Shown: piece after piece, positions 1 through 64,000 of the stretch | Numbering within the stretch: the first letter of the stretch is position 1 | Layout: each line of letters begins with the position of its first letter | From: Escherichia coli | GTDB lineage: Bacteria > Pseudomonadota > Gammaproteobacteria > Enterobacterales > Enterobacteriaceae | DNA length: 64,000 nt | Assembly: GCF_017348835.2 (NCBI RefSeq) | Contig: NZ_CP071375.1 | Reading direction: 5' to 3' (one strand) | Made by a program: the position numbers and the translations under genes | Notes under the pieces: model-generated | Told to the model about the DNA's origin: nothing | Database searches by the model: none | The model's input: only the letters and a program-made list of their open reading frames with translations

Positions 1-320
1 CCTTTCGCCAGATCGCCTTCTTCCGTATCGGGATGCAACTGCGCCACGCTCATTGAGGGCGTGGGTGTGACGTAATTGGGGCTGACCACTTCCAGCAGGC
101 GCTGGGTGAAACGGGGGAATTCAGCGTCAATTTTTAGCTGCGTGCGGGCGGTCAGGAAGCTGAAGGCCTCGACCATTCGCTCTACATACGGATCGGCAAT
201 ATCCGTTCCCTGCATGCCCAGCCGGGCGGCGACTTTGGGATGACGGGCGGCAAATTCGGCTCCCGTTTCCCGCAGATAGCTTAGTTCGCGGTTGTAGTAT
301 TCCAGTAGCCGTGGATCCAT
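1..320 (-). CDS. tssF: T6SS baseplate subunit TssF, N-terminal part only (gene runs off the window start)
   Basis: Reverse-strand translation from the ATG at 320 gives [71 protein letters not shown]..., matching the conserved TssF/ImpG N-terminus. Not in the ORF track because no stop lies within the window. Confidence 0.7.
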
Positions 321-425
321 CGGTCTCTCTCTGAATTAAAAAAACGTAATGCGGCTCTGCTCCATATCCAGCGCGCTACGTACGCGGGTTCAGCCGTAAC
401 CGATGTATCTGGTGCCGCCGAGGAG

Positions 426-2591
426 ATGGCAGAACAGGCAGCGGCGGACCTGTTTGGTGCGTTGCCGGAACCGTCAGGTCTGGTTAAAGCCGCAGTAGCT
501 GCTGCGCAGGCTGCCGCTGCAGCAGCAGGGATCCCGGATATGGCTGGTGCAGTTCAGGATGCGGCGGCGTCGATTGCTGCCGGTGGACCGGGGGCGCATA
601 ACGTCACAGTAAGTGGTAGTGCGGTGCCGCCGCAGCTGCTTTTGTTTGCAGGCATGAATGGTTCGGAAGGGCTTGGAAACCTGTTTTCCTACACAGTACA
701 GCTTAAAACCCCGGATACCCTGAACCTCGGATATGTCTCCCCCGCAGCCAACCTGCCGCTCAAGCCGATGGTGGGCAAAGACCTGTGCGTCAGTATCGAA
801 CTGGACGGCGGCGGCAAACGGCATATCAGCGGGCTGGTGACAGCGGCGCGGGTGGTGGGCTATGAGGGCCGCTCGGTAACGTATGAATTACGCCTTGAGC
901 CGTGGCTGAAACTGCTGACCCATACCAGCGACTACAAAGCGTTCCAGAATAAAACCGTGGTGGATATTCTCGATGAAGTACTGGATGAATATTCCTTTCC
1001 GGTGGAAAAGCGGCTGGTGGAAAATTATCCACCCCGCGCCTGGCAGGTGCAGTATGGTGAAACCGACTTCGATTTCATCCAGCGCCTGATGCAGGAATGG
1101 GGGATTTACTGGTGGTTTGAGCACAGCGAGAACAGCCACACGCTGGTGCTGGCGGATGCCATCAATGGTCATAAAGCGTGCCCTGACTCGCCGCTGGTGG
1201 AGTGGCACCAGGAAGGGCTGAAACTGGACAAGGAATTTATCCACACCATTACGGCCAGTGAGAGGCTGCGTACTGGAAAGTGGGTGATGGACGATTTTGA
1301 TTTTATGAAGCCTCGTTCGCTGCTTAAAAGTACCGTGGCTAGTCCGCGTGATACCGGTCATGCTGAATACGAGCATTATGAATGGCCTGGTGATTACTTC
1401 ACTACGGGCGAAGGCGAGATGCTGACGCGCATTCGTATGGAAGCGCAGCGCAGCCCCGGCAGCCGGGCACATGGGGCAGGTCATATCCGCACCCTCATGA
1501 CGGGTTACACCTTTACGCTGATGAATCATCCAACGGCAGAGGTCAACCAGGAATACCTACTGGTACAGACCACGCTGTTTTTACGGGATAATGCGCAGCA
1601 CAGCGGTCAGGAGCAGCATTTTACCTATGTCACCACGTTTGAACTGCACCCCACCAGCGAAGTTTACCGCCCACAGCGAACCCTAAGCAAACCCCACACC
1701 AAAGGCCCGCAGAGCGCCATCGTCACCGGCCCGGCAGGGCAGGAAATCTGGACGGATAAATATGGCCGGGTGAAGGTGCAGTTTGGCTGGGACCGTTACC
1801 TGTACGATGCGGAACAGCCGTACACGCCGGTGGCCGCCATCACGGGGCGCGGAGAGAGCCGGAAAATCTGGTATTACCACACGGACCTGACGGGCACGGT
1901 ACAGGAGGTGACCGCGCCGGACGGGACGCTGGTGTGGGCGGGCTATCAGGCGGGATTTGGTGAAAACCGGGGCGACATCAGCAACAGCGGGGCGTACTTT
2001 GAGCAGCCGCTGCGGCTGCCGGGGCAGTATTATGATGAAGAGACGGGGCTGCACTATAATCTGTTCAGATATTATGCGCCGGAGTGCGGGAGGTTTATCA
2101 GTCAGGATCCGATTTCGATCCGTGGGGGGCTGAATCTTTACCGGTATGCGCCTAATCCGCTGAGATGGATTGATCCGCTTGGATTAGACTGGAATTATCA
2201 TTTAACAGATAGTGATGGTAAGGTTTATTATCATGGACGTGCAAGTGATAATGCGTCAATGGAAGATGTTGCCCGTCGTCACAGCAATACAACAGGAGCT
2301 GATAAGGCAAGATTTGGAGAAACAGATACCATGACACGAATAACTGAGCCGGGTACGCCAAAATTAACAGCACAAGGTGTGGAAGGTATTGCCATAGGTG
2401 ATAATACTATCGGGCGAAGAGCTGATAACGGTAATAGGGGTCGGGGTAATAATATTCGGGGTGTTAATCCCAATGCAACCAATGCTACTGAAAAACTAAA
2501 TGCGGGTAAAGAATTTTTAAATGGACGAATACCAAGTGAAATGACTGGTGAAACATTGACAGGTAAGGAGTATTTTGAATCAAAATGTTAA
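426..2591 (+). CDS. Chimeric VgrG N-terminal domain fused in frame to Rhs core C-terminus plus C-terminal toxin tip (CT1)
   Basis: 721-aa ORF. Residues ~70-455 carry VgrG motifs ([61 protein letters not shown]). From nt ~1800 the sequence becomes Rhs core ([21 protein letters not shown] ... PxxxxDPLGL, motif at 2172-2186), followed by a ~135-aa AT-rich unique tip. The true start may lie downstream of 426. Confidence 0.7.
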
Positions 2592-3463
2592 AATTAACCG
2601 ATGTAAATAAAAATGCATTAAGAATACTTAAAAAATATAACGTGCTGGCAGAAGGTGACATAATAAGAGGTCATCCATTAAGTGAGCGGGATTTGAAATA
2701 TGTTGAGGCGCATTGTATTACAACTGAAGAACGAGCCTTTTTAAATGAAAAAGGTTTGGGGTTCGGATTTATTTCTGTGACTCATGATGAAGCATTAAGA
2801 GATTCGTTTACATATTTTAAATCTTCTAATAAAAATGATGTGACAGCTTCTTTTCTGGTGAGCCTGAGTAGTGCCAGATTAGACTACAGAAGTGGATTGT
2901 CTGCATTTGCAATTATGCAAACAATGCCGATGCATGGCTTTGAACCAAATCAGGCTTCTTTTTGTAAAGTATGTTCCGCAGAAAAATATAAAAAGCATTT
3001 TGATCTAACCAGCTTAAATCAGACTCGTTTCTTTAGTGGTTCTCTAGCAGTCTTTAAAACTCCTTATGAAATTTCTTTTTTTCTGGAGCAACAATCAAAA
3101 TTGGAAGTCGTTCAGCCAACCGAAAAAGATTTCTCTATCTTTAATGCGATTTTGAAAATAATTGTTGACGCAGAATCTGGCGAAAAACTGACATCAATAA
3201 TTAAAAAAATTAGAGCGATTGATGGCTTCAGGATAACTACAGATCAGTGTCGATGTCTTCTGGAAACGCTGGGATTTTGTGGGATTCTGGAAACGAAGGA
3301 ACACAAAGGGTATCTGACTTACTTTACTAATCCTGGACTGGCTCCGAGTAAATCTCATAGTTCTAACTGGGCCTATCCGGTTGATTTCTGGACCGGAGGG
3401 GATGGAATAAATCGCGAAGCGTTAAAATTCTGGTTTGGTGAATATAAAGAAATTGTTATCTGA
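2585..3463 (+). CDS. Putative immunity protein for CT1 (292 aa, no recognised family)
   Basis: Start codon overlaps the CT1 stop (aATGTTAA); AT-rich like the toxin tip; position immediately after an Rhs CT is typical for immunity genes. Confidence 0.55.
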
Positions 3464-3557
3464 TTAATTATTTTATAAATTTTTAATCGAGGGACGGATG
3501 GAAATCAATGCCGGATCCCCACCAGTACTAACAGGCGAAAATCCGGGAGAACTGATC

Positions 3558-4020
3558 TTACGGTTGAATAAGATCGTCAATAAACACCGCACCGTCAACG
3601 GTACGCAACCAGCGTGGCGCTTTCAGTTTTGCCGCAAAGAACCAGACCAGTTCACAAAGCAGCCCCGTCAGGGGTTGTTCCATTTTAGATCCCTGCGCCT
3701 GTTCCGTCAGGAGCTGGAGTAATACCTCGCAATATTCACACAATTGCTCAGGATCCAGGTCAAAGTGCGGAAATGAGGCAGGCAGGTCGTCGAGTGTCAG
3801 GCTGTCTACCAGATGGGGTGGAATAGGATCGTTCAGCGTGGGAGACAGAATGGCGATACAGGCGCGAAGTCGTCCGAACAACGCCATTTTCAGCGCCGGA
3901 TCGTGACACTCTATAAGGGTTCAGCGAAGCGATCGCAGTGATCGGCCAGGTCTGTGAAATCGGTGGCAGAACTGAAAGGAATGGACAATAAATCATAATC
4001 AGGGGTGAGGACTGTAGCCA
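3558..4020 (-). pseudogene. Hypothetical gene of unknown function, apparently frameshifted
   Basis: ATG at 4020 preceded by a GGAGG Shine-Dalgarno; 36 codons then stop at 3910-3912. A second frame continues as the 109-aa ORF 3558..3887. No family recognised. Confidence 0.3.
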
Positions 4021-4097
4021 TAAGGCAACCTCCGATAAGTAGGCGTTAAAACCACCACCGAAGAGACCAATCTTACGGGTGGTGGAACCGGGCGGAG

Positions 4098-6932
4098 TTG
4101 GTCTTACCGGCCTTATCGGATACCGGCGCATCTTTCGATGCCACCGCCCGGCCCACCATTGAGGTACAGCCGTGCGTGCAACACAAAAAAGACGCTGGCG
4201 CGTCATGTGTCGCCGATAAGACTTATTCAGGAGACCAATCCCGACGCCTGATTTTGCAGACGCGGCATAACGATACAACGATCGCGAAATGGCGACAAAC
4301 CCCTTTCCCGGAAGGCGGCTCGCAAAATCAGAAATATCACAGGGAAAGACAGAGCGCCGCAACGCGGCGGGATGTACCGCTTCACGTACAACGAAAACCA
4401 TTTTCCGGTAGCGGTGGAACTCCCCGGCGAACGCAGGTAACGCTGGAATACGACACCCTGAGCCGGGTGGTGAAAGAGACGGACCCGGCAGGCCGGGTGA
4501 CACAGACGCAGTGGAACGGCAGTTTTGCTGAAATCACGCGCCGGGCACTGGATGACGACCACGTATGGAAGGCGGATTACAACGAACACGGCCAGGTGAT
4601 ACGGGAGACGGACCCGGAAGGGCGCGTCACGCGCTACGGGTATGATGAACAGGGGCTGGCGGTCAGCCGCACGGATGCGCGGGGCGGCGAGGCTGCGCTG
4701 GCGCATGATGCGCGCGGCCAGCTGAGGCGTTACACCGACTGTTCAGGGCGTGCCACGGGTTATGAATACGATGAAGACGGCAACCTGACGGTGGTGACGG
4801 ACGCGGAGGGGAAAACGGTACGTATCCGCTATAACCGTCTGGGACTGCCGGAGACGGTAAATCATCCCGGTAAACAGCAGGACCGTTACACGTGGAACGC
4901 GCTGGGGTTACTGAGCAGCCACCGTCGCATCACAGGCAGTGTGCAGTCCTGGCAGTATACGCCGCGCGGTCTGCTGGCGCTCCACGTAGATGAAGAGAAA
5001 CGGGAGACGCGCTGGCATTATACCGCGGAGGGATGGATTGCCAGTCTGAGCAACGGCAACGGAGCGCTTTACCGGTTCAGTCACGATGCGGACGGACGGC
5101 TGACGGGAGAACAGCGCCCGGACGGTCTGATACGGATGTTTGTGCTGAATGCGGGCGGGTATCCGGTCATCATCCAGACGCAGGGTACAGAAGGCGGGGG
5201 GCGCAATGAACAGCAGGAGCGTGACGCGCTGGGCCGCCTGCTGCGCAGTGACACGCAGCACAGTACACGGACCTTCAGCTACAACCGTCTTGACCAGATA
5301 ACGGAAGTGACGCTCACCCCGACGAAAGAAGGGGAACGGCTGCACCACATGCAGGCGGACACGGTGCGCTTTGCGTATGACCGCAGCGGCTGGCTGACGG
5401 CAGAGCACAGCGTGCACGGCAGCATAAAATATCAGCGTGACGCGCTGGGCAATCCCACCGATATCACGTTGCCGGACGGGCAGCATCTCAGTCATCTTTA
5501 CTACGGCAGCGGACATCTGCTCCAGACGGCACTGGACGGTATCACGGTCAGCGAATATGAGCGTGACAGTCTGCACCGTCAGGTGATGCGCACGCAGGGG
5601 AAACTGGCGACGTTCAGCGGCTACAACGCCGACAACCGGTTAAGCTGGCAGCGCAGTCTGCCAGGTGGCAGCCAGAATCCACAGCAGACCGGTAACCCCC
5701 CGGCGCAGAACGACAGCGTGACGGCGCGGGACTATATCTGGAATGCGGACGGTGAGGTCGGCGGCATCAATGACAAACTGCGCGGTTGCCTGGTGTTCAG
5801 CTATGACCGCAGCGGCTGGCTGACCAGTCGCACGGGTCAGATGTACGACCATGACCATTATTATTACGACAAAGCGGGCAACCTGCTGACGGACGAGTAT
5901 CAGAGCGCGGTGATGGATAACCGCCTGCCGGGCTACGGGCGTGACCGTTACCGCTATAACGAATGGGGCGAACTGACAGAGCGCAGGGACCAGCAACTGG
6001 AGTGGAATGCGCAGGGCCAGTTAACGCGGGTCATCAGCAGCAACAGCGAGACGCGGTATCAGTATGATGCGCTGGGCAGGCGTATCAGCAAGGCGACCAG
6101 CAATCTCCATACCGACCGGGGAGAACGAAGCCGGACAACGTTTGTGTGGGAAGGGGTCCGGCTGTTGCAGGAGACAACGTGGCAGGGAAAGCGGACGTAC
6201 CTGTACGACGCGGAACAGCCGTACACGCCGGTGGCCGCCATCACCGGGCGCGGAGAGAGCCGGAAAATCTGGTATTACCACACGGACCTGACGGGCACGG
6301 TACAGGAGGTGACCGCGGCGGACGGGACGCTGGTGTGGGCGGGCTATCAGGCGGGGTTCGGAGAAAACCGGGGCGACATCAGCAACAGCGGGGCGTATTT
6401 TGAACAGCCGCTGCGGCTGCCGGGGCAGTATTATGATGAAGAGACGGGGCTGCACTATAATCTGTTCAGATATTATGCGCCGGAGTGCGGGAGGTTCGTA
6501 AGCCAGGATCCGATTTCGATCCGGGGTGGTCTGAATCTTTACCGGTATGCGCCGAATCCGATTACTTGGATCGATCCGTGGGGATTGGCAAAGGGGGATT
6601 ATGGTAAAATGCCTACGTTCCCTGGTTGGCAGAAACATCATAATATTCCACAAAATATGGCTACTCATTCGGCAATTGTTGACTCTGGATTTGATATACA
6701 TAATAGTCGTAACATTACAACCTTGCCAAAAACTGGAAGTATAGATACTGCCAGAACAGTGCACAGTGGAATGCACACAGGAGATTATGACAGGATGGTA
6801 AAAAATGCTTTAGATCAAATTGACTCGTTGAATGCTTCCCCTGAGATCAAAAAAATGCATATAGAAGCCTTATCTGATGATATTGGCAATAAATTGAGAA
6901 CAAAACAAATTACGTTAAATGCTGCATGTTGA
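4098..6932 (+). CDS. Orphan rhs fragment (N-terminally truncated core with YD repeats) with toxin tip CT2
   Basis: 944-aa ORF; YD-repeat Rhs core similarity begins near nt 4330 with a frame break just upstream. Core ends at DPWGL (6573-6587), then a ~115-aa tip containing WQKHHNIPQ and a downstream His (HSGMHTGDY), possibly an HNH/AHH-type nuclease. Confidence 0.7.
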   Translation: MVLPALSDTGASFDATARPTIEVQPCVQHKKDAGASCVADKTYSGDQSRRLILQTRHNDTTIAKWRQTPFPEGGSQNQKYHRERQSAATRRDVPLHVQRKPFSGSGGTPRRTQVTLEYDTLSRVVKETDPAGRVTQTQWNGSFAEITRRALDDDHVWKADYNEHGQVIRETDPEGRVTRYGYDEQGLAVSRTDARGGEAALAHDARGQLRRYTDCSGRATGYEYDEDGNLTVVTDAEGKTVRIRYNRLGLPETVNHPGKQQDRYTWNALGLLSSHRRITGSVQSWQYTPRGLLALHVDEEKRETRWHYTAEGWIASLSNGNGALYRFSHDADGRLTGEQRPDGLIRMFVLNAGGYPVIIQTQGTEGGGRNEQQERDALGRLLRSDTQHSTRTFSYNRLDQITEVTLTPTKEGERLHHMQADTVRFAYDRSGWLTAEHSVHGSIKYQRDALGNPTDITLPDGQHLSHLYYGSGHLLQTALDGITVSEYERDSLHRQVMRTQGKLATFSGYNADNRLSWQRSLPGGSQNPQQTGNPPAQNDSVTARDYIWNADGEVGGINDKLRGCLVFSYDRSGWLTSRTGQMYDHDHYYYDKAGNLLTDEYQSAVMDNRLPGYGRDRYRYNEWGELTERRDQQLEWNAQGQLTRVISSNSETRYQYDALGRRISKATSNLHTDRGERSRTTFVWEGVRLLQETTWQGKRTYLYDAEQPYTPVAAITGRGESRKIWYYHTDLTGTVQEVTAADGTLVWAGYQAGFGENRGDISNSGAYFEQPLRLPGQYYDEETGLHYNLFRYYAPECGRFVSQDPISIRGGLNLYRYAPNPITWIDPWGLAKGDYGKMPTFPGWQKHHNIPQNMATHSAIVDSGFDIHNSRNITTLPKTGSIDTARTVHSGMHTGDYDRMVKNALDQIDSLNASPEIKKMHIEALSDDIGNKLRTKQITLNAAC

Positions 6933-6947
6933 ATAACGAGGGAATAT

Positions 6948-7538
6948 ATGATTTATTTTTTATCTGATAAAAAAAATACCTTCGGGTTGTTGCATTATGA
7001 TCATAAAACTTCGATCGACTACACAGTATTTAATGAGGGGGTTAGCATAACAGGAATAGACATTAATATTAAATATACATCAAACAATAAAAATGATTTA
7101 AAACGGCTCGAAAAGTGTAACATTATAGAAACGACAGGTCCGACATTGATAAATAATAAGATTAGACATGTTTTTGAAAAATATGCAAGCAATGCGGTTG
7201 AATTTTTTGATGTAGACATTAACGATGATATAGATTTATCAAGGAAGTTTTGTGCGATTAATTTATTATGGGTCTTACCATGTTGTGATATGGAAAAGAG
7301 TGAATTTACATTAAGTAATTTCGATCTTGCCAATCCTAACTATATGTTTATGTATAAAGTTCTAAAAAATGATATTAATAGAGAGGTGGATATATTTCGG
7401 TGTAAGGAGCAGCATACTGAAATTGTTGTAAGTGAAGGAGTTAAGCAAGCATGTATGGACGCGGGAATTAAAGGATTGCGTTTTTGTACGGCTATTGATT
7501 TAACTCCAAAAAATAGATCTGAGTGTGTATTTATTTAA
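6948..7538 (+). CDS. Putative immunity protein for CT2 (196 aa)
   Basis: AT-rich ORF 15 bp downstream of the CT2 stop, same strand. Confidence 0.5.
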   Translation: MIYFLSDKKNTFGLLHYDHKTSIDYTVFNEGVSITGIDINIKYTSNNKNDLKRLEKCNIIETTGPTLINNKIRHVFEKYASNAVEFFDVDINDDIDLSRKFCAINLLWVLPCCDMEKSEFTLSNFDLANPNYMFMYKVLKNDINREVDIFRCKEQHTEIVVSEGVKQACMDAGIKGLRFCTAIDLTPKNRSECVFI

Positions 7539-7559
7539 TATATATGTATCACGCGGTGC

Positions 7560-9656
7560 GGGTATGACGAACAGTTCCTGCCGGAGACGGTCAGCCACCC
7601 CGGTAAACAGCAGGACCGTTACACCTGGAACGCACTGGGGTTACTGAGCAGCCATCGTCGCATCACGGGCAGTGTGCAGTCCTGGCAGTATACGCCGCGC
7701 GGGATGCTGGCGCGCCATACGGATGAAGAGAAACGGGAGACGCGCTGGCAGTACACCCCGGAAGGGCTGGTTGCCAGTCTGAGCAACGGCAACGGAGCGC
7801 TTTACCGGTTCAGTCACGATGCGGACGGACGGCTGACGGGAGAACAGCGCCCGGACGGTCTGATACGGATGTTTGTGCTGAATGCGGGCGGGTATCCGGT
7901 CATCATCCAGACGCAGGGTACAGAAGGCGGGGGGCGCAATGAACAGCAGGAGCGTGACGCGCTGGGCCGCCTGCTGCGCAGTGACACGCAGCACAGTACA
8001 CGGACCTTCAGCTACAACCGTCTTGACCAGATAACGGAAGTGACGCTCACCCCCACGGAAGAAGGGGAACGGCTGCACCACATGCAGGCGGACACGGTGC
8101 GCTTTGCGTATGACCGCAGCGGCTGGCTGACGGCAGAGCACAGCGTGCACGGCAGCATAAAATATCAGCGTGACGCGCTGGGCAATCCCACCGACATCAC
8201 GTTACCGAACGGGCAGCACCTCAGCCATCTTTACTACGGCAGCGGGCATCTGCTCCAGACGGCACTGGACGGTATCACGGTCAGTGAATATGAGCGTGAC
8301 AGTCTGCACCGTCAGGTGATGCGCACGCAGGGGAAACTGGCGACGTTCAGCGGCTACAACGCCGACAACCGGTTAAGCTGGCAGCGCAGCCTGCCAGGTG
8401 GCAGCCAGAACCCACAGCAGGCCGGTAACCCCCCGGCGCAGAAAGACAGCGTGACAGCGCGGGATTATATCTGGAACGCAGACGGTGAAGTCGGCGGCAT
8501 CAATGACAAACTGCGCGGTTGCCTGGTGTTCAGCTATGACCGCAGCGGCTGGCTGACCAGTCGCACGGGTCAGATGTACGACCATGACCATTATTATTAC
8601 GACAAAGCGGGCAATCTGCAGACGGATGAGCATCAGGGAGCGGTGCCGGATAACCGCCTGCCGGGCTACGGGCGTGACCGCTACCGCTATAACGAATGGG
8701 GCGAACTGACAGAGCGCAGGGACCAGCAACTGGAGTGGAATACGCAGGGCCAGTTAACGCGGGTCATCAGCAGCAACAGCGAGACGCGGTATCAGTATGA
8801 TGCGCTGGGCAGGCGTATCAGCAAGGCGACCAGCAATCTCCATACCGACCGGGGAGAACGAAGCCGGACAACGTTTGTGTGGGAAGGGTTCCGGCTGTTG
8901 CAGGAGACAACGTGGCAGGGAAAGCGGACATACCTGTACGACGCGGAACAGCCGTACACGCCGGTGGCGGCCATCACGGGGCGCGGAGAGAGCCAGAAAA
9001 TCTGGTATTACCACACGGACCTGACGGGCACGGTACACGAGGTAACCGCGCCGGACGGGACGCTGGTGTGGGCGGGCTACCAGGCGGGATTTGGCGAAAA
9101 CCGGGGCGACATCAGCAACAGCGGGGCGTACTTTGAGCAGCCGCTGCGACTGCCGGGGCAGTACTTTGACGAAGAAACAGGGCTGCATTACAATCTGTTC
9201 AGGTATTATGCGCCGGAGTGCGGGAGGTTCGTAAGCCAGGATCCGATAGGGTTGCTTGGTGGGCTGAACTTATATGCTTATGCGCCTAATCCGCTGTCAT
9301 GGATCGATCCGTTAGGTTTGACTCCATGTGCAAATGGGGGGAATGCTAAAAAACATGGTGGCACAGGACATAATAATTTTATTGATAATCTTATTGCGGA
9401 TGCTCGCAGTCAGGGTGCTACAAATATCAGGAAAAACCAATGGCAGGTAGATGTTAATGGAAATGTTGTTGGTAAAAATAGACCGGATGTTCAATTTGAT
9501 TTAAATGGTAAACATTATAATATTGAGGTTGATACAACAATAAAAGGCAGCGTTGGTCACCAAAATACTATACCTACACTTGATCCCAACTCAAGAAATA
9601 CATTTTGGCTAATTGATGACTTAGGGAATATTTTAAATGGCCACTCAACCATCTGA
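7560..9656 (+). CDS. Orphan rhs fragment with toxin tip CT3
   Basis: Rhs core similarity starts ~7560 (ORF-track start 7674). DPLGL at 9306-9320, then a ~110-aa tip with RPDVQF ... NIEVDTTIK, possibly a PD-(D/E)xK-like nuclease. Core is near-identical to the next fragment at an offset of 2586 bp. Confidence 0.7.
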   Translation, partial: GYDEQFLPETVSHPGKQQDRYTWNALGLLSSHRRITGSVQSWQYTPRGMLARHTDEEKRETRWQYTPEGLVASLSNGNGALYRFSHDADGRLTGEQRPDGLIRMFVLNAGGYPVIIQTQGTEGGGRNEQQERDALGRLLRSDTQHSTRTFSYNRLDQITEVTLTPTEEGERLHHMQADTVRFAYDRSGWLTAEHSVHGSIKYQRDALGNPTDITLPNGQHLSHLYYGSGHLLQTALDGITVSEYERDSLHRQVMRTQGKLATFSGYNADNRLSWQRSLPGGSQNPQQAGNPPAQKDSVTARDYIWNADGEVGGINDKLRGCLVFSYDRSGWLTSRTGQMYDHDHYYYDKAGNLQTDEHQGAVPDNRLPGYGRDRYRYNEWGELTERRDQQLEWNTQGQLTRVISSNSETRYQYDALGRRISKATSNLHTDRGERSRTTFVWEGFRLLQETTWQGKRTYLYDAEQPYTPVAAITGRGESQKIWYYHTDLTGTVHEVTAPDGTLVWAGYQAGFGENRGDISNSGAYFEQPLRLPGQYFDEETGLHYNLFRYYAPECGRFVSQDPIGLLGGLNLYAYAPNPLSWIDPLGLTPCANGGNAKKHGGTGHNNFIDNLIADARSQGATNIRKNQWQVDVNGNVVGKNRPDVQFDLNGKHYNIEVDTTIKGSVGHQNTIPTLDPNSRNTFWLIDDLGNILNGHSTI

Positions 9657-10221
9657 TAATAAAAAATTAGTGTTTGCTGTAGTGAACAGTGATTTTAATG
9701 ATATAGAAAGAACTATCCATAATGGATTGAACTGGCCGAGTGAACCAATAAGTAGTCGAAAACTTATTGAGGAAATACACTTGACTATTCAACGTGGTGG
9801 GGTCTTGCCGTCCGAGGGGGTTTTCTATTATCCGTGTATAAATGACAGCAAATTAATTTTTCTGTCTAATTTATCTGATGGATGGGACTCTTTACTTTAT
9901 TGCCTGTCAAAACAGAATAAATCTAGCTATCTACTGTTTAGGTTATTGATGGGGGAATACCCTCTGATGGAAATGAGTTTTATAGAGTCAGGGAAAACAA
10001 TACGTTTAATTAGAGTGATAAAAGAAAATAAATGGATTTTTTATGAGGTCGGGGAACCGTTATGGTTTGAAGAAAAGGAAAACTATTCAAAAAGAAGAAT
10101 CGCAGATAGAATTACTTATGATCTCTTACTCTCCTATTCACGGAAAAATGGCATTGACTTTGATTCCCCCGCATTTTTTAAAACGGAAAAAGAATCACTA
10201 TGGTTGAATGAAATACGATAG
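9637..10221 (+). CDS. Putative immunity protein for CT3 (194 aa)
   Basis: Overlaps the CT3 stop by 20 bp; AT-rich. Confidence 0.5.
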   Translation: MATQPSDNKKLVFAVVNSDFNDIERTIHNGLNWPSEPISSRKLIEEIHLTIQRGGVLPSEGVFYYPCINDSKLIFLSNLSDGWDSLLYCLSKQNKSSYLLFRLLMGEYPLMEMSFIESGKTIRLIRVIKENKWIFYEVGEPLWFEEKENYSKRRIADRITYDLLLSYSRKNGIDFDSPAFFKTEKESLWLNEIR

Positions 10222-10234
10222 TTTATTTAAATAA

Positions 10235-10272
10235 AAAGCCGGAAAAGAAATTAAACTTTCCCGGCTTTTTTA
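10235..10272. terminator. Hairpin plus T-tract, likely bidirectional intrinsic terminator
   Basis: aaagccgg ... ccggcttttttatt between the immunity-3 stop and the convergent SymE-like gene. Confidence 0.5.
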
Positions 10273-10276
10273 TTAT

Positions 10277-10457
10277 TTAACTCTCGTTCAGCACACTAAA
10301 CATCCCGTCCCGCATCCCCTTAACTGCCTGTTTAACCTGATAAAGCTCCCTGCGCAGTTCCTGTACTTCGTTGTTATCCGCAAGCAGGATCAGACATCCC
10401 TCCGAGATCTTCACGGTAACGCCCGTGCCGATCTCAAATCCCGCTTCTCTCAGCCAT
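10277..10457 (-). pseudogene. SymE-like toxin gene, 5'-truncated by the adjacent rhs fragment boundary
   Basis: C-terminal 60 aa (AKWLREAGFEIGTGVTVKISEGCLILLADNNEVQELRRELYQVKQAVKGMRDGMFSVLNES) resemble SymE ([28 protein letters not shown]). Similarity ends where rhs core sequence starts at ~10458. Confidence 0.55.
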
Positions 10458-12335
10458 TTGGCGCTGAATGCGGGCGGGTTTCCGGTCATCATCCAGACGC
10501 AGGGCACAGAGGGCGGGGTGCGTAATGAGCGGCAGGAGCGTGATGCGCTGGGCCGCCTGCTGCGCAGTGACACGCAGCACAGTACACGGACCTTCAGCTA
10601 CAACCGTCTTGACCAGATAACGGAAGTGACGCTCACCCCCACGGAAGAAGGGGAACGGCTGCACCACATGCAGGCGGACACGGTGCGCTTTGCGTATGAC
10701 CGCAGCGGCTGGCTGACGGCAGAGCACAGCGTGCACGGCAGCATAAAATATCAGCGTGACGCGCTGGGCAATCCCACCGACATCACGTTACCGAACGGGC
10801 AGCACCTCAGCCATCTTTACTACGGCAGCGGGCATCTGCTCCAGACGGCACTGGACGGTATCACGGTCAGTGAATATGAGCGTGACAGTCTGCACCGTCA
10901 GGTGATGCGCACGCAGGGGAAACTGGCGACGTTCAGCGGCTACAACGCCGACAACCGGTTAAGCTGGCAGCGCAGCCTGCCAGGTGGCAGCCAGAACCCA
11001 CAGCAGGCCGGTAACCCCCCGGCGCAGAAAGACAGCGTGACAGCGCGGGATTATATCTGGAACGCAGACGGTGAAGTCGGCGGCATCAATGACAAACTGC
11101 GCGGTTGCCTGGTGTTCAGCTATGACCGCAGCGGCTGGCTGACCAGTCGCACGGGTCAGATGTACGACCATGACCATTATTATTACGACAAAGCGGGCAA
11201 TCTGCAGACGGATGAGCATCAGGGAGCGGTGCCGGATAACCGCCTGCCGGGCTACGGGCGTGACCGCTACCGCTATAACGAATGGGGCGAACTGACAGAG
11301 CGCAGGGACCAGCAACTGGAGTGGAATACGCAGGGCCAGTTAACGCGGGTCATCAGCAGCAACAGCGAGACGCGGTATCAGTATGATGCGCTGGGCAGGC
11401 GTATCAGCAAGGCGACCAGCAATCTCCATACCGACCGGGGAGAACGAAGCCGGACAACGTTTGTGTGGGAAGGGTTCCGGCTGTTGCAGGAGACAACGTG
11501 GCAGGGAAAGCGGACATACCTGTACGACGCGGAACAGCCGTACACGCCGGTGGCGGCCATCACGGGGCGCGGAGAGAGCCAGAAAATCTGGTATTACCAC
11601 ACGGACCTGACGGGCACGGTACACGAGGTAACCGCGCCGGACGGGACGCTGGTGTGGGCGGGCTACCAGGCGGGATTTGGTGAAAACCGGGGCGACATCA
11701 GCAACAGCGGGGCGTACTTTGAGCAGCCGCTGCGGCTGCCGGGGCAGTATTATGATGAAGATACGGGGCTGCACTATAATCTGTTCAGATATTATGCGCC
11801 GGAGTGCGGGCGGTTTATCAGTCAGGACCCGATAGGGCTGGCGGGAGGAATAAACCTATATGCTTATGCGCCTAATCCGCTAAGTTATATTGATCCTCTT
11901 GGGCTTTGTAAATTAAGGGGAAGCGATGGGCGCTACAGAAGTGCACAGAATATTCAGGAAGAAATAGGCGGCCTACCCAATTTTGCAGGAAAAACTCCAG
12001 GAGAAATACGACAAACTTTGCGTAATCGAGGTTATTCGTCGGTACAAGCGTATAGTGGAGGAGAGGTCTGGACAAAAGCATTACCTGACGGAAATACTGT
12101 TGCAGTGAGGCTTGATCCGGCAAATCCTCGCTCACCTTCACATTATGCTGATGCTGTACCTCATGCTCATATTGAAACAGTTCCAACATCCAGTGTTTCT
12201 AATGGGAATTATCGCCCGCGAGACGTGACTGGCAGGCATACTGCCACTGGTGGGGTTTCTGATCGAGGAACAAATCCGAATCATAACGCTGATGTTTACA
12301 TTCCAATGTCTCCGGGACGATTCCCATATGATTAA
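10458..12335 (+). CDS. Orphan rhs fragment with toxin tip CT4
   Basis: Rhs core similarity from ~10458 (ORF-track start 10371 is a read-through of the SymE antisense). DPLGL at 11892-11906, then a ~143-aa unique tip with no recognised family. Confidence 0.7.
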   Translation: MALNAGGFPVIIQTQGTEGGVRNERQERDALGRLLRSDTQHSTRTFSYNRLDQITEVTLTPTEEGERLHHMQADTVRFAYDRSGWLTAEHSVHGSIKYQRDALGNPTDITLPNGQHLSHLYYGSGHLLQTALDGITVSEYERDSLHRQVMRTQGKLATFSGYNADNRLSWQRSLPGGSQNPQQAGNPPAQKDSVTARDYIWNADGEVGGINDKLRGCLVFSYDRSGWLTSRTGQMYDHDHYYYDKAGNLQTDEHQGAVPDNRLPGYGRDRYRYNEWGELTERRDQQLEWNTQGQLTRVISSNSETRYQYDALGRRISKATSNLHTDRGERSRTTFVWEGFRLLQETTWQGKRTYLYDAEQPYTPVAAITGRGESQKIWYYHTDLTGTVHEVTAPDGTLVWAGYQAGFGENRGDISNSGAYFEQPLRLPGQYYDEDTGLHYNLFRYYAPECGRFISQDPIGLAGGINLYAYAPNPLSYIDPLGLCKLRGSDGRYRSAQNIQEEIGGLPNFAGKTPGEIRQTLRNRGYSSVQAYSGGEVWTKALPDGNTVAVRLDPANPRSPSHYADAVPHAHIETVPTSSVSNGNYRPRDVTGRHTATGGVSDRGTNPNHNADVYIPMSPGRFPYD

Positions 12336-12346
12336 TGTGAGGTTTT

Positions 12347-12610
12347 ATGAATATCCGAAATCAATATAATGAAGCCTTAAATAAATTAGAAGTTGATGTT
12401 AATGATGGTTTGAGAGATTTAATAAACATATATTGTGTGGCTATTGATTCTTTTGAAAATGATATCGTTGACTCGATTGCTTTATACGTGATTGATATGG
12501 GAAATAAAGATACTTGTCGATATCTACAAGAAGTCTTATCAGAGAATGAAGATCCTTATTTAGTAAAAGAATTTAATGCATGGATAAAAGAAATTAAGAA
12601 AAAATATTAA
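12347..12610 (+). CDS. Putative immunity protein for CT4 (87 aa)
   Basis: AT-rich ORF 11 bp after the CT4 stop. Confidence 0.5.
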   Translation: MNIRNQYNEALNKLEVDVNDGLRDLINIYCVAIDSFENDIVDSIALYVIDMGNKDTCRYLQEVLSENEDPYLVKEFNAWIKEIKKKY

Positions 12611-12615
12611 AATAA

Positions 12616-12655
12616 AAGCCGGGAAGGTTATAAAATCTTCCCGGCTTTTTATTTT
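12616..12655. terminator. Intrinsic terminator hairpin (9-bp stem gccgggaag/cttcccggc) with T-tract
   Basis: Perfect inverted repeat followed by tttttattttt. Confidence 0.6.
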
Positions 12656-12900
12656 TAATTCTCGTTCAGTACACTAAACATCCCGTCCCGCATCCCCTTA
12701 ACCGCCTGTTTAACCTGATAAAGTTCCCTGCGCAGTTCCTGTACTTCGTTGTTATCGGCAAGCAGGATCAGGCAGCCTTCCGAGATCTTCACAGTAACGC
12801 CCGTGCCGATCGAAAATTCCGCTTCTCTCAGCCATTTGGCGCTGATTTTGATCACCGGCGTGTCGCTGCTGTTGGGCAGATATCCTACGGTACAACGGCG
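12655..12900 (-). CDS. SymE-like toxin homologue (AbrB-fold type I toxin family), possibly defective at its start
   Basis: 66-aa track ORF begins at a GTG; the SymE-like frame extends further upstream (TPEVTISKTQRRCTVGY...) with no in-frame ATG, while an ATG sits in another frame. Confidence 0.5.
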   Translation of the reverse strand, partial: RRCTVGYLPNSSDTPVIKISAKWLREAEFSIGTGVTVKISEGCLILLADNNEVQELRRELYQVKQAVKGMRDGMFSVLNEN

Positions 12901-13001
12901 TTGTGTTTTGGAAATGGTGACTTCTGGCGTAATATCATGTTTAAGTTAGGGGCTTTCGTAGTCATACCCCGACTCTCCCCGGCCCTAAACACAACCCCCA
13001 C

Positions 13002-13781
13002 TCACCACAACCTAAACTCATCCGCATCCTGCCATGCCGGAAACTTTTCTCTATATTCCCGCAATGCCATCATCGACAGCTCCGCATCAATGCGCGTTGC
13101 CTGATGCGCGTCGGCAGTAGCGATAATCTCGCCTTGTGGATTAATCACCCGGCTGTCACCGCGATAATGGCAGCCGTTGCCATCGCTGCCGACGCGATTG
13201 CATCCCGCCACATACGCCTGATTCTCAATCGCGCGGGCCGTCAGCAATGCCTGCCAGTGCAGAGAGCGCGGAGCAGGCCAGTTGGCGACGTACAGGGCGA
13301 GGTCATAATCGTTGAGATTGCGCGACCACACAGGAAAACGTAAGTCGTAGCACACCAGCGGCAAAATACGCCAGCCGCGCCATTCCACAATCACTCGCGC
13401 ATTGCCCGCTTTATAATGCAGATGCTCATCAGCCATTCGGAACAGATGACGCTTATCATAAAAATGTACCGTGCCGCCCGGCTCAACCAGCAAAAAGCGG
13501 TTAACTGAACCAGACTCCGTTTGTAATGCAACACTGCCTGCAATCAGCGCATTGCACTGCTGCGCTTTAGCTGTCATCCAGTTCACTACGTCATCTTGCG
13601 CTAGCGACGAAGCTGCCGCTTCCATGGCAAAGCCGCTGGTAAACATCTCCGGTAGAACGATCACATCGCGCCCGGTAATACCTTCCAGTTGACGATCAAA
13701 ATGACGCAGGTTGGCAGGACCATCCATCCACACCAGTGGTTGCTGCAAAAGCGTAATCTTCAAACCAGGCACGGTGTACAA
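13002..13781 (-). CDS. yafV: Omega-amidase / nitrilase-family hydrolase YafV
   Basis: 259-aa product ...PGLKITLLQQPLVWMDGPANLRHF... matches YafV. Confidence 0.9.
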   Translation of the reverse strand: MYTVPGLKITLLQQPLVWMDGPANLRHFDRQLEGITGRDVIVLPEMFTSGFAMEAAASSLAQDDVVNWMTAKAQQCNALIAGSVALQTESGSVNRFLLVEPGGTVHFYDKRHLFRMADEHLHYKAGNARVIVEWRGWRILPLVCYDLRFPVWSRNLNDYDLALYVANWPAPRSLHWQALLTARAIENQAYVAGCNRVGSDGNGCHYRGDSRVINPQGEIIATADAHQATRIDAELSMMALREYREKFPAWQDADEFRLW

Positions 13782-13925
13782 CTCCTTTATGCGAAGGGTT
13801 TTATAACTTTAACACCTTATCAGGCAGTTGCCTTAGCGCAGAATAAATTGATAACAAATGCTGATATTGGAAATATCTGATTTGCAAATTATCGTGTTAT
13901 CGCCAGGCTTTAGGAGGTTAATAAC

Positions 13926-14399
13926 ATGGGCAGGATAAGCTCGGGAGGAATGATGTTTAAGGCAATAACGACAGTCGCCGCTCTGGTCATCGCCACCAGT
14001 GCAATGGCGCAGGATGATTTAACCATTAGTAGCCTTGCAAAGGGCGAAACCACCAAAGCTGCGTTTAATCAGATGGTGCAAGGGCATAAGCTGCCTGCAT
14101 GGGTGATGAAAGGCGGTACTTATACTCCCGCACAAACCGTAACGTTGGGAGATGAGACGTATCAGGTGATGAGCGCGTGCAAACCGCATGACTGTGGCTC
14201 GCAACGTATCGCTGTGATGTGGTCCGAGAAATCTAATCAGATGACGGGGCTGTTCTCGACTATTGATGAGAAAACGTCGCAAGAGAAACTCACCTGGTTG
14301 AATGTGAACGATGCGCTTTCGATTGATGGTAAAACGGTGCTGTTCGCGGCGTTGACCGGCAGCCTGGAAAACCATCCGGATGGCTTTAATTTTAAATAA
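13926..14399 (+). CDS. ivy: Inhibitor of vertebrate lysozyme
   Basis: 157-aa product with signal peptide and the CKPHDCG motif. Confidence 0.9.
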   Translation: MGRISSGGMMFKAITTVAALVIATSAMAQDDLTISSLAKGETTKAAFNQMVQGHKLPAWVMKGGTYTPAQTVTLGDETYQVMSACKPHDCGSQRIAVMWSEKSNQMTGLFSTIDEKTSQEKLTWLNVNDALSIDGKTVLFAALTGSLENHPDGFNFK

Positions 14400-14413
14400 T
14401 TAGCGGATAAAGA

Positions 14414-14440
14414 AACGGAGCCTTTCGGCTCCGTTATTCA
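14414..14440. terminator. Bidirectional terminator hairpin between ivy and fadE
   Basis: acggagcctttcggctccgtt. Confidence 0.5.
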
Positions 14441-14441
14441 A

Positions 14442-16886
14442 TTACGCGGCTTCAACTTTCCGCACTTTCTCCGGCAACTTTACCGGCTTCGTCGCCAGCT
14501 CTTCCGGATCAAAGTCATCAACGTTAATACTGCGCAGACGGCTTTCTTCCGCTTTCACCAAAATGGCGGCTTCATCTTTATCAATCAGCCCCTTCGCCAG
14601 CGCGTTGTGCGCCAGTTCATCCAGACGGGTAAATGGCAGATTTTTACCCAGCTCTTTACAGATCCGCTGATGAATCGGGTCGGCGGCAATCACATCCACC
14701 AACGCCTCTTCCAGTAAACCAACCGGATTATGCTCGCTCGGCGTCAGGTACTGACCGCGACCAATACGTGAGCGAGTGGCGTTCGGCACTTGTAAAATCT
14801 TCGCCACTTTATGATCCAGCTTGTCAGACGGTGCCAGATAATGACGTCCGGTCGGGAAGATCACTACATTCAGCAGCCCGGCAACCACGCGGTTCGGGAA
14901 GTTTTGCAGTAAATCGTCCATCGCCTGTTCAGCCTTATACAGCGCATCCTGTACGCCCCAGTGCACCAGCGGCAGATCGGCTTCATTACGGCCTTCGTCG
15001 TCATAACGCTTCAGAACGGCGGAGGCGAGGTAGAGCTGGCTTAAAATATCCCCCAGACGTGCCGAGATACGCTCACGACGTTTCAGGCTGCCGCCCAGCA
15101 CTGCCATCGAGACATCAGAAAGCAGGGCGAGGTTGGCGCTCAGGCGGTTAAGATGCTGATAGTAGCGTTTAGTGGCATCGCCGGTTGGCGTGCTGCTGGT
15201 TAAACCGCGCGTCAGGCCCAGCCAGAAGCTGCGAACTTTGTTGCTACCGACGTGACCGATATGTTTGAACAACAGTTTATCGAACGCGTTAACGTCATTG
15301 TTCTTCGCTGCTTCCATCTCTTCCAGCACGTACGGATGGCAACGAATCGCCCCCTGGCCGAAGATCATCATGCTGCGGGTCAGAATGTTAGCCCCTTCAA
15401 CGGTGATGGCAATCGGTGCGCCCTGGTAAGCACGCGCCAGGAAGTTGCTTTGCCCGAGCATAATGCCTTTGCCACCAGTGATATCCATCGCATCAATAAT
15501 CGACTGCTGCCCGCGGTGGGTACAGTGATACTTAACGATAGCCGACAGCACGGCAGGTTTTTCGCCGAGCATAATGCCGTAGGTAATCAGCGATGCCGCA
15601 GCATCCATTACATAAGCGTTCCCGGCAATACGCGCCAGCGGCTCTTCAATCCCTTCCATCTTACCAATAGAAATTTTGAACTGACGACGAATGTGCGCAT
15701 ACGCACCCGTTGCCAGCGCTACTGATTTCACGCCGCCGGTTGAGTTGGAAGGCAAGGTGATGCCGCGGCCTACCGAGAGGCACTCCACCAGCATCCGCCA
15801 GCCTTGCCCGGCCATTTTTGGTCCGCCGATGATGTAATCGATCGGTACGAAGACATCTTTACCGCGCGTCGGTCCGTTCTGGAAAGGTACGTTAAGCGGG
15901 AAGTGGCGACGACCAATTTCCACGCCCGGCGTGGTGGTCGGGATCAGCGCACAGGTAATACCTAAATCTTCTGCGCCACCCAGCAGCTTTTCCGGGTCGG
16001 AGAGTTTAAACGCCAGCCCAAGCACAGTCGCAATCGGTGCCAGCGTAATGTAGCGTTTGTTCCAGGTCAGACGCATCCCCAGCACCTGCTGGCCCTGCCA
16101 TTCGCCCATGCAGACAATCCCGGTGTCCGGAATCGCGCCCGCATCGGAACCCGCTTCCGGGCTGGTTAGTGCAAAGCAAGGGATTTCCTGACCACGCGCC
16201 AGACGCGGCAGATAGTGATCTTTCTGCTCGTCAGTGCCGTAATGTTGCAGCAGCTCGCCCGGGCCTAATGAGTTCGGCACGCCGACGGTAATCGCCAGGA
16301 TCCCGCTCACGCCGGAGAGTTTTTGCAGCACGCGAGACTGGGCATAAGCCGAGAACTCCAGCCCGCCGTACTCTTTTTTGATGATCATCGCGAAGAAACG
16401 ATGCTCTTTAAGGTACGCCCACAACTCCGGCGGCAGATCCGCCAGTTCATGGGTGATCTGGAAATCATTCGCCATCCGGCAGGCTTCTTCTACCGGGCCG
16501 TCGAGAAACGCTTGCTCTTCAGCCGTCAGGCGCGGCTGCGGATAGTTATGCAGCTTTTTCCAGTCCGGCTTGCCCTGGAACAAGTCGCCCTCCCACCAGG
16601 TGGTGCCCGCATCAATCGCTTCTTTCTCAGTGCGCGACATCGGCGGCATCACCTTACGGAAACCACGAAATACCGGCGCGGAAATCATCGACTTACGCAT
16701 AGGCGCAAAGTTAAATGGCACGAGGATAATGGCCAGAGGCACCAGTACCCACGCCGACCACAGACCAGCAACGCCGAGGGCGGCTGTCCAGGCGAGCAAA
16801 ATCAGACTGCTGATAAATAAGCTCACGCGGTGATAGAACAACGCGCCGAGCAGGACAACCGTAGCGAGAATACTCAAAATCATCAT
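14442..16886 (-). CDS. fadE: Acyl-CoA dehydrogenase FadE
   Basis: Track ORF 14442..16964; start placed at the internal [13 protein letters not shown]. Confidence 0.9.
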
Positions 16887-17125
16887 AACGAAAAGCCCCT
16901 TACTTGTAGGAGGTCTGACCACTTGTGATGATATGGTTGTAGTGGATGTAAAAACATTTAGCAATGTGTTTACAATATAATTACAACAAAGCTCACATTG
17001 TTGCTGTTTTTATCCGCACTTCAGGTCAAAAAGTCCTGGTCATAGCACCTGCCCGTACTTCTCGCTTTTGGCGGTATCCGGTACACTGCATTTTGTCTAT
17101 TACATTTATGCTGAAGGATATCCTC

Positions 17126-17704
17126 ATGTACCAGGATCTTATTCGTAACGAACTGAACGAAGCGGCGGAAACGCTGGCTAACTTTTTAAAAGATGACGCC
17201 AATATTCACGCCATTCAGCGCGCGGCGGTCCTGTTAGCAGATAGCTTTAAAGCCGGTGGCAAAGTGCTTTCCTGCGGCAACGGCGGCTCCCATTGCGACG
17301 CCATGCACTTTGCCGAAGAACTGACAGGTCGCTACCGTGAAAACCGTCCGGGCTACCCGGCGATTGCCATTTCTGACGTTAGTCATATTTCCTGCGTCGG
17401 TAATGATTTCGGTTTCAATGATATTTTCTCCCGCTATGTTGAAGCGGTAGGTCGCGAAGGCGATGTACTGCTGGGGATCTCCACCTCCGGTAACTCTGCA
17501 AACGTGATCAAAGCGATCGCAGCGGCGCGTGAGAAGGGGATGAAAGTGATCACCCTGACCGGTAAAGACGGCGGCAAAATGGCTGGTACGGCGGATATCG
17601 AAATTCGCGTTCCGCACTTTGGTTATGCCGACCGCATTCAGGAGATTCACATTAAAGTAATCCATATCCTGATCCAGTTAATTGAAAAAGAGATGGTTAA
17701 GTAA
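17126..17704 (+). CDS. gmhA: Phosphoheptose isomerase
   Basis: [21 protein letters not shown]...; track ORF has an upstream in-frame extension that I trimmed. Confidence 0.9.
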
Positions 17705-17850
<146 letters not shown>

Positions 17851-17909
17851 AAATTCTTAAATCAATCTTCGCCGGGGGCCATGCGCTCCCGCTGTTGTGG
17901 AGGTTACCC

Positions 17910-18677
17910 ATGTGCGAATTGCTCGGGATGAGCGCCAACGTCCCTACCGATATCTGCTTTAGTTTCACCGGTCTGGTGCAGCGTGGTGGTGGAACCGGGC
18001 CACATAAAGATGGCTGGGGCATTACCTTTTACGAAGGTAAAGGCTGTCGCACATTTAAAGATCCACAACCCAGCTTTAATTCCCCCATCGCCAAACTTGT
18101 CCAGGACTACCCGATAAAATCCTGTTCGGTGGTGGCTCATATTCGCCAGGCTAATCGGGGCGAGGTGGCGCTGGAAAATACTCACCCATTTACCCGCGAG
18201 TTATGGGGGCGTAACTGGACTTATGCCCATAACGGACAACTGACGGGCTACAAATCACTGGAAACCGGCAACTTCCGCCCGGTAGGCGAAACCGACAGCG
18301 AAAAAGCCTTCTGCTGGCTCCTGCATAAATTAACGCAGCGTTACCCGCGCACACCGGGCAACATGGCGGCGGTATTTAAATATATCGCCTCACTGGCGGA
18401 TGAACTGCGGCAGAAGGGCGTTTTCAACATGCTGCTTTCTGACGGGCGCTATGTAATGGCGTATTGCTCGACTAATTTACACTGGATCACCCGCCGCGCG
18501 CCGTTTGGCGTGGCAACGTTGCTGGATCAGGATGTGGAAATCGACTTCAGCTCGCAGACCACACCGAATGATGTGGTCACGGTGATTGCAACACAGCCGC
18601 TGACGGGCAATGAAACCTGGCAAAAGATTATGCCAGGCGAATGGCGCTTATTTTGCCTCGGGGAGCGTGTAGTTTGA
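17910..18677 (+). CDS. yafJ: Class II glutamine amidotransferase-like protein YafJ
   Basis: [19 protein letters not shown]... (N-terminal Cys nucleophile). Confidence 0.85.
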
Positions 18678-19388
18678 TGCCAGCTGTGGTTGCACAACTT
18701 CGTGGCTTAACGGCTTGCTGACCACGTAACGACCATTGACCACAGAAACGGTCGGTGGCTTACGGGTTTGCTCAAAGTAGTCGTAACCCGGCTTCAGTTG
18801 CTCCCAGAAGTCCTTAAAGTTGGAATATTTATGGCGCTTCATATTGGCGTCGGTCATGCGGAACGGGTAAATACTCACTTGCACGCTCGGCTGACCAAAC
18901 ACCAGCGCACCAGTAACGAACTGGAAGATCTCATCAATACCCTGATTGGTCATTGCGTAGCAGCCGATGGAAACACAATCGCCGTGGATCATCAGATATT
19001 TCCCTTCATAACCATGCGCACGGTCATAGGCATTGGGGAATCCAATATTAATCGCTTTGTAGTAACGGCTGTCTGGTTTTAATTGATTACGCTGGACGCT
19101 ATAAAACCCTTCCGGGCTTTTGAAATCGCCCTGACGCTGTTTTGGCCCTAAGCCGCCGGAATATTTACAGATTTTATAGCTGTCGAGCAGTTGATATTGC
19201 TCGCCCATTTTGACGTAGAGATCGAGCGTACGTTCTTCCTTGAAGATCTGGATGTAGACAGGGGATCCCATCAACTGCTGCTTATACTCTTTGCTCACTG
19301 GCGTGGTCGAGCTACTGCTGCCCAGCAAACCGGCAAACGAAACGCACGGGATCAACAACATCGCAAGAATTAATGCGATTTTACGCAT
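18648..19388 (-). CDS. yafK: L,D-transpeptidase-family periplasmic protein YafK
   Basis: 246-aa product with signal peptide. Confidence 0.85.
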
Positions 19389-19543
19389 ACTGCTTATTCC
19401 TTGATAAAACGGTTACACACGCCAGGACGGCAAAATGGATCCCAAATCGGAATAGTCTGGATTTGGAAGGCTCACATTATCACCAAAAGAGTTTTACGCA
19501 AGCCTGTCGGCGCAGGGTTTACAAATTTCATCGGAAGCGGGCT

Positions 19544-19822
19544 TTACCCAAAGAGCACCGCGTGAGTTCCAGTTCTCTCAAATCGTAAAAGTTTATCGGT
19601 AAGTTTGTAAATCAGGAGCCAGTCCGGTTCGACATGAGCATCGCGATAACCTTTCCATGAACCCTGCAGCGGGTGGTCTTTATAAACAGCTGGAAGCGGT
19701 AAAGTATTATTGATAAGAAGCGTCATAAGATATTTCAATTTATTCATATCATTATGACGCTTTTGTGCAAGTTTTACATCCTTTGAAAATTGTCCCGAGT
19801 ATTCAATATCCCTTTGAATCAT
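19544..19822 (-). CDS. yafQ: Type II toxin YafQ (RelE-like mRNA interferase)
   Basis: 92-aa product MIQRDIEYSGQFSKDVKLAQKRH... Confidence 0.9.
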   Translation of the reverse strand: MIQRDIEYSGQFSKDVKLAQKRHNDMNKLKYLMTLLINNTLPLPAVYKDHPLQGSWKGYRDAHVEPDWLLIYKLTDKLLRFERTGTHAVLFG

Positions 19823-19824
19823 AT

Positions 19825-20085
19825 TTAAATTCCTAATTTATCAAATAAATCATCGGCGTCTTTGGCCTTATGAACATCAACGCCAGCTTCGCTGTTTTTG
19901 ATTGATTGAATGGTTAATTGATTAGGCTCGCGTAAATCAAACGGCAATGCCTTTTCACGCGCGACCTTTGTGAGGGTTATGCGAACCAGGTCAGAGATGG
20001 TCAGCCCCATCCCGGCCAGTACGTCCGCCGCCTGATTCTTCAGATCTTCATCGATTCGGGCGCGAACAAATGCATTTGCAGCCAT
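19825..20085 (-). CDS. dinJ: Antitoxin DinJ
   Basis: 86-aa product MAANAFVRARIDEDLKNQAADVLAGMGLTISD... Confidence 0.9.
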   Translation of the reverse strand: MAANAFVRARIDEDLKNQAADVLAGMGLTISDLVRITLTKVAREKALPFDLREPNQLTIQSIKNSEAGVDVHKAKDADDLFDKLGI

Positions 20086-20101
20086 TGGGGTATCTCCTGT
20101 G

Positions 20102-20117
20102 CTGTATATATATTCAG
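20102..20117. promoter_or_regulatory. Putative LexA (SOS) box upstream of dinJ-yafQ
   Basis: CTGTATATATATTCAG, one mismatch to CTGT-N8-ACAG. Confidence 0.5.
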
Positions 20118-20294
20118 CTTGAATTGTAGCTCAATTGAGCAACAGCGGCAATTCATGAGCAATTCAATAAACTGATGTATTTACATAATTCACTGAAATA
20201 TATATGTTAATTTTATAATAATGGTTTATTAAGTTTGTTCAGAAACGATCCGGGATACACTGCAACATTAAAGCATGACCAGCCATTATTGAGT

Positions 20295-21044
20295 ATGTCC
20301 TTGCCGTCGATTCCATCCTTTGTATTGTCGGGATTACTGTTGATTTGTTTGCCGTTTTCTTCATTTGCCAGCGCCACCACATCACATATCTCTTTCAGCT
20401 ACGCCGCCCGCCAGCGGATGCAAAACCGTGCGCGTTTATTAAAACAGTACCAAATCCATCTGAAAAAACAGGCCAGCTATATTGTGGAAGGCAATGCCGA
20501 AAGCAGAAGGGCGCTACGCCTGCACAACCGCGAACAGATAAAACAGCACCCGGAGTGGTTTCCTGGTCCGCTCAAGGCGAACGACCGACGCTGGCAGGCG
20601 CTCGCAGAAAACAACCATTTCTTAAGCAGCGACCACCTGCATAACATCACCGAAGTGGCGATTCACCGCCTAGAGCAGCAGCTTGGCAAGCCTTACGTCT
20701 GGGGCGGCACGCGGCCCGATAAAGGCTTCGACTGTAGCGGGTTGGTTTTTTATGCCTACAACAAGATCCTTGAGGCGAAGCTCCCGCGCACGGCCAATGA
20801 GATGTATCACTACCGCCGGGCAACGATTGTGGCGAATAACGACCTGCGCCGGGGAGATTTGCTGTTTTTCCATATTCACAGTCGTGAGATTGCCGACCAT
20901 ATGGGGGTGTATCTGGGCGATGGGCAATTTATCGAGTCGCCACGCACCGGGGAAACCATTCGGGTAAGCCAGTTAGCTGAACCTTTCTGGCAGGACCATT
21001 TTTTGGGCGCGCGCAGGATTTTGACGGAAGAGACGATTTTGTAA
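20295..21044 (+). CDS. yafL: NlpC/P60-family lipoprotein peptidase YafL
   Basis: MSLPSIPSFVLSGLLLICLPFSSFA... signal/lipobox-like N-terminus; Cys-containing DCSGLV motif. Confidence 0.85.
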   Translation: MSLPSIPSFVLSGLLLICLPFSSFASATTSHISFSYAARQRMQNRARLLKQYQIHLKKQASYIVEGNAESRRALRLHNREQIKQHPEWFPGPLKANDRRWQALAENNHFLSSDHLHNITEVAIHRLEQQLGKPYVWGGTRPDKGFDCSGLVFYAYNKILEAKLPRTANEMYHYRRATIVANNDLRRGDLLFFHIHSREIADHMGVYLGDGQFIESPRTGETIRVSQLAEPFWQDHFLGARRILTEETIL

Positions 21045-21100
21045 ATGGGTAATATTGACGAACTGGCAAAAGGCCGGATGCCACACGGCATCCGACTTGT

Positions 21101-21457
21101 TTACATCTGGGCTGAAAACTCACGTTCTAAGACATCAACAATGAGCTGGTTTTTTGAAATGGAATGTTGTCTGGCGACGATGGTCAGCCGCGAATCAATG
21201 TGATGAGGAACACGAAGCGTCAGGCGTTTTTGCTCTTCTTCTTCACGAAAAGGGGCAATACCGTCCTCTTCACAATCCGCCATCCACTCATCCAGCGCGC
21301 TTTCGCCCTCACGATATAATGCCTCAATGCTTGTGGCTACAAAGTCACAATAACCGTTTACATTGAGGAATTTGCCGCGAAATGCATTGATATCGGCTTC
21401 AAATGTCACTGCGGCTGGTTGACCTTTAATTGTGATAATGTTCGATGCTTTATTCAT
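21101..21457 (-). CDS. HicB-like antitoxin (N-terminal HicB fold, C-terminal ribbon-helix-helix)
   Basis: 118 aa; ...FEADINAFRGKFLNVNGYCDFVATSIEAL...EDGIAPF... then RLTLRVPHHIDSRLTIVARQHSISKNQLIVDVLEREF. Confidence 0.5.
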   Translation of the reverse strand: MNKASNIITIKGQPAAVTFEADINAFRGKFLNVNGYCDFVATSIEALYREGESALDEWMADCEEDGIAPFREEEEQKRLTLRVPHHIDSRLTIVARQHSISKNQLIVDVLEREFSAQM

Positions 21458-21749
21458 AATCTACCCCTACACAGTTAACAAACCACTCCTTAAGACCTGC
21501 TACTGCGCCTTTATCCATCACATTCTTTGGATGTGGCTCATGTGTACTGAATTTGGTCGTTCCAATCTGAAATTTCCTTCTGGACCCATTGTTATTTTTT
21601 ATTGTTCCACCCACCGCTTTAATGAGCGCAACAACATCATCCCATTTAATTCCAGATTTTGGCGGCTCCGTCATTACATCGTCGAATGTTTTTCTATGGC
21701 GGGAGCCTAGCGCGCTGACCTTAATCATACTATCAATCCATGACATCAT
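21450..21749 (-). CDS. HicA-like toxin (start uncertain; may be shorter than the 99-aa ORF)
   Basis: ...GSRRKFQIGTTKFSTHEPHPKNVMDKGAVAGLKEWF resembles the HicA signature; stop overlaps the HicB-like start. Confidence 0.45.
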   Translation of the reverse strand: MMSWIDSMIKVSALGSRHRKTFDDVMTEPPKSGIKWDDVVALIKAVGGTIKNNNGSRRKFQIGTTKFSTHEPHPKNVMDKGAVAGLKEWFVNCVGVDYE

Positions 21750-21832
21750 TGTATGGTGTCATCGTAGTATGTTTGCAATGTGACGTCAATCAATGGTGTC
21801 AGATGCATGCAAAGCATGGAAAAGAATCCCCA

Positions 21833-23572
21833 TCAACTCAACGCCCCCATAATCTTCAACTCCAGCTCATCCGGCACTTCGTTATACGACAGCACATGCA
21901 GCCCCGGCGCAAACAACCTTGCGTAGCGCGCTAGCAAAGGGCGCAGCTGCGGCGGCACCAGCAGCACCGGGTCTTTCCCCGCCGCTTTCATCTGCTCCTT
22001 CACCTGCGGCATCGTGCTCTGGAACTGGTTGAGCATATTCGGGTCGACCGGCACGCTGTCGAGCATCACTTTGCCGCCCTGTTGCGCCTGATTCACCACG
22101 TTGGTCAGCAGATTTTCCAGCTCATTATTCAGCGTATACACCGTCAGCTCCTGCTTGCGAACGAAAGGATGAGTAATGCTGCGCCGCAGCGCCAGGCGCA
22201 CATCGGCCGCCAGCAGAATATGATCTTTGGTCACCGCGCTACTGGCGACCAGCACGGTGGCGATGGTGACGATGTCGCGCAGGGAAACGCCTTCGGTCAG
22301 CAGCGCACGGTACACTTTCAGCAACTGGCTGTAATTCAGCGCCGCGCTCAAATCCTCCGCCAGGCGCGGTGCCATTGACGACAAACGGTTATGCAACTGC
22401 GTGATGTCATCATAGTTAAACAAATCAGGAATATAACTGCGCACAATCTTATTCACATGGGTGGCAATCACGCTGGCGCTGTCGATCACCTGATACCCCA
22501 TATTCAGCGCCTTCGCTTTCTGCGCAGGCTGGATCCAGGTGACTGGCATCCCATACGCCGGGTCGTTCCCCAGCACGCCGTCTATCTCGCCGTAGGTTTC
22601 GCTGGAGGGCAGGGCCATCAGTTTATCCGCCGGAATATCCGCTTCATCAGCCTTAATGCCGTTGATGAAAATGGCGTACTGGCTGGGCTTGAGGCGGAAA
22701 TTTTCCCTAATGCGGATCTCCGGCAGCAGCACGCCGTTGCCGTCGGATATCACCTGCCGCACGCCGCGGATCCGCTGGGTGAGCGGGTTACCCTGTGCTT
22801 TATCGACCAGCGCTACTAGCTTGTAGCCAAGGCTTAAGCTGATGGGTTCGATCAGCGGAATGGTTTCCCAACTGACCTGTTGCTCGCTGGTTTCAGTGAT
22901 GGTGCGGGTCAGCGTTTCGAGGCTTTTCTCCTCCGCCTCTGCCGCCTGCGGCTGTTTGCTCATTCGCCAGCCGGTAAAGCCAAGCAGGGCGCTGAACATC
23001 AGGAACGGCAGGTGCGGCATCCCCGGCACCACTGCCAGCACAAACATAATTCCGGTAGCGGTGTAGAGCACCGACGGGCTTGCCAGCAGTTGGTTACGCA
23101 CGTCATGGGCGATATCGCCGTTGTCGCTGACGCGGGTGACGATAATCGCCGCTGCGGTGGAGAGCAGCAGGGAAGGGATCTGCGCCACCAGCCCATCGCC
23201 GATGGTCATCAGCACATATTGCTGGAAGGCGGCATCGGCGCTCAGGTTGTATTTGAAGATCCTGATACAGACGCCGCCGATCAGGTTGATCGCCAGAATC
23301 ATCATCCCGGCGATGGCATCCCCGCGCACAAACTTCGATGCCCCGTCCATCGCGCCGTAGAAATCGGCTTCGCTGGCGACATCTTTACGCCGGGTTTGCG
23401 CCTGCGCCTGGTTGATCAATCCGGCGTTAAGGTCGGCGTCAATCGCCATCTGCTTGCCGGGCATCGCGTCAAGGGTAAAGCGGGCAGAAACCTCGGAAAT
23501 ACGCTCGGCCCCTTTGGTGACGACAATAAAGTTGATTGTCAACAGCGTCAGTAAATCCGAGCGTGAAAGCAT
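21833..23572 (-). pseudogene. lfhA: FlhA-family export protein remnant lacking its N-terminal membrane domain (Flag-2 remnant)
   Basis: 579-aa product homologous to the FlhA central and C-terminal regions; first ~110 aa absent. Confidence 0.8.
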
Positions 23573-24302
23573 TATCGCCGCGCTGCACGGGCAGTCGATT
23601 TTTAACGGTGGTGGGCTGTCGCCGTTAAATAAAATCAGCCCGTCTCATCCGCCAAAACCTGCCACCGTGGCGGTGCCGGAAGAGACGGAGAAAAAAGCGC
23701 GTGATGTGAATGAGAAAACGGCGCTGCTGAAGAAGAAATCCGCCACCGAGCTTGGCGAGTTGGCAACCAGTATCAACACCATTGCCCGTGATGCGCATAT
23801 GGAAGCGAATCTGGAGATGGAGATTGTTCCCCAGGGATTACGCGTGCTGATTAAAGACGACCAGAATCGCAATATGTTCGAACGCGGCAGCGCGAAGATT
23901 ATGCCGTTCTTTAAAACGCTGCTGGTGGAGCTAGCGCCAGTGTTCGACTCGCTCGATAACAAAATTATTATTACCGGGCATACCGATGCGATGGCCTACA
24001 AAAACAATATCTACAACAACTGGAACCTTTCGGGCGATCGCGCGCTTTCAGCTCGTCGGGTGCTGGAAGAGGCCGGAATGCCGGAAGATAAAGTGATGCA
24101 GGTAAGCGCAATGGCGGACCAGATGCTGCTGGATGCCAAAAATCCGCAAAGCGCGGGCAATCGGCGTATTGAGATTATGGTGCTGACCAAAAGTGCGTCC
24201 GATACGCTGTATCAATACTTTGGTCAGCATGGGGATAAAGTGGTGCAGCCACTGGTGCAAAAGCTGGATAAGCAGCAGGTGCTTTCGCAGCGAACGCGTT
24301 AA
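23412..24302 (+). pseudogene. lafU: MotB/OmpA-like protein remnant (Flag-2 remnant); true start uncertain, ORF overlaps lfhA
   Basis: C-terminal OmpA-like domain (IIITGHTDAMAYKNNIYNNWNLSGDRALSARRVLEE); no N-terminal transmembrane segment. Confidence 0.65.
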
Positions 24303-24338
24303 ATGCTGAATCTTTACGCATTTCTCAAACCCTGAAAT

Positions 24339-24358
24339 CACTGTATACTTTACCAGTG
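24339..24358. promoter_or_regulatory. LexA box of the dinB promoter
   Basis: CACTGTATACTTTACCAGTG 15 bp upstream of the dinB ATG. Confidence 0.7.
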
Positions 24359-24372
24359 TTGAGAGGTGAGCA

Positions 24373-25428
24373 ATGCGTAAAATCATTCATGTGGATATGG
24401 ACTGCTTTTTCGCAGCGGTGGAGATGCGCGACAATCCCGCCCTGCGCGATATCCCTATTGCTATTGGCGGCAGCCGCGAACGTCGAGGGGTGATCAGCAC
24501 CGCCAATTATCCCGCGCGTAAATTTGGCGTACGTAGCGCTATGCCGACAGGGATGGCGCTCAAATTATGCCCACATCTCACCTTGCTTCCGGGGCGCTTT
24601 GACGCCTACAAAGAAGCCTCAAATCATATCCGTGAAATCTTCTCGCGCTACACCTCGCGCATTGAACCGTTGTCACTGGATGAAGCCTATCTCGATGTCA
24701 CCGATAGCGTCCATTGCCACGGTTCTGCGACCCTCATCGCCCAGGAAATCCGCCAGACGATTTTCAGCGAGCTGCAACTGACGGCGTCTGCGGGCGTGGC
24801 ACCAGTAAAGTTTCTCGCCAAAATCGCCTCCGACATGAATAAACCCAACGGCCAGTTTGTGATTACGCCGGCAGAAGTTCCGGCATTTTTACAAACCTTA
24901 CCACTGGCAAAAATCCCCGGCGTCGGCAAAGTCTCGGCGGCAAAACTGGAAGCGATGGGGCTGCGGACCTGCGGTGATGTACAAAAGTGTGATCTGGTGA
25001 TGCTGCTTAAACGCTTTGGCAAATTTGGCCGCATTTTGTGGGAGCGTAGTCAGGGGATTGACGAACGCGATGTTAACAGCGAACGGTTGCGAAAATCCGT
25101 CGGCGTGGAACGCACGATGGCGGAAGATATTCATCACTGGTCTGAATGTGAAGCGATTATCGAGCGGCTGTATCCGGAACTTGAACGCCGTCTGGCAAAG
25201 GTAAAACCTGATTTACTGATTGCTCGCCAGGGGGTGAAATTAAAGTTCGACGATTTTCAGCAAACCACTCAGGAGCACGTCTGGCCGCGGCTGAATAAAG
25301 CTGACTTAATCGCCACCGCGCGTAAAACCTGGGATGAACGCCGCGGCGGGCGCGGTGTGCGACTGGTGGGGCTGCATGTGACGTTGCTTGACCCGCAAAT
25401 GGAAAGACAACTGGTGCTGGGATTATGA
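24373..25428 (+). CDS. dinB: DNA polymerase IV
   Basis: 351-aa product [33 protein letters not shown]... Confidence 0.95.
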
Positions 25429-25877
25429 ATAACATACAAATAAGAAACTATCAGCCTGGCGATTTTCAGCAACTATGCGCTATTTTCATTAGAGCGGTTA
25501 TGATGACCGCCAGTCAGCATTATTCACCACAACAAATTGCCGCCTGGGCGCAGATTGACGAATCTCGCTGGAAGGAGAAACTCGCGAAATCACAAGTGCG
25601 GGTTGCAGTCATTAATGCACAACCGGTTGGTTTTATTTCCCGCATTGAACATTATATCGATATGTTATTTGTTGACCCTGAATACACCCGCCGTGGGGTT
25701 GCCAGCGCTTTGTTAAAACCTTGGATTAAGTCTGAATCCGAACTTACGGTGGACGCAAGCATAACCGCAAAACCCTTTTTTGAACGTTATGGTTTTCAGA
25801 CAGTTAAGCAGCAGCGCGTTGAATGCCGGGGAGCGTGGTTTACTAATTTTTCTATGCGATATAAACCGCAACATTAA
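25425..25877 (+). CDS. yafP: GNAT-family acetyltransferase YafP
   Basis: 150-aa product; ATG overlaps the dinB stop. Confidence 0.85.
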
Positions 25878-26183
25878 ATCCAGCTTGCAATGAAAATAAC
25901 GCCCGCCTGGTATGTGCGCGTTTTCTTATTCCACAAACTGCAAGGAGGTAAATCATGACAAATCCTTTATCAATGACTCTTTGCAGACCTTTCCAGGATT
26001 AATTCTTTTTTTCTTGCCCTGGATTCGTCTGCCATTTCCTGATTTTTAATATTTATATACTCTAAATAATTCGAGTTGCAGGAAGGTGACAAGCGAGTGA
26101 ATCGCCAGGAGCTTACTAAAGTAAGTGACTGGGGTGAACGAACGCAGTCGCAGTACATGCAACTTGAAGTATGACGAGTATAA

Positions 26184-26400
26184 ATGGAATGGTACATGGG
26201 CAAATATATTCGTCCCTTATCCGATGCGGTATTTACCATCGCATCTGATGACCTGTGGATCGAGAGTTTAGCGATCCAACAATTACACACCACGGCAAAT
26301 TTACCCAACATGCAGCGCGTAGTGGGGATGCCAGATTTACACCCCGGACGCGGCTACCCGATTGGCGCAGCGTTCTTCTCTGTTGGTCGTTTTTACCCGA
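26184..26400 (+). pseudogene. ykfJ: RtcB-family fragment
   Basis: [16 protein letters not shown] motif typical of the RtcB N-terminus; only ~70 aa before a frame change into prfH. Confidence 0.6.
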
Positions 26401-26828
26401 CAAGACGTCGCGGTAACAGTGCTGGAAACAGAAACAGGTCGTTACTCTGACACCCTGCGTTCAGCGCTGGTTTCTCTGAATGGCGACAACGCATGGGCAT
26501 TAAGCGAAAGCTGGTATGGCACTATTCAGTGGATTTGTCGGAGTCCGTATCGCCCACATCATGGGCGTAAAAACTGGTTTCTGGGCATTGGGCGTTTTAC
26601 TGCTGATGAGCAGGAACAATCCGACGCGGTCCGTTATGAGACGCTGCGTTCGTCGGGGCCGGGCGGTCAACATGTCAATAAAACCGATTCGGCGGTGCGC
26701 GCCACGCATCTGGCTACCTGGATTAGCGTGAAGGTTCAGTCAGAGCGCAGCCAGCATGCCAACAAGCGGCTGGCACGATTGCTGATTGAACCGCCCCGGG
26801 TTTCCTGGAGAGTGTTTTATCTGTGAAC

Positions 26829-27716
26829 TCAGGCTGCCAGATCATTATTTCCGATGGAAGCATAATAAGCTTTTTCTGCTTCTGCCGGAGGAATATGGCC
26901 CAGCCTTTCCAGCAATCGTCGATTGTTATACCAGTCCACCCACGTTAGTGTGGCCAGTTCCACTTCTGTCCGGTTTTTCCAGCTCTTACGGTGTATTACC
27001 TCCGCTTTGTAAAGACCATTGATGCTCTCCGCCATCGCGTTGTCATACGAGTCGCCAGTACTCCCTGTTGATGCCAGTAATCCGGCTTCCTTAAGCCGCT
27101 GCGTGTAGGCCAGCGATACATACTGAGAACCTTTATCACTGTGATGGATTGTGCCGGACGGCCGACGGGCCCACAACGCCTGCTCCAGTGCATCCAGCAC
27201 GAATGTTGTTTCCATGGATGATGAGACCTGCCATCCCACGATGTATCCGGCGAACACATCAATGATGAACGCCACATAAACGAAGCCCTGCCATGTGCTT
27301 ACCCAGGTAAAATCAGCCACCCACAACTGGTCTGGACGTTCTGCCACGAACTGACGGTTTACGCGGTCGCATGCGGCAACGGCTTTCCGGCTGACGGTAG
27401 TGCGGACCTTTTTACCCCGGAGAACACCGGCAAGTCCCATAACTGCCATGAGACGTGCCACAGTGCATCTGGCCACTCTGATACCTTCCCGTAACAACTG
27501 ACGCCAGACTTTACGCACACCGTATACCTGGTGATTTTCATCGTATACGCGCTGTATCTCTTTCTTCAGCCAGTCATCGTGCTGCGCACGGGCACTGCGT
27601 TTATCCGGATGATGTCGCTGTTGCTGACAATGGTAATACGTTGACGGGGCAATATGCAGTTCGCTGCATACCGGTCCGACCCCGTACTGCTCACGCAGCT
27701 TATCCAGCAGTGGCAT
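26829..27716 (-). CDS. IS629-like transposase OrfB (DDE catalytic domain)
   Basis: 295 aa; start overlaps the orfA stop, consistent with IS3-type frameshifting. Confidence 0.85.
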   Translation of the reverse strand: MPLLDKLREQYGVGPVCSELHIAPSTYYHCQQQRHHPDKRSARAQHDDWLKKEIQRVYDENHQVYGVRKVWRQLLREGIRVARCTVARLMAVMGLAGVLRGKKVRTTVSRKAVAACDRVNRQFVAERPDQLWVADFTWVSTWQGFVYVAFIIDVFAGYIVGWQVSSSMETTFVLDALEQALWARRPSGTIHHSDKGSQYVSLAYTQRLKEAGLLASTGSTGDSYDNAMAESINGLYKAEVIHRKSWKNRTEVELATLTWVDWYNNRRLLERLGHIPPAEAEKAYYASIGNNDLAA

Positions 27717-28042
27717 TATTTTTTCCAGAGGCGGTCGAACTCCGCCTTCGCAAAATAAGCGGAAGCCTGGCGAAGGATATCGTTACTGCGGCGCAGTTCA
27801 CGATTTTCACGTTCCAGCTCTTTCAGACGCTGACGTTCAGCGGTGGTGAGTCCACCATCACCACTCCCGGTATCCCGCTCATGCTGGCGAACCCAGACAC
27901 GCAGAGTCTCCGGCGTACAGCCAATCTTTGGGGCAATGGAACAAATTGCCGCCCACTGTGAGTCATATTCATCCTGACTTTCCAGAACCATACGAATCGC
28001 CCGCTGACGGACTTCGGGGGAAAAACGAGTATTTTTAGTCAT
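27716..28042 (-). CDS. IS629-like transposase OrfA
   Basis: 108 aa, [26 protein letters not shown]..., helix-turn-helix. Confidence 0.85.
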
Positions 28043-28288
28043 CCTGTTTACCTCTTTCTCAGGGAGTTTAGTCTCCAGGATTTCCGGGGCGGTTCAGATT
28101 GCCTGGAAGCTGGAGCAACAGCAACAGGAAAATAGCGCAGTGCTGAAATCGCAGCGGCGAATGTTCCATCACCAGATTGAACGTGGCAACCCGCGACGAA
28201 CGTTTACAGGGATGGCTTTTATCGAAGGATAATGAAGGATGAAACTGCCGGAAGGCGATTAAACGCCATCCGGCAGCAAATCAAATAA

Positions 28289-29746
28289 TTACTTCGCTGG
28301 AATTTCTTTCAGCAGTTCAGTCAGCAGTGTCCAGTAATGACCTACGCTTTCGATGTGAACTTGCTCATCCGGAGAGTGTGGACCGGTGATTGTTGGCCCG
28401 ATAGAAACCATGTCCATTTCCGGATACGGTTTTTTGAACAGACCACATTCCAGGCCCGCGTGGATAATCTGGATGTTCGGCGTCTTGTTGAACAGACGCT
28501 GATAGGTTTCACGTACCAGATGCATCACCGGAGAGTTAGCGTCCGGCTGCCAGCCAGGATATGCGCCTTTCGCTTCGGTTTTCGCGCCAGCCAGTTTACC
28601 CAGCGAATCCAGCATGCTCACCACGTAGTCTTTACCGCTGTCGATCAGAGAACGGATCAGGCAGTGAATTTCTACATTATTGTCAGTCATGGTCACCACA
28701 CCGACGTTCAGGGAGGTTTCGACCACACCTTTTGCCACGTCGGAATTGCGGATAACACCGTTCGGGGTGGCGTTCAGCAGACGAATAAAGGTATCGCGAG
28801 ATTTCGCAATCAGGGCAGCTTTATCGTTCGCTACAGAGTCCAGCAACAAGGCCAGATTTTTCTCTTTCTCTGCCAGCTCGTTTTTCAGGATCTCCTGATA
28901 GGTATTCACCAGAGATTTCAGGGCGTCGACTTTATCAGCTGCGACAGCAATGGTCGCAAAGGCTTCACGCGGGATGGCGTTACGCAGTGTGCCGCCGTTG
29001 AAATCAATAAGACGCAGATCCAGTTCTTCTGCATGACCCGCCAGGAAGCGCACCAGCAGTTTGTTGGCATTACCCAGGCCAACGTGGATTTCACCGCCGG
29101 AGTGACCGCCTTTCAGACCTTTTAAGGTTAACTTGAAGGTTTCAAAACCAGCTGGAACCGCTTCACGATCTAAATGCAGGTTGGAGGTGAAGTCGATACC
29201 CCCCGCACAACCCATGTAGATTTCACCTTCTTCTTCGGAGTCGGTGTTAATCAGAATATCAGCCTGCAACCAGTTGCTCTGTAAGCCGAACGCACCGTCC
29301 ATACCGGCTTCTTCGGTCATGGTCAGCAGCACTTCCAGCGGACCGTGAACCACGTTTTCGTCAGCCAGAACCGCCAGCGCAGACGCCATACCAATGCCGT
29401 TATCCGCACCCAGCGTGGTGCCGCGCGCTTTAACCCATTCGCCATCAATATAAGGCTGGATAGGATCTTTCGTGAAGTCATGCACGGTGTCGTTATTTTT
29501 CTGCGGCACCATATCGAGGTGGGCCTGTAAGACGACCGGTTTACGATTTTCCATACCTGCGGTAGCAGGTTTACGAATCAGGATATTACCTACCTGATCG
29601 CGTTCGACATGGAAACCTTTCTCTTTTGCCCAACCAACAATGTATTCAGCGAGTTGCTCTTCATGATAGGACGGGTGAGGAATAGAACAGATTTTGGCAA
29701 AAATATCCCACAGCGGCTGTGGAGATAATTGAGACAGTTCAGACAC
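28289..29746 (-). CDS. pepD: Cytosol non-specific dipeptidase (aminoacyl-histidine dipeptidase)
   Basis: 485-aa product MSELSQLSPQPLWDIFAKICSIPHPS... Confidence 0.95.
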   Translation of the reverse strand: MSELSQLSPQPLWDIFAKICSIPHPSYHEEQLAEYIVGWAKEKGFHVERDQVGNILIRKPATAGMENRKPVVLQAHLDMVPQKNNDTVHDFTKDPIQPYIDGEWVKARGTTLGADNGIGMASALAVLADENVVHGPLEVLLTMTEEAGMDGAFGLQSNWLQADILINTDSEEEGEIYMGCAGGIDFTSNLHLDREAVPAGFETFKLTLKGLKGGHSGGEIHVGLGNANKLLVRFLAGHAEELDLRLIDFNGGTLRNAIPREAFATIAVAADKVDALKSLVNTYQEILKNELAEKEKNLALLLDSVANDKAALIAKSRDTFIRLLNATPNGVIRNSDVAKGVVETSLNVGVVTMTDNNVEIHCLIRSLIDSGKDYVVSMLDSLGKLAGAKTEAKGAYPGWQPDANSPVMHLVRETYQRLFNKTPNIQIIHAGLECGLFKKPYPEMDMVSIGPTITGPHSPDEQVHIESVGHYWTLLTELLKEIPAK

Positions 29747-30006
29747 GTTAAGTCTCCTTGTCGATCACCCGCAAAACAGTATTGCAGGTCACAGGGTTAG
29801 CAGAAAATGTTGTCAACACAAGACATGCTTGCGAGATATGTTTGAGAATACCACTTTATCCCGCGTCAGGGAGAGGCAGTGCGTAAAAAGACGCGGACTC
29901 ATGTGAAATACTGGTTTTTAGTGCGCCAGATCTCTATAATCTCGCGCAACCTATTTTCCCCTCGAACACTTTTTAAGCCGTAGATAAACAGGCTGGGACA
30001 CTTCAC

Positions 30007-30465
30007 ATGAGCGAAAAATACATCGTCACCTGGGACATGTTGCAGATCCATGCACGTAAACTCGCAAGCCGACTGATGCCTTCTGAACAATGGAAAGGCA
30101 TTATTGCCGTAAGCCGTGGCGGTCTGGTACCGGGTGCGTTACTGGCGCGTGAACTGGGTATTCGTCATGTCGATACCGTTTGTATTTCCAGCTACGATCA
30201 CGACAACCAGCGCGAGCTTAAAGTGCTGAAACGCGCAGAAGGCGATGGCGAAGGCTTCATCGTTATTGATGACCTGGTGGATACCGGTGGTACTGCGGTT
30301 GCGATTCGTGAAATGTATCCAAAAGCGCACTTTGTCACCATCTTTGCAAAACCGGCTGGTCGTCCGCTGGTTGATGACTATGTTGTTGATATCCCGCAAG
30401 ATACCTGGATTGAACAGCCGTGGGATATGGGTGTCGTATTCGTCCCGCCAATCTCCGGTCGCTAA
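30007..30465 (+). CDS. gpt: Xanthine-guanine phosphoribosyltransferase
   Basis: 152-aa product [23 protein letters not shown]... Confidence 0.95.
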
Positions 30466-30556
30466 TCTTTTCAACGCCTGGCACTGCCGGGCGTTGTTCT
30501 TTTTAACTTCAGGCGGGTTACAATAGTTTCCAGTAAGTATTCTGGAGGCTGCATCC

Positions 30557-31801
30557 ATGACACAGGCAAACCTGAGCGAAACCCTGTTCAAACCCCGCTT
30601 TAAACATCCTGAAACCTCGACGCTAGTCCGCCGCTTTAATCACGGCGCACAACCGCCTGTGCAGTCGGCCCTTGATGGTAAAACCATCCCTCACTGGTAT
30701 CGCATGATTAACCGTCTGATGTGGATCTGGCGCGGCATTGACCCACGTGAAATCCTCGACGTCCAGGCACGTATTGTGATGAGCGATGCCGAACGTACCG
30801 ACGATGATTTATACGATACGGTGATTGGCTACCGTGGCGGCAACTGGATTTATGAGTGGGCCACCCAGGCGATGGTGTGGCAACAAAAAGCCTGTGCGGA
30901 AGAAGATCCGCAACTCAGTGGGCGTCACTGGCTGCATGCGGCTACGTTGTACAACATTGCCGCCTATCCTCATCTGAAAGGAGATGACCTGGCCGAGCAA
31001 GCGCAGGCTTTGTCAAACCGCGCCTATGAAGAGGCCGCTCAGCGTCTACCGGGCACGATGCGGCAGATGGAGTTTACCGTACCCGGCGGTGCGCCCATCA
31101 CCGGCTTTTTGCATATGCCGAAAGGCGATGGCCCGTTCCCGACGGTATTAATGTGTGGTGGTCTGGATGCGATGCAGACGGACTATTACAGCCTGTATGA
31201 ACGTTATTTTGCGCCGCGCGGCATTGCGATGCTGACTATTGATATGCCGTCGGTGGGCTTTTCTTCAAAATGGAAGCTCACCCAGGACTCCAGCCTGTTG
31301 CATCAGCACGTCTTAAAGGCGCTGCCTAACGTACCGTGGGTGGATCACACTCGCGTCGCGGCCTTTGGTTTCCGTTTCGGCGCTAACGTTGCCGTGCGTC
31401 TGGCATACCTTGAATCGCCGCGTCTGAAAGCGGTTGCCTGTCTTGGTCCGGTAGTTCATACCCTGTTGAGTGATTTTAAGTGCCAGCAACAGGTGCCGGA
31501 AATGTATCTTGACGTTCTGGCGAGTCGTTTGGGGATGCATGATGCTTCCGACGAAGCGTTACGCGTGGAGCTGAATCGTTATTCATTAAAAGTGCAAGGA
31601 TTGCTGGGGCGTCGCTGCCCAACGCCAATGTTATCAGGCTACTGGAAGAACGATCCGTTCAGCCCGGAAGAGGACTCACGCTTAATCACCTCATCCTCTG
31701 CTGACGGTAAATTATTAGAGATCCCATTTAACCCGGTGTATCGGAATTTTGACAAAGGTCTTCAGGAAATCACGGACTGGATCGAAAAACGTTTGTGTTA
31801 A
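30557..31801 (+). CDS. frsA: Esterase FrsA
   Basis: 414-aa alpha/beta hydrolase matching FrsA. Confidence 0.9.
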
Positions 31802-32260
<459 letters not shown>

Positions 32261-32269
32261 GTGAAATGT

Positions 32270-32291
32270 GCCGGATGCATCACATCCGGCA
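32270..32291. terminator. Hairpin between convergent crl and phoE
   Basis: gccggatg-catca-catccggc. Confidence 0.5.
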
Positions 32292-32298
32292 ATAATCA

Positions 32299-33354
32299 TT
32301 AAAACTGATAGGTCATGCCAACCGCGACAATATCATCATTATTAATATTCAATTTGTTATCGCTATCCAGTTGGTTGATTTTATAATCAACAAACGCTGA
32401 CATATTTTTGTTGAAATAATATGTAGCCCCGACATCGATATAATTGACCAGATCTTCATCACCGATACCTTCAATATCTTTCCCTTTCGATAAGACATAA
32501 CCCAGCGATGGACGCAGACCAAAGTCAAACTGGTATTGAGCGACCGCTTCAAAGTTCTGTGTCTTATTGGCAAAGCCGCCAGTTATTGGCGTCATTTTGC
32601 GTGTTTCAGAATAAAAAGTTGCCAGATAAATATTATTGGCATCGTATTTCAGACCTGTTGCCCATGCTTCTGCACGCTTGCCTGTGCCACGGCTTTGCAG
32701 GTTCTGCTCGTTGGTGCGATCTGAGTTGGTATAGGCCCCACTAATGGCGAAATCGCTGCCGCCAAAGTCATATGTCAATGACGTGCCGAAGCCATCGCCG
32801 TTTTGCTTTTTAACATCGCGGTTTTCGTTTTTCCCTTGATATTGCAGGGTTAAGTTCAGGCCATCGATAACACCGAAGAAGTCGGTGTTCCGATACGTCG
32901 CCAGACCGCTGGCGCGTTTGGTCATAAAGTTGTCGGTCTGCGCCGAGGAGTCGCCACCAAATTCCGGGAACATATCGGTCCAGGCTTCCACGTCATACAA
33001 CGCGCCCAGGTTACGACCATAATCGAAAGAACCCAAATCTTTATATTTCAACCCGGCAAAAGCGAGACGCGTTTTTTGCTGTGCAGTATCACTCTCTGCT
33101 TTATTACCGGCAAACTCTGCTTCCCAACGACCATAACCAGTCAGTTGATCGTTAATTTGTGTTTCGCCTTTAAAACCAAAACGGATATAACTCTGGTCGC
33201 CATCTTTACTGTCGTTATCACTCATATAATGCATGGCTTTAACTTTGCCATAGACATCCAGTTTATTACCGTCTTTGTTATATATTTCTGCGGCCTGTAC
33301 GGATGCAGATGCCACAATGCCCATCACCACTAATGCCCGAGTACTCTTTTTCAT
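32299..33354 (-). CDS. phoE: Outer membrane phosphoporin PhoE
   Basis: Porin sequence ending ...VAVGMTYQF; start placed at [21 protein letters not shown]. Confidence 0.95.
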
Positions 33355-33389
33355 TTTCATTCCTGATTTTAATTAACGCGCGAATATTC

Positions 33390-33455
33390 AGCGGGAGAGT
33401 CCCGTTGAAAACAGGAAAGTTTTTAACCTGAGATTGTTAAAGATATATTACAGAT
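33390..33455 (-). promoter_or_regulatory. phoE promoter region with Pho-box-like repeats
   Basis: Reverse strand reads CTGTAATATATCTTTAACAATCTCAGG..., resembling PhoB-binding CTGTCATA-type repeats. Confidence 0.5.
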
Positions 33456-33641
33456 TAATAATATTCTTAAAATGTGGTAATTTATTAAATCTGTAATGAA
33501 AGCGTAAACAACTGCCGCTACGCTTGCTGATCCCGCGCAACAAAACGCCATGCTTTGCTCGCAGATGGTTGGCAACCGACGACAGTCCTGCTAAAACGTT
33601 CGTTTGATATCATTTTTCCTAAAATTGAATGGCAGAGAATC

Positions 33642-34745
33642 ATGAGTGACAGCCAGACGCTGGTGATAAAACTCGGCACCAGTGTGCTAACAGGCGGATC
33701 GCGCCGCCTGAACCGTGCCCATATCGTTGAACTTGTTCGCCAGTGCGCGCAGTTACATGCCGCCGGGCATCGGATTGTTATTGTGACGTCGGGCGCGATC
33801 GCCGCCGGACGTGAGCACCTGGGTTACCCGGAACTGCCAGCGACTATTGCCTCGAAACAACTGCTGGCGGCGGTAGGGCAGAGTCGACTGATTCAACTGT
33901 GGGAACAGCTGTTTTCGATTTATGGCATTCACGTCGGGCAGATGCTGCTGACTCGTGCTGATATGGAAGACCGTGAACGCTTCCTGAACGCCCGCGACAC
34001 CCTGCGAGCGTTGCTCGATAACAATATCGTTCCGGTAATCAATGAGAACGATGCTGTCGCTACGGCAGAGATTAAAGTCGGCGATAACGATAACCTTTCT
34101 GCACTGGCGGCGATTCTGGCGGGTGCCGATAAACTGTTGTTACTGACCGATCAAAAAGGTTTGTATACCGCTGACCCGCGCAGTAATCCGCAGGCAGAAT
34201 TGATAAAAGATGTTTACGGTATTGATGACGCACTGCGCGCGATTGCCGGTGACAGCGTTTCAGGCCTCGGAACTGGCGGCATGAGTACCAAATTGCAGGC
34301 CGCGGACGTGGCTTGCCGTGCGGGTATCGACACCATTATTGCCGCGGGCAGCAAGCCGGGCGTCATTGGTGATGTGATGGAAGGCATTTCCGTCGGTACG
34401 CTGTTCCATGCCCAGGCGACTCCGCTTGAAAACCGTAAACGCTGGATTTTCGGTGCGCCGCCTGCGGGTGAAATCACGGTAGATGAAGGGGCAACCGCCG
34501 CCATTCTTGAACGCGGCAGCTCCCTGTTGCCGAAAGGCATTAAAAGCGTGACTGGCAATTTCTCGCGTGGTGAAGTCATCCGCATTTGCAACCTCGAAGG
34601 CCGCGATATCGCCCACGGTGTCAGTCGTTATAACAGCGATGCATTACGCCGTATTGCCGGACACCACTCGCAAGAAATTGATGCAATACTGGGATATGAA
34701 TACGGCCCGGTTGCCGTTCACCGTGATGACATGATTACCCGTTAA
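33642..34745 (+). CDS. proB: Glutamate 5-kinase
   Basis: Start placed at [19 protein letters not shown] (track ORF starts earlier at 33555). Confidence 0.95.
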
Positions 34746-34756
34746 GGAGCAGGCTG

Positions 34757-36010
34757 ATGCTGGAACAAATGGGCATTGCCGCGAAGCAAGCCTCGTATAA
34801 ATTAGCGCAACTCTCCAGCCGCGAAAAAAATCGCGTGCTGGAAAAAATCGCCGATGAACTGGAAGCACAAAGCGAAATCATCCTCAACGCTAACGCCCAG
34901 GATGTTGCTGACGCGCGAGCCAATGGCCTTAGCGAAGCGATGCTTGACCGTCTGGCACTGACGCCCGCACGGCTGAAAGGCATTGCCGACGATGTACGTC
35001 AGGTGTGCAACCTCGCCGATCCGGTGGGGCAGGTAATCGATGGCGGCATACTGGACAGCGGCCTGCGTCTTGAGCGTCGTCGCGTACCGCTGGGGGTTAT
35101 TGGCGTGATTTATGAAGCGCGCCCGAACGTGACGGTTGATGTCGCTTCGCTGTGCCTGAAAACCGGTAACGCGGTGATCCTGCGCGGCGGCAAAGAAACC
35201 TGTCGCACTAACGCGGCAACGGTGGCGGTGATTCAGGACGCCCTGAAATCCTGTGGCTTACCGGCGGGTGCCGTGCAGGCAATTGATAATCCTGACCGTG
35301 CGCTGGTCAGTGAAATGCTGCGTATGGATAAATACATCGACATGCTGATCCCGCGCGGCGGGGCTGGTTTGCATAAACTGTGCCGCGAACAGTCGACGAT
35401 CCCGGTGATCACAGGTGGTATAGGCGTATGCCATATTTACGTTGATGAAAGTGCAGAGATCGCTGAAGCATTAAAAGTGATCGTCAACGCGAAAACTCAG
35501 CGTCCGAGCACATGTAATACGGTAGAAACGTTGCTGGTGAATAAAAACATCGCCGATAGCTTCCTGCCCGCATTAAGCAAACAAATGGCGGAAAGCGGCG
35601 TGACATTACACGCAGATGCAGCTGCGCTGACACAGTTGCAGGCAGGCCCCGCGAAGGTGGTGGCTGTTAAAGCGGAAGAGTATGACGATGAGTTTCTGTC
35701 ATTAGATTTGAACGTCAAAATCGTCAGCGATCTTGACGATGCCATCGCCCATATTCGTGAACACGGCACACAACACTCCGATGCGATCCTGACCCGCGAT
35801 ATGCGCAACGCCCAGCGTTTTGTTAACGAAGTGGATTCGTCCGCTGTTTACGTTAACGCCTCTACGCGTTTTACCGACGGCGGCCAGTTTGGACTGGGTG
35901 CGGAAGTGGCGGTAAGCACACAAAAACTCCACGCGCGTGGCCCAATGGGGCTGGAAGCACTGACCACTTACAAGTGGATCGGCATTGGTGATTACACCAT
36001 TCGTGCGTAA
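34757..36010 (+). CDS. proA: Gamma-glutamyl phosphate reductase
   Basis: 417-aa product. Confidence 0.95.
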
Positions 36011-36124
36011 ATAAAACCGGGTGATGCAAAAGTAGCCATTTGATTCACAAGGCCATTGACGCATCGCCCGGTTAGTTTTAACCTTGTCCACCGTGATTCA
36101 CGTTCGTGAACATGTCCTTTCAGG

Positions 36125-36200
36125 GCCGATATAGCTCAGTTGGTAGAGCAGCGCATTCGTAATGCGAAGGTCGTAGGTTCGACTCCTATTATCGGCACCA
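36125..36200 (+). tRNA. thrW: tRNA-Thr (CGU)
   Basis: GCCGATATAGCTCAGTTGGTAGAGCAGCGCATTCGTAATGCGAAGGTCGTAGGTTCGACTCCTATTATCGGCACCA; cloverleaf with CGT anticodon and encoded CCA. Confidence 0.95.
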
Positions 36201-36214
36201 TTAAAATCAATAAG

Positions 36215-37378
36215 TTACACATCATTAGTACCTTCCTTATTTTTTGACTGGGACAAATTTGGGACCGATGGGTTCAGGATCGAGTCTATTTGCCGTGCGT
36301 GTTCGGTAAGGTGATTAGGTGCAAGGTGAGCATATCGACGAACCATTTCGATAGACTCCCAGCCTCCCATTTCCTGTAAAACTGACAACGGGACTCCGGC
36401 TTGAACCAGCCAACTTGCCCAGGTGTGTCTCAAGTCGTGAAATCTGAAATCATCAATACCAGCCCGTCTCAGCGCCGCTTTCCAGGCTGTGTTTGCGTCA
36501 TACCGCATCTTCCTTACTGTTGGCGCTTTCGTTCCGTCTGGTTTGGTACAGCTTTCCTTGTACACAAATACCCAACGGTGATGATTCCCGATTTGTTTTT
36601 TCAAAACGCGACATGCAGTATCATTCAGCGCAACGCCAATTGCGCGGTTTGATTTACTCTCTTCCGGGTTTATCCATGCCACCCGGCGCTGCATGTCTAT
36701 TTGTTGCCATTCAAGGTTGATGATGTTCGAGCGTCTTAAGCCTGTTGCCAGTGCAAATTCAACAACAGACTTTAATGGCTCCGGACATTCATCAATCAGC
36801 CTTTGTGCTTCATGGGGCTCCAGCCAGCGGATCCGTTTATTCTTTGGTTGAGGCACTTTAATAATTGGTGCCTTATCCAGCATTTTCCATTCACGCTCTG
36901 CGGCTCTTAGTAGGGCCTTTATAAATGAAAGATGCGTAGCCTTCGTTGCAACGGACGCTGGTTTTGGCGTGTATTCTGGAACAGGTTTCCCTTTTTTTCT
37001 GCATGCTTCTGCCCTGAGTCTCCAGTTTTCCTCATGACGCCGGTTCGTCATTTTCTGCATTGCTGAATAAATTTTTGATTCAGTAATGTCTCTTAGTTGC
37101 ATTCCTGCGAAATGTTGAAGCCAGAATCCGATCCGGCTTTTGTCATCGTCCAGTGATTTTTTATGTGCTTTCTCTTCAAGCCACCTGACACACGCTTCCT
37201 CGAACGTTATATCAGGTATTTCACCAAGTTTGCTGACCCGCCATGCTTCAGCCTTTAGCTTGTCATGGAGTTCTGTCGCCTGCCTTTTGTCCTTTGTTCC
37301 AAGAGACTGTTTAAATCTTTTACCGTTCGGCAATGTGAAACTGGCGTACCATATTTCACCTCTGCGGAAGAGTGACAT
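36215..37378 (-). CDS. int: Phage integrase (tyrosine recombinase, P22 Int-like)
   Basis: 387 aa, [46 protein letters not shown]...; C-terminal HDLRHT...Y catalytic region. Confidence 0.9.
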
Positions 37379-37605
37379 TTTCTTTCCTCTGTTATGCCAT
37401 CACCCGCGCTCACCTGGACAGTATGCAGCGGAGACTGAAGAGCCGCAATGCAGGCTTGTCGTGTTGTGAGGTAAGGAGATTTATTCTTAGTGGGATCTTT
37501 GCGTGTTGCCTGAAGACGCCCTGTGCGTATCCAGTTAATGGCAGTCGGTCTGGATATCTTGAGAAAATGACAGGCCTCATCGAGTGTGAGGCTGTATGGC
37601 TCCAT
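37255..37605 (-). CDS. xis: Excisionase (Xis)
   Basis: 116 aa from the internal [37 protein letters not shown]...; 3' end overlaps the int start. Confidence 0.6.
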
Positions 37606-37910
37606 TATTTCACCTCTTGCTGTGACATTGTTGAAAAATGGATACCAGCTCGTTGCTGCCAGACGATCCAACCGAGAGTCATATCCCATGCCATGTATTC
37701 GTTATCGCCGTTTTTTGCTCTCCGACGATCTACTAAGTCACCGAAACGCTTTTCCATGAATAATTCATAAGCTTCGCGTTCATCTGGCTCTACTTCCAGA
37801 GATAGGAGTGCGATTTCATAAGCACGGCGCTCAATATCGTCTCGCACGTCAAGGCTGCTGATACGCTCTTTAATTTCTTTAATCAGTTCTTTGTCGGTAA
37901 AAGTGGTCAT
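37605..37910 (-). CDS. Phage early-region hypothetical protein (YfdT-like position)
   Basis: 101-aa ORF in operon-like overlap with neighbours. Confidence 0.4.
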   Translation of the reverse strand: MTTFTDKELIKEIKERISSLDVRDDIERRAYEIALLSLEVEPDEREAYELFMEKRFGDLVDRRRAKNGDNEYMAWDMTLGWIVWQQRAGIHFSTMSQQEVK

Positions 37911-38272
37911 TATGCTCCAGCCTCCGGTGCTTTTGGCATTACTGCCCAGTGAGTGATATTGACGTTTTCAAGGTCCCCAACCTGAAATGTCCACTGCCAT
38001 TCTCCGGTTTCTTTTTGTCCCCAGGTGTACCAGAGAGAACGCCAACCAATTAGCCAGCCTTCTCCGTTAGCATCGAATAACAAAACACTTTCATTTGCTG
38101 GTGGCAGTTCAGTTGACACTGGTATTACTTTGTTTTCCTGTGCTGCACATTTAGCTTCAAGCGCATCGAATTTACGCACCAGGTATTCAGCATCTGTTTC
38201 ATTTACTTTCAGATCTCGCGGTACACATCTCCCACGAAGAAACCCTTCCATTTCGAAAACATTCATGCGCAT
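37910..38272 (-). CDS. Phage early-region hypothetical protein (YfdS-like position)
   Basis: 120-aa ORF in operon-like overlap with neighbours; no family recognised. Confidence 0.4.
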   Translation of the reverse strand: MRMNVFEMEGFLRGRCVPRDLKVNETDAEYLVRKFDALEAKCAAQENKVIPVSTELPPANESVLLFDANGEGWLIGWRSLWYTWGQKETGEWQWTFQVGDLENVNITHWAVMPKAPEAGA

Positions 38273-38799
38273 TTGCGTAACTCCGATAACTCGTTAAAGC
38301 GTTCCATAAACATCCCGTAGGCATGGCCCGGTGCCAGTGGAATCACGTTGAACATCTCTGTTGCCGGGATACCTTCCAGTACAGGCCAGAAAGAGCCATC
38401 ATCAAGCCCGAGATCGCGGCGTTCGGTTGCCAGCATGATGAGATCGGCATATTTCACGGGCGTACTCATAACTGGGGGTAACCCGTATTTCTCACGGATT
38501 ACGGCGTCTATTTTTTCTTCCATTTGTTTATAGTCAGGAAGAAGGCGTTTCAGTGGTGCGGGAATGTCCTGGCAATTCGCTTCTGTTGCATCATGCATTA
38601 ACGCTTCAAAAGCAAATTCCTGCGGCACCAACTGGCTGCAAAGAACCGCATGTTGGGCGACGCTGTAGAAGTGCGAAAGATGACCGGCAAAGCGACAGAT
38701 ATTTGAAAGGGAAACCGCGATATCGTTAATATCGATGTCGTCTTTATTTATCCTGTCATAATAAAAATGCTTCCCGGAAAAAGTTTTAATAAATGACAT
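38263..38799 (-). CDS. HD-domain phosphohydrolase, YfdR-like
   Basis: MSFIKTFSGKHFYYDRINKDD...; H...HD motifs (FAGHLSHFYSVAQHAVL...MHDATEA). Confidence 0.65.
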   Translation of the reverse strand: MSFIKTFSGKHFYYDRINKDDIDINDIAVSLSNICRFAGHLSHFYSVAQHAVLCSQLVPQEFAFEALMHDATEANCQDIPAPLKRLLPDYKQMEEKIDAVIREKYGLPPVMSTPVKYADLIMLATERRDLGLDDGSFWPVLEGIPATEMFNVIPLAPGHAYGMFMERFNELSELRKCA

Positions 38800-38926
38800 T
38801 TTGTTCTCCACGTATATGCGCTGCACCGCGCTGAATTTTGGTTAAAGAAAACCCTCGCCATCAGGCGATTATTGAGTTAATTACGTTTCTATAAATGCCC
38901 CCGCAGGGGCATTTGCAGTAATGAAA

Positions 38927-39751
38927 TCAGGCGGTGAAAGTACCAATAAAGGTTTCTACTTTGCTGTCTTTGAATTTTTCAACAAGCAGATTACGAAATT
39001 CGTTAGCCATTTCTTCCTGTACTGCTTCCAGCTGAATAATGCGCAGAACCAGTACAGGGCGATCACCAGTGATAATGCTGAGGCGTAATTTAAACGGACG
39101 TTCTTTCAGGCCTTCAAACGGAACGCATTTAAACTCAAATGCTACTGGCATAATGTCTTTAGTTTTCGCTTCGACAGACTCCATCAGAGAGCGTTTGCCG
39201 CTGAAGTCATTGTCTTCAAAATCAGCGGTCTGGTTTGCTTCAATCGTGATTTTACGGACCGCCGCAGCCGCTTTTGTTGCCTGAATGGCGTCACCATTAG
39301 CATCAAAGCCCACAAGGTAGTCGGCCCAGTCTTCAATCCATTCTGCCAGTGACTTCTGGGAGTTACGCTCGCCGTTAACAGACAACAGGGCAGAGAACGG
39401 TGCTGTCTTTTTCAGTTTGAGAGTGGCGGTGTTATCTGCGTGACCTGGTTCATCAATAGTACCCAGGTTAAGCACACTGACGGCTCGCATATTATCAGCA
39501 TCGATAAAGCAGCGGGTGCCTTCATCTGCAAGATCTTTAGAATAACGGATAAAGTCATCGATGCTGGCAGTGGAAAGCGCACCACGGAAACGGAAGCGAT
39601 TTAAATTAAATTTTTCCAGATCATGAATGCGGAAATTCTCAGGCAATGCCACAGCATCGGCACCAATCTTACTGATAATTTCATTAACACTCTGAGCAGA
39701 AATAAGGGCATGGATTTGATTAATTTCGGTTGCGTCTAAGTTCTGAGACAT
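38927..39751 (-). CDS. YfdQ-like phage protein (DUF2303-type)
   Basis: 274-aa ORF adjacent to the HD-domain gene, as in P22-like early-left regions. Confidence 0.5.
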
Positions 39752-39816
39752 AATAAGTCCTCACTATATAAAGATATTCAGTGATGAGATAAATAATCAG
39801 TTAATTAAGAACGATA

Positions 39817-40197
39817 TTAATGACCTGCTGCGCGGAGTTTTCCGTCAGGTTCACCGGCAAGAGTCAGTAATTGTCCCTGGTCTTCCTGCAGAATAGTCAG
39901 GCGACCACCGCGATTGACATACATCGGTGTTTCGGTGGTGTCTTCTTCGGAAATTTTCCCGCGGTTAGTCGGGCGAACATATGAGAGTTTGTGTTTGATT
40001 TTCACACGGTTCTCATCAAATGGTTCGATTTCCAGGTTGAGCGAGACCTTACCTTTGGTTTTCGTGTTCATCACACCGGAAGCGACTTCACTGAGAACTG
40101 CGCCGATTTTGGTTTCAAATACGCCGCCGTCCAGCTCCCCGATAAATGCCTGCACATCAGTACTGCGTTCGCTAGCCATTTTGCTGCTCCTCATCAT
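39817..40197 (-). CDS. Phage hypothetical protein (YfdP-like position); start sits at the deletion junction
   Basis: 126-aa ORF whose 5' end coincides with the point where J-homologous sequence begins. Confidence 0.35.
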
Positions 40198-40199
40198 AT

Positions 40200-41874
40200 C
40201 GACCCTGCAAGGTCGGTTATCGCACGGCTGGAAGCAGAAGGCTGGTTAACGCGTAAGGCGCGTCGCCAGGGTAACGGCTGGGAGACGGCGACAGAGCTTG
40301 TTGAAGATACGCAGGCCATTCTCCGTTACGGTCGTAACGTCACGAAGATGGATGCCTTTGGCTGTACCAGCCGGGGGCAGGCGCACCGCGCCGGGCTGTG
40401 GCTGATTAAAACGGAACTACTGGAAACGCAGACCGTGGACTTCAGCGTGGGTGCGGAAGGGCTTCGCCATGTGCCGGGCGATGTCATTGAAATCTGCGAT
40501 GATGACTATGCGGGGATCAGCACCGGCGGGCGCGTGCTGGCGGTGAACAGCCAGACCCGGACGCTGACGCTCGACCGTGAAATCACGCTGCCATCCTCCG
40601 GTACCACGCTGATAAGCCTGGTTGACGGAAGTGGCAATCCGGTCAGCGTGGAGGTCCAGTCCGTCACCGACGGCGTGAAGGTAAAAGTGAGCCGTGTTCC
40701 TGACGGCGTTGCCGGATACAGCGTATGGGGGCTGAAGCTGCCGACGCTGCGCCAGCGCCTGTTCCGCTGCGTGAGTATCCGTGAGAACGACGACGGCACG
40801 TATGCCATCACCGCCGTGCAGCATGTACCGGAAAAAGAAGCCATCGTGGATAACGGGGCGCACTTTGACGGCGACCAGAGCGGCACGGTGAATGGTGTCA
40901 CGCCGCCAGCGGTGCAGCACCTGACCGCAGAAGTCACCGCAGACAGTGGGGAATACCAGGTGCTGGCGCGATGGGACACACCGAAGGTGGTGAAGGGCGT
41001 GAGCTTCCTGCTCCGTCTGACCGTAACAGCGGACGACGGCAGTGAGCGGCTGGTCAGCACGGCCCGGACGACGGAAACCACATACCGCTTCACGCAACTG
41101 GCGCTGGGGAACTACAGGCTGACAGTCCGGGCGGTAAATGCCCGGGGGCAGCAGGGTGATCCGGCGTCGGTATCGTTCCGGATTGCGATGATTAATCCTG
41201 CGAATGGCAACACAAAGCCGATGTTTGTTGGTCAGGGCGATCAGATATTCATGAACGACGTGTTCCTGAAACGCCTGACGGCTCCGACCATTACCAGTGG
41301 CGGTAATCCTCCGGCATTTTCCCTGACACCGGACGGGCGGCTGACGGCGAAAAATGCCGATATCAGCGGTAACGTGAATGCGAACTCCGGGGCGCTCAAC
41401 AACGTCACGATTAACGAGAACTGTCGGGTTCTGGGAAAATTGTCCGCCAACCAGATTGAAGGCGATCTCGTTAAAACAGTGGGCAAAGCTTTCCCCCGGG
41501 ACTCCCGTGCACCGGAACGGTGGCCATCAGGGACCATCACCGTCAGGGTTTATGACGATCAGCCGTTTGACCGGCAGATTGTTATTCCGGCGGTGGCATT
41601 CAGCGGCGCTAAACATGAGCGGGAGAATAACGATATTTATTCGTCATGCCGCCTGATAGTACGGAAAAACGGTGCTGAAATTTATAACCGTACCGCGCTG
41701 GATAATACGCTGATTTACAGTGGTGTTATTGATATGCCAGCTGGTCGCGGCCACATGACGCTGGAGTTTTCGGTGTCATCATGGCTGGTAAATGACTGGT
41801 ATCCCACAGCAAGTATCAGCGATTTGCTGGTTGTGGTGATGAAGAAAGCCACCGCAGGCATCAGTATCAGCTGA
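40200..41874 (+). pseudogene. J: Lambda J-like tail tip/host-specificity gene, 5'-truncated and with an internal deletion
   Basis: ...[94 protein letters not shown]... to the J C-terminus; only the C-terminal part present. Confidence 0.8.
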
Positions 41875-41941
41875 ATTTTATAACCCATATACGGGCGCCA
41901 GAAATGGCGCCTTTTTTATTGCAGAAAAGCGAGAGGTAATT

Positions 41942-42541
41942 ATGCGTAAAGTTTGTGCAGCCATTTTGTCCGCAGCCATCTGTCTGGCCGTATCCGGTGC
42001 GCCTGCATGGGCATCTGAGCAGCAGGCCACGCTGAGCGCAGGGTATCTTCATGCCCGTACGAACGCTTCCGGCAGCGATAATCTGAACGGGATTAACGTG
42101 AAATACCGTTATGAGTTTACGGACACGCTGGGGCTGATTACGTCATTCAGTTATGCCAACGCTGAAGATGAGCAAAAAACGCATTACAGCGATACCCGCT
42201 GGCATGAGGATTCCGTGCGTAATCGCTGGTTCAGCGTGATGGCGGGGCCGTCTGTGCGCGTGAATGAATGGTTCAGCGCGTATGCGATGGCGGGTATGGC
42301 TTACAGCCGTGTGTCGACTTTCTCCGGGGATTATCTCCGCGTAACTGACAACAAGGGGAAAAAGCACGATGTGCTGACCGGAAGTGATGACGGTCGCCAC
42401 AGCAACACGTCTCTGGCGTGGGGAGCTGGCGTGCAGTTTAACCCGACCGAATCCGTGGCCATTGATGTCGCTTATGAAGGCTCCGGCAGTGGTGACTGGC
42501 GCACTGACGGGTTCATCGTGGGTGTTGGTTATAAATTCTGA
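41942..42541 (+). CDS. lom: Lom-family outer membrane protein (Ail/Lom)
   Basis: 199 aa with signal peptide and C-terminal ...GFIVGVGYKF. Confidence 0.9.
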   Translation: MRKVCAAILSAAICLAVSGAPAWASEQQATLSAGYLHARTNASGSDNLNGINVKYRYEFTDTLGLITSFSYANAEDEQKTHYSDTRWHEDSVRNRWFSVMAGPSVRVNEWFSAYAMAGMAYSRVSTFSGDYLRVTDNKGKKHDVLTGSDDGRHSNTSLAWGAGVQFNPTESVAIDVAYEGSGSGDWRTDGFIVGVGYKF

Positions 42542-42599
42542 TTAGCCAGGTAACACAGTGTTATGACAGCCCGCCGGTTCAGGCGGGCTTTTTTGTGGG

Positions 42600-44417
42600 G
42601 TGAATATGGCAGTAAAAATTTCAGGTGTACTGAAAGACGGCACAGGAAAACCGGTACAGAACTGCACAATCCAGCTGAAAGCAAAACGTAACAGTACCAC
42701 GGTGGTGGTGAACACGCTGGCATCTGAAAATCCGGATGAAAAGGGGATAGTACAGCTCAGCAGTGCGACCAACAGCACTTCCGAGTCACTGGCGGCAACG
42801 CCAAAAGCCGTTAAGGCCGCGTATGACCTGGCTAACGGGAAATACACCGCACAGGATGCAACGACAGCACAGAAAGGGATAATCCAGCTAAGCAGCGCGA
42901 CCAACAGCACGTCTGAAACGCTGGCGGCAACGCCAAAGGCAGTAAAAGCAGCCAATGACAATGCTGAGAAACGTCTGCAGAAAGATCAGAACGGTGCGGA
43001 TATCCCTGGCAAAGACACCTTTACGAAAAATATTGGTGCCTGCCGTGCCTTCGGTGGGTCAGTAAGCACAACAACAGGAAACTGGACGACTGCACAGTTT
43101 ATCGAGTGGCTGGATTCTCAGGGAGCATTTAACCATCCATACTGGATGTGCAAGGGTTCCTGGTCTTATGGCAATAATAAAATCATTACTGATACTGGCT
43201 GCGGTAATATTCATCTCGCCGGAGCTGTCATTGAAGTAATGGGGATAAAGTCAGCGATGACGATCCGCATTACCACTCCGACCACATCCAGCGGTGGCGG
43301 AACAACCAACGCCCAGTTTACCTATATTAATCACGGAACAGATTATTCACCTGGCTGGCGAAGGGACTATAACTCCAGAAATAAGCCAACGGCATCAGAG
43401 ATCGGGGCGCTACCGTCAGGTGGAACAGCAGTATCATCAGTTAATCTGGCTTCAAAAGGTCGGGTAGCCGCGCTGACAGACAATACGCAGGGGGCAGCAG
43501 GTCTTGAGTTATACGAGGTGTATAACAACGGATATCCAACAGCGTATGGAAATATCATTCACCTGAAAGGGATGACAGCCGTTGGCGAAGGTGAGTTACT
43601 CATCGGCTGGAGTGGTACAAGTGGTGCTCATGCTCCGGCATTTATTCGTTCACGACGGGATACGACCGACGCAAACTGGTCGCCGTGGGCGCAGCTTTAC
43701 ACCTCGGCTCATCCTCCTGCAGAGTTTTATCCAGTCGGTGCACCAATCCCGTGGCCATCAGATACCGTTCCGTCTGGTTATGCCCTGATGCAGGGGCAGA
43801 CTTTTGACAAATCTGCTTACCCGAAACTTGCAGCCGCTTATCCGTCAGGCGTGATCCCTGATATGCGTGGCTGGACGATTAAGGGCAAGCCCGCCAGTGG
43901 TCGTGCCGTATTGTCTCAGGAACAGGATGGCATTAAATCGCATACCCACAGCGCCAGCGCATCCAGTACGGATTTGGGGACGAAAACCACATCGTCGTTT
44001 GATTACAGCACTAAATCCACGAATAACACTGGTGCGCATACCCATAGTTTAAGTGGCAGCACGAATGCAGCTGGTAATCACAGCCATAGAGATGGCCGTC
44101 GATTTAACCCCAGTGTTTTTAAAGATACTTATCAATATGGTTATACAAGCTCAGGTCAAAATACTTGGGGTGTACAAGGCTCAGTAGGTATGTCTACGGG
44201 GTGGTTAGCTAATACCAGTACAGATGGTAATCATAGCCACTCACTGTCCGGCACAGCAGCATCTGCAGGTGCACACGCGCATACTGTCGGTATTGGTGCT
44301 CATACGCACTCCGTTGCGATTGGTTCACATGGACACACCATCACCGTTAACGCTGCTGGTAACGCGGAAAACACCGTCAAAAACATCGCATTTAACTATA
44401 TTGTGAGGCTTGCATAA
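42600..44417 (+). CDS. stf: Side tail fibre protein Stf (shorter than lambda Stf)
   Basis: [28 protein letters not shown]... N-terminus and the conserved C-terminal His-rich repeats ([27 protein letters not shown]...[18 protein letters not shown]). Confidence 0.85.
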
Positions 44418-45001
44418 TGGCATTCAGAATGAGTGAACAACCACGGACCATAAAAATTTATAATCTGCTGGCCGGAACTAATGAATTTATTGGTGAAGGT
44501 GACGCATATATTCCGCCTCATACAGGTCTGCCAGCAAACAGTACCGATATTGCACCGCCAGATATTCCGGCTGGCTTTGTGGCTGTTTTCAACAGTGATG
44601 AGGCATCGTGGCATCTCGTTGAAGATCATCGGGGAAAAACCGTCTATGACGTGGCTTCCGGCGACGCGTTATTTATTTCTGAACTTGGCTCGTTACCGGA
44701 AAATGTCACCTGGTTATCGCCGGAAGGGGAATATCAGAAGTGGAACGGCACAGCCTGGGTGAAGGATACGGAAGCAGAAAAACTGTTCCGGATCCGGGAG
44801 GCGGAAGAAACAAAAAACAACCTGATGCAGGTAGCCAGTGAGCATATTGCGCCACTTCAGGATGCTGCAGATCTGGAAATCGCAACGGAGGAAGAAAACT
44901 CGTTGCTGGAAGCCTGGAAAAAGTATCGGGTGTTGCTGAACCGTGTTAATACAACAACTGCACCTGATATTGAGTGGCCTACGAACCCTGTCAGGGAGTA
45001 A
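44417..45001 (+). CDS. tfa: Tail fibre assembly protein Tfa
   Basis: 194-aa product; ATG overlaps the stf stop. Confidence 0.85.
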
Positions 45002-45362
45002 TCATTGGGATTATGCCGCAGAAACGTTGTATGCAATAACGTTTTGCGGTTGGCTGGTGAACTTCCGATAGTGCGGGTGTTGAATGATTTCCAGCTGCTA
45101 CCGATTTTACATATTTTTGCCTGAGAGGATTTGAACCGCCTCCACAGACTCTACATCACAGATAACCACTGTCACGAGGACTGTTAGTGCTGTGAGTTCA
45201 ACGGGGCGATGTACGCTACCTTTAATCAAGAGGGAGAGGTACGTTGCTAAGATGAGTTTATATTCATCAACTAAGTGCAGATCAGCGAATAACTAAAACT
45301 TGGCTGTCTGAACCGCCCCGGAAATCCTGGAGACTAAACTCCCTGAGAAAGAGGTAAACAGG

Positions 45363-45689
45363 ATGACTAAAAATACTCGTTTTTCCCCCGAAGTCCGTCA
45401 GCGGGCGATTCGTATGGTTCTGGAAAGTCAGGATGAATATGACTCACAGTGGGCGGCAATTTGTTCCATTGCCCCAAAGATTGGCTGTACGCCGGAGACT
45501 CTGCGTGTCTGGGTTCGCCAGCATGAGCGGGATACCGGGAGTGGTGATGGTGGACTCACCACCGCTGAACGTCAGCGTCTGAAAGAGCTGGAACGTGAAA
45601 ATCGTGAACTGCGCCGCAGTAACGATATCCTTCGCCAGGCTTCCGCTTATTTTGCGAAGGCGGAGTTCGACCGCCTCTGGAAAAAATAA
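45363..45689 (+). CDS. IS629-like transposase OrfA
   Basis: Product identical to the copy at 27716..28042. Confidence 0.85.
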
Positions 45690-46576
45690 TGCCACTGCTG
45701 GATAAGCTGCGTGAGCAGTACGGGGTCGGACCGGTATGCAGCGAACTGCATATTGCCCCGTCAACGTATTACCATTGTCAGCAACAGCGACATCATCCGG
45801 ATAAACGCAGTGCCCGTGCGCAGCACGATGACTGGCTGAAGAAAGAGATACAGCGCGTATACGATGAAAATCACCAGGTATACGGTGTGCGTAAAGTCTG
45901 GCGTCAGTTGTTACGGGAAGGTATCAGAGTGGCCAGATGCACTGTGGCACGTCTCATGGCAGTTATGGGACTTGCCGGTGTTCTCCGGGGTAAAAAGGTC
46001 CGCACTACCGTCAGCCGGAAAGCCGTTGCCGCATGCGACCGCGTAAACCGTCAGTTCGTGGCAGAACGTCCAGACCAGTTGTGGGTGGCTGATTTTACCT
46101 GGGTAAGCACATGGCAGGGCTTCGTTTATGTGGCGTTCATCATTGATGTGTTCGCCGGATACATCGTGGGATGGCAGGTCTCATCATCCATGGAAACAAC
46201 ATTCGTGCTGGATGCACTGGAGCAGGCGTTGTGGGCCCGTCGGCCGTCCGGCACAATCCATCACAGTGATAAAGGTTCTCAGTATGTATCGCTGGCCTAC
46301 ACGCAGCGGCTTAAGGAAGCCGGATTACTGGCATCAACAGGGAGTACTGGCGACTCGTATGACAACGCGATGGCGGAGAGCATCAATGGTCTTTACAAAG
46401 CGGAGGTAATACACCGTAAGAGCTGGAAAAACCGGACAGAAGTGGAACTGGCCACACTAACGTGGGTGGACTGGTATAACAATCGACGATTGCTGGAAAG
46501 GCTGGGCCATATTCCTCCGGCAGAAGCAGAAAAAGCTTATTATGCTTCCATCGGAAATAATGATCTGGCAGCCTGA
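45689..46576 (+). CDS. IS629-like transposase OrfB
   Basis: Product identical to the copy at 26829..27716. Confidence 0.85.
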   Translation: MPLLDKLREQYGVGPVCSELHIAPSTYYHCQQQRHHPDKRSARAQHDDWLKKEIQRVYDENHQVYGVRKVWRQLLREGIRVARCTVARLMAVMGLAGVLRGKKVRTTVSRKAVAACDRVNRQFVAERPDQLWVADFTWVSTWQGFVYVAFIIDVFAGYIVGWQVSSSMETTFVLDALEQALWARRPSGTIHHSDKGSQYVSLAYTQRLKEAGLLASTGSTGDSYDNAMAESINGLYKAEVIHRKSWKNRTEVELATLTWVDWYNNRRLLERLGHIPPAEAEKAYYASIGNNDLAA

Positions 46577-46618
46577 GTTCACAGATAAAACACTCTCCAG
46601 GAAACCCGGGGCGGTTCA

Positions 46619-48420
46619 TCTCCCGTCGCGCTATGCACGCCGACCTCCACAAAATGCCCGGCAAAGGTCGACTGCTGGTACTCCTTGCTCAGTGTTCCGA
46701 ATTCAATGCTCTCTTCCGCTGTCAGTCTGCCGCCTGCGGTGGCCTCATGTAGCGTGGCGCTTCGGGTACCGTTGGTAATCTTGCCGTCGGCAAACTGCGA
46801 CTGCTCAGGATCAAACCCGACTGCCGAGGCAATCATTTCGCGAAGCTTCACACAGGCGGCGTAAACGCCGGAGGTGGAGGTATTCGCGCCCCATTGTCCA
46901 CCAGAACCCGCAGAAACCGGGAAACTGGAATCGCCGAGGTGAACCGCAACCTGCTCCAGCGGTACGCCAAGCATTTCCGCTGCCGTCTGGGCCAGAATGG
47001 TGTAGCTGCCGGTGCCAATGTCGGTCATGTCCGTTTCCACGGTAACGGTGCCGTTTGGTTCGAGGTGAACCCGAGCCCCCGATTTTTCCAGCAGATTATT
47101 GCGAAAGCCCGCCGCGACGCCGTGGCCGACTAGCCACTCTCCGTCGCGTACCTGTCCAGGTGTGGCGTTGCGCTGCTTCCAGCCAAATTTATCCGCTCCG
47201 GCGCGCAAGCACTCGATAAGCTGACGGCGAGAGAAGCGGCGCGTCGGGTCGGCGGGGTCAACCTGAGTGTCATTCAGGATGCGAAACTCGACGGGATCGA
47301 TGCCCGCTTTTTCCGCCAGTTCGTCGATCGCGATTTCGAGCGCCATCAGACCGGGGGCTTCGCCGGGCGCACGCATGGCGTTCCCTTCCGGCAAATCAAG
47401 CGTGGCGAGCCGCAGGCCGGTATGACGGTTTGCCCCGGCGTAGAGTAATTCGCTTTGCTGTACCGCCGTTTCCGGCGTGCCGCCGGGCAGGTTTCCGGAC
47501 CAGCTTTCATGTGAGATAGCGGTGATTTTCCCGCTCTGGTCGGCACCGATACGCAAGTGCTGAAGGGTGGCGGGGCGGTGCGTGGTGTTATTGGGAATAG
47601 AGGGGCGGGGGAGCATCACTTTAACCGGACGTTTCACCGCTCGGGCGGCGAGGGCTGCCAGCAGCGCATCGCTTCTCAGGAAGAGCTTGCCGCCAAACCC
47701 TCCGCCGATATACGGGGAGATAATACGCACATTCTCCACGGGCACTTTCAGCGTTTTTGCCAGATCGGTGCGGCACCAGTCAATCATCTGATTTGAGGTC
47801 CAGAGAGTAAGCTTATTTCCATCCCAGACGGCCATCGAGGCATGCGGCTCCATCGCCATATGGCTCTGGTCCGGGGTCGTGTAGGTAGCATCAATCTTCA
47901 CCGCAGCGGAGGAGAAAGCCCCGTCAAAGTCACCGACGTTTTTGTCGGGCGTGCCTTCCGGCGGCTGATTGACGGCCTGTTTTTCGTCCGCCAGGGAGTA
48001 AGCTCCTTTATTACGGCGATAGTGCGCCTGCACCAGCGAGGCCGCCGCTCGCGCCTGTTCGAAGGTCTCGGCCACTACCAGCGCAATGGCCTGATGATAG
48101 TGCTCAATAGTGGGGCCGCCTAACAGCCTGGCGGTGTTTTTGTCGCCTTTGCCGAGTGCCCCGGCGTTACTGGCGGTAATGACAGCCAGTACGCCCGGCG
48201 CTTTTTGCGCGGCGTCCGTATCAAGGGCGGTGAGGCGTCCTTTGGCAATGGCGGAACCGACGATATAGCCATAGGCGGCGTTGGGGGATTCTTCATGCCA
48301 TTCGTAGGCGTAGCGTGCCGTGCCGGTAGTTTTCAGCGGTCCGTCGATGCGGTCATAGGGACGACCGACAACCTTCAGCTGATCGATCGGGTTTTCCCCT
48401 GCGGGTTTATCAAATTTCAT
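46619..48420 (-). pseudogene. paoC: Aldehyde oxidoreductase molybdopterin-binding subunit PaoC (YagR), 3'-truncated by the IS
   Basis: Track ORF 46579..48420 reads into the IS terminal repeat (C-terminus ...[11 protein letters not shown] is IS-encoded); native protein is ~730 aa, ~600 aa remain. Confidence 0.8.
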
Positions 48421-49373
48421 GCTTGTGCCCTCGCTTCAGCCAGTACGGAGGCAAGCGTTCGCTTCGCCAACAGGAGTTTAAAGGTGTTTTCAGCGGTGGG
48501 ATGGGCGCTGGCGAACAGCGCGTCATATACGGCCTGCGCCCCCTGGGATAGCTGAGCATCCGCAGCCTCAATGCGCCAGGGCTTATGTGCTACTCCGCCC
48601 AGCGCGACGCGCCCGCTGCCGTCAGGCTGAATAATCGCTGCGACCGATACCAGGGCAAAGGCGTAGGAGGCGCGATCGCGCACCTTACGGTAGATATGTT
48701 TTCCGCCGAGCGGCGGAGGTAACGTCACCGCAACGATAAGCTCACCGGGAAGCAGGGCGGTTTCAATGTGCGGCGTTTTCCCCGGTGGGTGATAAAAATC
48801 AGCCAGTGTGATACTGCGAGTCTTTCCCTCCGGCGTGATGGTTTCCACCACCGCATCCAGCAACCGCATTGCGACCGCCATATCGCTCGGATGGGTGGCA
48901 ATGCAGGCTTCGCTTACGCCTACCACCGCGTGCTGACGGCTAAAGCCTTCAAGCGCCGCGCAGCCGCTCCTGGGCAGGCGCTTATTGCAGGGCTGATTGG
49001 TGTCGTAAAAATAGGGGCAGCGCGTGCGCTGGAGCAGATTACCTGCGGTGGTTGCCTGATTGCGTAACTGACCAGACGCGCCAGCGAGCAGGGCGCGGGA
49101 GAGTACCGCGTAATCACGACGCACGCGCTCGTGAGCCGCCAGGTCGGTGTTCCGTACCAGTGCGCCGATGCGCAGCCCACCCGCGTCGGTCACTTCGATC
49201 TTATCGAGCCCGAGCCCGTTCACATCGATAAGGTGGGTGGGCGTTTCAATTTCCAGCTTCATCAGGTCCAGCAGATTGGTCCCGCCCGCGATAAATTTTG
49301 CGCCGGGTACGCGCTGAGCGCTAAGTGCCGCCTCGGCGGGGGTGTTCACTCGTTCATAGGTAAACGCCTTCAT
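48417..49373 (-). CDS. paoB: Aldehyde oxidoreductase FAD-binding subunit PaoB (YagS)
   Basis: 318-aa product with FAD-binding CO-dehydrogenase-type motifs. Confidence 0.85.
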
Positions 49374-50059
49374 GATTTTATCTCCCCCGCAGCGTCTTCA
49401 ATGGCGGCAAGGATGTTAGCGTATGCACCACAGCGACAGATGTTGCCGCTCATACGTTCACGGATCTCATCGGCAGTTGTTTCTGGAGCGGAAACCAAAT
49501 CGACCGTGACGTGACTGGGAATGCCGTCCTGAATCTCTTTTAGCACCGCTACTGATGAGCAAATTTGCCCGGAGGTGCAGTAGCCGCACTGGAAGCCATC
49601 ATGCTTGATAAAGGCCGCCTGCATGGGGTGAAGATTATCTGGTGAACCCAGGCCTTCAATGGTGGTGATCTCGGCCCCCTGATGCATGACTGCAAGCGTC
49701 AGGCAGGCATTAAGCCTGCGACCATTGACCAGCACGGTACAGGCTCCGCACTGTCCGTGATCGCAACCTTTCTTGGTACCGATCAAATGCAGATTTTCAC
49801 GCAAAGCGTCCAGTAGCGTGGTTCGGGTATCCACTTCAAGCTGCTCGGTTTTGCCGTTCACCTTAAGTGTCAGGGGCATTATCTCAGGCGCGGGTGTAGC
49901 TGCCGGAACGCTTGCCGCAAGCGTAGAATGAGGATAAACCACGGCGGTCGCCGCCGTTGCGGCGCTCACTTTAATCAGATCGCGACGGGTCAAACTAAAA
50001 TCGTGCGGCTCGTGCTTCCCAACCCGATTATCTTCGGGGTATTCGCCTTGGTTGCTCAT
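49370..50059 (-). CDS. paoA: Aldehyde oxidoreductase 2Fe-2S subunit PaoA (YagT), Tat-exported
   Basis: Twin-arginine motif LTRRDLIK; two Cys clusters ([18 protein letters not shown]...CRCGAY). Confidence 0.85.
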
Positions 50060-50475
50060 ACCAGGCCTCCGGTATTCTAAAGGGGAAAATAAGAGTGCGT
50101 TGCGAGAGTGCTGATGCTTTTTTAAACGTTAAGCATAGTCGGCGACAGCAGGAGGATTATTCTTAAAACGCGAATGCAGCTATGAGCCCGGCTAATAAAT
50201 TCATGTTCGCCGGGATGTTGATGATGATGGGAGCTGGTTTATTGCTTTAGTTGTACGATGCAAAACCGATAAGGAAACCTGTGATTGTCAGCTCTGCATC
50301 ACCCTGCAAATCTATGTCACTTCTAATATAAAAATAGGGAGAAATGATGGTGCTTATATTCATTGGCGATTAGGCAACCATCATGTTATACAAAACAATA
50401 CAGTTCTTTACATTTGCCTTGTTTTATGAATACTCCTAAAGAGGTGTATAACATAATGGTACAAGCAGGGTAGAT

Positions 50476-51090
50476 ATGAATATATTTGAACAAACTCCAC
50501 CGAACCGCAGACGTTATGGTCTTGCTGCATTCATTGGGCTGATTGCTGGCGTTGTTTCCGCATTTGTGAAGTGGGGGGCTGAAGTTCCATTGCCGCCACG
50601 TAGCCCGGTGGATATGTTTAATGCAGCGTGTGGCCCGGAATCATTAATCAGGGCTGCTGGGCAAATTGATTGCTCGCGTAATTTTCTCAATCCTCCGTAT
50701 ATTTTTCTTCGAGACTGGCTGGGGCTGACAGATCCCAATGCGGCTGTTTATACCTTTGCCGGGCATGTCTTTAACTGGGTTGGTGTTACGCACATTATCT
50801 TTTCGATAGTGTTTGCTGTCGGTTATTGTGTGGTCGCTGAAGTATTTCCAAAAATTAAACTCTGGCAGGGCTTACTGGCAGGTGCTTTAGCCCAACTTTT
50901 TGTTCATATGATTTCATTCCCTCTCATGGGACTGACACCACCTCTGTTTGATCTCCCGTGGTATGAGAATGTTTCTGAAATTTTTGGACATTTAGTCTGG
51001 TTCTGGTCCATTGAAATTATTCGCAGAGATTTACGAAACAGAATTACTCATGAGCCAGACCCTGAGATCCCTTTAGGCTCAAATAGATAA
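50476..51090 (+). CDS. yagU: Inner membrane protein YagU (DUF1440)
   Basis: 204-aa polytopic membrane protein. Confidence 0.8.
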
Positions 51091-51335
51091 TGCATTGAAT
51101 GATAAAATGGCGCAAATACAGCGCCATTTTTACAGGTTAAAAACATTGCTTTTTATATTCTGATTCAGATAGTCAGTGAGTATATAGTGCTACTTCAGGA
51201 TGATGTAGATCCGAAGAACACTACAGAAGAGAGGCATTGTTGCTGGCAAATACAAGAAGTTTCGGGTTTTGTTGTCCCTGAAAACGAAGCCCCGCTATTA
51301 TCGCTGGCGGGGCAGTGCAATTAATTATTGTATGT

Positions 51336-51665
51336 TTATAACGGTGTCAGCCCGTATTTAGCCCTTGCACGATTGCAAGCCTCATTGACGACTCCGTTCT
51401 CACCAGACATGGCGAATTCTCTGCATGTGGACGATCGATTTTTATATATCGTGCAGCAGGCATTTTTGCCCGGGGTTCCTGCAAGGGCAATACATCGGGG
51501 GTTTTTCTGATTAGTTCCGCTCATGCATCGGTGAAAAGGGGATATTTGTTCAGTGAGCCTGGCGGGAATGGTACCACCAGCATCGTCGGCTTCGGCCCAG
51601 TAAAAAGAGACGCGGAAAAATGCACAACAGGCACCACACGTCATGCATGGATTCAGATTGCTCAT
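51336..51665 (-). CDS. ykgJ: Cys-rich ferredoxin-like protein YkgJ
   Basis: [28 protein letters not shown]... Confidence 0.8.
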
Positions 51666-51977
51666 AATTCACCAGTACAGCTATAAATCGTAAAGAGAAC
51701 TGCGGTACGTCGTATGCAGGGACGTATCGCGGTTGGCTGGTGTACTTTCGATAGTGTGAGTATTGAATGATTTCCAGCCGTTACCGATTTTACGTCCTAA
51801 TTAGTGAAGAAACCACTCGTTAGCAGGCCGCCTGGTACCTTTCCGTGTCTCCTGAACACTGTGGTGTGCATATGAGAAAGCCTATCGTTACAGGTGATAT
51901 TGACGATCGCTTCCACATCATTTAAACGATTTTTGAGTCTCTGAGGTGGAATTCTTCCCTCGACCGATGGATAAGTA

Positions 51978-52688
51978 TCAGTCCGCCGAAGGGGGCTTAG
52001 CCGGACAGGAATCGCTAATCTTAATGAATTTGTCGTTATAGACCAGATAGTGATTCCCCGGCTGACGTAACTCAGGCTGATGAACCACGTCTCCCGGACG
52101 TAGATACCAGGCATCGCCTTCCTCTTCGGTCGAATCACATCCTGGTTTAATCAGTAGCTTAAACCACGTGTTGCCGGTGTTACTTACCGTTCCTGTCACC
52201 TTGTCGAAGGACCATTTAAACTGAACCTGACGTGGTCGTACTACCAGAATGGTATCCATCACCACCACCGGCTCCGTGCTAACCTCACCGCCGGTAGGGC
52301 TGCGTTTTGTCAGGTTACGAGTGGGGACCTCGCGAAATGAGACCCGGTAGTAGCGCTCGCGGTTATCCTGTGGCCCATGATAGTAAAATTTAAAATACTC
52401 GCTCTCACCAGCCTGCAACGCCAGCTGGCGGGGGGCGAAAAGTAGTTCACCATCCACCGGTCGGGTGCGCAATTCACTGCTGCCCGGGCTATCAATAGCA
52501 CTGATGGCAATACGGTATATCCGTGCGCTTTTGTTGTTATTCACTACACGTTTGCTGACAAAGTCAGTCTCGGACGGCAGTGAAAAAGTCAGATTGCCGA
52601 CCGAAATCGCCTGTGTCAAAGGTGCCGCCAGCATACAGACCACTGTCAGCAGGGCCTTAGTTAATGTTACGCCACGTCGCCTGAACAT
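51978..52688 (-). CDS. ecpE: E. coli common pilus chaperone EcpE (YagV)
   Basis: Start placed at [27 protein letters not shown]. Confidence 0.8.
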
Positions 52689-54300
52689 GAATCTCTCCTG
52701 AAGCGCTGACTTCGCCAAACCAGCCGTTATCATCTACCGTACGCAGAGAAATGGCGTTATCCATTGGAATCGAAAATTTGACTGTGGTCTTATCCATCTG
52801 CCCCACTTCGCCAGAGATATCAGTCCACGGTGTGGTCAACCACAGAGCATCGGTCATATCCCGCCAGCTATCATCGCACCCGGCATCGTAGGTTTTTGTA
52901 GCTCCGTTGCGGGTAATAAAGGAAAGTGTCGCCGGGAACGGTACTTTCGCCTTACCGTCATCGGAGCTGAAGACACAATAGGAGCGCCCGCCAATCACCT
53001 GCGCGGGTCCGGTCACCTTGATCAGCACTTCGTCGGCAGCTGTTTTACCGCTGGTGGTTACGATATAGCCGAAATCGAGTGCCGACTCGCCGCTGCCAAC
53101 ATATCCCTCCCGCGACGGTGTCTGAGTATATTCATCGGAGATAATACTGATGCTGAAATCACGGGGTTTGATAATCAGCGTGTTGGAGGTAGAAAATTCA
53201 TACCAGCCAGACTCCGGTGATGTGGTGTTCTGAAAGCGAAAGTTGAATAGATCTTTGGTGTTGATATCGCTGATCCCGAGGTTCACCATCTGCTTAAAGA
53301 AGTTGCTCGAGAAGAAAACATAGATCGAGTCTGCGCTCTTCATCTCGTTGAAGGTGTAGTAATAGGCAGTATTGCTCACCGGTTTCCATGAACTGCCATT
53401 CAGACTGAACTGCATATCGTACGCCCCGACGGACGAGGCTAACGACGAGTTGGCGATCGCCGGGAATATATGGATTGAGGTGTTGCTGAGTCCGTTTGTT
53501 TGCAGGGTATAGTTAACCATCTTACAACTTAATCCTGAACGGCTGCCGATGGTTTGCGTCCGGCAGTCGGCGTTCCCTTCGCCCAGAGTCGGTACTCCGT
53601 CGCTGTTGATAAATACTTCCGCCAGCGAGTGGGTATTTATCAACCGTAGATTTGCTGCTTTCGTATGGGTGACGTTGCGAACATACCAGTTGCCGGAGGC
53701 CTGATCCTTACAGCGTGCGCCGCTGCTGGCGTCATAGTTCACAGAGGTCTGGCAGGCATTGATGGTCATTGTAAAGCTGCTGCCGACGGGCATTTGTTGC
53801 AGATACTGGTAAAACGCGTCTGACAACATGCCGTGCATCCACTTCGCGCCGCCGCTGGTCACCGTCGCGCCATAAAATCCACTGGCGTCGGTGGTTTGCG
53901 GCAGGATAAGACTGGTGGTCATATTACACCCTGCGTACCAGTTGATGCAGCGTAAGCCAGTTAAAGGAGATGAAACCGGCGAATTTTCCAGCCACATATC
54001 AAACTTCCAGTTGGTATAGAGGCCGGTGTTGTAACCGTTATCAATGTAGCCGAGGCTTTGCTGATAGATGGTTCCTGAACCATTGTATTTTAAACCGGTC
54101 CAGCGGTTGGCACCGGTCAGGCGCGGATCCAGCGCCCCGCCAGGAGTGACGAAAAAGTTGTCGTCTGAGTTGTTTTCGACAAACACAAACTCGCGTGCCG
54201 GTGCATCCGCCCAGGTTGTTTTGCTCACTGCCGCTCTGAGCGCAGTTACTGGCCAGATTAGCGCAAAGATTATCATCGCTATCAGTAGGTTAACTCTCAT
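52657..54300 (-). CDS. ecpD: E. coli common pilus tip adhesin EcpD (YagW)
   Basis: 547 aa with signal peptide. Confidence 0.8.
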
Positions 54301-56815
54301 TCTCTTCTCCTGTCTGCGTCACCGCCGCCCACGATGAGAGGCCGCTGCAGACCACATCACCGACCCAGACGGCACCGCGCGCCTGGTTGAGTTCCAGTGC
54401 CACTTCGCAGGTTTTATTGCCACTGTAGCGAAAATCGATAGTGGGGTATTTCTTATCCACGTCCATGACAAACTCGCCGTTTTCATCGGTTCGGGTTCGG
54501 CCGATATGGTTGTTAATCCGTGCGTTAGCCAGCAGTGTGCCGTCTTCCGCACGGATACGACCGGAGACGGTAACCATCTGCTTCACCTCTGGCTCAATGA
54601 CAGCGACATTGCCTGGATAGAGAGTCAGATGACTTTTGCGACCGCTGACGATATCGTAACTGTCGAGTGAGTTTTTGCTGTTCTGTAACTCCACCTCATA
54701 TCTTCCATAGGGAGAGAGCGGGAGATAGTTACGCTTGCCGTTAAGCGGGAAAATCCGCCCGTTGATTTTGGCGCTGATCTGACCGTCGTCCTCCAGCCCG
54801 GTGTTGAATATCACCCCAGCGTTGCCATCAGTCCGCCCGCTAGCAGCAATGTTTTTACCCTGCCAGCCGACGCTGCCATTGGCGGTCAAGTTGGTATTGA
54901 CGTAGCCGTCCGCCGCGCTATTGACGTTCAGCGTTCCGCTGGCGTAGCGAGCGTCGAACTGTGCATACGCCCCACCACTGAGAGTTTTGTCATCACCGGT
55001 ATCGCCGGAGATGGCTCGTGACAGATTGGCACCAACAGTGCGAATGGTCCCTTCATCAAACTGCTTGCGTGCTGACAGGTTTGCCATGGTGTAGCCGTTT
55101 TGATGAGTCATCCCTGCGCTAAACCAGTTGCCCAGTGGTAGCGAGAGATCGAGAGCGATATATTTCCCTGTATTGGCGTTGCTGTCGCCGTTGTTATAGC
55201 GCTGAATACCGGCCCGCAGGCCAAGCGAACCAAAGGGACCGCTGTAGACATTTTGATAGTAATCTGCCGTGTAATAATGGCTGTTGTAACGGCGGTCATC
55301 ATTGTAGCTGATGCTGAATGTGCCCAGCTTCGACCACAGTGAGTTCAGGTTGAGTGTGCCGCCGATTGCACGGTTGTCGGCATCGCTACGTCGCAATTGA
55401 TTGCCAATGCGGGTTTTTTCCTGGTTAACCCACAGCGAACTAAAGCCTCCCGGTAGAGTGGCGCTGATGCTGGCGATGTTGCTCCATGAGCTGTCACTGG
55501 CCAGCATATTTTGCAGGTTAACGTTGATCGCCCCCCCAAGCGGCAGCGTCAGACGGGTTTCACCCACCGCCTGATTATCGTATCCATATCCCGTTGCCGC
55601 CCAGCTAAGCGTACTCAGTGAGCCGGAGGTCGAAGCACCTGCTAGCCAACTCTCTTTAGCTGGTCGCGTCTTTTTCCCGTTTTCCGACCAGCGATCCATA
55701 TGAAAGCTACCGCCCCATACCTGCCACGCCAGTGGTGCACCGACGCCGCGCCCCCGGCTAAACAGCTTATTGACCCGCTGGGTACGTTTGCTGATCACGC
55801 GACCGTTAACGATCACCTCAACTTCCACATCGTAAATACCGTACGGTAGACCCCGGGTATCCACTTCATGATTGCCCATGGTGAAGTTCTGAACGCTTAG
55901 TAGCCGCCCATCACGGGTGAGATGTACTTCGCCCGCCGCCGGTAAAAAGGCGATCACTGGCGTGCCTGACTGGCTGCTGTCGAAGATGGTGGAGCTGGCC
56001 TGGTTTCCCCAGGAAAGGCCGTAAATCTTCCCTGCTGAAATGGCGGTCATCGGCCCTAACGACTGCAAGTTCCAGGTGTCGAGCATTCCACCGGCAAATC
56101 GGTGACCGGCAAAATCGCGCTCATACATCGCTTTATATAATTCACTGTCCTGTTGACCGCTACCGATCCCGTACAGCGAGCCGTCGAGCACCACATGATG
56201 TTCGCGCAGTGCAGTAACGTTATTCAGCGACAGATAGCTGGATGTGTTGCTCCCGCCGTTACGCAACTGGTTGTTATAGATGCCGAAGTTATAGCTCAGA
56301 TTACTGCTGAGGGTGTTAACACTGGACTGCCCGATGTCTTCGCTACGTGAGCGTAGTACAGTGCCCAGCGCTTCGCGCTTGACCACCAGCTGCAGCAGCA
56401 GTTGGCGCAAGCTGAGATCCAGCTGCGCGTTGTCAGTCAGGGGGATGGTAAGGGCCTCATTGAACGGGGCGTTTGCCAGAGCCATCAGCTGCTGTCGAGT
56501 TTGTTCGCTGACACTGGCGTTATCTTCACTCTCTTCCAGCTGTATTTTCCGGATGCGTAGCTGTCCATCATCCAGCCAGATAAAAGCGCTGCCGATTCGC
56601 TGATCGTCCTGGCGACCCTGACTACCGGCGAGATGAATATAGAGCGGGACGCTCATGCCGTCCTGAAGCGCCTGACTGAAGGCCTGCGGAATAATCACCC
56701 CACCTATTTGCTGCGCACTTATGTCAGCAGCGCTGGCATCGGGCTGAACGAACAAAAAGACCATGCCGAAGGCAAACTGGGCTTTCAGTCCTGGGGAGAA
56801 CCGTCGTAAAGGCAT
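54290..56815 (-). CDS. ecpC: E. coli common pilus usher EcpC (YagX)
   Basis: 841-aa outer-membrane usher-sized product. Confidence 0.8.
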
Positions 56816-56840
56816 TGTCGTTATCCATCTGCACAGCTAT

Positions 56841-57509
56841 CTATTTCACGGGAATGAACTTATCACCCTGCCAAAGTGCAACCCGTCCTTTGTTATCCGC
56901 CGTGTCCACGCGGGTAAAACGACGCGACTTGCCCGGCATCAGGTAGTAATTCTCTTTACACTCTTTACCATTGGCGGCTTTCAGGCAGGGGCCGTAGGCG
57001 AGGATCCGCAGCGTCGCATTTCCTGTATTTGTCAGGGAGCCGTTGGCGTATTGAAAGTGGTAGTTTGCCTGGCGGGGTGCGACGACCAGAATGGTGCCGA
57101 TGCGGGCGGAAGCAGTGGCCACAGCGCTGCGGTTGGCATTATCGCGCTGCGCATCACTGAGGGCCTGATCAAACCAGACAATGCGGTAGTAGCGCTCTTT
57201 TTCATCTGCGGGTCCCTTATAGAAGAAGCGGATCACTTCGCTGGCTTGGGCGGGTAGCAGCAAGCTGGCGGGAGTGAGTAGCAACTCATCCGGCTTGTCC
57301 ATTGCGATAACCTGCCCGTCGTCAAGCGGTGAAGAGAGCCGTTCGAGACGGATATTGATGAGGCGACCACTGTCGGTACTGTTTTTGATCGTTTTGCTCA
57401 GCGTGCTGCTGTCACTGTTCATAAACGATGATATATCGCCGACATCCAGCGCCTGGGCCGGAGATATTCCGGATAACAGCAGAGCGAGAAGCAGAAGGTG
57501 CTTTTTCAT
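56841..57509 (-). CDS. ecpB: E. coli common pilus chaperone EcpB (YagY)
   Basis: 222 aa with signal peptide. Confidence 0.8.
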
Positions 57510-57566
57510 AACAATTCCGTCCAGGAATAAAGCAGGGGGGCTACCCCTGCTGGTACATCAGAGAGA

Positions 57567-58154
57567 TTAACTGGTCCAGGTCGCGTCGAACTGTACGCTA
57601 ACGTCGCCGCTCCAGATGCCTTCCGGTAGAGTGCTGTAATCGGTTACTGCGGTGGTACCATTGGTGGTGCCGCTGATGATGGAGAAGGTGAAACCATCCT
57701 GTGCGGTGGTACGATTGCTGGCATTGTAACCGTTAGCCAGCGGGCTAAGGTTGCCGCCCAGTACGCCGTTGGCGGTATCGATCATCACGGTATCACCAGT
57801 TTTTTCGACTGCCGCGCCGTTATAATCCACGCCCACATTCAGTGTGGAACCTGAGGTATCCAACTGGGTTAATGTGTTGGTGATAAGACGTGAGGTCAGT
57901 TTAAAGGCGGTAGCCGTTGAGTCACCCTCGATAGCCACGTCAAATAGACCTTTCTGTGAGTTAAAACCTTTAATGCCTTCGGCATACTGGAACGCCAGGC
58001 TACCGAGTGGCGTCACAACCAGCTTACTGGTGGTGTCTTTTTTGGCTGTTGCCGACCAGGTCGCTACCGCCTGAGCTGTTACGTCAGCAGCCTGCGCCAC
58101 ACCTATACCGGTAAACACCGTTACCAGAGCTATTGCCAGAACCTTTTTTTTCAT
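57567..58154 (-). CDS. ecpA: E. coli common pilus major subunit EcpA (YagZ/MatB)
   Basis: 195 aa, [40 protein letters not shown]... Confidence 0.85.
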
Positions 58155-58228
58155 TGCTTTTCTTCCCGAGTTGAATTGAGGACATGAAGTCCCGGTGAGT
58201 CATTTTTTAAAACTAACTTGCCTGGAGT

Positions 58229-58840
<612 letters not shown>

Positions 58841-59854
58841 TTACAGGTACATTCAGTTTCTTTAGTAAATCGGAAGTAAATAAGATACGTAGCACATATC
58901 AATATAGGTTAAACGAGATTAAGTTTTAATTATTTCGATTAGGTTTAAATTTATGTTTTTTTCCTGATGAGTGTCAATATGTGAACAGAAAATGAATTCC
59001 ATGGTTAAGTCAATATTTACAAAAAATGAAAATATTGCTTTTTTGATAAGAAGAAAAAGACATTCAGTTTCATAAGGTTATTGGCAATATAACGTTCAAT
59101 TCTTACTTGCATTTTATATTAGCCAGGAACTTTGCTCTGAGGTGTTAGGAATAGTCTTAATGTGTTGTGTAATGGACTAGTAAAAAAACAAGTCTAAATG
59201 ATAAGAAATAGAATATAAAACTATCATGAGTCATAATTAAAGATGATTTGCCAATCAGCAAGGTGTTTTAATGGATTAACATGCCGCACAAAATGGTTAT
59301 GGGTGTTCATCCTAATAAGTGATGAAAAATTAAACAGGTGTAAGTACGTCATCTGTCCGGTAAGCCCCCTAAGAGCCAAATTAAGTGAAGTTAAACGAAG
59401 ACTGCCAGTTGTCACAGGAACGATGGCCTCTTTGCCAGGGCACTGCATTCAGTCATCTGTGCGCGTTACTCTGACTGGCACTCGAACGTCGGCGATGGGG
59501 TTACCGGTGGATCAGGCCGTTCCTGTGGCGTAAACGTTTTTATGTCAGTACCAACAGATTTACCACATTTATCATCTTAACAGTTTGAGTGTAAATGCAG
59601 GCTGCGTCGCAAAGGGAGGAAACTGAGTGGCGTGTTCAGTCTAAAAGAGGGTTGATGCCAGCATACATGGCGAAGCTGGTCAACAAGTCAACATTAATAT
59701 AATGGAATATTCGGAGAGAAACGTCAGGCAGTTGACCTTAAATGAACAGGAAGATACATCCCCAGGAAAATTAATGCTGGTGTAATAAATACACCAACAT
59801 TAATCCGGTCTGATTATTAATCAGACAAATATCGTTAATTCGTCGAATTTTAAA

Positions 59855-59995
59855 TCAACGTTTTTTCTTACGACCCTGAACGGCCTTAAAACGTGGATTA
59901 GATTTACAAATCACATACAGCCGTCCTTTTCGCTTCACAATCTGACAGTCTGGATGGCGTTCTTTTGCGGTACGCAGAGAGTTAAGGACTTTCAT
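59855..59995 (-). CDS. ykgO: Ribosomal protein L36 paralogue (zinc-independent)
   Basis: 46-aa product [46 protein letters not shown]; below the ORF-track size cut-off; start overlaps the ykgM stop. Confidence 0.85.
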
Positions 59996-60258
59996 CATGC
60001 CCCCTTTTTCGTGCTAACAAAACGACCAAAACGTTGGGTGAACCGTGCAACATTTCCTTCTGATGCCACTGTTCTCAGCTTCCCTGTATAGAACGGGTGC
60101 GATTTAGAAGAGACATCAATTGTCACGTATGGATACGTTACGCCATCCAGCTCAATCTCACGGTCTGTTTTGATAGTCGAGCCGATTTTAAAGTACTCAT
60201 CAACACTGGTGTCATGGAACACCACAGTACGATACTCAGGATGGATATTGGGTTTCAT
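59995..60258 (-). CDS. ykgM: Ribosomal protein L31 paralogue type B (zinc-independent)
   Basis: [60 protein letters not shown]... Confidence 0.9.
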
Positions 60259-60265
60259 CATTTTT

Positions 60266-60290
60266 ACCTGTTATGTTATAACATAACTGT
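60266..60290. promoter_or_regulatory. Putative Zur box upstream of ykgM-ykgO
   Basis: Palindrome GTTATGTTATAACATAAC immediately upstream of ykgM. Confidence 0.5.
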
Positions 60291-61195
60291 AAAGATACAT
60301 GCTCATCCGGATCATTTCAACACCCAATCCCTATGACCCTTTGTGGATGTGGAATTTCCGCAACGGGGAACTCTGGCATTGTTAACAGCCATTGGCGACG
60401 CTCCCATAAACGCCTGGATGAGTGATTGATGATAATTTCGCTGAGAGTATGGATTTTTCGAGAATGGAGGTTATCTCCACTTTACTGGCCGATGATTTAT
60501 CGCAGTATGATTGATTACCTGACAGCGTGTATTCCTCTCCCACGGATATAATAATTACTTACAAAAAGGGAGAGGATGCATATTTTAAATATCACTGAAG
60601 TGAACAGTTTATTGCCGTTATTAATAGAAGTGGAGAAATAAATAGGCGTATTCTACAATTGCGACAAAAACAACGATATTAATCAGTTTATGACTGATTT
60701 GTTGTACTTTATTCTCTTTCATTGGTACTTCCTCGCTTTAAAAAAGAGCGCACTTCGTAAGTGCCCTTATATAAATAACGAGTTTGGTCAACCAATTTTT
60801 TGACATGTATCACAAATTTGAATAGATGTATTACATCGGCTATCTTTTATTGCACCAACGTCATTGATATATGTCGCCTGAAGTCAGTTCCGGGAATGAG
60901 TCTGATCTCAAGACTGGCCCAGTCCTGGCGTTGATTGGCGCTGAGGAGCATATCGCATCTCATCATAATGTCGTATCTCCTGGGGTGTTATACAAGATAT
61001 CGTTGTTGGTAACCTGGGCGAGGAATTGAGCTCTATTAAACCGTCAACTATGCCGGATACATACTGGATTACACTGCAGGCACGCCTTATGAGAGAACGT
61101 GCCGCAGTGACGGGTTAATTATCTGAAAGAATTTGTGAGGCTGTATCGGTTACTCATTGATTTGATAGTTTTACTCTCGGGAGAGTAATAGATAT

Positions 61196-62338
61196 TTAAT
61201 CCATTAACGGAAACCAGCCAGTTCCTTTCGATGCCTGAATTTGATCCCATAGTTTATCCGGAATGGTTAATTCAGGAACAAGTTGTGGATTAAGGGTTGT
61301 TTGAATTTCATGGCCTCTACCTGATTCAGCTAAAGTCACCCATTCTGGATTTATCACCAGCCCTTTACCGATCGCAACAAGTGGCAGGCCAGTGGAAATT
61401 GCTTCTTGTGCCTGAGACGGTGTGCGTATTTTACCTGCAGCGATTACCGGCACTCTGCCTGCAATATGATTTAAAATCAATTCAATAGTTCGGGGGCCAT
61501 TTGGCGACTCAACAGGGTAGCTATCGTTAATACTGACCAGCGAGGTATGTATATACGAAATACCGGATGAAATGAGCCGATCAAGGAGTTTATAAGTATC
61601 CTCTATCCGCAGCCCCCCTGTTGCAGATTCTTCAGGAGATATTCTGTAACCGATGGCAAAGGGCTTTGTCGCATATTCATAGACTACATTTTTTACTTCC
61701 TGTAATACGGCCAGCGGGAAGCGCATACGTCCTTCGAGATCTCCTCCCCATCGGTCATTACGCTGGTTAAATAGAGGGGAGAAGAAATTCTGTAGAAGGA
61801 ATCCGTGCGCACCATGAAGTTCAATGCCATCAAAACCTGCTTTAATCGCCCTTTTTGTGACATCTCCGAATGCTCTAATGGTTTCCTGAATTTCGTTTTC
61901 AGTCATTTCCCTGCTTTGTACCACTCTCTTCATAAAGTCACCAGATTTTACGCTTGATGCGCTGGCACTAATAACATCGTTATTTGGTACAAGCTCCGGG
62001 ATGGCTTTATTACCGGCGTGGAAAATCTGCAAAATAGCCGGAGCACCGCCACTTTTGGCTGCCGCTGCTAACTTTTCAAGGCTGTTAATGAAACGGTCGT
62101 CATACGCGGCAAATTCATGAGTAAACCCAATGCCGCTTGGCGTGACATAGGTACATCCTGTTATTACTAAACCAACATTTTGTGAGCGACGTTTATAAAA
62201 TTCGAGTTCTTGCTCAGAGATGGTTCCATCAGGATTCGCTGACCAGGTCGTCATAGGAGCCATAACGATACGATTACGTAGCTTTATTTTTTCTGTCAGC
62301 ATAAAAGGAGAAAACAATGATGGGTGTTTATTTGTCAT
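61196..62338 (-). CDS. Old Yellow Enzyme-family NADH:flavin oxidoreductase
   Basis: 380 aa; TIM-barrel OYE motifs (MAPMTTW...; HGAHGFLLQNFFSPLFNQRNDRWGG). Confidence 0.7.
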   Translation of the reverse strand: MTNKHPSLFSPFMLTEKIKLRNRIVMAPMTTWSANPDGTISEQELEFYKRRSQNVGLVITGCTYVTPSGIGFTHEFAAYDDRFINSLEKLAAAAKSGGAPAILQIFHAGNKAIPELVPNNDVISASASSVKSGDFMKRVVQSREMTENEIQETIRAFGDVTKRAIKAGFDGIELHGAHGFLLQNFFSPLFNQRNDRWGGDLEGRMRFPLAVLQEVKNVVYEYATKPFAIGYRISPEESATGGLRIEDTYKLLDRLISSGISYIHTSLVSINDSYPVESPNGPRTIELILNHIAGRVPVIAAGKIRTPSQAQEAISTGLPLVAIGKGLVINPEWVTLAESGRGHEIQTTLNPQLVPELTIPDKLWDQIQASKGTGWFPLMD

Positions 62339-62582
62339 AACAATACCTCAAATGTTTATCTGATTTTGATGCGTATGTTTTAACTGGTTAGTTGTTGCCA
62401 GCTTTGGAATCAAGATTTCTGGCTTTATTTATAATCCCTTCAAAGGGTTTCTAATAATCTTAATAATTGAGTTGCTGCTTTTTTGTTTCTTTAATGAAAT
62501 TTCTTTTTGAGTAATTTTATTATTGTTGTGTAGTCAATAAAGGATAAATATAAGGGAGATAAGGAATCTCCCTGTAAAATTA

Positions 62583-63503
62583 TTACAAATGTGTTTTATA
62601 AAAAGGAATTAATTTATCGAGTGCCTGTTTCACAGGTTCTGGCTTATCATACAGGTCGTAATGTGAATAACCTTCAACCACGACCAGCTCTTTATGTTTT
62701 GAGGCAGCGCGGCCAATAATTTCGCAGCCGTCACGGTAGGCACCAAATGCGCCCACTCTATCGCCCACCACAACCATTATTGGTTGAGTTAACAGCACTT
62801 CTGCAAGATGAAATGCATCCCAACCCACGGCAACAGTCTGATGTGAGAATAGCGAACGATTTACCCCATTAGGTGCACAGCCTCGTGGCGAACGATAATA
62901 TTCTGTGGCTTCAAAAAGGTCTATTTCTGTTAATCCCGCTTCAAGAGCTGCATCCGGAGAAGAGGGGAGTAAATCATCTACGCGAAGTTTTGCGCCGTTA
63001 GCTTCGTCTGTTCTTTGTTGCGCCATTGCTTCGAGTGCTCCGATAGGATTAAACGCTGTAAATCCCTCACGCATAAGACGCCCGTAGTTTGCACCCGTGA
63101 CAGTACCAATAGCTTTAATTCGACGTTCTGTCATTGCGGCATTAATGGCATATCCACCTCCACCACAAATACCCAGTACACCAATACGCCCGGCATCAAC
63201 GTAAGGTAAGCTGGTAAGGTAATCAACGACAATGCTGAAGTCTTTTACTCGCATTGTTGGATCTTCCAGATAACGCGGTTCCCCACCGCTGCTTCCCTGA
63301 AAACTGGCATCAAAAGCAATGACGATAAAGCCAGCTTTTGCCAGGGCGGCACCATACACACTACCCGATGTCTGTTCTTTGCAGCTTCCAATTGGATGGG
63401 CGCTGATAATGGCAGGATACTTTTTTTCACTATTAAAATCGTCAGGGAAATAGATATCAGCAGCTATATCCCAGTAAGTGTGTTTTATCGAAACAGTTTT
63501 CAT
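62583..63503 (-). CDS. Alpha/beta-hydrolase-fold protein (dienelactone-hydrolase-like)
   Basis: 306 aa; nucleophile-elbow-like GICGGGGYAI. Confidence 0.55.
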   Translation of the reverse strand: MKTVSIKHTYWDIAADIYFPDDFNSEKKYPAIISAHPIGSCKEQTSGSVYGAALAKAGFIVIAFDASFQGSSGGEPRYLEDPTMRVKDFSIVVDYLTSLPYVDAGRIGVLGICGGGGYAINAAMTERRIKAIGTVTGANYGRLMREGFTAFNPIGALEAMAQQRTDEANGAKLRVDDLLPSSPDAALEAGLTEIDLFEATEYYRSPRGCAPNGVNRSLFSHQTVAVGWDAFHLAEVLLTQPIMVVVGDRVGAFGAYRDGCEIIGRAASKHKELVVVEGYSHYDLYDKPEPVKQALDKLIPFYKTHL

Positions 63504-63659
63504 TTCAAGCTCCGGGGATTTGCCTAAACAGATTTAAATATCATTTCTATTATCCGCAACTGGCATTCGTGTTCATATCGAGAACGGCGTAATAGTATGA
63601 CTTGTATTGGTTATCATCAATGGTCTAATATCTATCACAGTGTTAAGTTAAGGTTTACA

Positions 63660-64000
63660 ATGATGAAAATAGAGCCTTCAATTTTGCCTTCTCTTGCCTG
63701 GTTTGCGCTTATTGTTCGTGCCGGCAGTTTTTCCAGAGCCGCTTCTGAAATGGGTATTACGCGGGCCGCATTGTCCCAGAATTTAAAATCTCTTGAGGAA
63801 CGTCTTAACACCAAGCTGATATACCGTACGACCCGCAATATGTCGCTTACTGAGGAAGGACAGCGTCTGTATGAAGTGCTGGTGTCGGCTTTGGGGCAAA
63901 TTGATGATGCTTTGAAAGATGTTGGTGATACCCAACTTGAACCTACAGGCCTGTTGAGAATAAATTCCTCCCGTGTTGCAGCACGGATGCTTGTTGAGCC
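63660..64000 (+). CDS. LysR-family transcriptional regulator, N-terminal part (runs off the window end)
   Basis: N-terminal HTH FSRAASEMGITRAALSQNLKSLEERLNTKLIYRTTRNMSLTEEG; divergent from the hydrolase gene. Confidence 0.7.
   Translation, partial: MMKIEPSILPSLAWFALIVRAGSFSRAASEMGITRAALSQNLKSLEERLNTKLIYRTTRNMSLTEEGQRLYEVLVSALGQIDDALKDVGDTQLEPTGLLRINSSRVAARMLVE

What the first reader, a model, noticed from the sequence alone, without database searches (positions are those of the whole stretch)
10277..12900. Two SymE-like toxin genes convergent with Rhs cassettes; one is cut exactly at an rhs fragment boundary
Minus-strand ORFs at 10277..10457 and 12655..12900 encode nearly identical C-terminal halves of a SymE-like (AbrB-fold, SOS-induced type I toxin family) protein. 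Each sits just beyond a hairpin terminator following immunity genes 3 and 4. The upstream copy loses similarity at ~10458, precisely where the next rhs core fragment begins (shared bases gctga), so the last cassette appears to have been inserted into a pre-existing cassette's SymE-like gene. The downstream copy has no in-frame ATG for its N-terminal region, while an ATG lies in a different frame, so it may itself be frameshifted. A recurring 'rhs tip, immunity, terminator, reverse SymE-like gene' module is not something I can place in a described system.
Basis: partly seen in the sequence, partly recalled or inferred. Interest (0 to 1): 0.7.

Follow-up and report, generated by a model that had tools for sequence, protein, structure and literature searches.

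The report
Broken SymE-type toxin genes bounding Rhs cassettes
The two reverse-strand ORFs are real but disabled copies of a known SymE-family toxin gene that in enterobacteria almost always sits tail-to-tail with the immunity gene of an Rhs toxin cassette; here it serves as a conserved cassette boundary and recombination point, not as a new system.

Summary
The window is E. coli (100% identical to strain PE164 over the 671 bases compared): a T6SS remnant, four rhs tip/immunity cassettes, then yafV. Minus-strand copy A (10277..10467) and copy B (12655..12945) are 93.7% identical over 191 nt, each follows a strong two-way terminator hairpin, and both match Pfam SymE_toxin (E 3e-11).

They are not SymE proper. 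They belong to the Rhs-linked subfamily whose Salmonella member is STM0294.1n/iasE, which a 2020 paper title reports as repressed by the antisense RNA IsrA.

Copy A is cut at codon ~35 and joined to antisense rhs core through a 5-bp microhomology (GCTGA, 10463..10467). Copy B is not frameshifted. Small deletions removed its ribosome-binding site and ATG.

In 30 of 32 loci from about 20 genera, a convergent Rhs core end lies 0.7-1.5 kb beyond the gene; the other two loci end at contig edges. Most copies in arrays are 5'-truncated. Junction A recurs in three other Escherichia genomes, and in the two with readable flanks the cassettes on both sides differ. A recombination breakpoint lies inside copy A (10260..10339).

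The RHS-SymE association was already drawn in 2007. This is a new member of a known kind, of moderate interest.

The parts
7674..9656 (+). rhs core fragment 3 (core ends ...DPLGL at 9320) with toxin tip CT3 (9321..9656)
   Evidence: ORF list. tblastn of the Rhs core end matches 8871..9320. PGAP in PE164 calls it a partial RHS CDS. In strain A20 the same tip sits on a full-length Rhs.
9637..10221 (+). immunity gene 3 (194 aa; no family match)
   Evidence: ORF. No NCBIfam hit. 98-100% identical to the gene that follows the full Rhs in strain A20.
10233..10271 (.). two-way terminator hairpin A (A-tract, stem GCCGGAAAAG/CTTTCCCGGC, T-tract)
   Evidence: Folds at -17.9 (+) and -22.1 (-) kcal/mol, z -4.9 and -5.8. 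The same stem sequence is visible in about 30 of 36 copies from other genera, counted by eye from the printed sequences.
10277..10467 (-). symE-like copy A: the 3' 62 codons plus stop, cut at codon ~35 of the 97-aa form. PGAP models a 71-aa ORF (10277..10492) that starts from an ATG supplied by antisense rhs sequence.
   Evidence: The copy is a mosaic: 10222..10339 resembles A20 and 10260..10467 resembles GF4-3.
10463..10467 (.). junction microhomology GCTGA shared by symE-like and rhs core
   Evidence: Three-way comparison with copy B and with rhs cores at 5148 and 7881. The same junction is present in GF4-3, PapRG-06-5 and Escherichia sp. E1V33.
10463..12335 (+). rhs core fragment 4 (core ends at 11906) with toxin tip CT4 (11907..12335). 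An in-frame ORF runs back to TTG 10371 through antisense symE-like.
   Evidence: The stretch 11760..12941 is 93.8% identical to the tip/immunity/symE unit behind a full rhsC-locus Rhs in JNE151685.
12347..12610 (+). immunity gene 4 (87 aa; no family match)
   Evidence: The same gene follows full-length Rhs in JNE151685.
12614..12649 (.). two-way terminator hairpin B
   Evidence: Terminator scan. Folds at -26.5 (+) and -23.0 (-) kcal/mol, z -6.5 and -6.2.
12655..12945 (-). symE-like copy B: codons 4-97 of the 97-aa form are intact in frame, but the Shine-Dalgarno sequence and ATG are missing. Remnants of the 5' leader extend to ~12963.
   Evidence: PGAP aa from GTG 12855 in PE164, and 86 aa from ATT 12915 in 14EC033.
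12785..12868 (+). sub-threshold Rfam isrA match antisense to copy B (a second one lies at 10407..10502, antisense to copy A)
   Evidence: 28 and 36.3 bits against a gathering score of 51. Relatives in Salmonella and Shigella score 80-100 bits at the same relative position.
13002..13772 (-). yafV, the first core-genome gene beyond the array
   Evidence: PGAP annotation of the identical PE164 sequence.

Best explanation
The two ORFs are disabled copies of an Rhs-linked subfamily of the SymE toxin family (Pfam PF08845).

The intact gene. It encodes 97-109 aa beginning MAEHDITPEV. It sits tail-to-tail with the immunity gene of an Rhs tip/immunity cassette and shares a two-way terminator with it. 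The Salmonella relative (STM0294.1n/iasE) is, according to the literature, SOS-induced, encodes an endoribonuclease activity, and is repressed by the cis-antisense RNA IsrA. That makes it a type I toxin-antitoxin pair.

The conserved block. The gene's conserved 3' half and the terminator form the right-hand boundary of the exchangeable unit, which consists of the last ~50 codons of rhs core, the toxin tip, the immunity gene, the terminator and symE-like. Shown here: this block is a site of homologous crossover when cassettes are swapped. Occasional illegitimate joins fuse a 5'-cut symE-like piece to an rhs core fragment, and such joins then persist as linkers inside orphan arrays.

This window. 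Copy A is such an old linker: it is cut at codon ~35 through a GCTGA microhomology. Copy B is the array-terminal copy next to yafV and has lost its ribosome-binding site and start codon.

Inferred, not shown: neither copy now makes a working toxin. When intact, the gene acts as an addiction or stabilising element for the cassette region.
For: Identity:
- Pfam SymE_toxin E 3.4e-11.
- 185 homologues found (the best 120 listed), most named SymE family by their sources and carrying PF08845.

Subfamily and antisense RNA:
- Rfam isrA at 80-100 bits (gathering score 51) lies antisense inside the Rhs-adjacent SymE-like genes of Salmonella and Shigella.
- IsrA and STM0294.1n show inverse expression (PMC2330248).
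- The title of Acuna et al. 2020 (PMID 32253028), as cited in PMC13006217, states repression, SOS induction and endoribonuclease activity.

Association with Rhs:
- 30 of 32 loci from one-genome-per-species sampling have a convergent Rhs core end 0.7-1.5 kb beyond the gene. The other two loci end at contig edges.
- All E. coli contexts inspected show the same arrangement.

Coding history: dN/dS is 0.18 over 29 unique copies, and third codon positions are the most variable.

Defects: copy A is truncated and carries the junction. Copy B lacks the conserved leader sequence GGTAGTTAATCATGGCTGAAC.

Unit and crossover:
- 11760..12941 is 93.8% identical to the unit behind a different Rhs family at the rhsC locus.
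- The mosaic breakpoint lies at 10260..10339.
- Junction A is flanked by different cassettes in GF4-3 and PapRG-06-5.
- The terminator stem is conserved across genera.
Against: - Within the junction-A lineage the symE part differs almost only at synonymous sites (4-7 synonymous against 0-2 non-synonymous codon differences). This could mean the truncated protein is still under selection. It could equally reflect gene conversion from intact copies.
- PGAP models ORFs for both copies.
- No transcription data exist for this strain.
- Promoter-like hits are not above background (6 found against 3.0 +/- 1.8 expected).
- The isrA matches in the window are below the gathering score.
- The stabilising role is an inference by analogy only.
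- Only 2 of the 4 cassettes in this window carry the gene.
Confidence: 0.75

Rival explanations
1. The 5'-replaced copies are still working genes. On this reading the conserved C-terminal ~60-80 residues (AKWLREAGF...GMFSVLNES) are the functional module, expressed from new start codons supplied by antisense rhs sequence (copy A, ATG at 10492) or from GTG 12855 / ATT 12915 (copy B).
For: - Junction-A copies differ mainly at synonymous sites: dN 0-0.007 against dS 0.02-0.22.
- A and B show dN 0 and dS 0.33 over 32 codons.
- Truncated forms with new starts are common: clusters P0011 and P0014 have 111 and 428 members.
- PGAP annotates them as proteins.
Against: - Copy A lacks the first beta-strand region of the domain and has no recognisable Shine-Dalgarno sequence.
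- One of the four junction-A copies has a premature stop (PapRG-06-5).
- The commoner junction class shows relaxed dN/dS of ~0.3-0.6.
- In other genera most array copies carry stops or frameshifts.
- The demonstrated mosaicism means that conversion from intact copies can mimic purifying selection.
Confidence: 0.15
2. One reading: cassette 4 (rhs fragment, CT4, imm4, symE) was inserted into the intact SymE-like gene that belonged to cassette 3.
For: The topology is compatible with it: a 3' symE piece, then an rhs fragment, then a second, longer symE copy, with a 5-bp microhomology at the joint.
Against: - The identical joint occurs with unrelated cassettes on both sides in GF4-3 and PapRG-06-5, and the joint is also present in another Escherichia species.
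- In strain A20, cassette 3 is linked to a long-type 109-aa symE. That gene matches copy A only up to ~10339. So the part of copy A that touches the joint did not come with cassette 3.
Confidence: 0.07
3. The conserved block is kept mainly for its RNA or regulatory output on the rhs strand. Candidates are an IsrA-like antisense transcript or read-through that expresses the next orphan tip/immunity pair, together with the shared terminator. On this reading the protein is secondary.
For: - isrA-like sequence lies on the + strand in both copies.
- The orthologous Shigella interval (SF0268 Rhs - yafV) yields a detected transcript, Ssr1 (PMC4782007). The Rfam Ssr1 model matches 12477..12918 with E 2e-71.
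- In copy A the + strand frame runs unbroken from TTG 10371 into rhs fragment 4.
Against: - The substitution pattern is that of a protein-coding gene: third positions are the most variable and dN/dS is 0.18.
- No convincing promoter was found.
- By its mapped 5' end and ~150-nt size, Ssr1 lies in the immunity-gene part of the interval, not antisense to symE-like.
Confidence: 0.1

Closest known systems
SymE-SymR of E. coli K-12 (type I toxin-antitoxin; Kawano, Aravind & Storz 2007, PMC1891008)
   Same: Same Pfam family (PF08845). A small protein described there as AbrB-related with toxin-like properties. That paper's Fig. 7A legend already lists neighbourhoods with haemagglutinin and RHS genes, an optional second SymE gene, and cHTH and primase-helicase partners. 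The same partners are seen here in strains A20, E04 and 200164.
   Different: These are not SymE proper: they score 42.9 and 34.7 bits against the NCBIfam equivalog cut-off of 132. They have a different C-terminal tail (EVQELRxELYQxKQxVKG...SVLNES), lie at a different locus, match no SymR in Rfam, and show no LexA box. Both copies in the window lack a native start.
IasE (STM0294.1n) / IsrA of Salmonella Typhimurium
   Same: Same subfamily and the same position at the end of Rhs tip/immunity cassettes (vgrG - Rhs - imm - reverse SymE-like). Rfam isrA maps antisense inside the gene. Inverse expression is reported in PMC2330248. Repression, SOS induction and endoribonuclease activity are stated in the title of PMID 32253028.
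   Different: The window copies belong to the short (97-aa) form, which lacks a 12-residue segment, so isrA scores only 28-36 bits. Both copies are 5'-defective. The 2020 paper could not be read here; only its title is known.
Rhs orphan tip/immunity arrays formed by C-terminal displacement (from my own knowledge: Jackson et al. 2009; Koskiniemi et al. 2014)
   Same: Core fragments ending PxxxxDPxGL, followed by variable tips and small immunity genes, stacked downstream of a main rhs. Exchange occurs by recombination in the core.
   Different: I found no description of a conserved right-hand boundary. Here the symE-like 3' end plus the terminator plays that part, and a crossover has been mapped inside it. 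No paper in the searched library makes this link explicit.
SymE gene inside a CDI cluster (Proteus mirabilis BL95 / E. coli M19; PMC11278526)
   Same: A SymE-family gene lies on the opposite strand between the main cdiA/cdiI pair and orphan cdiA-CT/cdiI pairs, with a terminator 6 nt after symE.
   Different: It is a different polymorphic-toxin family (CdiA, not Rhs). The authors treated the gene as unrelated to the cluster.
Ssr1 'sRNA' locus of Shigella flexneri (PMC4782007; Rfam RF02627)
   Same: It is the orthologous interval, between an Rhs-family gene (SF0268) and yafV. The 654-nt Rfam model spans the immunity-gene end, the terminator and antisense symE-like, and matches window 12477..12918.
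   Different: It was described as an intergenic sRNA, with no mention of the immunity or SymE-like genes. The match is far below the model's gathering score (248 against 820 bits) because the immunity part differs.

Membership tests
SymE_toxin family (Pfam PF08845) | Significant match to the family profile | tested here: met
   Copy B: E 3.4e-11, 43.5 bits, model positions 1-52 of 54. Copy A: SymE model E 1e-8. Most homologues carry PF08845 in precomputed annotation.
SymE_toxin family (Pfam PF08845) | AbrB-like swapped-hairpin fold | tested here: inconclusive
   The AlphaFold2 monomer model has mean pLDDT 43.5, too poor for a fold search. Its secondary-structure order (short helix, two strands, long C-terminal helix) is compatible but proves nothing. 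No PDB relative was found by sequence.
SymE proper (NCBIfam NF010128, equivalog) | Whole-protein score at or above the curated cut-off of 132 bits | tested here: not met
   42.9 bits (copy B, extended) and 34.7-35 bits (copy A).
Type I toxin-antitoxin pair of SymE/SymR or IasE/IsrA type | Complete toxin ORF with ribosome-binding site and start codon | tested here: not met
   Copy A is cut at codon ~35. Copy B lacks the conserved GGTAGTTAATCATGG leader and start, and has no ATG/GTG/TTG before codon 32.
Type I toxin-antitoxin pair of SymE/SymR or IasE/IsrA type | cis-antisense RNA overlapping the 5' part of the toxin gene | tested here: inconclusive
   Window isrA matches score 36.3 and 28 bits, below the gathering score of 51. 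Relatives score 80-100 bits. No SymR match. Promoter-like sites are not above the shuffle background.
Type I toxin-antitoxin pair of SymE/SymR or IasE/IsrA type | LexA box / SOS control upstream | tested here: not met
   No CTGT-N8-ACAG-type site with at least 7 of 8 core matches lies upstream of copy B or of the intact E. coli rhsC-locus copies. Salmonella has only an atypically spaced TACTGT...ACAGTA.
Type I toxin-antitoxin pair of SymE/SymR or IasE/IsrA type | Growth inhibition on expression, relieved by the antisense RNA | not testable with these tools
   Needs an experiment.
Rhs orphan tip/immunity cassette array | rhs core fragment ending PxxxxDPxGL, then a variable tip, then a small immunity ORF, repeated | tested here: met
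   Four core ends lie at 2186, 6587, 9320 and 11906, each followed by an unrelated tip and ORF. PGAP flags the fragments as partial RHS CDSs.

The most novel reading that the evidence does not exclude
The symE-like 3' half with its two-way terminator is a functional part of Rhs cassette biology across Enterobacterales. On this reading it is the conserved right-hand homology arm of a mobile unit (core end, tip, immunity gene, terminator, symE-like). When intact, and in some islands partnered with an HTH gene, it is also an addiction lock that hinders loss of the current tip/immunity pair through core-core recombination. The truncated copies then persist as linkers because they keep cassettes exchangeable. 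I found no paper that states this.
Probability: 0.35. Interest if true: 0.6.

Novelty: new member of a known kind. Interest (0 to 1): 0.38.

Why it matters
For annotation: the two ORFs should be read as 5'-defective remnants of an IasE/SymE-type gene, not as working toxins and not as a new system. The Shigella 'intergenic' Ssr1 interval is the same immunity-gene / symE-like locus.

For Rhs biology: the work gives a concrete, checkable right-hand boundary for exchangeable tip/immunity units, and one mapped crossover inside it. This could explain how identical tips move between unrelated Rhs families and loci. It also suggests using symE-like remnants as markers to delimit orphan cassettes. If the intact gene does stabilise cassettes, it would link type I toxin-antitoxin pairs to the upkeep of interbacterial weapon arsenals.

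Tried and rejected
- Structure route. The AlphaFold2 model from a 12-sequence alignment was too poor (pLDDT 43.5), so no fold search was run. A PDB sequence search found nothing.
- Antisense promoter. The consensus scan gave 6 sites against 3.0 +/- 1.8 expected. The + strand candidates at 12788..12817 and 12909..12938 are weak, and the first is not conserved in copy A. The sequence just upstream of Rfam isrA position 1 shows no -10/-35 in Salmonella, Shigella or the window, so that position is probably not the start site.
- LexA boxes. None is convincing.
- SymR. No Rfam match, even at E up to 10.
- Frameshift in copy B. Rejected: the frame is continuous with intact relatives, and the ATG in another frame at ~12937 is incidental.
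- Ssr1 as the antisense partner. Rejected: its mapped 5' end (model position ~131) and ~150-nt size place it in the immunity-gene part of the interval.
- Family searches. CT3, imm3, CT4, imm4 and the 154-aa reverse ORF gave no NCBIfam hit; the 154-aa ORF, the only one also scanned against Pfam, gave no hit there either.
- Acuna et al. 2020 could not be opened. Only its title is used.
Full report
WHAT THE WINDOW IS. The 671 bases 12340..13010 are 100% identical to E. coli strain PE164. In PGAP's annotation of that strain the order is: tssF, a vgrG fragment, four rhs tip/immunity cassettes, yafV, ivy, fadE. Rhs core ends (PxxxxDPxGL) lie at 2186, 6587, 9320 and 11906 on the + strand. Only two SymE-like pieces occur in the whole 64 kb.

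THE OBSERVATION.
- Copy A is the 3' part of minus ORF 10277..10573, and copy B is minus ORF 12655..12855.
- A (10277..10467) and B (12655..12845) are identical at 179 of 191 positions. Identity falls to 30% in the immunity-gene ends and to 24% beyond 10467/12845.
- Each copy begins 5-6 nt after a hairpin with an A-tract on one side and a T-tract on the other. The hairpins fold at -17.9 to -26.5 kcal/mol on either strand, and none of 200 shuffles does as well.
- Copy B extended to its upstream stop matches Pfam SymE_toxin with E 3.4e-11.
- Both copies hit only the SymE model in NCBIfam, at 35-43 bits against a cut-off of 132. They are SymE family but not SymE proper.
[quoted passage not shown] It gives the same name to the copy-B allele in strain 14EC033, which differs by one synonymous base.

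COPY A. Three-way comparison with copy B and with the rhs cores at 5148 and 7881 puts the break at a shared GCTGA, 10463..10467. Upstream of it the minus-strand frame reads antisense rhs core. PGAP's 71-aa model starts at an ATG in that antisense sequence. Copy A keeps residues 35-97 of the 97-aa form.

COPY B.
- Intact relatives are 97-109 aa, start MAEHDITPEV, and share the leader ...CAAGCAACTAAC(A/T)GAGGTAGTTAATCATGGCTGAACACGAT across genera.
- Copy B matches from codon 4 on, in frame. Upstream it reads GACTACGAAAGCCCCTAACTTAAACATGAT.
- That sequence aligns to the intact leader with three short gaps, which remove the Shine-Dalgarno sequence and the ATG.
- The yafV-linked copy of GF4-3 has the same defective leader, so the loss is old at this locus.
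- Copy B is therefore not frameshifted. The ATG in another frame is incidental.

WHICH SymE RELATIVE.
- A Salmonella homologue (P0108) lies in the order vgrG - Rhs - immunity gene - reverse SymE-like - orphan immunity gene - reverse SymE-like.
- Rfam isrA hits at 93-100 bits lie antisense inside both of those genes, and at 80 bits inside the Shigella rhsC-locus gene.
- IsrA is a 423-nt RNA antisense to STM0294.1n, and the two are expressed inversely (PMC2330248).
- The window's own isrA matches, on the + strand and antisense to both copies, score 36 and 28 bits, below the gathering score of 51.

HOW GENERAL THE ASSOCIATION IS.
- A scan of one genome per species returned 32 loci from about 20 genera of Enterobacterales.
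- In 30 of them a convergent Rhs core end lies 0.7-1.5 kb beyond the 3' end of the SymE-like gene. The other two loci stop at contig ends.
- Every E. coli context inspected shows the same arrangement, at the yafV, ybgA (rhsC) and pptA loci and on small islands that also carry an HTH gene, a primase and XerC-type integrases.
- Kawano, Aravind and Storz drew RHS/haemagglutinin, cHTH and primase-helicase neighbourhoods of SymE genes in 2007.
- Incidental notes of the same arrangement exist for Erwinia, Pantoea and a Proteus CDI cluster.
- The association is therefore real, strong and already recorded, though I found no paper that explains it.

STATE OF THE COPIES ELSEWHERE.
- Of about 55 pieces in the 32 loci, only a handful are clearly intact. 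Most are 5'-truncated and abut rhs core fragments, or carry stops or frameshifts. One array (L018) alternates nine pieces with eight core-end fragments.
- In E. coli a second, commoner junction cuts the gene at codon ~24 (VLPAQH|LPNRSDT...) and fuses it to antisense rhs core.
- The family nevertheless has a coding history. Over a 32-codon core in 29 unique copies, dN/dS is 0.18 and third positions vary most.
- The terminator stem GCCGGGAAG/CTTCCCGGC is visible in about 30 of 36 copies across genera, counted by eye from the printed sequences.

THE EXCHANGEABLE UNIT AND THE CROSSOVER.
- Window 11760..12941 comprises the last ~145 nt of core, CT4, imm4, the terminator and nearly all of copy B. 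It is 93.8% identical to a unit that sits behind a full-length Rhs of a different family at the rhsC locus of JNE151685. The core ends of the two families are only ~47% identical in protein.
- Cassette 3 sits in strain A20 behind a full-length Rhs and is followed by an intact 109-aa SymE, an HTH gene, a primase and XerC.
- Window 9900..10339 is 98-100% identical to A20. From 10340 to 10467 identity drops to 70-80%.
- Conversely, GF4-3's junction-A copy is ~100% identical from 10260 rightwards and unrelated to the left.
- The crossover that placed cassette 3 beside the junction therefore lies in 10260..10339, inside the symE-like 3' end.
- Junction A itself occurs in GF4-3, PapRG-06-5 and Escherichia sp. 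E1V33. In GF4-3 and PapRG-06-5 the immunity genes on the left and the tips on the right are different.
- The junction is thus older than cassette 3, and probably than cassette 4.

MECHANISM, WITH STEPS MARKED.
Shown:
- SymE-family identity.
- Near-obligate tail-to-tail linkage to Rhs immunity genes with a shared terminator.
- 5' defects in both copies.
- A conserved unit bounded by the core end and symE-like.
- A homologous crossover inside symE-like.
- Persistence of a microhomology joint as a linker.
From the literature:
- The intact Salmonella relative is SOS-induced, has endoribonuclease activity and is repressed by antisense IsrA.
Inferred:
- The window copies are non-functional as toxins.
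- Intact copies may stabilise the cassette region, by analogy with toxin-antitoxin cassettes in superintegrons (my own knowledge).

OPEN POINT. Within the junction-A lineage, changes in the symE part are nearly all synonymous, though one of the four copies has a nonsense codon. Either the truncated protein is still useful, or the variation is imported by conversion from intact copies. The mosaic seen makes conversion plausible. I weight the 'still functional' rival at 0.15.

VERDICT. The genes are new, defective members of a known kind. The added value is the cross-genus regularity and the mapped recombination role of the symE-like/terminator block, which is modestly interesting and testable.

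Noticed in passing
window 426..2591 (+): A single ORF joins a VgrG N-terminal part in frame to the last ~130 residues of an Rhs core plus tip CT1. In PE164 tssF lies directly next to this vgrG fragment. The main rhs and part of the T6SS cluster therefore appear to be deleted, and all four cassettes may be undeliverable orphans.
   Followed up: partly
window 3558..4021 (-); intact copy at L043 5144..5608 (-): A reverse-strand ORF lies between immunity gene 1 and rhs fragment 2. It is frameshifted here and is an intact 154 aa in PapRG-06-5. It occupies the same cassette-end position as symE-like and has no Pfam or NCBIfam match.
   Followed up: partly
window 10371..12335 (+) and 12749..12949 (+): The strand antisense to symE-like is itself open (MLSASRIR...). 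In copy A this frame runs unbroken from a TTG into rhs fragment 4, giving a 654-aa ORF. Whether it is ever translated is unknown.
   Followed up: no
L047 (E. coli E04), L048 (strain 200164), L049 (strain A20): Rhs tips or orphan arrays end with an intact 109-aa SymE preceded by an HTH gene, then a primase and XerC-type integrases. In E04 the island holds only rhs fragments and immunity genes between two integrase genes. It looks like a small integrative vehicle for cassettes.
   Followed up: partly
L044, L045, L046, L048 (E. coli); protein clusters P0011 and P0014: A second, much commoner junction class has symE-like cut at codon ~24 and fused to antisense rhs core, with PGAP starting the ORF at GTG (VLPAQHLPN...). 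It occurs twice in tandem in one array and also as the terminal copy next to pptA.
   Followed up: partly
window 12477..12918 (+); Shigella flexneri 301 SF0268-yafV interval: The Rfam Ssr1 model (654 nt) is the orthologous Rhs-yafV interval. It covers an immunity-gene end, the terminator and antisense symE-like. The published 'intergenic sRNA' interval therefore overlaps these genes, which the paper does not mention.
   Followed up: partly
L007, L014, L016, L019, L020, L022, L023, L029, L031, L033, L036: A recurrent C-terminal allele ends ...GIKDVLV* and is followed by an out-of-frame remnant of SVLNES. It appears to be an old frameshift variant spread across several genera.
   Followed up: no
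L006, L007, L016: Some near-full-length copies have a different conserved upstream sequence (…NQQVKYKNIISKTQRR) with no ATG, in three genera. Sister E. coli alleles are modelled by PGAP from an ATT codon at the ISKTQRR position.
   Followed up: no

What the first reader, a model, noticed from the sequence alone, without database searches (positions are those of the whole stretch)
21101..21749. HicA/HicB-like toxin-antitoxin pair between yafL and lfhA
Two overlapping minus-strand ORFs (99 and 118 aa) have HicA-like and HicB-like features, the latter with a C-terminal ribbon-helix-helix. In E. coli K-12 the gene between yafL and lfhA is rayT (yafM), as I recall it. No RayT-like product is present here, so this interval is strain-variable and here holds a second TA module only ~1 kb from yafQ-dinJ.
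Basis: partly seen in the sequence, partly recalled or inferred. Interest (0 to 1): 0.45.

Follow-up and report, generated by a model that had tools for sequence, protein, structure and literature searches.

The report
Known hicAB toxin-antitoxin cassette replacing rayT
Between yafL and the lfhA pseudogene this E. coli strain carries a hicA-hicB toxin-antitoxin pair instead of the K-12 gene rayT, a swap published in 2012 and routinely annotated; the one unusual detail is that this HicA has an arginine where studied HicA RNases have their essential histidine.

Summary
Two minus-strand ORFs overlapping by 8 nt (hicB 21101-21457, 118 aa; hicA 21450-21749, 99 aa, true start probably Met8 at 21728, giving 92 aa) pass Pfam's thresholds for HicA_toxin and HicB. 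AlphaFold models retrieve solved HicA and HicB structures. The 794-bp yafL-lfhA interval (21044-21837) replaces the 902-bp rayT/BIME interval of K-12.

It is not new. NCBI annotates the pair as HicA/HicB in 1,370 of 5,426 complete E. coli genomes, against 3,575 with rayT. Ton-Hoang et al. 2012 (PMC3333891) described this replacement in B1-clade strains.

Best explanation: a horizontally acquired type II TA cassette of Gerdes Class 4 (toxin first, HicB with a C-terminal RHH). Its sigma-70-like promoter is bracketed by two 21-nt operator-like boxes. Allele groups differ by 9-10 synonymous and 0 non-synonymous changes in hicA. No genome has hicA without hicB, while 109 keep hicB alone.

The twist: this HicA belongs to a large 'long HicA' subfamily with an extra N-terminal helix. 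It has G-S-Arg where all characterised HicAs have the catalytic G-S-His, plus a conserved H-x-P-H-P motif. I found no solved structure and no experimental study of this subfamily. Toxicity, RNase activity and catalytic residues are therefore inferred, not shown.

The parts
21450..21728 (-). hicA, a 92-aa 'long HicA' toxin candidate. The mechanical ORF extends to 21749 (99 aa), but Met8 is the conserved start. In 92-aa numbering: extra N-terminal helix 9-19, then the dsRBD-like core a1 29-38, b1 42-45, b2 50-55, b3 58-63, a2 73-87. Motif G48-S49-R50, with Arg at the position of the catalytic His, and motif H63-E-P-H66-P67.
21101..21457 (-). hicB, a 118-aa antitoxin/repressor candidate. [quoted passage not shown] The start overlaps the hicA stop by 8 nt, which suggests translational coupling.
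   Evidence: PF05534 at residues 60-110; family alignment; model pLDDT 86; Foldseek top hits: B. pseudomallei HicB 6g26, Y. pestis HicB3 4p7d/4p78, TTHA0281, E. coli HicB 6u0i, Arc repressor; PHROG HicB-like antitoxin and Arc-like repressor.
21761..21789 (-). Sigma-70-like promoter candidate for hicAB: TTGACG, 17-nt spacer, TACGAT.
   Evidence: 9 of 12 consensus matches. The same -35/-10 layout is conserved upstream of homologous cassettes in unrelated contexts. Transcription itself was not shown.
21781..21801 (-). Distal operator-like box TGACACCATTGATTGACGTCA. It has two TGACRYCA-type half-sites 13 nt apart and contains the -35 hexamer.
   Evidence: the pattern TGACRYCA-N5-TGAYGTCA occurs only twice in 64 kb; 0 matches in 100 shuffles; boxes conserved in a Salmonella IncFII plasmid and two other enterobacterial loci while the flanks diverge.
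21741..21761 (-). Proximal operator-like box TGACACCATACAATGATGTCA. It abuts the -10 hexamer and covers the expected transcription start.
21075..21094 (.). GC-rich 8-bp hairpin (CGGATGCC-ACAC-GGCATCCG) between the convergent yafL and hicB genes. It is a probable bidirectional terminator and is REP-like in sequence.
   Evidence: It is retained with a loop change and a wobble change in other alleles. Function is inferred.
21044..21837 (.). The whole 794-bp variable segment. Homology to K-12 stops at the yafL stop codon (21043/21044) and resumes at 21838, just past the lfhA stop. K-12 has 902 bp here containing rayT and BIMEs.
   Evidence: PMC3333891.

Best explanation
[quoted passage not shown] In a quarter of E. 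coli genomes it occupies the yafL-lfhA intergenic site, where most strains carry the REP-associated transposase gene rayT.

Proposed mechanism, inferred from the family. One promoter transcribes hicA-hicB, and hicB is translationally coupled to hicA through the 8-nt overlap. The HicB N-terminal domain binds HicA and masks its RNA-binding and active face. HicB RHH dimers bind the two 21-nt boxes that overlap the -35 region and the transcription start, and so repress the operon. When HicB is depleted, free HicA binds RNA through its dsRBD-like core and cleaves it, arresting growth.

Shown here: family and fold membership of both proteins, gene architecture, the conserved operator-like layout, purifying selection, population distribution and the replacement boundaries.

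Inferred: toxicity, RNase activity, neutralisation by HicB and autorepression.

Specific deviation: the residue at the start of strand b2, which is the essential catalytic His in every characterised HicA, is Arg (R50) here and in about 85% of this subfamily. Catalysis, if it occurs, probably relies on R50 together with the conserved H63 and H66.
For: - Pfam HicA_toxin and HicB hits pass the gathering thresholds, and all 92 sampled subfamily members hit PF07927.
- PHROG hits are 'toxin', 'HicB-like antitoxin' and 'Arc-like repressor'.
- PGAP annotates the pair as HicA/HicB.
- Distant subfamily members are likewise followed by an overlapping PF05534 hicB.
- The two operator-like boxes are unique in the window, and their layout is conserved in a Salmonella plasmid and other enterobacterial loci.
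- hicA shows 9-10 synonymous and 0 non-synonymous differences between allele groups.
- 1,370 genomes carry hicA and all of them carry hicB; 109 carry hicB alone; none carries hicA alone.
- The cassette sits in unrelated contexts in other enterobacteria, on plasmids and in phages.
- The rayT-to-hicAB replacement is published (PMC3333891).
Against: - The canonical catalytic His of the G-S-H motif is absent. hhalign, the G-S-x motif and the position at the start of b2 in the model all put R50 there. That His is essential in the Y. pestis, B. pseudomallei, S. pneumoniae and N. gonorrhoeae HicAs (PMC11594946, PMC6159526, PMC12297915).
- The Pfam score for HicA is only 3 bits above threshold.
- Sequence and profile searches find no solved structure for this subfamily.
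- I found no experimental work on this subfamily or on this E. coli locus.
- There is no PADLOC hit.
- No HicA-HicB complex was modelled.
Confidence: 0.8

Rival explanations
1. The pair has HicAB architecture, but this HicA acts differently from the characterised His-dependent mRNA interferases. It might cleave RNA with a rebuilt active site (R50 with H63/H66), have a different target, or bind RNA or the ribosome without cleaving. This refines the main explanation rather than excluding it.
For: R50 occupies the catalytic His position. G-S-R is present in 115 of 141 subfamily representatives and G-S-H in only 3. H63 is present in 136 of 141 and H66 in 138 of 141. Two of the three G-S-H members lack H63. 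An extra conserved N-terminal helix (KTLxxIFxxP) is specific to the subfamily. In gonococcal HicA, the His equivalent to H66 lies close in space to the catalytic His (PMC12297915).
Against: No biochemical data exist either way. The covariation rests on three sequences that are not phylogenetically independent. In gonococcal HicA, mutating the residue equivalent to H66 did not affect toxicity. Model coordinates could not be inspected, so the proximity of R50, H63 and H66 in this protein is unverified.
Confidence: 0.35
2. The HicA here is a catalytically dead, non-toxic relic. The pair persists as a HicB-centred regulator or anti-addiction module rather than as a working toxin-antitoxin system.
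For: The canonical catalytic His is missing. 109 genomes get by with hicB alone. No toxicity data exist.
Against: hicA is under strong purifying selection, with 0 non-synonymous against 9-10 synonymous changes. The G-S-R and HxPHP motifs are conserved across hundreds of 50%-identity clusters. hicA is never found without hicB in 5,426 genomes. The module is carried on plasmids and phages, where addiction-type functions are expected.
Confidence: 0.1
3. The cassette's main role is anti-phage defence by abortive infection, as proposed generally for HicA systems, rather than stabilisation of the locus.
For: Gerdes 2024 (PMC10865869) argues for this role for HicA domains in general. Relatives occur in temperate phages and next to phage genes.
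Against: There is no PADLOC match. The neighbours (yafL, lfhA remnant, dinB) are not a defence island. There are no phage-challenge data. This rival concerns biological role and is compatible with the mechanism given.
Confidence: 0.2

Closest known systems
hicAB between yafL and fhiA (lfhA) in E. coli B1-clade strains such as IAI1 (Ton-Hoang et al. 2012, NAR, PMC3333891)
   Same: It is the same locus and the same event: tnpAREP (rayT) and its BIMEs are replaced by hicA and hicB. The frequencies agree. They found 24 of 110 genomes with hicAB and 74 of 110 with tnpAREP. Here the counts are 1,370 and 3,575 of 5,426.
   Different: Nothing differs at the level of the locus. That paper did not analyse the proteins, operators or catalytic residues.
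RHH-type HicAB systems with solved structures: B. pseudomallei HicAB (6g26), Y. pestis HicA3B3 (4p78/4p7d), S. pneumoniae HicBA (5yrz). These fall in Gerdes Class 4.
   Same: The toxin gene comes first. HicA has the dsRBD-like fold. HicB has an N-terminal partial RNase H-like domain and a C-terminal RHH. Palindromic operator-like sites lie in the promoter.
   Different: Sequence similarity is too low for HMMER to connect them. HicA here has about 28 extra N-terminal residues that form a conserved helix. It has Arg instead of the catalytic His and an added conserved His (H63). HicB matches PF05534, with no hit to PF15919.
E. coli K-12 HicAB (hicA b4532 / hicB b1438; 6hpb)
   Different: It sits at a different locus (1.509 Mb in K-12). 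K-12 HicA is 58 aa with G-S-N-His23. K-12 HicB has a helix-turn-helix DNA-binding domain rather than an RHH (PMC10865869). The K-12 genes are separated rather than overlapping.
Plasmid and phage copies of the same subfamily, for example Salmonella IncFII plasmid pHL21C, Xenorhabdus plasmids and Ralstonia phage Dina
   Same: 92-aa HicA with G-S-R, a 115-118-aa PF05534 HicB, the 8-nt overlap, and the same two-box TGACGTCA operator-like layout.
   Different: About 63-66% protein identity (about 40% for the phage copies) and a different replicon context. Like this locus, I found no characterisation of them.

Membership tests
Pfam PF07927 HicA_toxin (sequence/fold family) | Profile score at or above the curated gathering threshold | tested here: met
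   30.2-30.4 bits against a cutoff of 27, at residues 29-77 of the 92-aa protein. All 92 sampled subfamily members hit PF07927, with a best E-value of 3.5e-12. The margin for this protein is small.
Pfam PF07927 HicA_toxin (sequence/fold family) | dsRBD-like alpha-beta-beta-beta-alpha fold | tested here: met
Characterised HicA mRNA interferases (His-dependent RNases) | Conserved Gly-Ser-His, with the catalytic His at the start of strand b2 | tested here: not met
   Gly48 and Ser49 are present, but the next residue is Arg50. hhalign aligns R50 with His23 of K-12 HicA, and b2 starts at residue 50 in the model. The subfamily has G-S-R in 115 of 141 and G-S-H in 3 of 141. The essentiality of this His in other HicAs comes from the literature.
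Characterised HicA mRNA interferases (His-dependent RNases) | Growth arrest on expression and RNA cleavage | not testable with these tools
   This needs expression and RNase assays. Indirect support comes from purifying selection and the absence of hicA without hicB.
HicB antitoxins, RHH type (PF05534; Gerdes Class 4) | C-terminal ribbon-helix-helix DNA-binding domain | tested here: met
   PF05534 at 40.5 bits against a cutoff of 21, residues 60-110. PHROG Arc-like repressor hit at residues 72-115. Model helices at 85-97 and 102-117. Foldseek hits to Arc repressor with probability 0.91.
HicB antitoxins, RHH type (PF05534; Gerdes Class 4) | N-terminal partial RNase H-like HicB domain | tested here: met
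   The model has four strands and a long helix at residues 7-65 with pLDDT about 90. Foldseek top hits are the HicBs 6g26_A/B, 4p7d, 4p78_A, 2dsy, 6u0i and 6g1c, with probability up to 1.0 but E-values of only 0.025 or worse. PHROG 'HicB-like antitoxin' spans residues 6-114. There was no Pfam hit to PF15919.
Type II toxin-antitoxin operon (HicAB arrangement) | Adjacent co-oriented toxin and antitoxin genes with the toxin upstream, and the pairing conserved across relatives | tested here: met
   The 8-nt overlap is seen here and in the Salmonella plasmid. Distant members are followed by an overlapping PF05534 gene.
Type II toxin-antitoxin operon (HicAB arrangement) | Autoregulated promoter with antitoxin operators | tested here: inconclusive
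   A promoter-like site and two unique 21-nt boxes overlap it, and the layout is conserved across five loci. Binding by HicB was not tested.
Type II toxin-antitoxin operon (HicAB arrangement) | Direct HicA-HicB binding and neutralisation | not tested

The most novel reading that the evidence does not exclude
The 'long HicA' subfamily to which this protein belongs has an extra N-terminal helix, G-S-Arg in place of the catalytic G-S-His, an added conserved His in an H-x-P-H-P motif, and a constant PF05534 HicB partner. It may be a mechanistically distinct branch of HicA toxins, with a rebuilt active site or a different target. I found no experimental study or solved structure for it, even though it is present in a quarter of E. 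coli genomes.
Probability: 0.3. Interest if true: 0.45.

Novelty: already known. Interest (0 to 1): 0.2.

Why it matters
As a locus it matters little. The swap of rayT for hicAB is a documented example of how one intergenic site in E. coli alternates between two selfish or mobile cargoes, and the genes are already annotated.

Its modest value is as a convenient entry point to an unstudied branch of the HicA family. The cassette is small and present in well-known strains, including EPEC E2348/69 and O103, O111 and O145 strains. Closely related model strains such as K-12 carry rayT at this site instead. A few mutants (R50A, H63A, H66A) and an RNase assay would show whether HicA toxins can work without the histidine that is currently treated as their single defining catalytic residue.

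Tried and rejected
- **PDB sequence searches.** Sequence and profile searches with HicA, its subfamily profile and HicB found no HicA or HicB chains. Only fold comparison connected them.
- **NCBIfam.** It gave only sub-threshold noise: NepR and YlcI/YnfO at about 12 bits.
- **PADLOC.** No hit, so there is no database support for a defence role.
- **Rfam over 20000-23000.** Only sub-threshold chance matches, so no known RNA element is present.
- **E. coli 'plasmid' hits.** These are megabase-sized records carrying yafL and flhA, that is, mis-assigned chromosome. I rejected them as evidence for plasmid carriage in E. coli.
- **The 99-aa start.** Rejected in favour of Met8, because the extension is absent or unrelated in homologues and out of frame in the Salmonella copy.
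- **Literature searches.** Searches by protein accession and for reports of a His-to-Arg HicA variant found nothing. This is a limited library, so it is not proof of absence.
- **REP/BIME remnant.** I considered whether the 21075-21094 hairpin is a REP/BIME remnant. It shares GCCGGATGC with REPs but is shorter. Ton-Hoang et al. report no BIME trace, so I treat it as a terminator-like hairpin only.

Full report
**1. The observation**

The ORF list shows two minus-strand ORFs at the coordinates given. One is 21101..21457 (118 aa) and the other is 21450..21749 (99 aa). They overlap by 8 nt, with the upstream ORF ending GAT TAT GAA TAA and the downstream ATG embedded in it.

A 100% identical stretch in E. 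coli PE164 is annotated by NCBI as follows:
- yafL (C40 peptidase)
- HicB family antitoxin
- HicA family toxin
- FlhA pseudogene (lfhA)
- lafU
- dinB

In that record dinJ-yafQ lies just upstream of yafL. In the window, yafQ and dinJ are at 19544-19822 and 19825-20085, so the two modules are about 1 kb apart. PGAP and nearly all homologues start HicA at the second in-frame Met cluster (MIKV...), giving 92 aa at 21450..21728. The seven extra residues are not conserved. In a Salmonella plasmid copy the upstream ATG is in another frame.

**2. Family assignment**

Pfam gives HicA_toxin (PF07927) at 30.2 bits against a gathering score of 27. It gives HicB (PF05534, an RHH-type domain) at 40.5 bits against 21. 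PHROGs gives 'toxin' (phrog_8887, E 2.4e-20, covering residues 9-85), 'HicB-like antitoxin' (phrog_9151) and 'Arc-like repressor' for HicB residues 72-115. NCBIfam and PADLOC give nothing useful.

Sequence searches against the PDB find no HicA or HicB, even with a subfamily profile. I therefore tested the folds.

- **HicB.** The model (27-sequence alignment, pLDDT 86) has four strands and a long helix at residues 7-65, followed by two C-terminal helices. Its best Foldseek matches are B. pseudomallei HicB, Y. pestis HicB3, TTHA0281, E. coli HicB and Arc repressor. E-values are weak but the set is consistent.

Both proteins are therefore HicA-fold and HicB-fold proteins. In Gerdes' scheme the arrangement is Class 4: hicA first, and HicB with a C-terminal RHH (PMC10865869).

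**3. The interval across E. coli**

Against K-12, homology ends at the yafL stop codon (window 21043) and resumes at 21838, just beyond the lfhA stop. A 794-bp segment here therefore replaces 902 bp in K-12 that hold rayT and its BIMEs.

Among 5,426 complete genomes:

| Interval state | Genomes |
|---|---|
| Full hicAB module | 1,370 |
| hicB only | 109 |
| rayT | 3,575 |

Carriers include O145:H28, O103:H2, O111:H8 and O104:H21 strains and EPEC E2348/69.

This is what Ton-Hoang et al. reported in 2012. Of 110 genomes, 74 had tnpAREP between yafL and fhiA. [quoted passage not shown] IAI1)' with no trace of the BIMEs (PMC3333891). The finding is correct but already known.

**4. Evidence that the cassette is functional and mobile**

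- **Selection.** The window allele and the E2348/69 and O103:H2 alleles are about 96% identical in nucleotides. They differ by 9-10 synonymous and 0 non-synonymous changes in hicA, and by 4 synonymous and 0-1 non-synonymous changes in hicB.
- **Co-occurrence.** Every genome with hicA also has hicB, and none has hicA alone. In one hicB-only genome (FDAARGOS_1281), hicA has been deleted internally. A few 5' codons are left fused in frame to hicB behind the -10 element and the proximal box. This is the decay pattern expected if the toxin is harmful without its partner.
- **Mobility.** Close relatives sit in unrelated chromosomal contexts in other enterobacteria. They also occur on Salmonella IncFII and small plasmids, on Yersinia and Xenorhabdus plasmids, and, more distantly, in Ralstonia and Burkholderia phages. 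The E. coli 'plasmid' hits are mis-assigned chromosome.

**5. Regulation (inferred)**

Upstream of hicA lies a sigma-70-like promoter, TTGACG-17-TACGAT, at 21789..21761. Two 21-nt boxes bracket it:
- TGACACCATTGATTGACGTCA at 21781-21801, which contains the -35 hexamer.
- TGACACCATACAATGATGTCA at 21741-21761, which abuts the -10 hexamer.

The pattern TGACRYCA-N5-TGAYGTCA occurs only at these two places in the 64-kb window, and never in 100 shuffles. The same layout recurs upstream of the Salmonella plasmid copy and two other enterobacterial copies, while the surrounding sequence diverges. That layout is box, -35 inside the box, -10, second box, with four TGACGTCA-like half-sites in all. This fits autorepression by the RHH dimers of HicB, but binding was not tested.

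A GC-rich hairpin at 21075-21094 between the convergent yafL and hicB genes looks like a bidirectional terminator.

**6. The one unusual point**

An exhaustive profile search found 722 50%-identity clusters at E <= 0.001, and 104 at E <= 1e-10. These form an 84-92-aa 'long HicA' family that aligns from about residue 7 to 85, so it includes the extra N-terminal helix.

Conservation in 141 representatives is striking (92-aa numbering):
- the KTLxxIFxxP motif
- W29
- G40
- G48-S49-R50 (G-S-R in 115, G-S-H in only 3)
- H63-x-P65-H66-P67 (H63 in 136, H66 in 138)

Profile-profile alignment with the K-12 HicA family puts R50 opposite the catalytic His23, and H66-P67 opposite His38-Pro39. In the model, R50 is the first residue of b2, which is where the catalytic His sits in characterised HicAs (PMC12297915). 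That His is essential in the Y. pestis (H28), B. pseudomallei (H24), S. pneumoniae (H36) and N. gonorrhoeae (H24) toxins. Kim et al. call it the only conserved His of the reported HicAs.

This protein therefore belongs to the Pfam and fold family, but it fails the catalytic-motif test of the characterised enzymes. Two of the three subfamily members that do have G-S-H lack H63. That is a weak hint, from three non-independent sequences, that H63 may stand in for the canonical His. In gonococcal HicA the residue equivalent to H66 is close in space to the catalytic His, but it was dispensable there.

Distant members of the subfamily are also followed by an overlapping PF05534 hicB, so the pairing is a family trait. 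I found no solved structure and no experimental paper on this subfamily or on this E. coli locus. The searchable library is limited, so this is not proof of absence.

**7. Verdict**

The module is a bona fide HicAB-type cassette by sequence, fold, architecture and population behaviour. Its substitution for rayT is real. Both facts are already in the literature and in routine annotation, so novelty is 'already known' and interest is low.

The residual interest is that the toxin belongs to a large branch of HicA that I could not find characterised, and that lacks the canonical catalytic histidine. Toxicity, RNase activity and autorepression are inferences that a handful of simple experiments would settle.

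Noticed in passing
window 24373-25877: dinB (24373-25428) is followed directly by yafP (25425-25877, 4-nt overlap). The yafN-yafO toxin-antitoxin pair that sits between them in K-12 is absent, and homology to K-12 stops at the dinB stop codon. Compared with K-12, this strain therefore has hicAB in place of rayT at one site and lacks yafNO within 4 kb of it.
   Followed up: partly
L003 (E. coli FDAARGOS_1281) 2035-3430; about 109 genomes: About 109 complete E. coli genomes keep hicB but not hicA. In the one examined, hicA is internally deleted and a few 5' codons are fused in frame to hicB. The -35 element and distal box are lost, and the neighbouring dinJ-yafQ module is also missing.
   Followed up: partly
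92-aa HicA positions 50 and 63 (window codons within 21450-21728); alignment: In the long-HicA subfamily, two of the three representatives that have the canonical G-S-His lack the otherwise near-invariant H63. This hints that H63 may substitute for the canonical catalytic His in G-S-Arg members. The sample is very small and not phylogenetically independent.
   Followed up: partly
window 21075-21094: An 8-bp GC-rich hairpin (CGGATGCC ACAC GGCATCCG) lies between the convergent yafL and hicB genes. It shares GCCGGATGC with REP elements and looks like a bidirectional terminator. It lies inside the cassette that replaced the REP/BIME-rich rayT region.
   Followed up: partly
window 21833-24302: An lfhA pseudogene (N-terminally truncated FlhA homologue, 21833-23572) and lafU (23412-24302) are present. 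They are remnants of the Flag-2 lateral flagellar locus, deleted in the same way as in K-12.
   Followed up: no
window about 26829-28042: Two overlapping minus-strand ORFs (295 aa and 108 aa) lie where the 100%-identical strain F2_81 is annotated with an IS3-family transposase, shortly after yafP and before pepD/gpt/frsA/phoE. Strain PE164, identical at the hicAB locus, has prophage tail genes beyond the IS, so the region downstream of yafP is also strain-variable.
   Followed up: partly
L012 (metagenome contig) 233-2862; phage records: Distant long-HicA/PF05534-HicB pairs sit next to phage tail-like genes (E217 gp31/gp32 families) and inside Ralstonia and Burkholderia temperate phages. The subfamily therefore travels on phages as well as on plasmids.
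   Followed up: no

What the first reader, a model, noticed from the sequence alone, without database searches (positions are those of the whole stretch)
21833..24302. Flag-2 lateral flagellar cluster reduced to lfhA and lafU remnants
The FlhA homologue lacks its N-terminal membrane domain and the MotB-like ORF lacks a transmembrane start. The two overlap head to head around 23412-23572, consistent with a large deletion that joined the two end genes of a former gene cluster.
Basis: partly seen in the sequence, partly recalled or inferred. Interest (0 to 1): 0.3.

Follow-up and report, generated by a model that had tools for sequence, protein, structure and literature searches.

The report
Known Flag-2 flagellar deletion scar
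This is the well-known scar that most E. coli carry where a 35-kb second flagellar gene cluster was lost; it is ordinary here, but the same breakpoint recurs to the nucleotide in several other genera, always on each species' own sequence, and that is not explained.

Summary
Window 21833-24302 holds the 3' 1704 nt of lfhA (minus strand) joined at 23534-23537 to the 3' 766 nt of lafU (plus strand). An intact Flag-2 locus has 35,011 bp between these two points. LfhA has lost residues 1-130, which is four of about eight membrane helices and not the whole membrane domain. LafU has lost residues 1-53, including its only membrane helix and the conserved Asp. The 161-nt "head-to-head overlap" is an ORF-calling artefact: each frame stays open a little way into the antisense of the other gene.

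This scar is already published (Ren et al. 2005, cited by PMC6993521 and PMC3032704; K-12 fhiA/mbhA). It is present in 4086 of 5426 complete E. coli genomes.

The follow-up was less ordinary. The same junction occurs in E. albertii, Citrobacter, Kluyvera, Atlantibacter, a Cedecea-like lineage and a metagenomic lineage. In each it sits on native sequence, with only 2-3 nt of microhomology. The remnants show dN/dS of 0.02-0.04. Intact and deleted E. coli strains can be identical over 6 kb across the junction. I could not decide between one old deletion moved by recombination and a recurrent precise excision.

The parts
21833..23536 (-). lfhA remnant: codons 131-697 plus the stop of the Flag-2 FlhA paralogue, with no internal stop or frameshift
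   Evidence: PGAP marks it as a pseudogene ('missing N-terminus') in the 100%-identical strain PE164.
23534..23536 (.). Deletion junction: GAT is shared by both parents. The intact left side reads GTTGAT|GATCATC and the intact right side reads GTGGAT|TGTCAAC.
   Evidence: The junction is identical in every deletion-bearing E. coli locus fetched and in 4086 of 5426 genomes.
23537..24302 (+). lafU remnant: last base of codon 53, then codons 54-307 plus the stop of the Flag-2 MotB paralogue. The periplasmic linker and OmpA-like domain are kept; the membrane helix with its Asp is lost.
23537..23572 (-). Fortuitous 12-codon leader (ATG at 23572) that extends the lfhA ORF into antisense lafU. It is not part of the gene.
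   Evidence: The ATG is absent in the Citrobacter and Kluyvera scars, which read TAT instead of CAT on the plus strand.
23412..23536 (+). Fortuitous upstream extension of the lafU ORF through antisense lfhA. It includes the GTG at 23517 that PGAP uses as the start of its 261-aa 'LafU'.
   Evidence: The GTG is GTC in Kluyvera.
21101..21749 (-). hicA (21450-21749) and hicB (21101-21457) toxin-antitoxin pair flanking the scar on the left. K-12-type strains carry rayT plus REP arrays at this position.
24373..25428 (+). dinB, the right-hand neighbour. Its SOS-box-like CTGTATACTTTACCAG lies at 24341-24356, between the lafU stop and dinB.
   Evidence: The SOS box is recognised from my own knowledge and was not tested.

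Best explanation
The region is the canonical Flag-2 deletion scar of Escherichia coli, the lfhA'/'lafU pseudogene pair known as fhiA/mbhA in K-12. In the ancestral arrangement a cluster of about 35 kb and some 40 genes for a second, lateral-type flagellum lay between yafL and dinB. lfhA and lafU were its outermost genes, both transcribed outward.

A deletion with endpoints inside these two genes removed everything between codon 130 of lfhA and codon 53 of lafU. It left the two 5'-truncated genes back to back, with no promoter, no start codon and no first membrane helices. Both are therefore most likely inert remnants.

This strain inherited the scar; it did not make it. What is shown: the deletion, its endpoints, what each protein lost, and that the same junction is shared by three quarters of E. 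coli. What is inferred: that the remnants are not functional. How the shared junction arose is not settled. My two leading readings are about equally likely. Either one old deletion has been kept and moved between backgrounds by homologous recombination with intact alleles, or the same precise excision happens again and again.
For: Domain content comes, and residues lost. The same junction is present in K-12-type, O157:H7 and B2 strains and in 4086 of 5426 genomes.

The scar is published. PMC6993521 and PMC3032704 describe the lfhA-lafU deletion, citing Ren et al. 2005. PMC11420993 describes it in E. albertii.

Evidence that the remnants are not functional:
- There is no conserved start codon across genera.
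- A nonsense mutation (E93*) sits in the lafU remnant of strain Z1323CEC0019, which otherwise differs from an intact strain at only 2 further sites in 5 kb.
- There is a 10-nt gap in the lfhA remnant of strain AF5.
- There is a 22-nt deletion in the lfhA remnant of the E. albertii type strain.
- An IS421 lies between the two aligned pieces of the scar in strain OkiPb01708.
Against: The remnants do not look like old pseudogenes. Among deletion-bearing E. coli, dN/dS is 0.024 for lfhA (dS 0.22) and 0.044 for lafU, the same as among intact copies and as dinB. Even singleton changes are 6 non-synonymous to 52 synonymous. All 567-568 lfhA codons are open in Citrobacter, Kluyvera, Atlantibacter, the Cedecea-like lineage and the metagenomic scar. 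PGAP annotates the lafU remnant as a normal CDS. These facts need either very young deletions or steady exchange with intact alleles, so a simple 'one ancient accident followed by decay' does not fit.
Confidence: 0.93

Rival explanations
1. Recurrent precise excision. Intact Flag-2 loci lose the cluster again and again by one and the same event, site-specific or structure-directed. The scar in different strains, species and genera would then be many independent products and not one inherited allele.
For: - The same codon-level junction (…I|INF in LfhA, …WI| in LafU) is present in E. coli, E. albertii, Citrobacter sp., Kluyvera ascorbata, Atlantibacter subterranea, 'Enterobacter sp. Ap-916' (Cedecea-like) and a metagenomic lineage. 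It persists although synonymous sites are saturated (dS above 1) and the lafU-side nucleotides differ completely in two lineages.
- Each scar sits on its own species' haplotype right up to the junction. Atlantibacter deleted versus intact differs at 16 of 1704 nt, evenly spread. Kluyvera differs at 8 of 487.
- Deleting ATCC 8739's cluster in silico gives a sequence 100% identical over 3000 bp to at least 11 deletion-bearing genomes. Against strain KFu022 there are 0 mismatches over 6167 bp spanning the junction.
- A second, 5%-divergent haplotype (strain 06_3235) has a deleted twin with 3 mismatches in 5000 bp.
- In E. coli only about 11 of 5426 genomes have neither this junction nor the endpoint sequences, so other ways of losing these endpoints are almost unseen.
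- In E. coli, Citrobacter and Atlantibacter the right breakpoint lies in the loop of a stable hairpin. For E. coli dG is -11.9 kcal/mol with z = -4.3. The Citrobacter copy carries a compensatory pair change.
Against: No mechanism is known. The microhomology is only 2-3 nt. No recombinase is annotated in the cluster. No reciprocal circle or tandem junction occurs in 5426 genomes. The hairpin and the 19/26 inverted similarity between the two endpoints are not conserved in the Cedecea lineage (13/27 and no palindrome), and the hairpin is weak in Kluyvera. The left endpoint has no significant structure (z = -0.08).
Confidence: 0.4
2. One old deletion, kept as a presence/absence polymorphism and moved by homologous recombination. 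The junction arose once. Because both arms remain homologous to intact alleles, recombination can move the deletion (or the cluster) between backgrounds and can overwrite the arms right up to the junction. The remnants then stay 'fresh' through selection acting while they sit in intact loci.
For: - A single event needs no special mechanism.
- Deleted and intact alleles are fully interleaved, with dS of about 0.21-0.22 both between and within the two classes. For example the lfhA remnant of 2012EL-2448 (deleted) differs from that of 06_3235 (intact) at 1 of 1704 nt while their lafU remnants differ at 27 of 765.
- Recombination breakpoints fall at the junction. N1420 versus FAH shows 0 mismatches in 2500 bp on the right arm and 48 on the left arm, starting 12 nt from the junction.
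- Four-gamete failures occur within 12-66 nt of the junction.
- The 25-30 nt next to the junction are almost invariant, so a short conversion patch would leave no trace.
- Scars occur mainly in taxa that also hold intact loci (PMC6993521).
Against: It requires both alleles to have persisted through the splits of at least six lineages whose arms now differ by 20-30%. The lafU arms of the Cedecea-like and metagenomic lineages cannot be aligned with E. coli's next to the junction, so cross-lineage transfer by homology is excluded there. It also requires repeated transfer of a 35-kb heterology without any flanking markers on either side (0 of 6167 and 3 of 5000 mismatches).
Confidence: 0.45
3. The two truncated ORFs are functional genes kept by selection in their own right: a shortened FlhA-like membrane protein and a cytoplasmic OmpA-like protein.
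For: dN/dS is low and the frames are open across genera. PGAP calls lafU a CDS. The lfhA ORF has an ATG 12 codons upstream of the junction in E. coli and Atlantibacter.
Against: The start codons are accidental and not conserved. Neither remnant has its own promoter region. The only sigma-70-like match upstream of the lfhA frame overlaps its ATG. LafU without a helix or signal peptide cannot reach the periplasm, where its domain acts (inference). Nonsense, frameshift and IS disruptions occur. No site is fixed differently between deleted and intact alleles within 450 nt of the junction. In the gene tree the scars group with intact alleles of their own species and not with each other.
Confidence: 0.04

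Closest known systems
lfhA'/'lafU (fhiA/mbhA) Flag-2 deletion scar of E. coli K-12, O157:H7 and Shigella (Ren et al. 2005 J Bacteriol 187:1430, as cited in PMC6993521 and PMC3032704)
   Same: Same chromosomal position (between yafL and dinB), same two truncated genes, and the same junction to the nucleotide. The alignment to a K-12-type locus is ungapped and contiguous.
   Different: This window carries hicAB where K-12 has rayT plus REP arrays, and it lacks yafNO. Its lfhA remnant is a rare allele: about 95% identical to the other sampled E. coli loci, with only 2 of 5443 records at 99% or more.
Intact Flag-2 loci (E. coli 042, W, ATCC 8739, 06_3235; Citrobacter, Kluyvera, Cedecea)
   Same: The flanking genes and the 3' parts of lfhA and lafU are collinear and 94-98% identical within E. 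coli.
   Different: Intact loci hold 35.0-35.3 kb and about 40 more genes between the two breakpoints, with full-length LfhA (697 aa) and LafU (307 aa).
Element excisions with a fixed junction (Bacillus skin/sigK, Anabaena nifD element) and IS-flanked 'precise excision' of Tn10/Tn5 (own knowledge)
   Same: Loss of tens of kb with a reproducible junction seen in independent lineages.
   Different: Here no element-encoded recombinase is annotated. There are no long terminal inverted repeats and only 2-3 nt of direct repeat. No excised-circle junction was found. Excision also destroys two genes where those elements restore one.

Membership tests
Flag-2 deletion scar (lfhA'/'lafU pseudogene pair) | Lies at the Flag-2 site, between yafL (with rayT or hicAB) and dinB | tested here: met
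   Annotation of the 100%-identical strain PE164, of a K-12-type strain, and of intact loci.
Flag-2 deletion scar (lfhA'/'lafU pseudogene pair) | 5'-truncated lfhA joined back to back to 5'-truncated lafU, with the rest of the cluster absent | tested here: met
   Split alignment to the intact locus with 35,011 bp missing.
Flag-2 deletion scar (lfhA'/'lafU pseudogene pair) | Junction identical to that of K-12 and other sequenced E. coli | tested here: met
   Ungapped contiguous matches in all deletion loci fetched. A 300-nt junction probe covers at least 80% in 4086 of 5426 genomes.
FHIPEP / FlhA export-gate family (as a working member) | Complete N-terminal membrane domain (about 8 helices) plus the cytoplasmic domain | tested here: not met
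   The Pfam match begins at profile position 99 of 657. Residues 1-130, with four hydrophobic helices, are absent.
MotB-type stator protein (as a working member) | N-terminal membrane helix with the conserved Asp, the plug, and the OmpA-like peptidoglycan-binding domain | tested here: not met
   Only PF00691 (OmpA) matches. PF13677 (MotB_plug) and the helix VAFADFTLAMMALFMTLWI are missing.
Site-specific excision element | Element-encoded or linked recombinase | tested here: not met
   None is annotated among the genes of the four fully covered intact loci. A distant or host-encoded enzyme is not excluded.
Site-specific excision element | Conserved recombination sites at both ends in all lineages that show the junction | tested here: inconclusive
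   The lfhA side (CTGATGATC|ATYAAC) is conserved. The lafU hairpin is present in E. coli, Citrobacter and Atlantibacter, but it is weak in Kluyvera and absent in Cedecea.
Site-specific excision element | Reciprocal product (circle junction) or de novo excision observed | tested here: not met
   No genome of 5426 holds the predicted circle junction. De novo excision cannot be tested with these tools.

The most novel reading that the evidence does not exclude
The Flag-2 'scar' is not one inherited accident. It is the product of a recurrent, precise excision of the whole 35-kb lateral-flagellum cluster, by a hot-spot or programmed mechanism, that happens independently in many strains and in at least six enterobacterial lineages. 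The excision always falls between the same two codons and uses only 2-3 nt of homology. This would make loss of the second flagellum a fast, one-step switch and would explain why the remnants never look decayed.
Probability: 0.4. Interest if true: 0.7.

Novelty: already known. Interest (0 to 1): 0.33.

Why it matters
As a feature of this window it does not matter much. It is a textbook pseudogene pair, and its main practical use is as a marker that the strain is Flag-2-negative.

The follow-up matters more. The identical junction occurs across genera, always on native haplotypes, with remnants that show the substitution pattern of working genes. A simple one-off deletion does not explain this. 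Either a gene-cluster presence/absence polymorphism has been maintained and shuffled by recombination since before these genera split, with 'pseudogenes' kept intact by proxy. Or enterobacteria have a precise, repeatable way of discarding a 35-kb flagellar system. Both can be tested with existing strains, and both bear on how costly surface organelles are gained and lost.

Tried and rejected
1. The original paper (Ren et al. 2005, PMC545627) is not held. Its content is cited only through later papers.
2. Circle or tandem junction of an excised element: no full-length match in 5426 E. coli genomes.
3. A hairpin or inverted repeat as a general cause. The lafU hairpin is significant in E. coli and Citrobacter, and the two endpoints share 19/26 inverted similarity in E. 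coli (my own count on sequences). Both features fail in the Cedecea lineage, and the left endpoint has no structure. I therefore do not claim it as the mechanism.
4. RayT, the HUH transposase encoded next to lfhA in K-12-type strains, as the agent. The gene is absent from that position in this window, in the 06_3235-type loci and in Atlantibacter. This was not pursued further.
5. Integron-type, GATC-cut or target-site-duplication readings of the junction. By inspection, the sequences do not fit.
6. Functional remnants: rejected on start-codon non-conservation and on observed nonsense, frameshift and IS disruptions.
7. P0342, a 271-aa 'LafU', looked like another scar but is a mis-started gene inside an intact cluster.
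8. I considered a test of neutrality on very recent mutations in scar-only clades. I dropped it because too few sequences can be fetched here.

Full report
**Observation.** The ORF list shows a 579-aa ORF on the minus strand (21833..23572) and a 296-aa ORF on the plus strand (23412..24302). Pfam assigns the first to FHIPEP (E 7.9e-188). The match starts at profile position 99 of 657. Pfam assigns the second to OmpA (E 2.9e-14).

**Context.** The window is E. coli chromosome and is 100% identical over this stretch to strain PE164. The gene order is dpaA(yafK)-yafQ-dinJ-yafL-hicB-hicA-[lfhA']-['lafU]-dinB-yafP-rtcB'-prfH'-IS3. K-12-type strains have the same order, except that rayT replaces hicAB and yafN-yafO lie after dinB. 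In Flag-2-positive strains the same neighbours enclose about 40 flagellar genes, from flhA(lfhA) at one end to motA-lafU at the other.

**Junction.** BLAST against the intact locus of strain 06_3235 splits the window. Positions 19084-23536 match one end and 23531-26080 match the other. Base-by-base comparison shows that identity to the lfhA side ends at 23536 (…AAAGTTGAT). Identity to the lafU side begins at GAT|TGTCAAC, so GAT (23534-23536) is common to both parents. As a six-base repeat the match is imperfect: GTTGAT versus GTGGAT. The missing DNA is 35,011 bp in that strain and 35,308 bp in ATCC 8739.

The 161-nt "head-to-head overlap" is therefore not a property of the genes. The lfhA frame happens to stay open for 12 codons into antisense lafU and meets an ATG there. 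The lafU frame stays open for 42 codons into antisense lfhA, where PGAP picks a GTG at 23517.

**What was lost.**
- LfhA lacks residues 1-130 of 697. By hydropathy these hold four membrane helices. Helices at about 205-311 and the whole cytoplasmic domain remain.
- LafU lacks residues 1-53 of 307. These include its only helix (VAFADFTLAMMALFMTLWI) with the Asp that MotB-type stators need (the role of the Asp is from my own knowledge). Full-length LafU proteins carry PF13677 (MotB_plug) and the truncated ones do not.
- Neither remnant keeps its start codon or any upstream region.

[quoted passage not shown] 2005. It reports such pseudogene pairs in 531 of 4028 Enterobacterales, including all 76 Flag-2-negative E. 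coli it examined. PMC3032704 names the K-12 remnants fhiA and mbhA. PMC11420993 describes the same 2.5-kb remnant in E. albertii. The finding is thus already known. The primary paper is not held.

**Census.** A 300-nt probe across the junction is covered at 80% or more in 4086 of 5426 complete E. coli genomes. Sequences from the deleted side of the two breakpoints occur in 1329 genomes. Only about 11 genomes have neither. Loss of these endpoints by any other junction is therefore almost unseen in E. coli.

**Evolutionary signature in E. coli.** I extracted the remnant-equivalent parts from 7-8 deletion-bearing and 5-6 intact loci.
- All sampled frames but one are open; strain AF5 has a 10-nt gap.
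- Mean pairwise dN/dS among deletion-bearing copies is 0.024 for lfhA (dS 0.22) and 0.044 for lafU. Among intact copies it is 0.027 and 0.036, and for the neighbouring dinB it is 0.022 and 0.019.
- Singleton changes in deleted copies are 6 non-synonymous to 52 synonymous.
- Deleted and intact alleles are interleaved. The lfhA remnant of 2012EL-2448 (deleted) differs from that of 06_3235 (intact) at 1 of 1704 nt, while their lafU remnants differ at 27 of 765. Sites 12-66 nt from the junction fail the four-gamete test against the deleted/intact state.

A scar that arose once and then drifted would not look like this.

**Twins.** I deleted the cluster in silico from three intact strains and searched for the result.
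- ATCC 8739 gives 100.0% identity over 3000 bp to at least 11 deletion-bearing genomes. Against KFu022 there are 0 mismatches from -3920 to +2246 (6167 bp) and 4 in the next 7391 bp.
- 06_3235, whose arms differ from ATCC 8739's by 58 of 1704 (lfhA) and 29 of 765 (lafU), has a deleted counterpart (Z1323CEC0019) with 3 mismatches in 5000 bp. One of the three is a nonsense codon (E93*) in the lafU remnant.
- FAH has a counterpart (N1420) with 0 mismatches in 2500 bp on the right arm and 48 on the left arm. The first of those lies 12 nt from the junction.

The deleted and intact states therefore interconvert on unchanged local haplotypes.

**Other genera.** A degenerate junction pattern found the scar in species representatives of E. 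albertii, Citrobacter sp. MGH106 and Kluyvera ascorbata. It also matched three other contigs, two of them labelled as MAGs, that are 94.6-95.6% identical to the window.
- The alignment shows the same junction, with third-codon-position differences within 4-12 nt on both sides.
- The Citrobacter and Kluyvera lfhA remnants are open for all 567 codons. They differ from E. coli's with dS above 1 and dN/dS of 0.02-0.04.
- The E. albertii remnant has a 22-nt frameshifting deletion.

Protein searches revealed further truncated FlhA ORFs whose N-termini are antisense-lafU leaders followed by INF[IV]VVTKG. Their DNA shows the same codon-level junction in Atlantibacter subterranea, in 'Enterobacter sp. 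Ap-916' (Cedecea-like) and in a metagenomic lineage. In the last two the nucleotides on the lafU side are quite different. The junctions read GTTAAT|CGTCAAC, GTTAAT|TATGGGG and GTTAAT|TCTAAGC, so the microhomology is only 2-3 nt.

In Atlantibacter and in the Cedecea lineage the scar has the same neighbours as the intact locus of that lineage. The Atlantibacter scar differs from a conspecific intact locus at 16 of 1704 nt, evenly spread, with the first difference 117 nt from the junction. Kluyvera differs at 8 of 487.

**Explanations for the shared junction.**

(A) One old deletion, kept as a polymorphism and moved by homologous recombination.
- This needs no special mechanism.
- It fits the breakpoints at the junction and the near-invariant 25-30 nt on each side, which would hide short conversion patches.
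- It requires both alleles to have persisted through the splits of at least six lineages. Homology-based transfer between them is excluded where the lafU arms cannot be aligned.
- It also requires repeated transfer with no flanking markers.

(B) Recurrent precise excision.
- This fits the twins, the native haplotypes in every lineage and the near-absence of other junctions.
- In E. coli, Citrobacter and Atlantibacter the right breakpoint lies in the loop of a stable hairpin. For E. coli dG is -11.9 kcal/mol with z = -4.25. The Citrobacter copy carries a compensatory change. The two endpoints also share 19/26 inverted similarity.
- These features are weak in Kluyvera and absent in Cedecea, and the left endpoint is unstructured.
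- No recombinase is annotated in the cluster and no circle junction exists in the genomes.

(C) Functional remnants.
- This is contradicted by the non-conserved accidental start codons.
- It is also contradicted by the nonsense, frameshift and IS disruptions, and by the lack of any site fixed differently between deleted and intact alleles.

I rate A at about 0.45, B at about 0.40 and C at about 0.04.

**Verdict.** As a feature it is already known and is ordinary for E. coli. The origin of the junction is the unexplained part. It is identical across genera, sits on native sequence, and has remnants that carry the substitution pattern of working genes. Simple experiments on existing Flag-2-positive strains could settle it.

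Noticed in passing
window 21101-21749: A hicA/hicB toxin-antitoxin pair lies between yafL and the lfhA remnant, where K-12-type strains carry rayT plus REP arrays. Both cassettes occur with both the deleted and the intact Flag-2 state. hicAB plus intact is seen in 06_3235 and JNE070796; rayT plus intact is seen in ATCC 8739 and strain 2/0. The two polymorphisms are therefore independent.
   Followed up: partly
window 25425-25428: The dinB stop overlaps the yafP start (ATGA) and the yafN-yafO toxin-antitoxin pair of K-12 is absent. The same arrangement is seen in ATCC 25922, strain 2/0 and 06_3235.
   Followed up: no
window 26150-28050: rtcB and prfH are reduced to fragments and an IS3-family element (transposase ORF 26829..27716 and beyond) abuts them. 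In the identical strain PE164, phage tail genes follow. Strains 06_3235, FAH and 2/0 have intact rtcB-prfH here.
   Followed up: no
window 21833-23536: The lfhA remnant of this window is a rare allele. Only 2 of 5443 records are at least 99% identical over the 3-kb probe. It carries 19 changes seen in no other sampled allele (1 non-synonymous, 18 synonymous), as if it came from an unsampled working copy.
   Followed up: partly
intact loci, e.g. L005 (ATCC 8739) lafU codons 46-58; right arm retained at window 23537-23550: A 27-nt near-palindrome lies inside lafU (TGACGCTGTGGA-TTG-TCAACAGCGTCA; DNA fold -11.9 kcal/mol, z = -4.25), with the deletion breakpoint in its loop. The Citrobacter copy keeps the pairing through a change on both arms (CTG to CTA and AAC to AAT). 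The structure is weak in Kluyvera and absent in Cedecea. Its role, if any, in lafU mRNA or DNA is unknown.
   Followed up: partly
L036 (strain Z1323CEC0019) lafU remnant codon 93; L011 (strain AF5) lfhA remnant; L015 (E. albertii NBRC 107761) at the position of window 22581-22602: Three scars have begun to decay: a nonsense codon, a 10-nt gap and a 22-nt deletion respectively. In strain OkiPb01708 an IS421 lies between the two aligned pieces of the scar.
   Followed up: partly
L004 (strain JNE070796) 19112-21829: A type II restriction endonuclease and a cytosine methyltransferase are inserted between flgM and flgA inside an intact Flag-2 cluster. This is one of several cargo insertions. Others are a RelE/HTH pair in L004 and L006 and hypothetical genes in L013 and L014.
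   Followed up: no
window 24341-24356: CTGTATACTTTACCAG, between the lafU stop and dinB, matches the LexA-box pattern (CTGT-N8-ACAG with one mismatch). It is presumably the dinB SOS box. I recognised it from memory and did not test it.
   Followed up: no

Follow-up and report, generated by a model that had tools for sequence, protein, structure and literature searches.

In E. coli K-12 the gene of DNA polymerase IV (Pol IV), dinB, is separated from yafP by the yafN-yafO toxin-antitoxin pair, whereas in the E. coli strain analysed here the two genes are joined directly. The locus raises the question of whether this lineage lost the yafNO pair or never had it. The initial annotation of the sequence had named these two options, "never acquired" or "lost cleanly", and the same two are left after the analyses described below; its K-12 gene order, dinB-yafN-yafO-yafP, is confirmed by DH1Ec095, a K-12 derivative, as annotated in RefSeq. 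The arrangement itself is the known and common two-gene (CFT073-type) allele of the dinB-yafP SOS operon, and it has already been published: Gutierrez, Elez, Clermont, Denamur and Matic described exactly this arrangement in 2011 (Nucleic Acids Res 39:4192; PMC3105422).

The dinB-yafP junction and its surroundings

The window, i.e., the whole 64-kb stretch of DNA that was analysed, carries the following features of the operon:

24322..24349, + strand: promoter-like site of the dinB operon (TTCTCA, 16 nt, TATACT), 9 of 12 matches in a consensus scan
24339..24358, + strand: LexA (SOS) box CACTGTATACTTTACCAGTG, CTG-N10-CAG, read in the sequence and fitting the LexA consensus
24361..24369, + strand: Shine-Dalgarno region of dinB, GAGAGGTGA, duplex with the 16S 3' end of -7.1 kcal/mol
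24373..25428, + strand: dinB, DNA polymerase IV, 351 aa, open reading frame with the stop codon TGA at 25426-25428
25422..25428, + strand: ATTATGA, 7 bp, single copy, doubled around the yafNO block in four-gene strains (from alignment to both K-12 boundaries)
25425..25428, + strand: ATGA overlap of the yafP ATG (25425-25427) and the dinB TGA (25426-25428), from the sequence and the list of open reading frames
25425..25877, + strand: yafP, GNAT-family N-acetyltransferase, 150 aa, open reading frame with the ATG at 25425-25427

Positions 25420-25429, read directly, are GGATTATGAA. The overlap of the dinB stop and the yafP start as ATGA, reported in the initial annotation, is borne out, as positions 25425-25428 are common to both open reading frames, and no DNA intervenes between the two genes. 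Both genes are intact: dinB scores 546 bits against the DNA polymerase IV equivalog NF002677 (cut-off 256), and yafP, directly after it, scores 324.6 bits against the YafP GNAT equivalog NF007338 (cut-off 146) and is aligned over residues 1-150 of 150. The YafP protein of the window is WP_001059871.1, and the same protein is present in O157:H7, a four-gene strain. The RefSeq annotations of the near-identical F2_81 and PE164 show the same dinB/yafP overlap, with dinB annotated there too; F2_81 (NZ_CP043542.1) is 100% identical to positions 18000-34000 of the window. Upstream of dinB lie lafU and a truncated lfhA, and downstream of yafP truncated rtcB and prfH (split by an IS3-family element) are followed by pepD.

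Several observations concern the wider neighbourhood of the operon. Positions 21833-24302 represent a K-12-type deletion scar of Flag-2 (lateral flagella), in which the truncated lfhA (flhA-like) abuts lafU; in UTAK-12, THO-015 and E. marmotae, motA and a lafU of full length are retained ahead of dinB, and the Flag-2 deletion is thus polymorphic independently of yafNO. The truncated pseudogenes rtcB and prfH (about 25970-26826 and 28099-28233) are likewise found in K-12 and O157:H7; strains of B2, F and other groups, as well as E. marmotae, carry intact rtcB-prfH downstream of yafP, which makes this a second presence/absence polymorphism beside the operon. Two copies of an IS3-family (IS1203/IS629-like) element, at 26829-28042 (- strand) and 45307-46618 (+ strand), are inverted and 99.85% identical; one of them splits the prfH pseudogene, and the other adjoins a phage tail-fibre-assembly gene. 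The order prfH'-IS-tail fibre assembly in PE164 is what would result if the segment of roughly 18.5 kb enclosed by the IS copies (pepD to prophage) had been inverted. F2_81 has no IS copy at the place of 45307-46618 and differs from the window in the Rhs and prophage regions, and no complete genome covers 80% or more of window positions 44700-47200. Even with yafNO absent, toxin-antitoxin genes are numerous in this neighbourhood, going by F2_81 as annotated in RefSeq, with hicA-hicB at about 21100-21730, dinJ-yafQ at about 19540-20090, and a symE-like type I toxin at about 12650-12915. Positions 1-12000 form a type VI secretion/Rhs region with fragmented Rhs cores, orphan toxin tips and an imm11 immunity gene; through Rhs sequence at about 8557-10695 the window is longer than F2_81 by about 2.1 kb.

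The yafNO block and its distribution

Alignment of the window junction to both K-12 boundaries showed that the extra DNA of K-12 amounts to 759 bp with the 7-bp direct repeat ATTATGA at both ends, whereas the window holds one ATTATGA. The junction is therefore exact to the base. In K-12 a 51-nt spacer separates the end of dinB (...GGGATTATGA) from yafN, yafO comes next, and a 9-nt gap, inside which the second ATTATGA falls, lies between the yafO stop and yafP (start ...TTTATATTATGAATAAC). ATTATGA was present on both sides of the block in 10 of 10 four-gene alleles and as a single copy in 8 of 8 two-gene alleles, including those of non-coli Escherichia. The block encodes only yafN and yafO, and no recombinase. 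The repeat looks like the footprint of an old yafNO insertion, and this would be the best reading of it because a duplication at this position automatically keeps the dinB stop and the yafP start. As in a target duplication, the repeat flanks the insert, a single copy is found at empty sites, and the outgroup junctions are colinear with the empty site. As to mobility, no machinery was found in the block, no independent copies were found on plasmids, and genomes carry a median of one and a maximum of two copies. The term target-site duplication may be applied to ATTATGA as an analogy, the block having no transposase and no evident inverted ends.

Comparison with other E. coli genomes, which the initial annotation had suggested, was performed with a 400-nt probe centred on the dinB/yafP junction of the window and searched against complete E. 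coli genomes. The junction was uninterrupted in 2,569 of the 5,414 complete genomes with any probe match, and the remaining matches were split at the 7-bp repeat. The recurrence of the identical junction in these 2,569 genomes marks the dinB-yafP overlap as a genuine polymorphism of gene order rather than a product of chance. The two-gene arrangement is not distinctive of this strain; it is published and very common (about 47% of complete genomes). These counts agree with the published range of 40%–50%: the two-gene form was found in 40% of 98 genomes and in 50% of the ECOR strains, always with the same ATGA fusion (PMC3105422). A 2023 survey found YafO only rarely among phylogroups B1, C and G and among ST131 and ST73 (PMC10790755).

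The K-12 yafNO block was detected in 2,847 of 5,426 complete genomes, in a median of one copy and at most two. Genomes with an intact junction and those with yafNO add up to 5,416, compared with 5,414 genomes matching the probe, which leaves an overlap of at most a handful. The two sets are essentially complementary, and hence genomes with the direct junction almost never have yafNO elsewhere. The window gave the same answer to the question, raised in the initial annotation, of a copy at another site: no relative of YafN or YafO was detected within the 64 kb (best tblastn E = 2.7; blastn returned only chance matches of 12–25 nt), nor was there an adjacent pair of YafN antitoxin and YafO toxin genes. 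A second yafO-like match considered at 45936-46031 was rejected, as it proved to be the second IS copy.

Among the yafNO places in E. coli assemblies, 8 of 2,861 sit on plasmid records. The idea of yafNO as a free mobile plasmid cassette was rejected, since every plasmid match is embedded in dinB and yafP flanks and represents an F' episome or a chromosomal fragment. These eight places, together with the fact that no complete genome reproduces the window, speak for a move of yafNO in this strain to a chromosomal or plasmid site outside the window, but the plasmid copies contain no relocated cassette; given the absence of a YafN or YafO relative within the window and the almost non-overlapping sets of genomes, such a relocation is very improbable. 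It is even harder to believe that a collapsed repeat dropped yafNO from the assembly. This artefact, which nothing favours, comes to mind only because a 7-bp repeat flanks the missing block, but such a repeat is too short to make an assembly collapse, 2,569 independent complete genomes share the identical junction, and PCR with sequencing verified it in ECOR strains (PMC3105422). Relocation and artefact, even taken jointly, have hardly any probability.

Loss or primary absence of yafNO

In other taxa, the gene of the YafP homologue comes straight after dinB, and pepD, gpt and frsA belong to the same syntenic block. The dinB/yafP junctions are as follows:

Citrobacter amalonaticus: TAA-CCGCG-ATG
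Kluyvera sichuanensis: TAA-CC-ATG
Three further relatives: TAA, 5 nt, ATG (in L026, TAA-ATAAT-ATG)
E. marmotae: GTTATGA overlap
Escherichia sp. MOD1-EC7003: overlap, same as in the window

Neither YafN nor YafO was found in the tested loci of E. marmotae, Citrobacter, Kluyvera and the three further relatives. The E. coli two-gene junction TTATGAATAACATACAA is colinear with TTATAAATAATATGCAA of L026. Since the outgroups are uninterrupted, the insertion of yafNO would have occurred within Escherichia; judging from these loci, the two-gene arrangement must be the older state, with yafNO inserted into an uninterrupted junction. The published data point in another direction. Nearly every phylogroup A strain has four genes and every B1 strain two, B2 and D include both forms, and E. 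fergusonii is four-gene; from this Gutierrez et al. proposed that the ancestor had four genes and that the pair was deleted at least three times via recombination between ATGA sequences (PMC3105422). The four-gene state of E. fergusonii rests here on that paper; a contig scan with YafP recovered four Escherichia loci, E. fergusonii and E. albertii not being among them, and one irrelevant planctomycete. The four-gene ancestor of Gutierrez et al. is valid at most for a part of Escherichia. Thus, the literature favours loss, while the outgroup data presented here make the two-gene state older, so that "never acquired" is a live option.

A change of the dinB stop from TAA to TGA gave rise to the overlapping ATG, the old ATG now being ATA, codon 4. 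E. coli YafP has a three-residue N-terminal extension, MNN (window 25425-25436), in comparison with more distant relatives (L026 190-210). The annotated start of the 150-aa YafP of Citrobacter amalonaticus (ATA, overlapping dinB) is probably wrong; the ATG located 5 nt after TAA fits better.

The cassette itself has a history of its own. Among the four-gene alleles compared for divergence (L001, L006, L008, L011-L013 and L018-L021), mean dS was 0.21 for dinB, 0.096 for yafN, 0.031 for yafO and 0.135 for yafP, and the synonymous divergence of the cassette was 3–7 times below that of its flanks. Across yafO diversity was 1.2%–2.4%, and the jump to about 5% takes place no more than some 50 nt from the yafP start. 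When K-12 was compared with E. whittamii, third positions showed 2 differences out of 132 in yafO and 74 out of 501 in the flanks (p = 3e-6). The flanks of NU14 and AF5 have 13 differences in 953 sites and their cassettes 16 in 755, whereas the cassettes of AF5 and ST648 are separated by only four differences; cassette variants are incongruent with flank haplotypes. The divergence of the SCPM8794 cassette is about equal to that of the flanks. Such patterns suggest that the cassette has long been present in Escherichia, yet it seems to have been exchanged between lineages, and even species, independently of the flanks. Cassette gains do occur, and "never acquired" thereby stays alive for any given two-gene lineage.

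Some alleles depart from both main forms. Escherichia sp. E1V33 (L005 3624-4001) represents a third operon state, dinB-yafN-yafP, in which yafO is deleted from codon 8 to just before yafP, leaving an orphan antitoxin. The yafO genes of SCPM-O-B-8794 (L006) and DETEC-S586 (L019) contain a premature stop and an internal stop, respectively.

The junction alone cannot separate loss from primary absence, because precise excision regenerates the exact ancestral junction. We lean towards the loss of the cassette from this lineage by precise deletion: the two ATTATGA copies would have served for replication slippage or illegitimate recombination, with exact removal of the block and return to the original junction. 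In the comparison of 20 alleles, two-gene alleles are scattered among four-gene ones in trees built from dinB, from yafP and from the 600 nt nearest the junction. Over these 600 nt the window shows two differences from O157:H7 (four-gene) and 17–35 from other two-gene lineages, and THO-015 (two-gene) differs from NU14 (four-gene) at 2 of 600 positions. In the interval of +/-260 nt the first pair differs at 2 sites and THO-015 and NU14 at 1, and none of the SNPs there follows cassette presence (frequencies differ by 0.44 at most); SNPs hitch-hiking with the cassette, the signature of a single insertion spread by recombination, were sought near the junction and none were found. The same flank haplotype occurs with and without the cassette, which indicates that changes of state were recurrent and left the flanks untouched. 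Such flank-neutral changes are what slippage between 7-bp repeats would give and, as far as allele comparison can tell, favour loss. The similarity of the window and O157:H7 flanks was also considered as proof of a recent deletion; this argument is weakened by the shuffling of cassette variants relative to flanks. Toward loss count the microhomology deletion within the operon (E1V33 kept yafN and lost yafO, the deletion being joined at a TTAT microhomology), the decay of yafO (stop codons in SCPM8794 and DETEC-S586, IS1 in MINF_8D), and the lack of both a recombinase and a free plasmid copy, as do the published phylogeny with its almost entirely four-gene phylogroup A, two-gene B1 and four-gene E. 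fergusonii (PMC3105422) and the rarity of YafO in B1, C and G (PMC10790755). Against loss stand the two-gene outgroups as well as the low divergence and the incongruence of the cassette: as recombination has carried it between lineages, certain four-gene lineages may have gained it recently instead of keeping an ancestral state.

It could nevertheless be, with a probability that deserves serious weight, that the dinB-yafP junction of this lineage was never interrupted; the two-gene allele and its function would be the same. According to this explanation yafNO entered one Escherichia lineage, duplicated ATTATGA and spread by homologous recombination among lineages and species, and the two-gene and four-gene forms are an old coexisting polymorphism. 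The uninterrupted junctions outside E. coli, found in the same syntenic context at all loci compared, and the colinearity of the E. coli junction with L026 agree with it, as do the position of the 7-bp repeat exactly where a target duplication would keep both genes intact, the younger age of the cassette relative to the flanks (yafO of K-12 and E. whittamii), and its incongruence with the flanks, by which horizontal gain occurs. However, a gain by homologous recombination should bring donor flank SNPs, and none are linked within +/-260 nt. Moreover, two-gene B1 is placed among four-gene phylogroups and E. fergusonii is four-gene (PMC3105422), so parsimony favours loss; neither a recombinase nor a free plasmid copy is at hand for repeated site-specific insertion; and the divergence of the SCPM8794 cassette, about that of its flanks, makes the insertion an old one within Escherichia.

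A broader scenario, which we put forward tentatively, holds that the two-gene form is primordial and this strain perhaps never carried yafNO, that a later insertion, into a junction which by then had the ATGA overlap, duplicated ATTATGA, and that the cassette was exchanged among Escherichia lineages and species after the flanks had diverged. If true, the polymorphism would represent a gain-and-loss equilibrium of a selfish toxin-antitoxin cassette, and the published view of a four-gene ancestor losing the pair at least three times would have to be revised. Precise deletion remains the explanation we prefer for this lineage.

Synthesis of YafP and comparison with known operons

The LexA box overlaps the promoter-like site upstream of dinB, as far as sequence evidence goes, and presumably matches the published K-12 dinB SOS box. 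The site at 24322..24349 is the putative promoter of the dinB operon, its function being taken over from the K-12 dinB promoter. A LexA-controlled promoter at this place would yield one mRNA for Pol IV and YafP. By energy of the duplex with the 16S 3' end, the Shine-Dalgarno region of dinB is the strongest among the sites compared; yafN, yafO and dinB range from -6.1 to -7.1 kcal/mol, the region upstream of yafP in K-12 gives +0.4 kcal/mol, and that in the window gives -4.0 kcal/mol, with GGGA located just 2 nt from the AUG. YafP would have no usable ribosome-binding site of its own, and with its AUG overlapping the dinB UGA, ribosomes ending dinB may restart on the spot at yafP (termination-reinitiation, translational coupling). 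Coupling is the simplest mechanism for YafP synthesis and the most likely one. Gutierrez et al., in whose study the start was not mapped, termed the synthesis of YafP "frameshifting" (PMC3105422); no frameshift is needed because yafP has its own AUG. With coupling, YafP would be produced only together with Pol IV and in rough proportion to it, and an output tied to Pol IV in this way would fit the published observation that Pol IV counteracts the toxicity due to YafP. Where Pol IV is missing, YafP does harm; in CFT073 a YafP-YFP fusion was produced in stationary phase and after mitomycin C, and SOS induction of the two-gene operon was shown (PMC3105422). Co-transcription, SOS induction and YafP synthesis, shown in CFT073 (PMC3105422), are predicted for this strain.

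The finding places the strain among the carriers of the common two-gene dinB operon described in 2011, which has since been used as a cleaner background for the study of YafP. For annotation it means that the absence of yafNO here is no error and that YafP expression probably depends on the translation of dinB. The two-gene state of the outgroups, the 7-bp footprint, and a cassette that is younger than its flanks and incongruent with them refine the known picture slightly. Together with the side results, the flank-neutral switching offers a compact and well-sampled case for asking whether chromosomal toxin-antitoxin cassettes are kept by repeated re-acquisition or merely decay.

RecA-independent deletion and precise excision between short direct repeats are known from classical studies of lacI deletions and of the precise excision of transposons. 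In precise excision a block with a short direct repeat is removed, one repeat is left and the flanks stay untouched, which is the pattern seen here between two-gene and four-gene alleles. In the case of yafNO the pattern comes from the comparison of alleles, and the cassette has no transposase and no evident inverted ends.

The four-gene operon of K-12 was described by McKenzie et al. (2003, J Bacteriol 185:3972) and Singletary et al. (2009, J Bacteriol 191:7456), both cited in PMC3105422. The K-12 and window proteins are 99.7% (dinB) and 96% (yafP) identical in amino acid sequence, and the operons have the same neighbours, lafU upstream and rtcB'/prfH'/pepD downstream. K-12 alone has the 759 extra bp, and its yafP start, 9 nt after the yafO stop, does not overlap the dinB stop.

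The closest known system is the CFT073 operon, with the same gene pair, the same ATGA stop/start overlap and the same absence of yafNO as in the window. The junction GGGATTATGAATAAC is identical in the window and in Nissle 1917, which we take to be of the same lineage as CFT073, and the junctions of THO-015, PE164, UTAK-12, 700462 and P19_598 are identical to it as well. Nothing essential distinguishes the window from the CFT073 type, although its flanks belong to another haplotype, with 27 of 600 junction-proximal positions different from Nissle, and are closest over these 600 nt to O157:H7 and K-12. The published account of the two-gene operon involves a 4-nt repeat (ATGA) and a four-gene ancestor (PMC3105422), whereas the present comparison points to a 7-nt repeat (ATTATGA) and to outgroup genera with the two-gene arrangement.

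Follow-up and report, generated by a model that had tools for sequence, protein, structure and literature searches.

A complete IS629 element interrupts a prfH remnant carrying the K-12-type deletion in Escherichia coli

IS629, known from Escherichia coli O157:H7 Sakai and Shigella sonnei and with IS1203 and IS3411 as isoforms, is a 1310-bp element of the IS3 family with TG...CA ends and TGAACCGCCCCGG at its tips. It carries orfA and orfB linked by a -1 frameshift together with an ALIL pseudoknot, and it generates a 3-bp target duplication; all of these features recur in the element described here. Rump et al. distinguished three IS629 subtypes lying 4-5% (55-60 bp) apart, with subtype I being IS1203-like, subtype II Shigella-like and subtype III O26:H11-like, and found 3-4-bp target duplications at 21 of 47 IS629 sites in O157 (PMC3271280). 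Transposition in the IS3 family is described as circular copy-out-paste-in (10.1101/2023.06.07.543989). The rtcB2-prfH pair has its own history in this species. Baranov et al. reported a deletion of ~1000 nt in K-12, W3110 and O157:H7 (PMC1586002), and the truncated rtcB2-prfH operon, unlike the intact operon of ATCC 25922, gives no protection against colicin E3 (PMC9223846). In the porcine atypical EPEC ST302 strain F2_18C, 23 copies of IS1203 or IS1203-like elements were counted and several ORFs were found to be disrupted (PMC6985150).

The locus described here lies in a 64,000-nt stretch of E. coli DNA (the window; contig NZ_CP071375.1 of assembly GCF_017348835.2). Per-base reading of the window places a 1310-bp element inside prfH (Table 1). 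The element aligns without gaps over all 1310 bp to the annotated IS629 of pO157 from O157:H7 Sakai (95.6%; 58 mismatches, or 4.4%) and to a copy in O111:NM FWSEC0005 that RefSeq labels 'IS3-like element IS1203 family' (95.9%; 54 nt different). Its 295-aa OrfB is identical, residue for residue, to the deposited 'IS629 transposase OrfB [Escherichia coli O157:H7 str. Sakai]', which bears out the IS629-like assignment made earlier from the sequence alone. The best Shigella boydii plasmid copy matches at 95.6%, and copies with at least 99% identity are limited to 198 records, for example from O103:H2 strains. Since the element is ~4% removed from both the IS1203-like and the S. boydii copies, it would belong to a minority subtype. 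Judged from these alignments it is IS629 of a non-IS1203 subtype, and by elimination probably of subtype III (O26:H11-like).

Table 1. Positions of the prfH insertion, its target and the second element copy within the window.
Feature	Coordinates	Strand	Basis or detail
rtcB2 (K-12 ykfJ) 5' remnant	26184..26399	+	NF007153 RtcB positions 1-69 of 379
Old deletion junction, 1027 bp lost	26396..26399	no strand	BLAST against intact O111 locus
prfH 5' fragment, codons ~32-161, GGQ included, without native start codon	26397..26786	+	
Left target-site duplication GAT	26784..26786	no strand	Sequence and empty-site comparison
IS629 (IS3 family), complete, 1310 bp	26787..28096	-	Transposase antisense to prfH
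Terminal inverted repeat, orfA-distal end, starts TGAACCGCCCCGG	26787..26813	no strand	Tip match to other end
orfB frame, HTH_21 and rve DDE catalytic core	26829..27716	-	NF033516 positions 93-369, 6.9e-93; Pfam rve 2.6e-26
ALIL pseudoknot, frameshift-stimulating RNA	27645..27761	-	Rfam RF01497
Programmed -1 frameshift site TGG AAA AAA TAA	27716..27727	-	Sequence and fusion translation
orfA, 108 aa, HTH_Tnp_1 DNA-binding part	27716..28042	-	NF033516 positions 1-86; PF01527
Terminal inverted repeat, orfA-proximal end, finishes CCGGGGCGGTTCA	28070..28096	no strand	Tip match
Right target-site duplication GAT	28097..28099	no strand	Sequence and empty-site comparison
prfH 3' fragment, codons ~161-204, ...AFIEG	28097..28232	+	TAA stop 28230-28232
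Second IS629 copy, inverted, 100% identical to prfH copy	45309..46618	+	Flanks GTC / TCT

The element retains the parts expected of a working IS3-family transposon. Its terminal inverted repeats pair at 13 of 13 tip bases and at 22 of the first 25, with TG...CA ends and TGAACCGCCCCGG at both tips. A predicted OrfAB fusion of 404 aa (26829..28042) is built by a -1 shift on the A6 run at 27719..27724, immediately ahead of the orfA stop at 27716..27718; the two frames overlap at TGGAAAAAATAATG, where the overlap reads TGG AAA AAA TAA TG. The fusion contains no stop or frameshift, carries HTH_Tnp_1, HTH_21 and rve, and scores 311.8 bits against the NCBIfam model of the IS3 transposase (NF033516, cut-off 160). 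The ALIL pseudoknot matches RF01497 over its full length of 1-117 (120.3 bits against a gathering score of 50; E 8e-32), covers the slippery run and reaches ~75 nt 3' of the A6. An identical transposase CDS is labelled 'programmed frameshift' in RefSeq. The exact 404-aa OrfAB fusion was not found in the protein collection, where OrfA and OrfB are present as separate entries and supplied the names used here. The intactness of the element and the presence of an identical second copy in the window suggest that the prfH element is apparently active.

The insertion site was resolved by comparison with genomes that lack the element. The sequence-only reading had described a simple transposition of a 1310-bp element at 26787-28096, flanked on both sides by GAT; these coordinates are exact to the base, and both triplets are present. 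Excising 26787..28099 (1313 bp) in silico, as that reading had proposed, restores a single unbroken prfH frame that runs to ...AFIEG and then two stops, across the join ...AACAAGCGGCTGGCACGATTGCTGAT|TGCCTGGAAGCTGGAG.... A match of three flanking bases has a chance of 1/64 and is weak evidence by itself, so we took the empty site as the decisive proof. The excised sequence, used as a query with 600 + 600 bp around the site, was found in 13 complete E. coli genomes, XH990 and O157:H16 Santai among them, at 100% identity, full length (1200 bp) and in one BLAST piece. The excised prfH sequence is thus a true natural empty site, contiguous in all 13 genomes, and the prfH copy shows no rearrangement. 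Each GAT is followed by a T (the first base of the element on the left, position 28100 on the right), so that the literal repeat is GATT. A 4-bp duplication was rejected because the T that would complete GATT on the left already belongs to the element, whose canonical sequence opens with TG...; with canonical TG...CA ends the duplication is counted as 3 bp. GAT/GAT lies within the 3-4 bp duplicated by IS629, and the natural empty sites agree with it.

The gene that received the element had been damaged before. With the intact O111 FWSEC0005 rtcB2-prfH pair (379 and 204 aa) as a reference, BLAST maps position 26399 of the window to 2713 and position 26396 to 3737 of the intact locus; the junction itself falls in a short stretch of microhomology, CCG(G/A)CA. 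The deletion took rtcB2 codons ~70-379 together with prfH codons 1-31. What is left of rtcB2 encodes ~69 first residues of the RNA ligase followed by an out-of-frame run into prfH; the matching F2_81 stretch is annotated in RefSeq as 'RtcB family protein, missing C-terminus', and the F2_81 stretch matching the prfH 3' fragment as 'prfH, missing N-terminus'. The prfH product obtained after excision matches TIGR03072 (release_prfH) at 1.8e-79 over positions 31-200 of 200 only, in line with the N-terminal defect that had been suspected from the sequence alone and that can now be attributed to the 1027-bp deletion with the K-12 junction. It falls short of an intact PrfH, a protein of ~200-204 aa with an N-terminal domain and the GGQ motif whose translation is coupled to rtcB2 upstream: there is no ATG, and rtcB2 has been reduced to 69 codons. 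The 5' fragment still holds a Pfam RF-1 domain. The insertion point falls inside the Ile161 codon of PrfH (204 aa), downstream of the GGQ at residue 120, and the 5' fragment reads on for 13 codons into the element (ORF 26362..26826).

The deletion junction is identical in sequence to that of ykfJ/prfH in K-12 MG1655, and the remaining frame is the same. The two loci differ in that the remnant is split further here, by the element at codon 161, and in that K-12 has a yafNO toxin-antitoxin module alongside, which is missing here. Of 5426 complete E. coli genomes, 2715 retain the segment that the deletion removed; the deletion state is therefore about as common as the intact state. The deletion is found in all 13 empty-site genomes and the element in just three genomes, so the deletion must have come before the insertion, which indicates that prfH was already a pseudogene remnant of the K-12 type when IS629 arrived.

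Several features of the surroundings were noted. At 24373..25877, yafP comes immediately after dinB, its start overlapping the dinB stop; the yafN-yafO toxin-antitoxin pair that separates these genes in K-12 is missing in the window as well as in F2_81, PE164 and O111 FWSEC0005. Upstream of dinB, homology to F2_81 identifies a remnant of the lateral flagella (Flag-2) cluster at ~21800..24300, and the matching F2_81 stretch is annotated in RefSeq as a partial flhA-like pseudogene and lafU.

We hold with high confidence that a complete, apparently active IS629 jumped into the 3' part of the prfH pseudogene in an E. coli ancestral to a small clone associated with pigs. In the proposed mechanism, a -1 frameshift at the A6, stimulated by the ALIL pseudoknot, would fuse OrfA and OrfB into the 404-aa DDE transposase. 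The transposase would then act on the TG...CA inverted-repeat ends and produce a circular copy of the element in which the two ends abut. Pasting of this circle into a 3-bp staggered cut at the Ile161 codon, followed by repair, would double the GAT. We infer this circular copy-out-paste-in route for the prfH copy from the IS3 family as a whole. Nothing among the evidence examined contradicts the reading as an insertion. The element, its behaviour and the pseudogene are all known, and the arrangement is already annotated in RefSeq; the locus is a clean, textbook IS3-family insertion with a verifiable empty site, ordinary in kind and of little consequence.

The distribution of the occupied site was determined by searching 5426 complete E. 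coli genomes with a 2510-bp query spanning both junctions. F2_81, from a pig in Australia, was the sole complete genome to cover the full query (99.9%). PE164, from a pig in China, covered the left 76% and has the element at the same insertion site. The occupied site was found in none of the other complete genomes searched, and no independent insertion elsewhere in prfH was found among the 5426. For both carriers, RefSeq shows a prfH fragment, an IS3 family transposase (programmed frameshift, AL1L pseudoknot) and a second prfH fragment in this order. Over 10.5 kb the window differs from F2_81 at three bases, of which 26946 and 27030 fall within the element, and from PE164 at one base, 27030. 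F2_81 appears to be the published ST302 atypical EPEC strain F2_18C, as its plasmid of 82,910 bp has the size of pF2_18C_FIB. The text of that study (PMC6985150) contains neither prfH (0 occurrences, its disrupted genes included) nor the strain name F2_81; the prfH insertion is already present between two prfH fragments in the RefSeq annotation of what would be the same clone. Since F2_81 and PE164 share the site, the insertion is assigned to the ancestor from which a small clone of pig-associated strains descends, and prfH::IS629 can be used as a clonal marker that unites F2_81/F2_18C, PE164 and the source genome of the window.

Frequent recombination in E. coli and the occurrence of the three carriers on two continents would also fit an allele that already bore the element and was imported by homologous recombination, instead of transposition within the lineage. 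We consider such an import very unlikely: no donor with an occupied site was found outside the clone among the 5426 genomes, and 26-32 places matching the element on the carriers' own chromosomes offer local sources. Transposition at the prfH site would in any case be needed at the origin of such an allele.

The sequence-only reading had called the insertion probably recent, and in part this holds. The intact duplication, the 100% identity of the two copies in the window and the rarity of the site, shared by two of 5426 genomes, all point to a young event. The same observations could be taken to mean a very recent insertion private to the source genome. However, in F2_81 and PE164 the element occupies exactly this position beside the same GAT, and the flanks of both match the window except for 0-1 SNP per ~9 kb. 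One ancestral event is far more parsimonious than three insertions at a single nucleotide, making a private origin highly improbable. The age of the ancestral insertion is bounded loosely by the 8.9-kb right flank, which matches PE164 at 100%, F2_81 at 99.9% and the next genomes at 99.1%; these next genomes all have the empty site, so that the nearest of them are already ~0.9% divergent.

Codons 1-31 of prfH, its start codon included, and the greater part of rtcB2 were gone before the element arrived, so the insertion into this remnant destroys nothing functional. It is most likely neutral, with no effect on the cell: the RtcB2-PrfH ribosome-repair module had been lost beforehand to the much older K-12-type deletion, and no functional gene is altered. 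We also considered that the insertion was selected, either by removing a harmful truncated PrfH or by changing how pepD is expressed, via read-through or a promoter pointing out of the element. Nothing direct speaks for this, but the remaining prfH frame still has the GGQ, and pepD converges on the element from 190 bp away. Against it, the truncated prfH is uninterrupted in roughly half of E. coli, K-12 included, and BW25113 knockouts of the truncated gene had no phenotype in a colicin assay (PMC9223846). Among the 5426 genomes the insertion arose a single time, no other insertion into prfH was seen, and the transposase is transcribed away from pepD. Selection of this kind is hard to credit. 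Equally doubtful is the narrower proposal that the pig-associated clone was selected for splitting the GGQ-bearing PrfH fragment or for making a 17.2-kb segment invertible; that segment, from pepD to the thrW prophage remnant, does occur in either orientation within the clone. The prfH 3' end and pepD, which converge, are separated by a G+C-rich hairpin, ctgccgga...tccggcag (28243..28280), untouched by the element and probably a shared bidirectional terminator.

The one demonstrable consequence of the insertion is structural, in that it supplied homology for a 17.2-kb inversion that has been realised in PE164. The second copy in the window, which the sequence-only reading did not mention, has a prophage tail-fibre assembly gene on one side and a paoC without its 3' end on the other; it is flanked by GTC and TCT and hence without target duplication. 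The missing paoC 3' end and the lack of a duplication place this copy on an IS-associated deletion or rearrangement junction. A skeptic might extend this to the prfH copy and regard its GAT/GAT as a 1/64 coincidence at a recombination or deletion junction, but removal of the element and one GAT leaves 1200 bp that match 13 genomes at 100% in one piece and an unbroken prfH frame, and this natural empty site rules the idea out almost entirely. The prfH copy is thus retained as a simple insertion. F2_81 has no element at the second site, at paoC.

The 17.2 kb between the two copies (28097..45308) aligns in reverse in PE164 and contains the prfH 3' end, pepD, gpt, frsA, crl, phoE, proBA, thrW and the prophage remnant. 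The PE164 junctions read paoC'-IS-GAT-prfH3'-pepD and prfH5'-GAT-IS-phage tail, so that a GAT stays on each half of prfH. The reversed segment and these junctions indicate that the two copies recombined with each other and thereby inverted the segment. PE164 is the inverted form, and the arrangement at prfH in the window is the original one. The pattern is that of other IS-mediated inversions between inverted copies, small, local and not unusual, and the pair illustrates how identical IS copies drive local inversions.

Position 27030 is C in the window and A in both PE164 copies and in F2_81, which also differs at 26946. Copies that share a genome thus resemble each other more closely than orthologous copies from different genomes do, and this suggests gene conversion among the copies or sequencing and assembly effects.

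Within the inverted segment, an integrase and a short prophage remnant come after tRNA-Thr(CGT) (thrW) (36125..45300); at ~40218 the remnant jumps from early genes (yfdP-like) into a tail-tip (J) gene. F2_81 carries a full-length lambdoid prophage at thrW. From this full prophage in F2_81 it follows that the window and PE164 have either undergone a large internal prophage deletion or acquired a different mosaic.

Follow-up and report, generated by a model that had tools for sequence, protein, structure and literature searches.

A cryptic lambdoid prophage at thrW of Escherichia coli, very probably a single large prophage reduced by deletions and IS629

We have analysed a stretch of 64,000 nucleotides of an E. 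coli chromosome (GCF_017348835.2, NZ_CP071375.1), here called the window, and conclude with high confidence that positions 36155-45308 are an immobile 9.15-kb remnant of a single lambdoid prophage of ~49 kb integrated in thrW. The parent prophage would have carried an integrase and excisionase of the SfV/P22 family, an early-left operon yfdTSRQP, and lambda-type head and tail genes, and five losses, whose numbering implies no order, would have shrunk it. Loss 1, of ~3.4 kb, beginning 39 bp upstream of yfdP and ending at codon ~60 of the replication gene O, would have taken pL, repressor, cro and ymfL together with the beginning of O. Loss 2, of ~28 kb between O codon ~79 and J codon 408, would have taken the genes for replication, antitermination, lysis, packaging and the head along with most tail genes. 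Losses 3 and 4 would be in-frame deletions of 657 bp within J and 1,260 bp within stf, and loss 5, associated with IS629, would have removed the right end with its cargo genes and attR, as well as yagP', paoD and the final 397 nt of paoC. The initial annotation had recognised a defective prophage at thrW, and thrW, int, xis, yfdT/S/R/Q/P, a truncated J, lom, stf and tfa were indeed all found.

The integration target is the tRNA-Thr(CGT) gene thrW (36125-36200, plus strand; ARAGORN). Its 46-bp 3' end (36155-36200) is the attL core supplied by the phage: identity to the attP of phage SfIV begins at 36155, and the core has an exact attL/attR duplicate in the thrW prophage of E. coli VTB97432v. 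As in a cryptic lambdoid prophage, the integrase adjoins this tRNA gene with its phage-derived 3' end, int beginning 15 bp downstream of thrW. The intact, 387-aa tyrosine integrase of the P22/SfV family (36215-37378, minus strand; PHROG integrase families) shares 99.7% aa identity with SfIV Int and 89.7% with P22 Int, both full length, and the intact 116-aa excisionase (37255-37605, minus strand; phrog_2907 excisionase, E=1e-50) shares 100% with SfIV Xis and 87% with P22 Xis. The last 12 nt of thrW have no second copy in the 64 kb, so there is no attR anywhere in the window, which bears out an earlier search by eye downstream of tfa; attR is present elsewhere, in PT109 (L002 33920-33983) and VTB97432v. 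Because attR is missing, the remnant, even with Int, Xis and attL intact, is presumably unable to excise. It would also be unable to replicate, lyse or form particles.

The rest of the left block consists of five intact minus-strand genes: homologues of yfdT (37605-37910; 96% aa to K-12 YfdT, 100% to SfIV), yfdS (37910-38272; 95.8% to K-12 YfdS), yfdR, coding for an HD-domain 5'-deoxynucleotidase (38263-38799; 97.2% to K-12 YfdR; phrog_318 deoxyribonucleoside 5'-monophosphate phosphatase, E=1e-108), yfdQ (DUF2303; 38927-39751; 97.8% to K-12 YfdQ; match to PDB 9o7m 'YfdQ protein', E=3.6e-45) and, last, yfdP (39817-40179; 99.2% to K-12 YfdP). Their order, with 96-99% aa identity, is that of the yfdPQRST module of the K-12 prophage CPS-53 (KpLE1), and one deletion of CPS-53 is near-identical to loss 1 of the window: its breakpoints lie 19 bp upstream of yfdP and, within O, at VTB97432v 14785/6, those of the window 39 bp upstream of yfdP and at VTB97432v 14732. 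CPS-53 differs in lying at argW, in having IntS and TorI, gtr genes, the 3' part of O, yfdN and yfdM, and in retaining both att sites, so that it is excisable on TorI overproduction (PMC3105296), whereas the window element lies at thrW with Int and Xis of P22/SfV type and J'-lom-stf-tfa, and lacks attR.

Could the yfd genes have been retained for the benefit of the host? The initial annotation had raised this, and the report to which it alluded is genuine: in K-12, yfdQRST in multicopy was found to inhibit replication initiation, and YfdR to bind DnaA (Noguchi & Katayama 2016, PMC4776307). By analogy, at 97% identity, the window copies may also bind DnaA through YfdR and, in multicopy, inhibit initiation at oriC. 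In addition, deletion of yfdS reduces H2O2 survival (PMC3105296). Selection on yfdPQRST, and perhaps on lom, for example for damping DnaA-dependent initiation or for stress tolerance, would add to the deletion history and not replace it. None of the seven left-block ORFs is disrupted, their dN/dS relative to other copies (functional phages and remnants) is 0.00-0.31, the left block is kept in several independent deletion derivatives, and the deletions in the window and CPS-53 end only 39 and 19 bp, respectively, upstream of the yfdP ATG. However, the low dN/dS also holds against functional phages and thus reflects constraint at the phage level; internal deletions spare both prophage ends simply by their geometry, while those extending leftward would strike thrW and proBA; and K_EC180 has only a minor part of yfdR left and neither yfdS nor yfdT. 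The yfd operon appears to have been deprived of its native promoter region, no strong promoter-like site being present upstream in a consensus scan, and the K-12 yfdQRST deletion has no replication phenotype (PMC4776307). Finally, the junction, with the overall layout, was found in only one of 5,426 complete genomes, that of PE164, and is therefore probably young, too young for visible decay, so that no selection on the yfd genes can be demonstrated. We consider host selection unlikely, and read the left block as the surviving end of the deleted prophage.

The right-hand block, on the plus strand, is a lambda-type tail-tip/side-fibre module with J, lom, stf and tfa in order, J and stf being internally deleted. 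J' (40273-41874; NCBIfam lambda_TipJ, E=1e-298) codes for a tail-tip protein without codons 1-407 and an internal 219 codons; its residues 1-305 align to positions 408-711 of the lambda_TipJ profile and share 98% aa identity with lambda J residues 408-712. The intact lom (41942-42541; NCBIfam Ail/OmpX-type matches) codes for an Ail/Lom outer-membrane protein with 89-92% aa identity to prophage Lom proteins and 43% to lambda Lom. Terminator-like hairpins flank it at 41893-41912 and 42568-42589 (consensus scan), and lom, in a unit of its own, is predicted to be the gene most likely still expressed. The side tail fibre gene stf (42606-44417; PHROG tail-fibre families) bears its deletion near 42740, and the tail-fibre assembly gene tfa (44417-45001; phrog_105; 93.8% aa to lambda Tfa) is intact. 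Phage lambda also has a conserved Stf N-terminus, but it differs in the C-terminal, receptor-binding part of J (only 59%) and in Lom, has no yfd genes, and uses another int and att.

The closest relative of the tail block (99.5-99.8%) is a prophage of strain 200164 that adjoins ydfJ, another chromosomal site, and the internal deletions of J and stf were defined against alleles of that degree of identity. The 200164 J, 99.7% identical, covers 1,538 bp versus 881 bp in the window, and the in-frame junction (41178-41186) lies at a 9-bp repeat, CCGGATTGC; this internally deleted J was found in one piece only in PE164. In stf, the window maps at 99% identity to L011 as far as 11398 and then from 12657.

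Where the two blocks meet, the initial annotation had placed a junction with a 5'-truncated J at ~40198. The truncation of J was confirmed, but the join is a compound one: the left block extends to 40219, ~55 bp of gene O follow, and J begins at 40273. Junction 1 (40214-40219), between left block and O, shows the microhomology CGGTTA versus CGGCTA, with TA exact, and lacks ~3.4 kb relative to VTB97432v. The relic of O, a lambdoid replication gene (40220-40275, plus strand), retains codons ~61-79 in frame with J', and window 40214-40278 matches O of PhiR29_1 (7291-7355), SfIV gp41 (30618-30682) and VTB97432v 14726-14790 at 95-97%. Junction 2 (40272-40275), between O and J, shows the microhomology TAAC and lacks ~28.0 kb. 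Because the O relic separates the two blocks, there were at least two deletion events, although losses 1 and 2 could also have been one complex event. The 2-9 bp of microhomology at the junctions of losses 1-4 indicate illegitimate recombination. Between 40219 and 40273, as had been noted for immunity, replication, lysis, head and most tail genes, the remnant lacks repressor, cro, O (bar the ~55 bp), Q, lysis, terminase, head and tail-shaft genes; functions for induction and lytic growth, attR included, are thus missing, as is typical of a cryptic lambdoid prophage.

At the right end, positions 45002-45308 are the start of the tfa-distal cargo region, 100% identical to VTB97432v over 307 bp; in VTB97432v this segment runs on into cargo genes and then attR. 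In the window it is cut by IS629 (45309-46618, plus strand), 45308, where the initial annotation had set the end of the element, being the final base ahead of it. This element has the 1,310 bp, orfA/orfB and terminal inverted repeats of IS629, its ends reading TGAACCGCCCCGG... and ...CCGGGGCGGTTCA, and it is 99.5% identical over 1,310 bp to the IS629 annotated in phage BP-4795. It stands in place of the cargo, attR, yagP', paoD and the end of paoC, which here lacks its last 397 nt (46619-48420, minus strand; 46619 aligns to PT109 L002 35844, where paoC spans 35447-37645), and it sits where the right end of the prophage was deleted. No 3-bp target duplication flanks 45309-46618, with GTC on one side and TCT on the other, which fits a deletion next to that IS629 copy. 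A second, identical copy lies inverted in prfH (26787-28096, minus strand) with the 3-bp duplication GAT on both sides, and the segment between the two copies is inverted in PE164. The right-end loss would be either an IS629 adjacent deletion or a recombination between two direct IS629 copies.

The parent can be read from relatives that are still long. VTB97432v has an apparently complete 49-kb thrW prophage, with exact 46-bp attL/attR repeats 49,022 bp apart and the order thrW-int-xis-yfdTSRQP-cI-cro-ymfL-O-...-Q-lysis-terminase-head-tail-J-lom-stf-tfa-cargo-attR-yagP'-paoD, and the prophage map of the deposited phage genome PhiR29_1 bears int-yfdTSRQP and J-lom-stf-tfa at its opposite ends. 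Both modules occur together in at least VTB97432v, PhiR29_1/2 and Kati, which share with the window the gene order at both ends and the tfa protein, but still have the ~31 kb that separate yfdP from J codon 408; VTB97432v also shares the thrW site and keeps the attR end. With an Int only 73% aa identical to that of the window, PhiR29_1 probably has another att site. In an ordered blast map against VTB97432v and PhiR29_1 the window is collinear save for the deletions, as a cryptic lambdoid prophage should be: window 33000-40218 corresponds to VTB97432v 4127-11339, 40214-40278 to 14726-14790 (O), 40273-41186 to 42802-43715 (J), 43696-45310 to 48490-50104 (99.0%), and 46619 onward to 59428 onward (paoC). 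The left block and the beginning of J are only 95-97.5% identical to VTB97432v, and the segment from the 3' part of J through lom into the start of stf 85-89%. Since this match is imperfect and the tail block is closest to the prophage beside ydfJ, the parent may itself have been a recombinant of co-resident prophages. PT109, JSMCR1 and CUPS03 carry other deletion derivatives at thrW.

The left block, attP core included, is 98.7-98.8% identical to SfIV/SfV over all 3,997 bp. These Shigella serotype-converting phages share with the window int-xis-yfdT-S-R-Q-P, the 46-bp thrW core and the gene O type, but SfIV has a sheathed tail, baseplate genes, and gtrA/B with a type-specific glucosyltransferase adjoining int, whereas the window has no such contractile tail but lambda-type J, lom, stf and tfa; SfIV gives no match to J', lom and stf. 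No gtr genes are annotated in the PE164 remnant or in the thrW prophages of VTB97432v and PT109, and in the window the attR side, their expected place, is deleted. SfIV/SfV bear Mu-like tails, the nearest tail block lies at another site, and tandem elements at thrW are known in JSMCR1 and CUPS03; it might thus be proposed that two different tandem thrW prophages, the left one an SfV-like myovirus and the right one lambda-tailed, were fused by a deletion spanning their boundary. This is very improbable: VTB97432v, PT109, JSMCR1 and CUPS03 all combine the same left block with lambda-type J-lom-stf, a blast search with the thrW region gives just a single attL and a single attR each in VTB97432v and PT109 (over the stretches compared), the O relic is collinear with a single prophage, and the window holds no internal att copy.

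The first interpretation of the element, a P22 early region joined to a lambda tail region, fares worse still. P22 integrates at thrW in Salmonella (in the P22 record only an attP core is marked, beside int), and P22-type Int and Xis with thrW attachment, a P22-like (Lederbergvirus) trait, are present here. Of the early genes called P22-type, int and xis hold up and the five yfd genes do not, YfdT/S/R/Q/P having no tblastn match in P22 at E<=1e-3; the eaC, eaA, eaD, eaE, abc and erf types of the P22 early-left region are not present in the window, nor is a tailspike gp9, the tail genes being lambda-type J, stf and tfa, and P22 in turn has no homologues of J, lom, stf or tfa. That recombination joined the two regions directly is, despite the P22-like Int and Xis and the lambda-type tail genes, scarcely credible, given yfd genes foreign to P22, the near identity of the left block to SfIV/SfV, complete prophages and phage genomes that already unite both ends, and an O relic between the blocks such as deletions within one collinear genome would leave. 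Because the full-length VTB97432v and PhiR29_1 carry both ends in one prophage, we hold that the ends were brought together by internal deletions.

The breaks in gene O recur elsewhere. Both window breaks fall in a 57-bp stretch (VTB97432v 14731-14787), with iteron-like repeats, probably marking the phage origin, 70-130 bp downstream, and independent deletions and one inversion have broken the same stretch in at least six other defective prophages: K-12 e14 (ymfN/oweE), K-12 CPS-53 (yfdO/oweS), PT109, MB98, K_EC180 and GPEC484-624. The eight junctions, two of them in the window, have eight different partner sequences, and each is consistent with a break directly after GGCTA, GGTTA or GGGTA. 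In e14, ymfN is a chimeric O'-terminase gene that fuses the 5' part of a same-type O in frame to a late gene, with its break at VTB97432v 14784, within 3 nt of the O-to-J break of the window; e14 differs in lying at icd, in keeping the immunity region and in having terminase, not J, as the partner of O. The O pieces in e14 and CPS-53 are exactly complementary. The stretch is unbroken in 15 of 16 deposited phage genomes, and in the sixteenth, mEp460_4F5, the match stops at a mosaic boundary where O begins, outside the 57 bp. We tentatively suggest, at somewhat less than even odds, that a sequence- or origin-dependent hot spot of DNA breakage in O is the driver of decay in this large family of prophages.

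Taken alone, the finding is of little weight, being another cryptic lambdoid prophage in a single E. coli lineage, whose odd gene adjacency is accounted for by deletions inside one ordinary prophage. It offers a worked case of prophage decay, in which microhomology deletions and the IS-linked loss of attR would fix a remnant in place and harm the host gene paoC. The break site in O, if real, would help explain the similar loss of replication and lytic genes in many E. coli prophages.

Our analyses show that the defective prophage at thrW (36155–45308) is one ordinary lambdoid prophage with its middle removed, and involves no join of two phage types. The window is E. coli DNA, 99.98% identical to pig strain PE164 (NZ_CP114128.1). 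Downstream of proBA lies thrW, a tRNA-Thr(CGT) gene (36125–36200), and directly after it the minus strand carries seven intact ORFs, int (36215–37378), xis (37255–37605) and yfdT, yfdS, yfdR, yfdQ and yfdP (37605–40179). The plus strand then carries a J fragment (J΄, 40273–41874), lom (41942–42541), stf (42606–44417) and tfa (44417–45001); repressor, replication, lysis and structural genes are all absent from the remnant. Every gene listed in the initial annotation is present, and its end coordinate, 45308, is the final base preceding an insertion sequence (IS629). Both the left and the right block of the remnant have matches in three deposited phage genomes (PhiR29_1, PhiR29_2 and Kati), and the PhiR29_1 prophage map reads int-yfdT-S-R-Q-P-cI-cro-ymfL-ymfM-O-...-Q-lysis-Nu1-A-...-J-lom-stf-tfa. 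E. coli VTB97432v carries, at thrW itself, a seemingly complete prophage that shares the left block and right end of the remnant; its Tfa protein is identical, the DNA identity across window positions 43696–45310 is 99.0%, and the thrW 3΄ end forms an exact 46-bp repeat at the prophage boundaries, the two copies lying 49,022 bp from each other. Since both blocks are united in VTB97432v and in the phage genomes, the remnant is such a prophage minus its middle, and the mosaic of two phage types proposed initially is replaced by deletions inside a single element.

To place the two halves, every remnant gene was aligned to P22, lambda, SfIV, PhiR29_1 and the K-12 cryptic prophage CPS-53. Int and Xis belong to the P22 family (89.7% and 87% amino acid identity to P22), and are 99.7% and 100% identical to their counterparts in Shigella phage SfIV. 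Tblastn found no P22 homologue of YfdT, YfdS, YfdR, YfdQ or YfdP, proteins that are 96–99% identical in CPS-53 and 98.5–100% identical in SfIV, and the entire 3,997-bp left block has 98.8% DNA identity to SfIV and SfV. Because of this, the description of the early genes as P22-type fails for all but int and xis. On the right, J΄ matches lambda J residues 408–712 with 98% identity and Tfa is 93.8% identical to that of lambda; Lom and the J C-terminus, at 43% and 59%, respectively, are different alleles. In four unrelated strains the annotation gives a frameshift in the small ORF immediately upstream of yfdP (L002 19195–19505; L003 18409–18719; L010 20376–20687; L015 4005–4315), and in SfIV a single longer annotated ORF, gp34 (26860–27540), covers both the stretch of this small ORF and yfdP.

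What are the functions of the yfd genes, and are they kept by selection? PADLOC defence models gave zero matches to ten proteins of the remnant, and NCBIfam was little informative on the yfd proteins, YfdR alone giving a weak 5΄-deoxynucleotidase match. YfdQ (38927–39751) matches PDB entry 9o7m, ‘YfdQ Protein’ (E=3.6e-45), whose 36 chains suggest that YfdQ forms a large assembly; our literature search on YfdQ found no paper describing this structure. The replication-inhibition report invoked in the initial annotation is genuine: initiation is inhibited by yfdQRST in multicopy and DnaA is bound by YfdR, while deleting the yfdQRST cluster leaves initiation unaffected (PMC4776307). Deletion of yfdS lowers survival of peroxide (PMC3105296). 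Retention of the yfd block by selection, which would add to the deletion history and is no alternative to it, nevertheless seems improbable to us. The dN/dS values are 0.00–0.31 in all seven left-block genes, but this constraint is also seen in comparison with functional phages. The int-yfdP block occurs at 80% length or more in 557 of 5,426 genomes, whereas the junction of the remnant is found in one genome only. Independent thrW deletion derivatives, PT109, JSMCR1 and CUPS03, retain the yfd block; prophage ends, however, survive internal deletions by geometry, and K_EC180 retains only a minor part of yfdR and none of yfdS or yfdT. With the constraint shared by functional phages and the junction confined to one genome, selection on these genes in the remnant is not borne out.

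The deletions themselves can be read from the junctions. The join between the left early genes and J΄ is compound, with a fragment of the replication gene O between them. The left block extends to 40219, positions 40220–40275 derive from O (14732–14787 in the numbering of the VTB97432v prophage region, O codons ∼61–79), and J begins at 40273, lambda J codon 408. Microhomology is present at both junctions (CGGTTA versus CGGCTA between left block and O; a shared TAAC between O and J), and the losses relative to VTB97432v are ∼3.4 kb and ∼28.0 kb. In the K-12 cryptic prophage e14, ymfN is an in-frame chimera of O and terminase, and the O relic of the remnant is likewise in frame with J΄; a 627-codon stop-free ORF (39991–41874) extends from the strand antisense to yfdP, across the O relic, into J΄. 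Compared with the 99.5–99.8% identical alleles of strain 200164, there are further in-frame deletions of 657 bp in J, at a 9-bp repeat (41178–41186), and of 1,260 bp in stf, near 42740. A common origin of the O-to-J junctions of the window and PT109 is ruled out, since the breaks differ both in O (14787 versus 14760) and in J (nt 1221 versus nt 634). The window deletion and the independent CPS-53 deletion (L006 9588–9604) stop 39 and 19 bp, respectively, upstream of the yfdP start codon, sparing the gene in both cases (window 40180–40219); these paired stops could reflect either another break hot spot or selection to keep yfdP intact.

The O end-points of junctions at other loci (L002, L003, L006, L014, L015 and L016) were mapped, together with window 40214–40278, to the VTB97432v numbering. 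Eight independent deletion or inversion junctions of defective prophages fall within 57 bp of gene O. The breaks come after 14731 in the first window junction (partner, the left block upstream of yfdP) and in GPEC484-624 (inverted lom), after ∼14735 in MB98 (terminase), after 14760 in PT109 (J), after 14784 in e14 oweE (ymfN; terminase), after ∼14785–88 in K_EC180 (tfa) and after 14787 in the second window junction (J), while in CPS-53 yfdO the O piece joined upstream of yfdP is retained from 14785/6; the O pieces of e14 and CPS-53 are exactly complementary. Microhomology at the eight junctions is 2–9 bp, and every one of them fits a break right after GGCTA, GGTTA or GGGTA. Iteron-like 15-bp repeats begin ∼70 bp downstream. 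We hold this break hot spot as a lead, because the sample is small and was in part ascertained via gene O itself; in the literature on the e14 and CPS-53 O fragments we found no paper describing a shared breakpoint. These positions are not mosaic boundaries of viable phages, as the region is unbroken in 15 of 16 phage records and none is broken at the hot-spot positions, and a DNA hairpin is rejected as the cause, its fold being no better than that of shuffled sequence (z = −0.38).

From 36155 onward the window matches SfIV attP, which defines the att core as the final 46 nt of thrW. In PT109 and VTB97432v a second copy lies at the far prophage end, before yagP΄-paoD-paoC; our search of the window found no such copy, down to 12-mers, in agreement with the initial annotation. 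Its position is taken by a 1,310-bp IS629 (45309–46618) that shares 99.5% identity with the element annotated as IS629 in phage BP-4795. No target duplication flanks this copy, which is bordered by GTC and TCT, and paoC (46619–48420), missing its last 397 nt, follows immediately. In VTB97432v coordinates 9.3 kb have been lost, comprising cargo genes, attR, yagP΄, paoD and the paoC end. Thus, attR was lost through an IS629-associated deletion. In related thrW prophages the cargo near attR varies (L002 29082–33536; L009 20360–23902; L012 17572–23086; L013 19470–23116): PT109 has the anti-phage gene Avs2, and VTB97432v a 1,180-aa hypothetical protein and an AraC regulator. In JSMCR1 and CUPS03 another element lies in tandem, carrying an integrase fragment and a hypothetical protein of 1,083 aa, to which JSMCR1 adds a P4-type primase fragment.

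What can the remnant still do? Although int, xis and attL are all intact, with attR gone we infer from the sequence that excision would be impossible. The deletion from upstream of yfdP to O would have taken the region holding the repressor and the early promoters. In a consensus scan, the 1.5 kb upstream of yfdP contained no promoter-like site; a single 9/12 match lies at 41729–41702, and the total of matches does not exceed that in shuffled sequences. The lom gene, flanked on both sides by terminator-like hairpins, may still be expressed.

Two inverted, 100% identical IS629 copies (26787–28096 and 45309–46618) bracket pepD-gpt-frsA-crl-phoE-proBA-thrW and the remnant. The 17.2-kb segment between them is inverted in RefSeq PE164 relative to the window, and the lineage is therefore polymorphic for an IS-mediated inversion. 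For the host, the truncation of paoC, which codes for an aldehyde oxidoreductase subunit, and the deletion of paoD and yagP΄ suggest that this strain probably lacks an active Pao enzyme.
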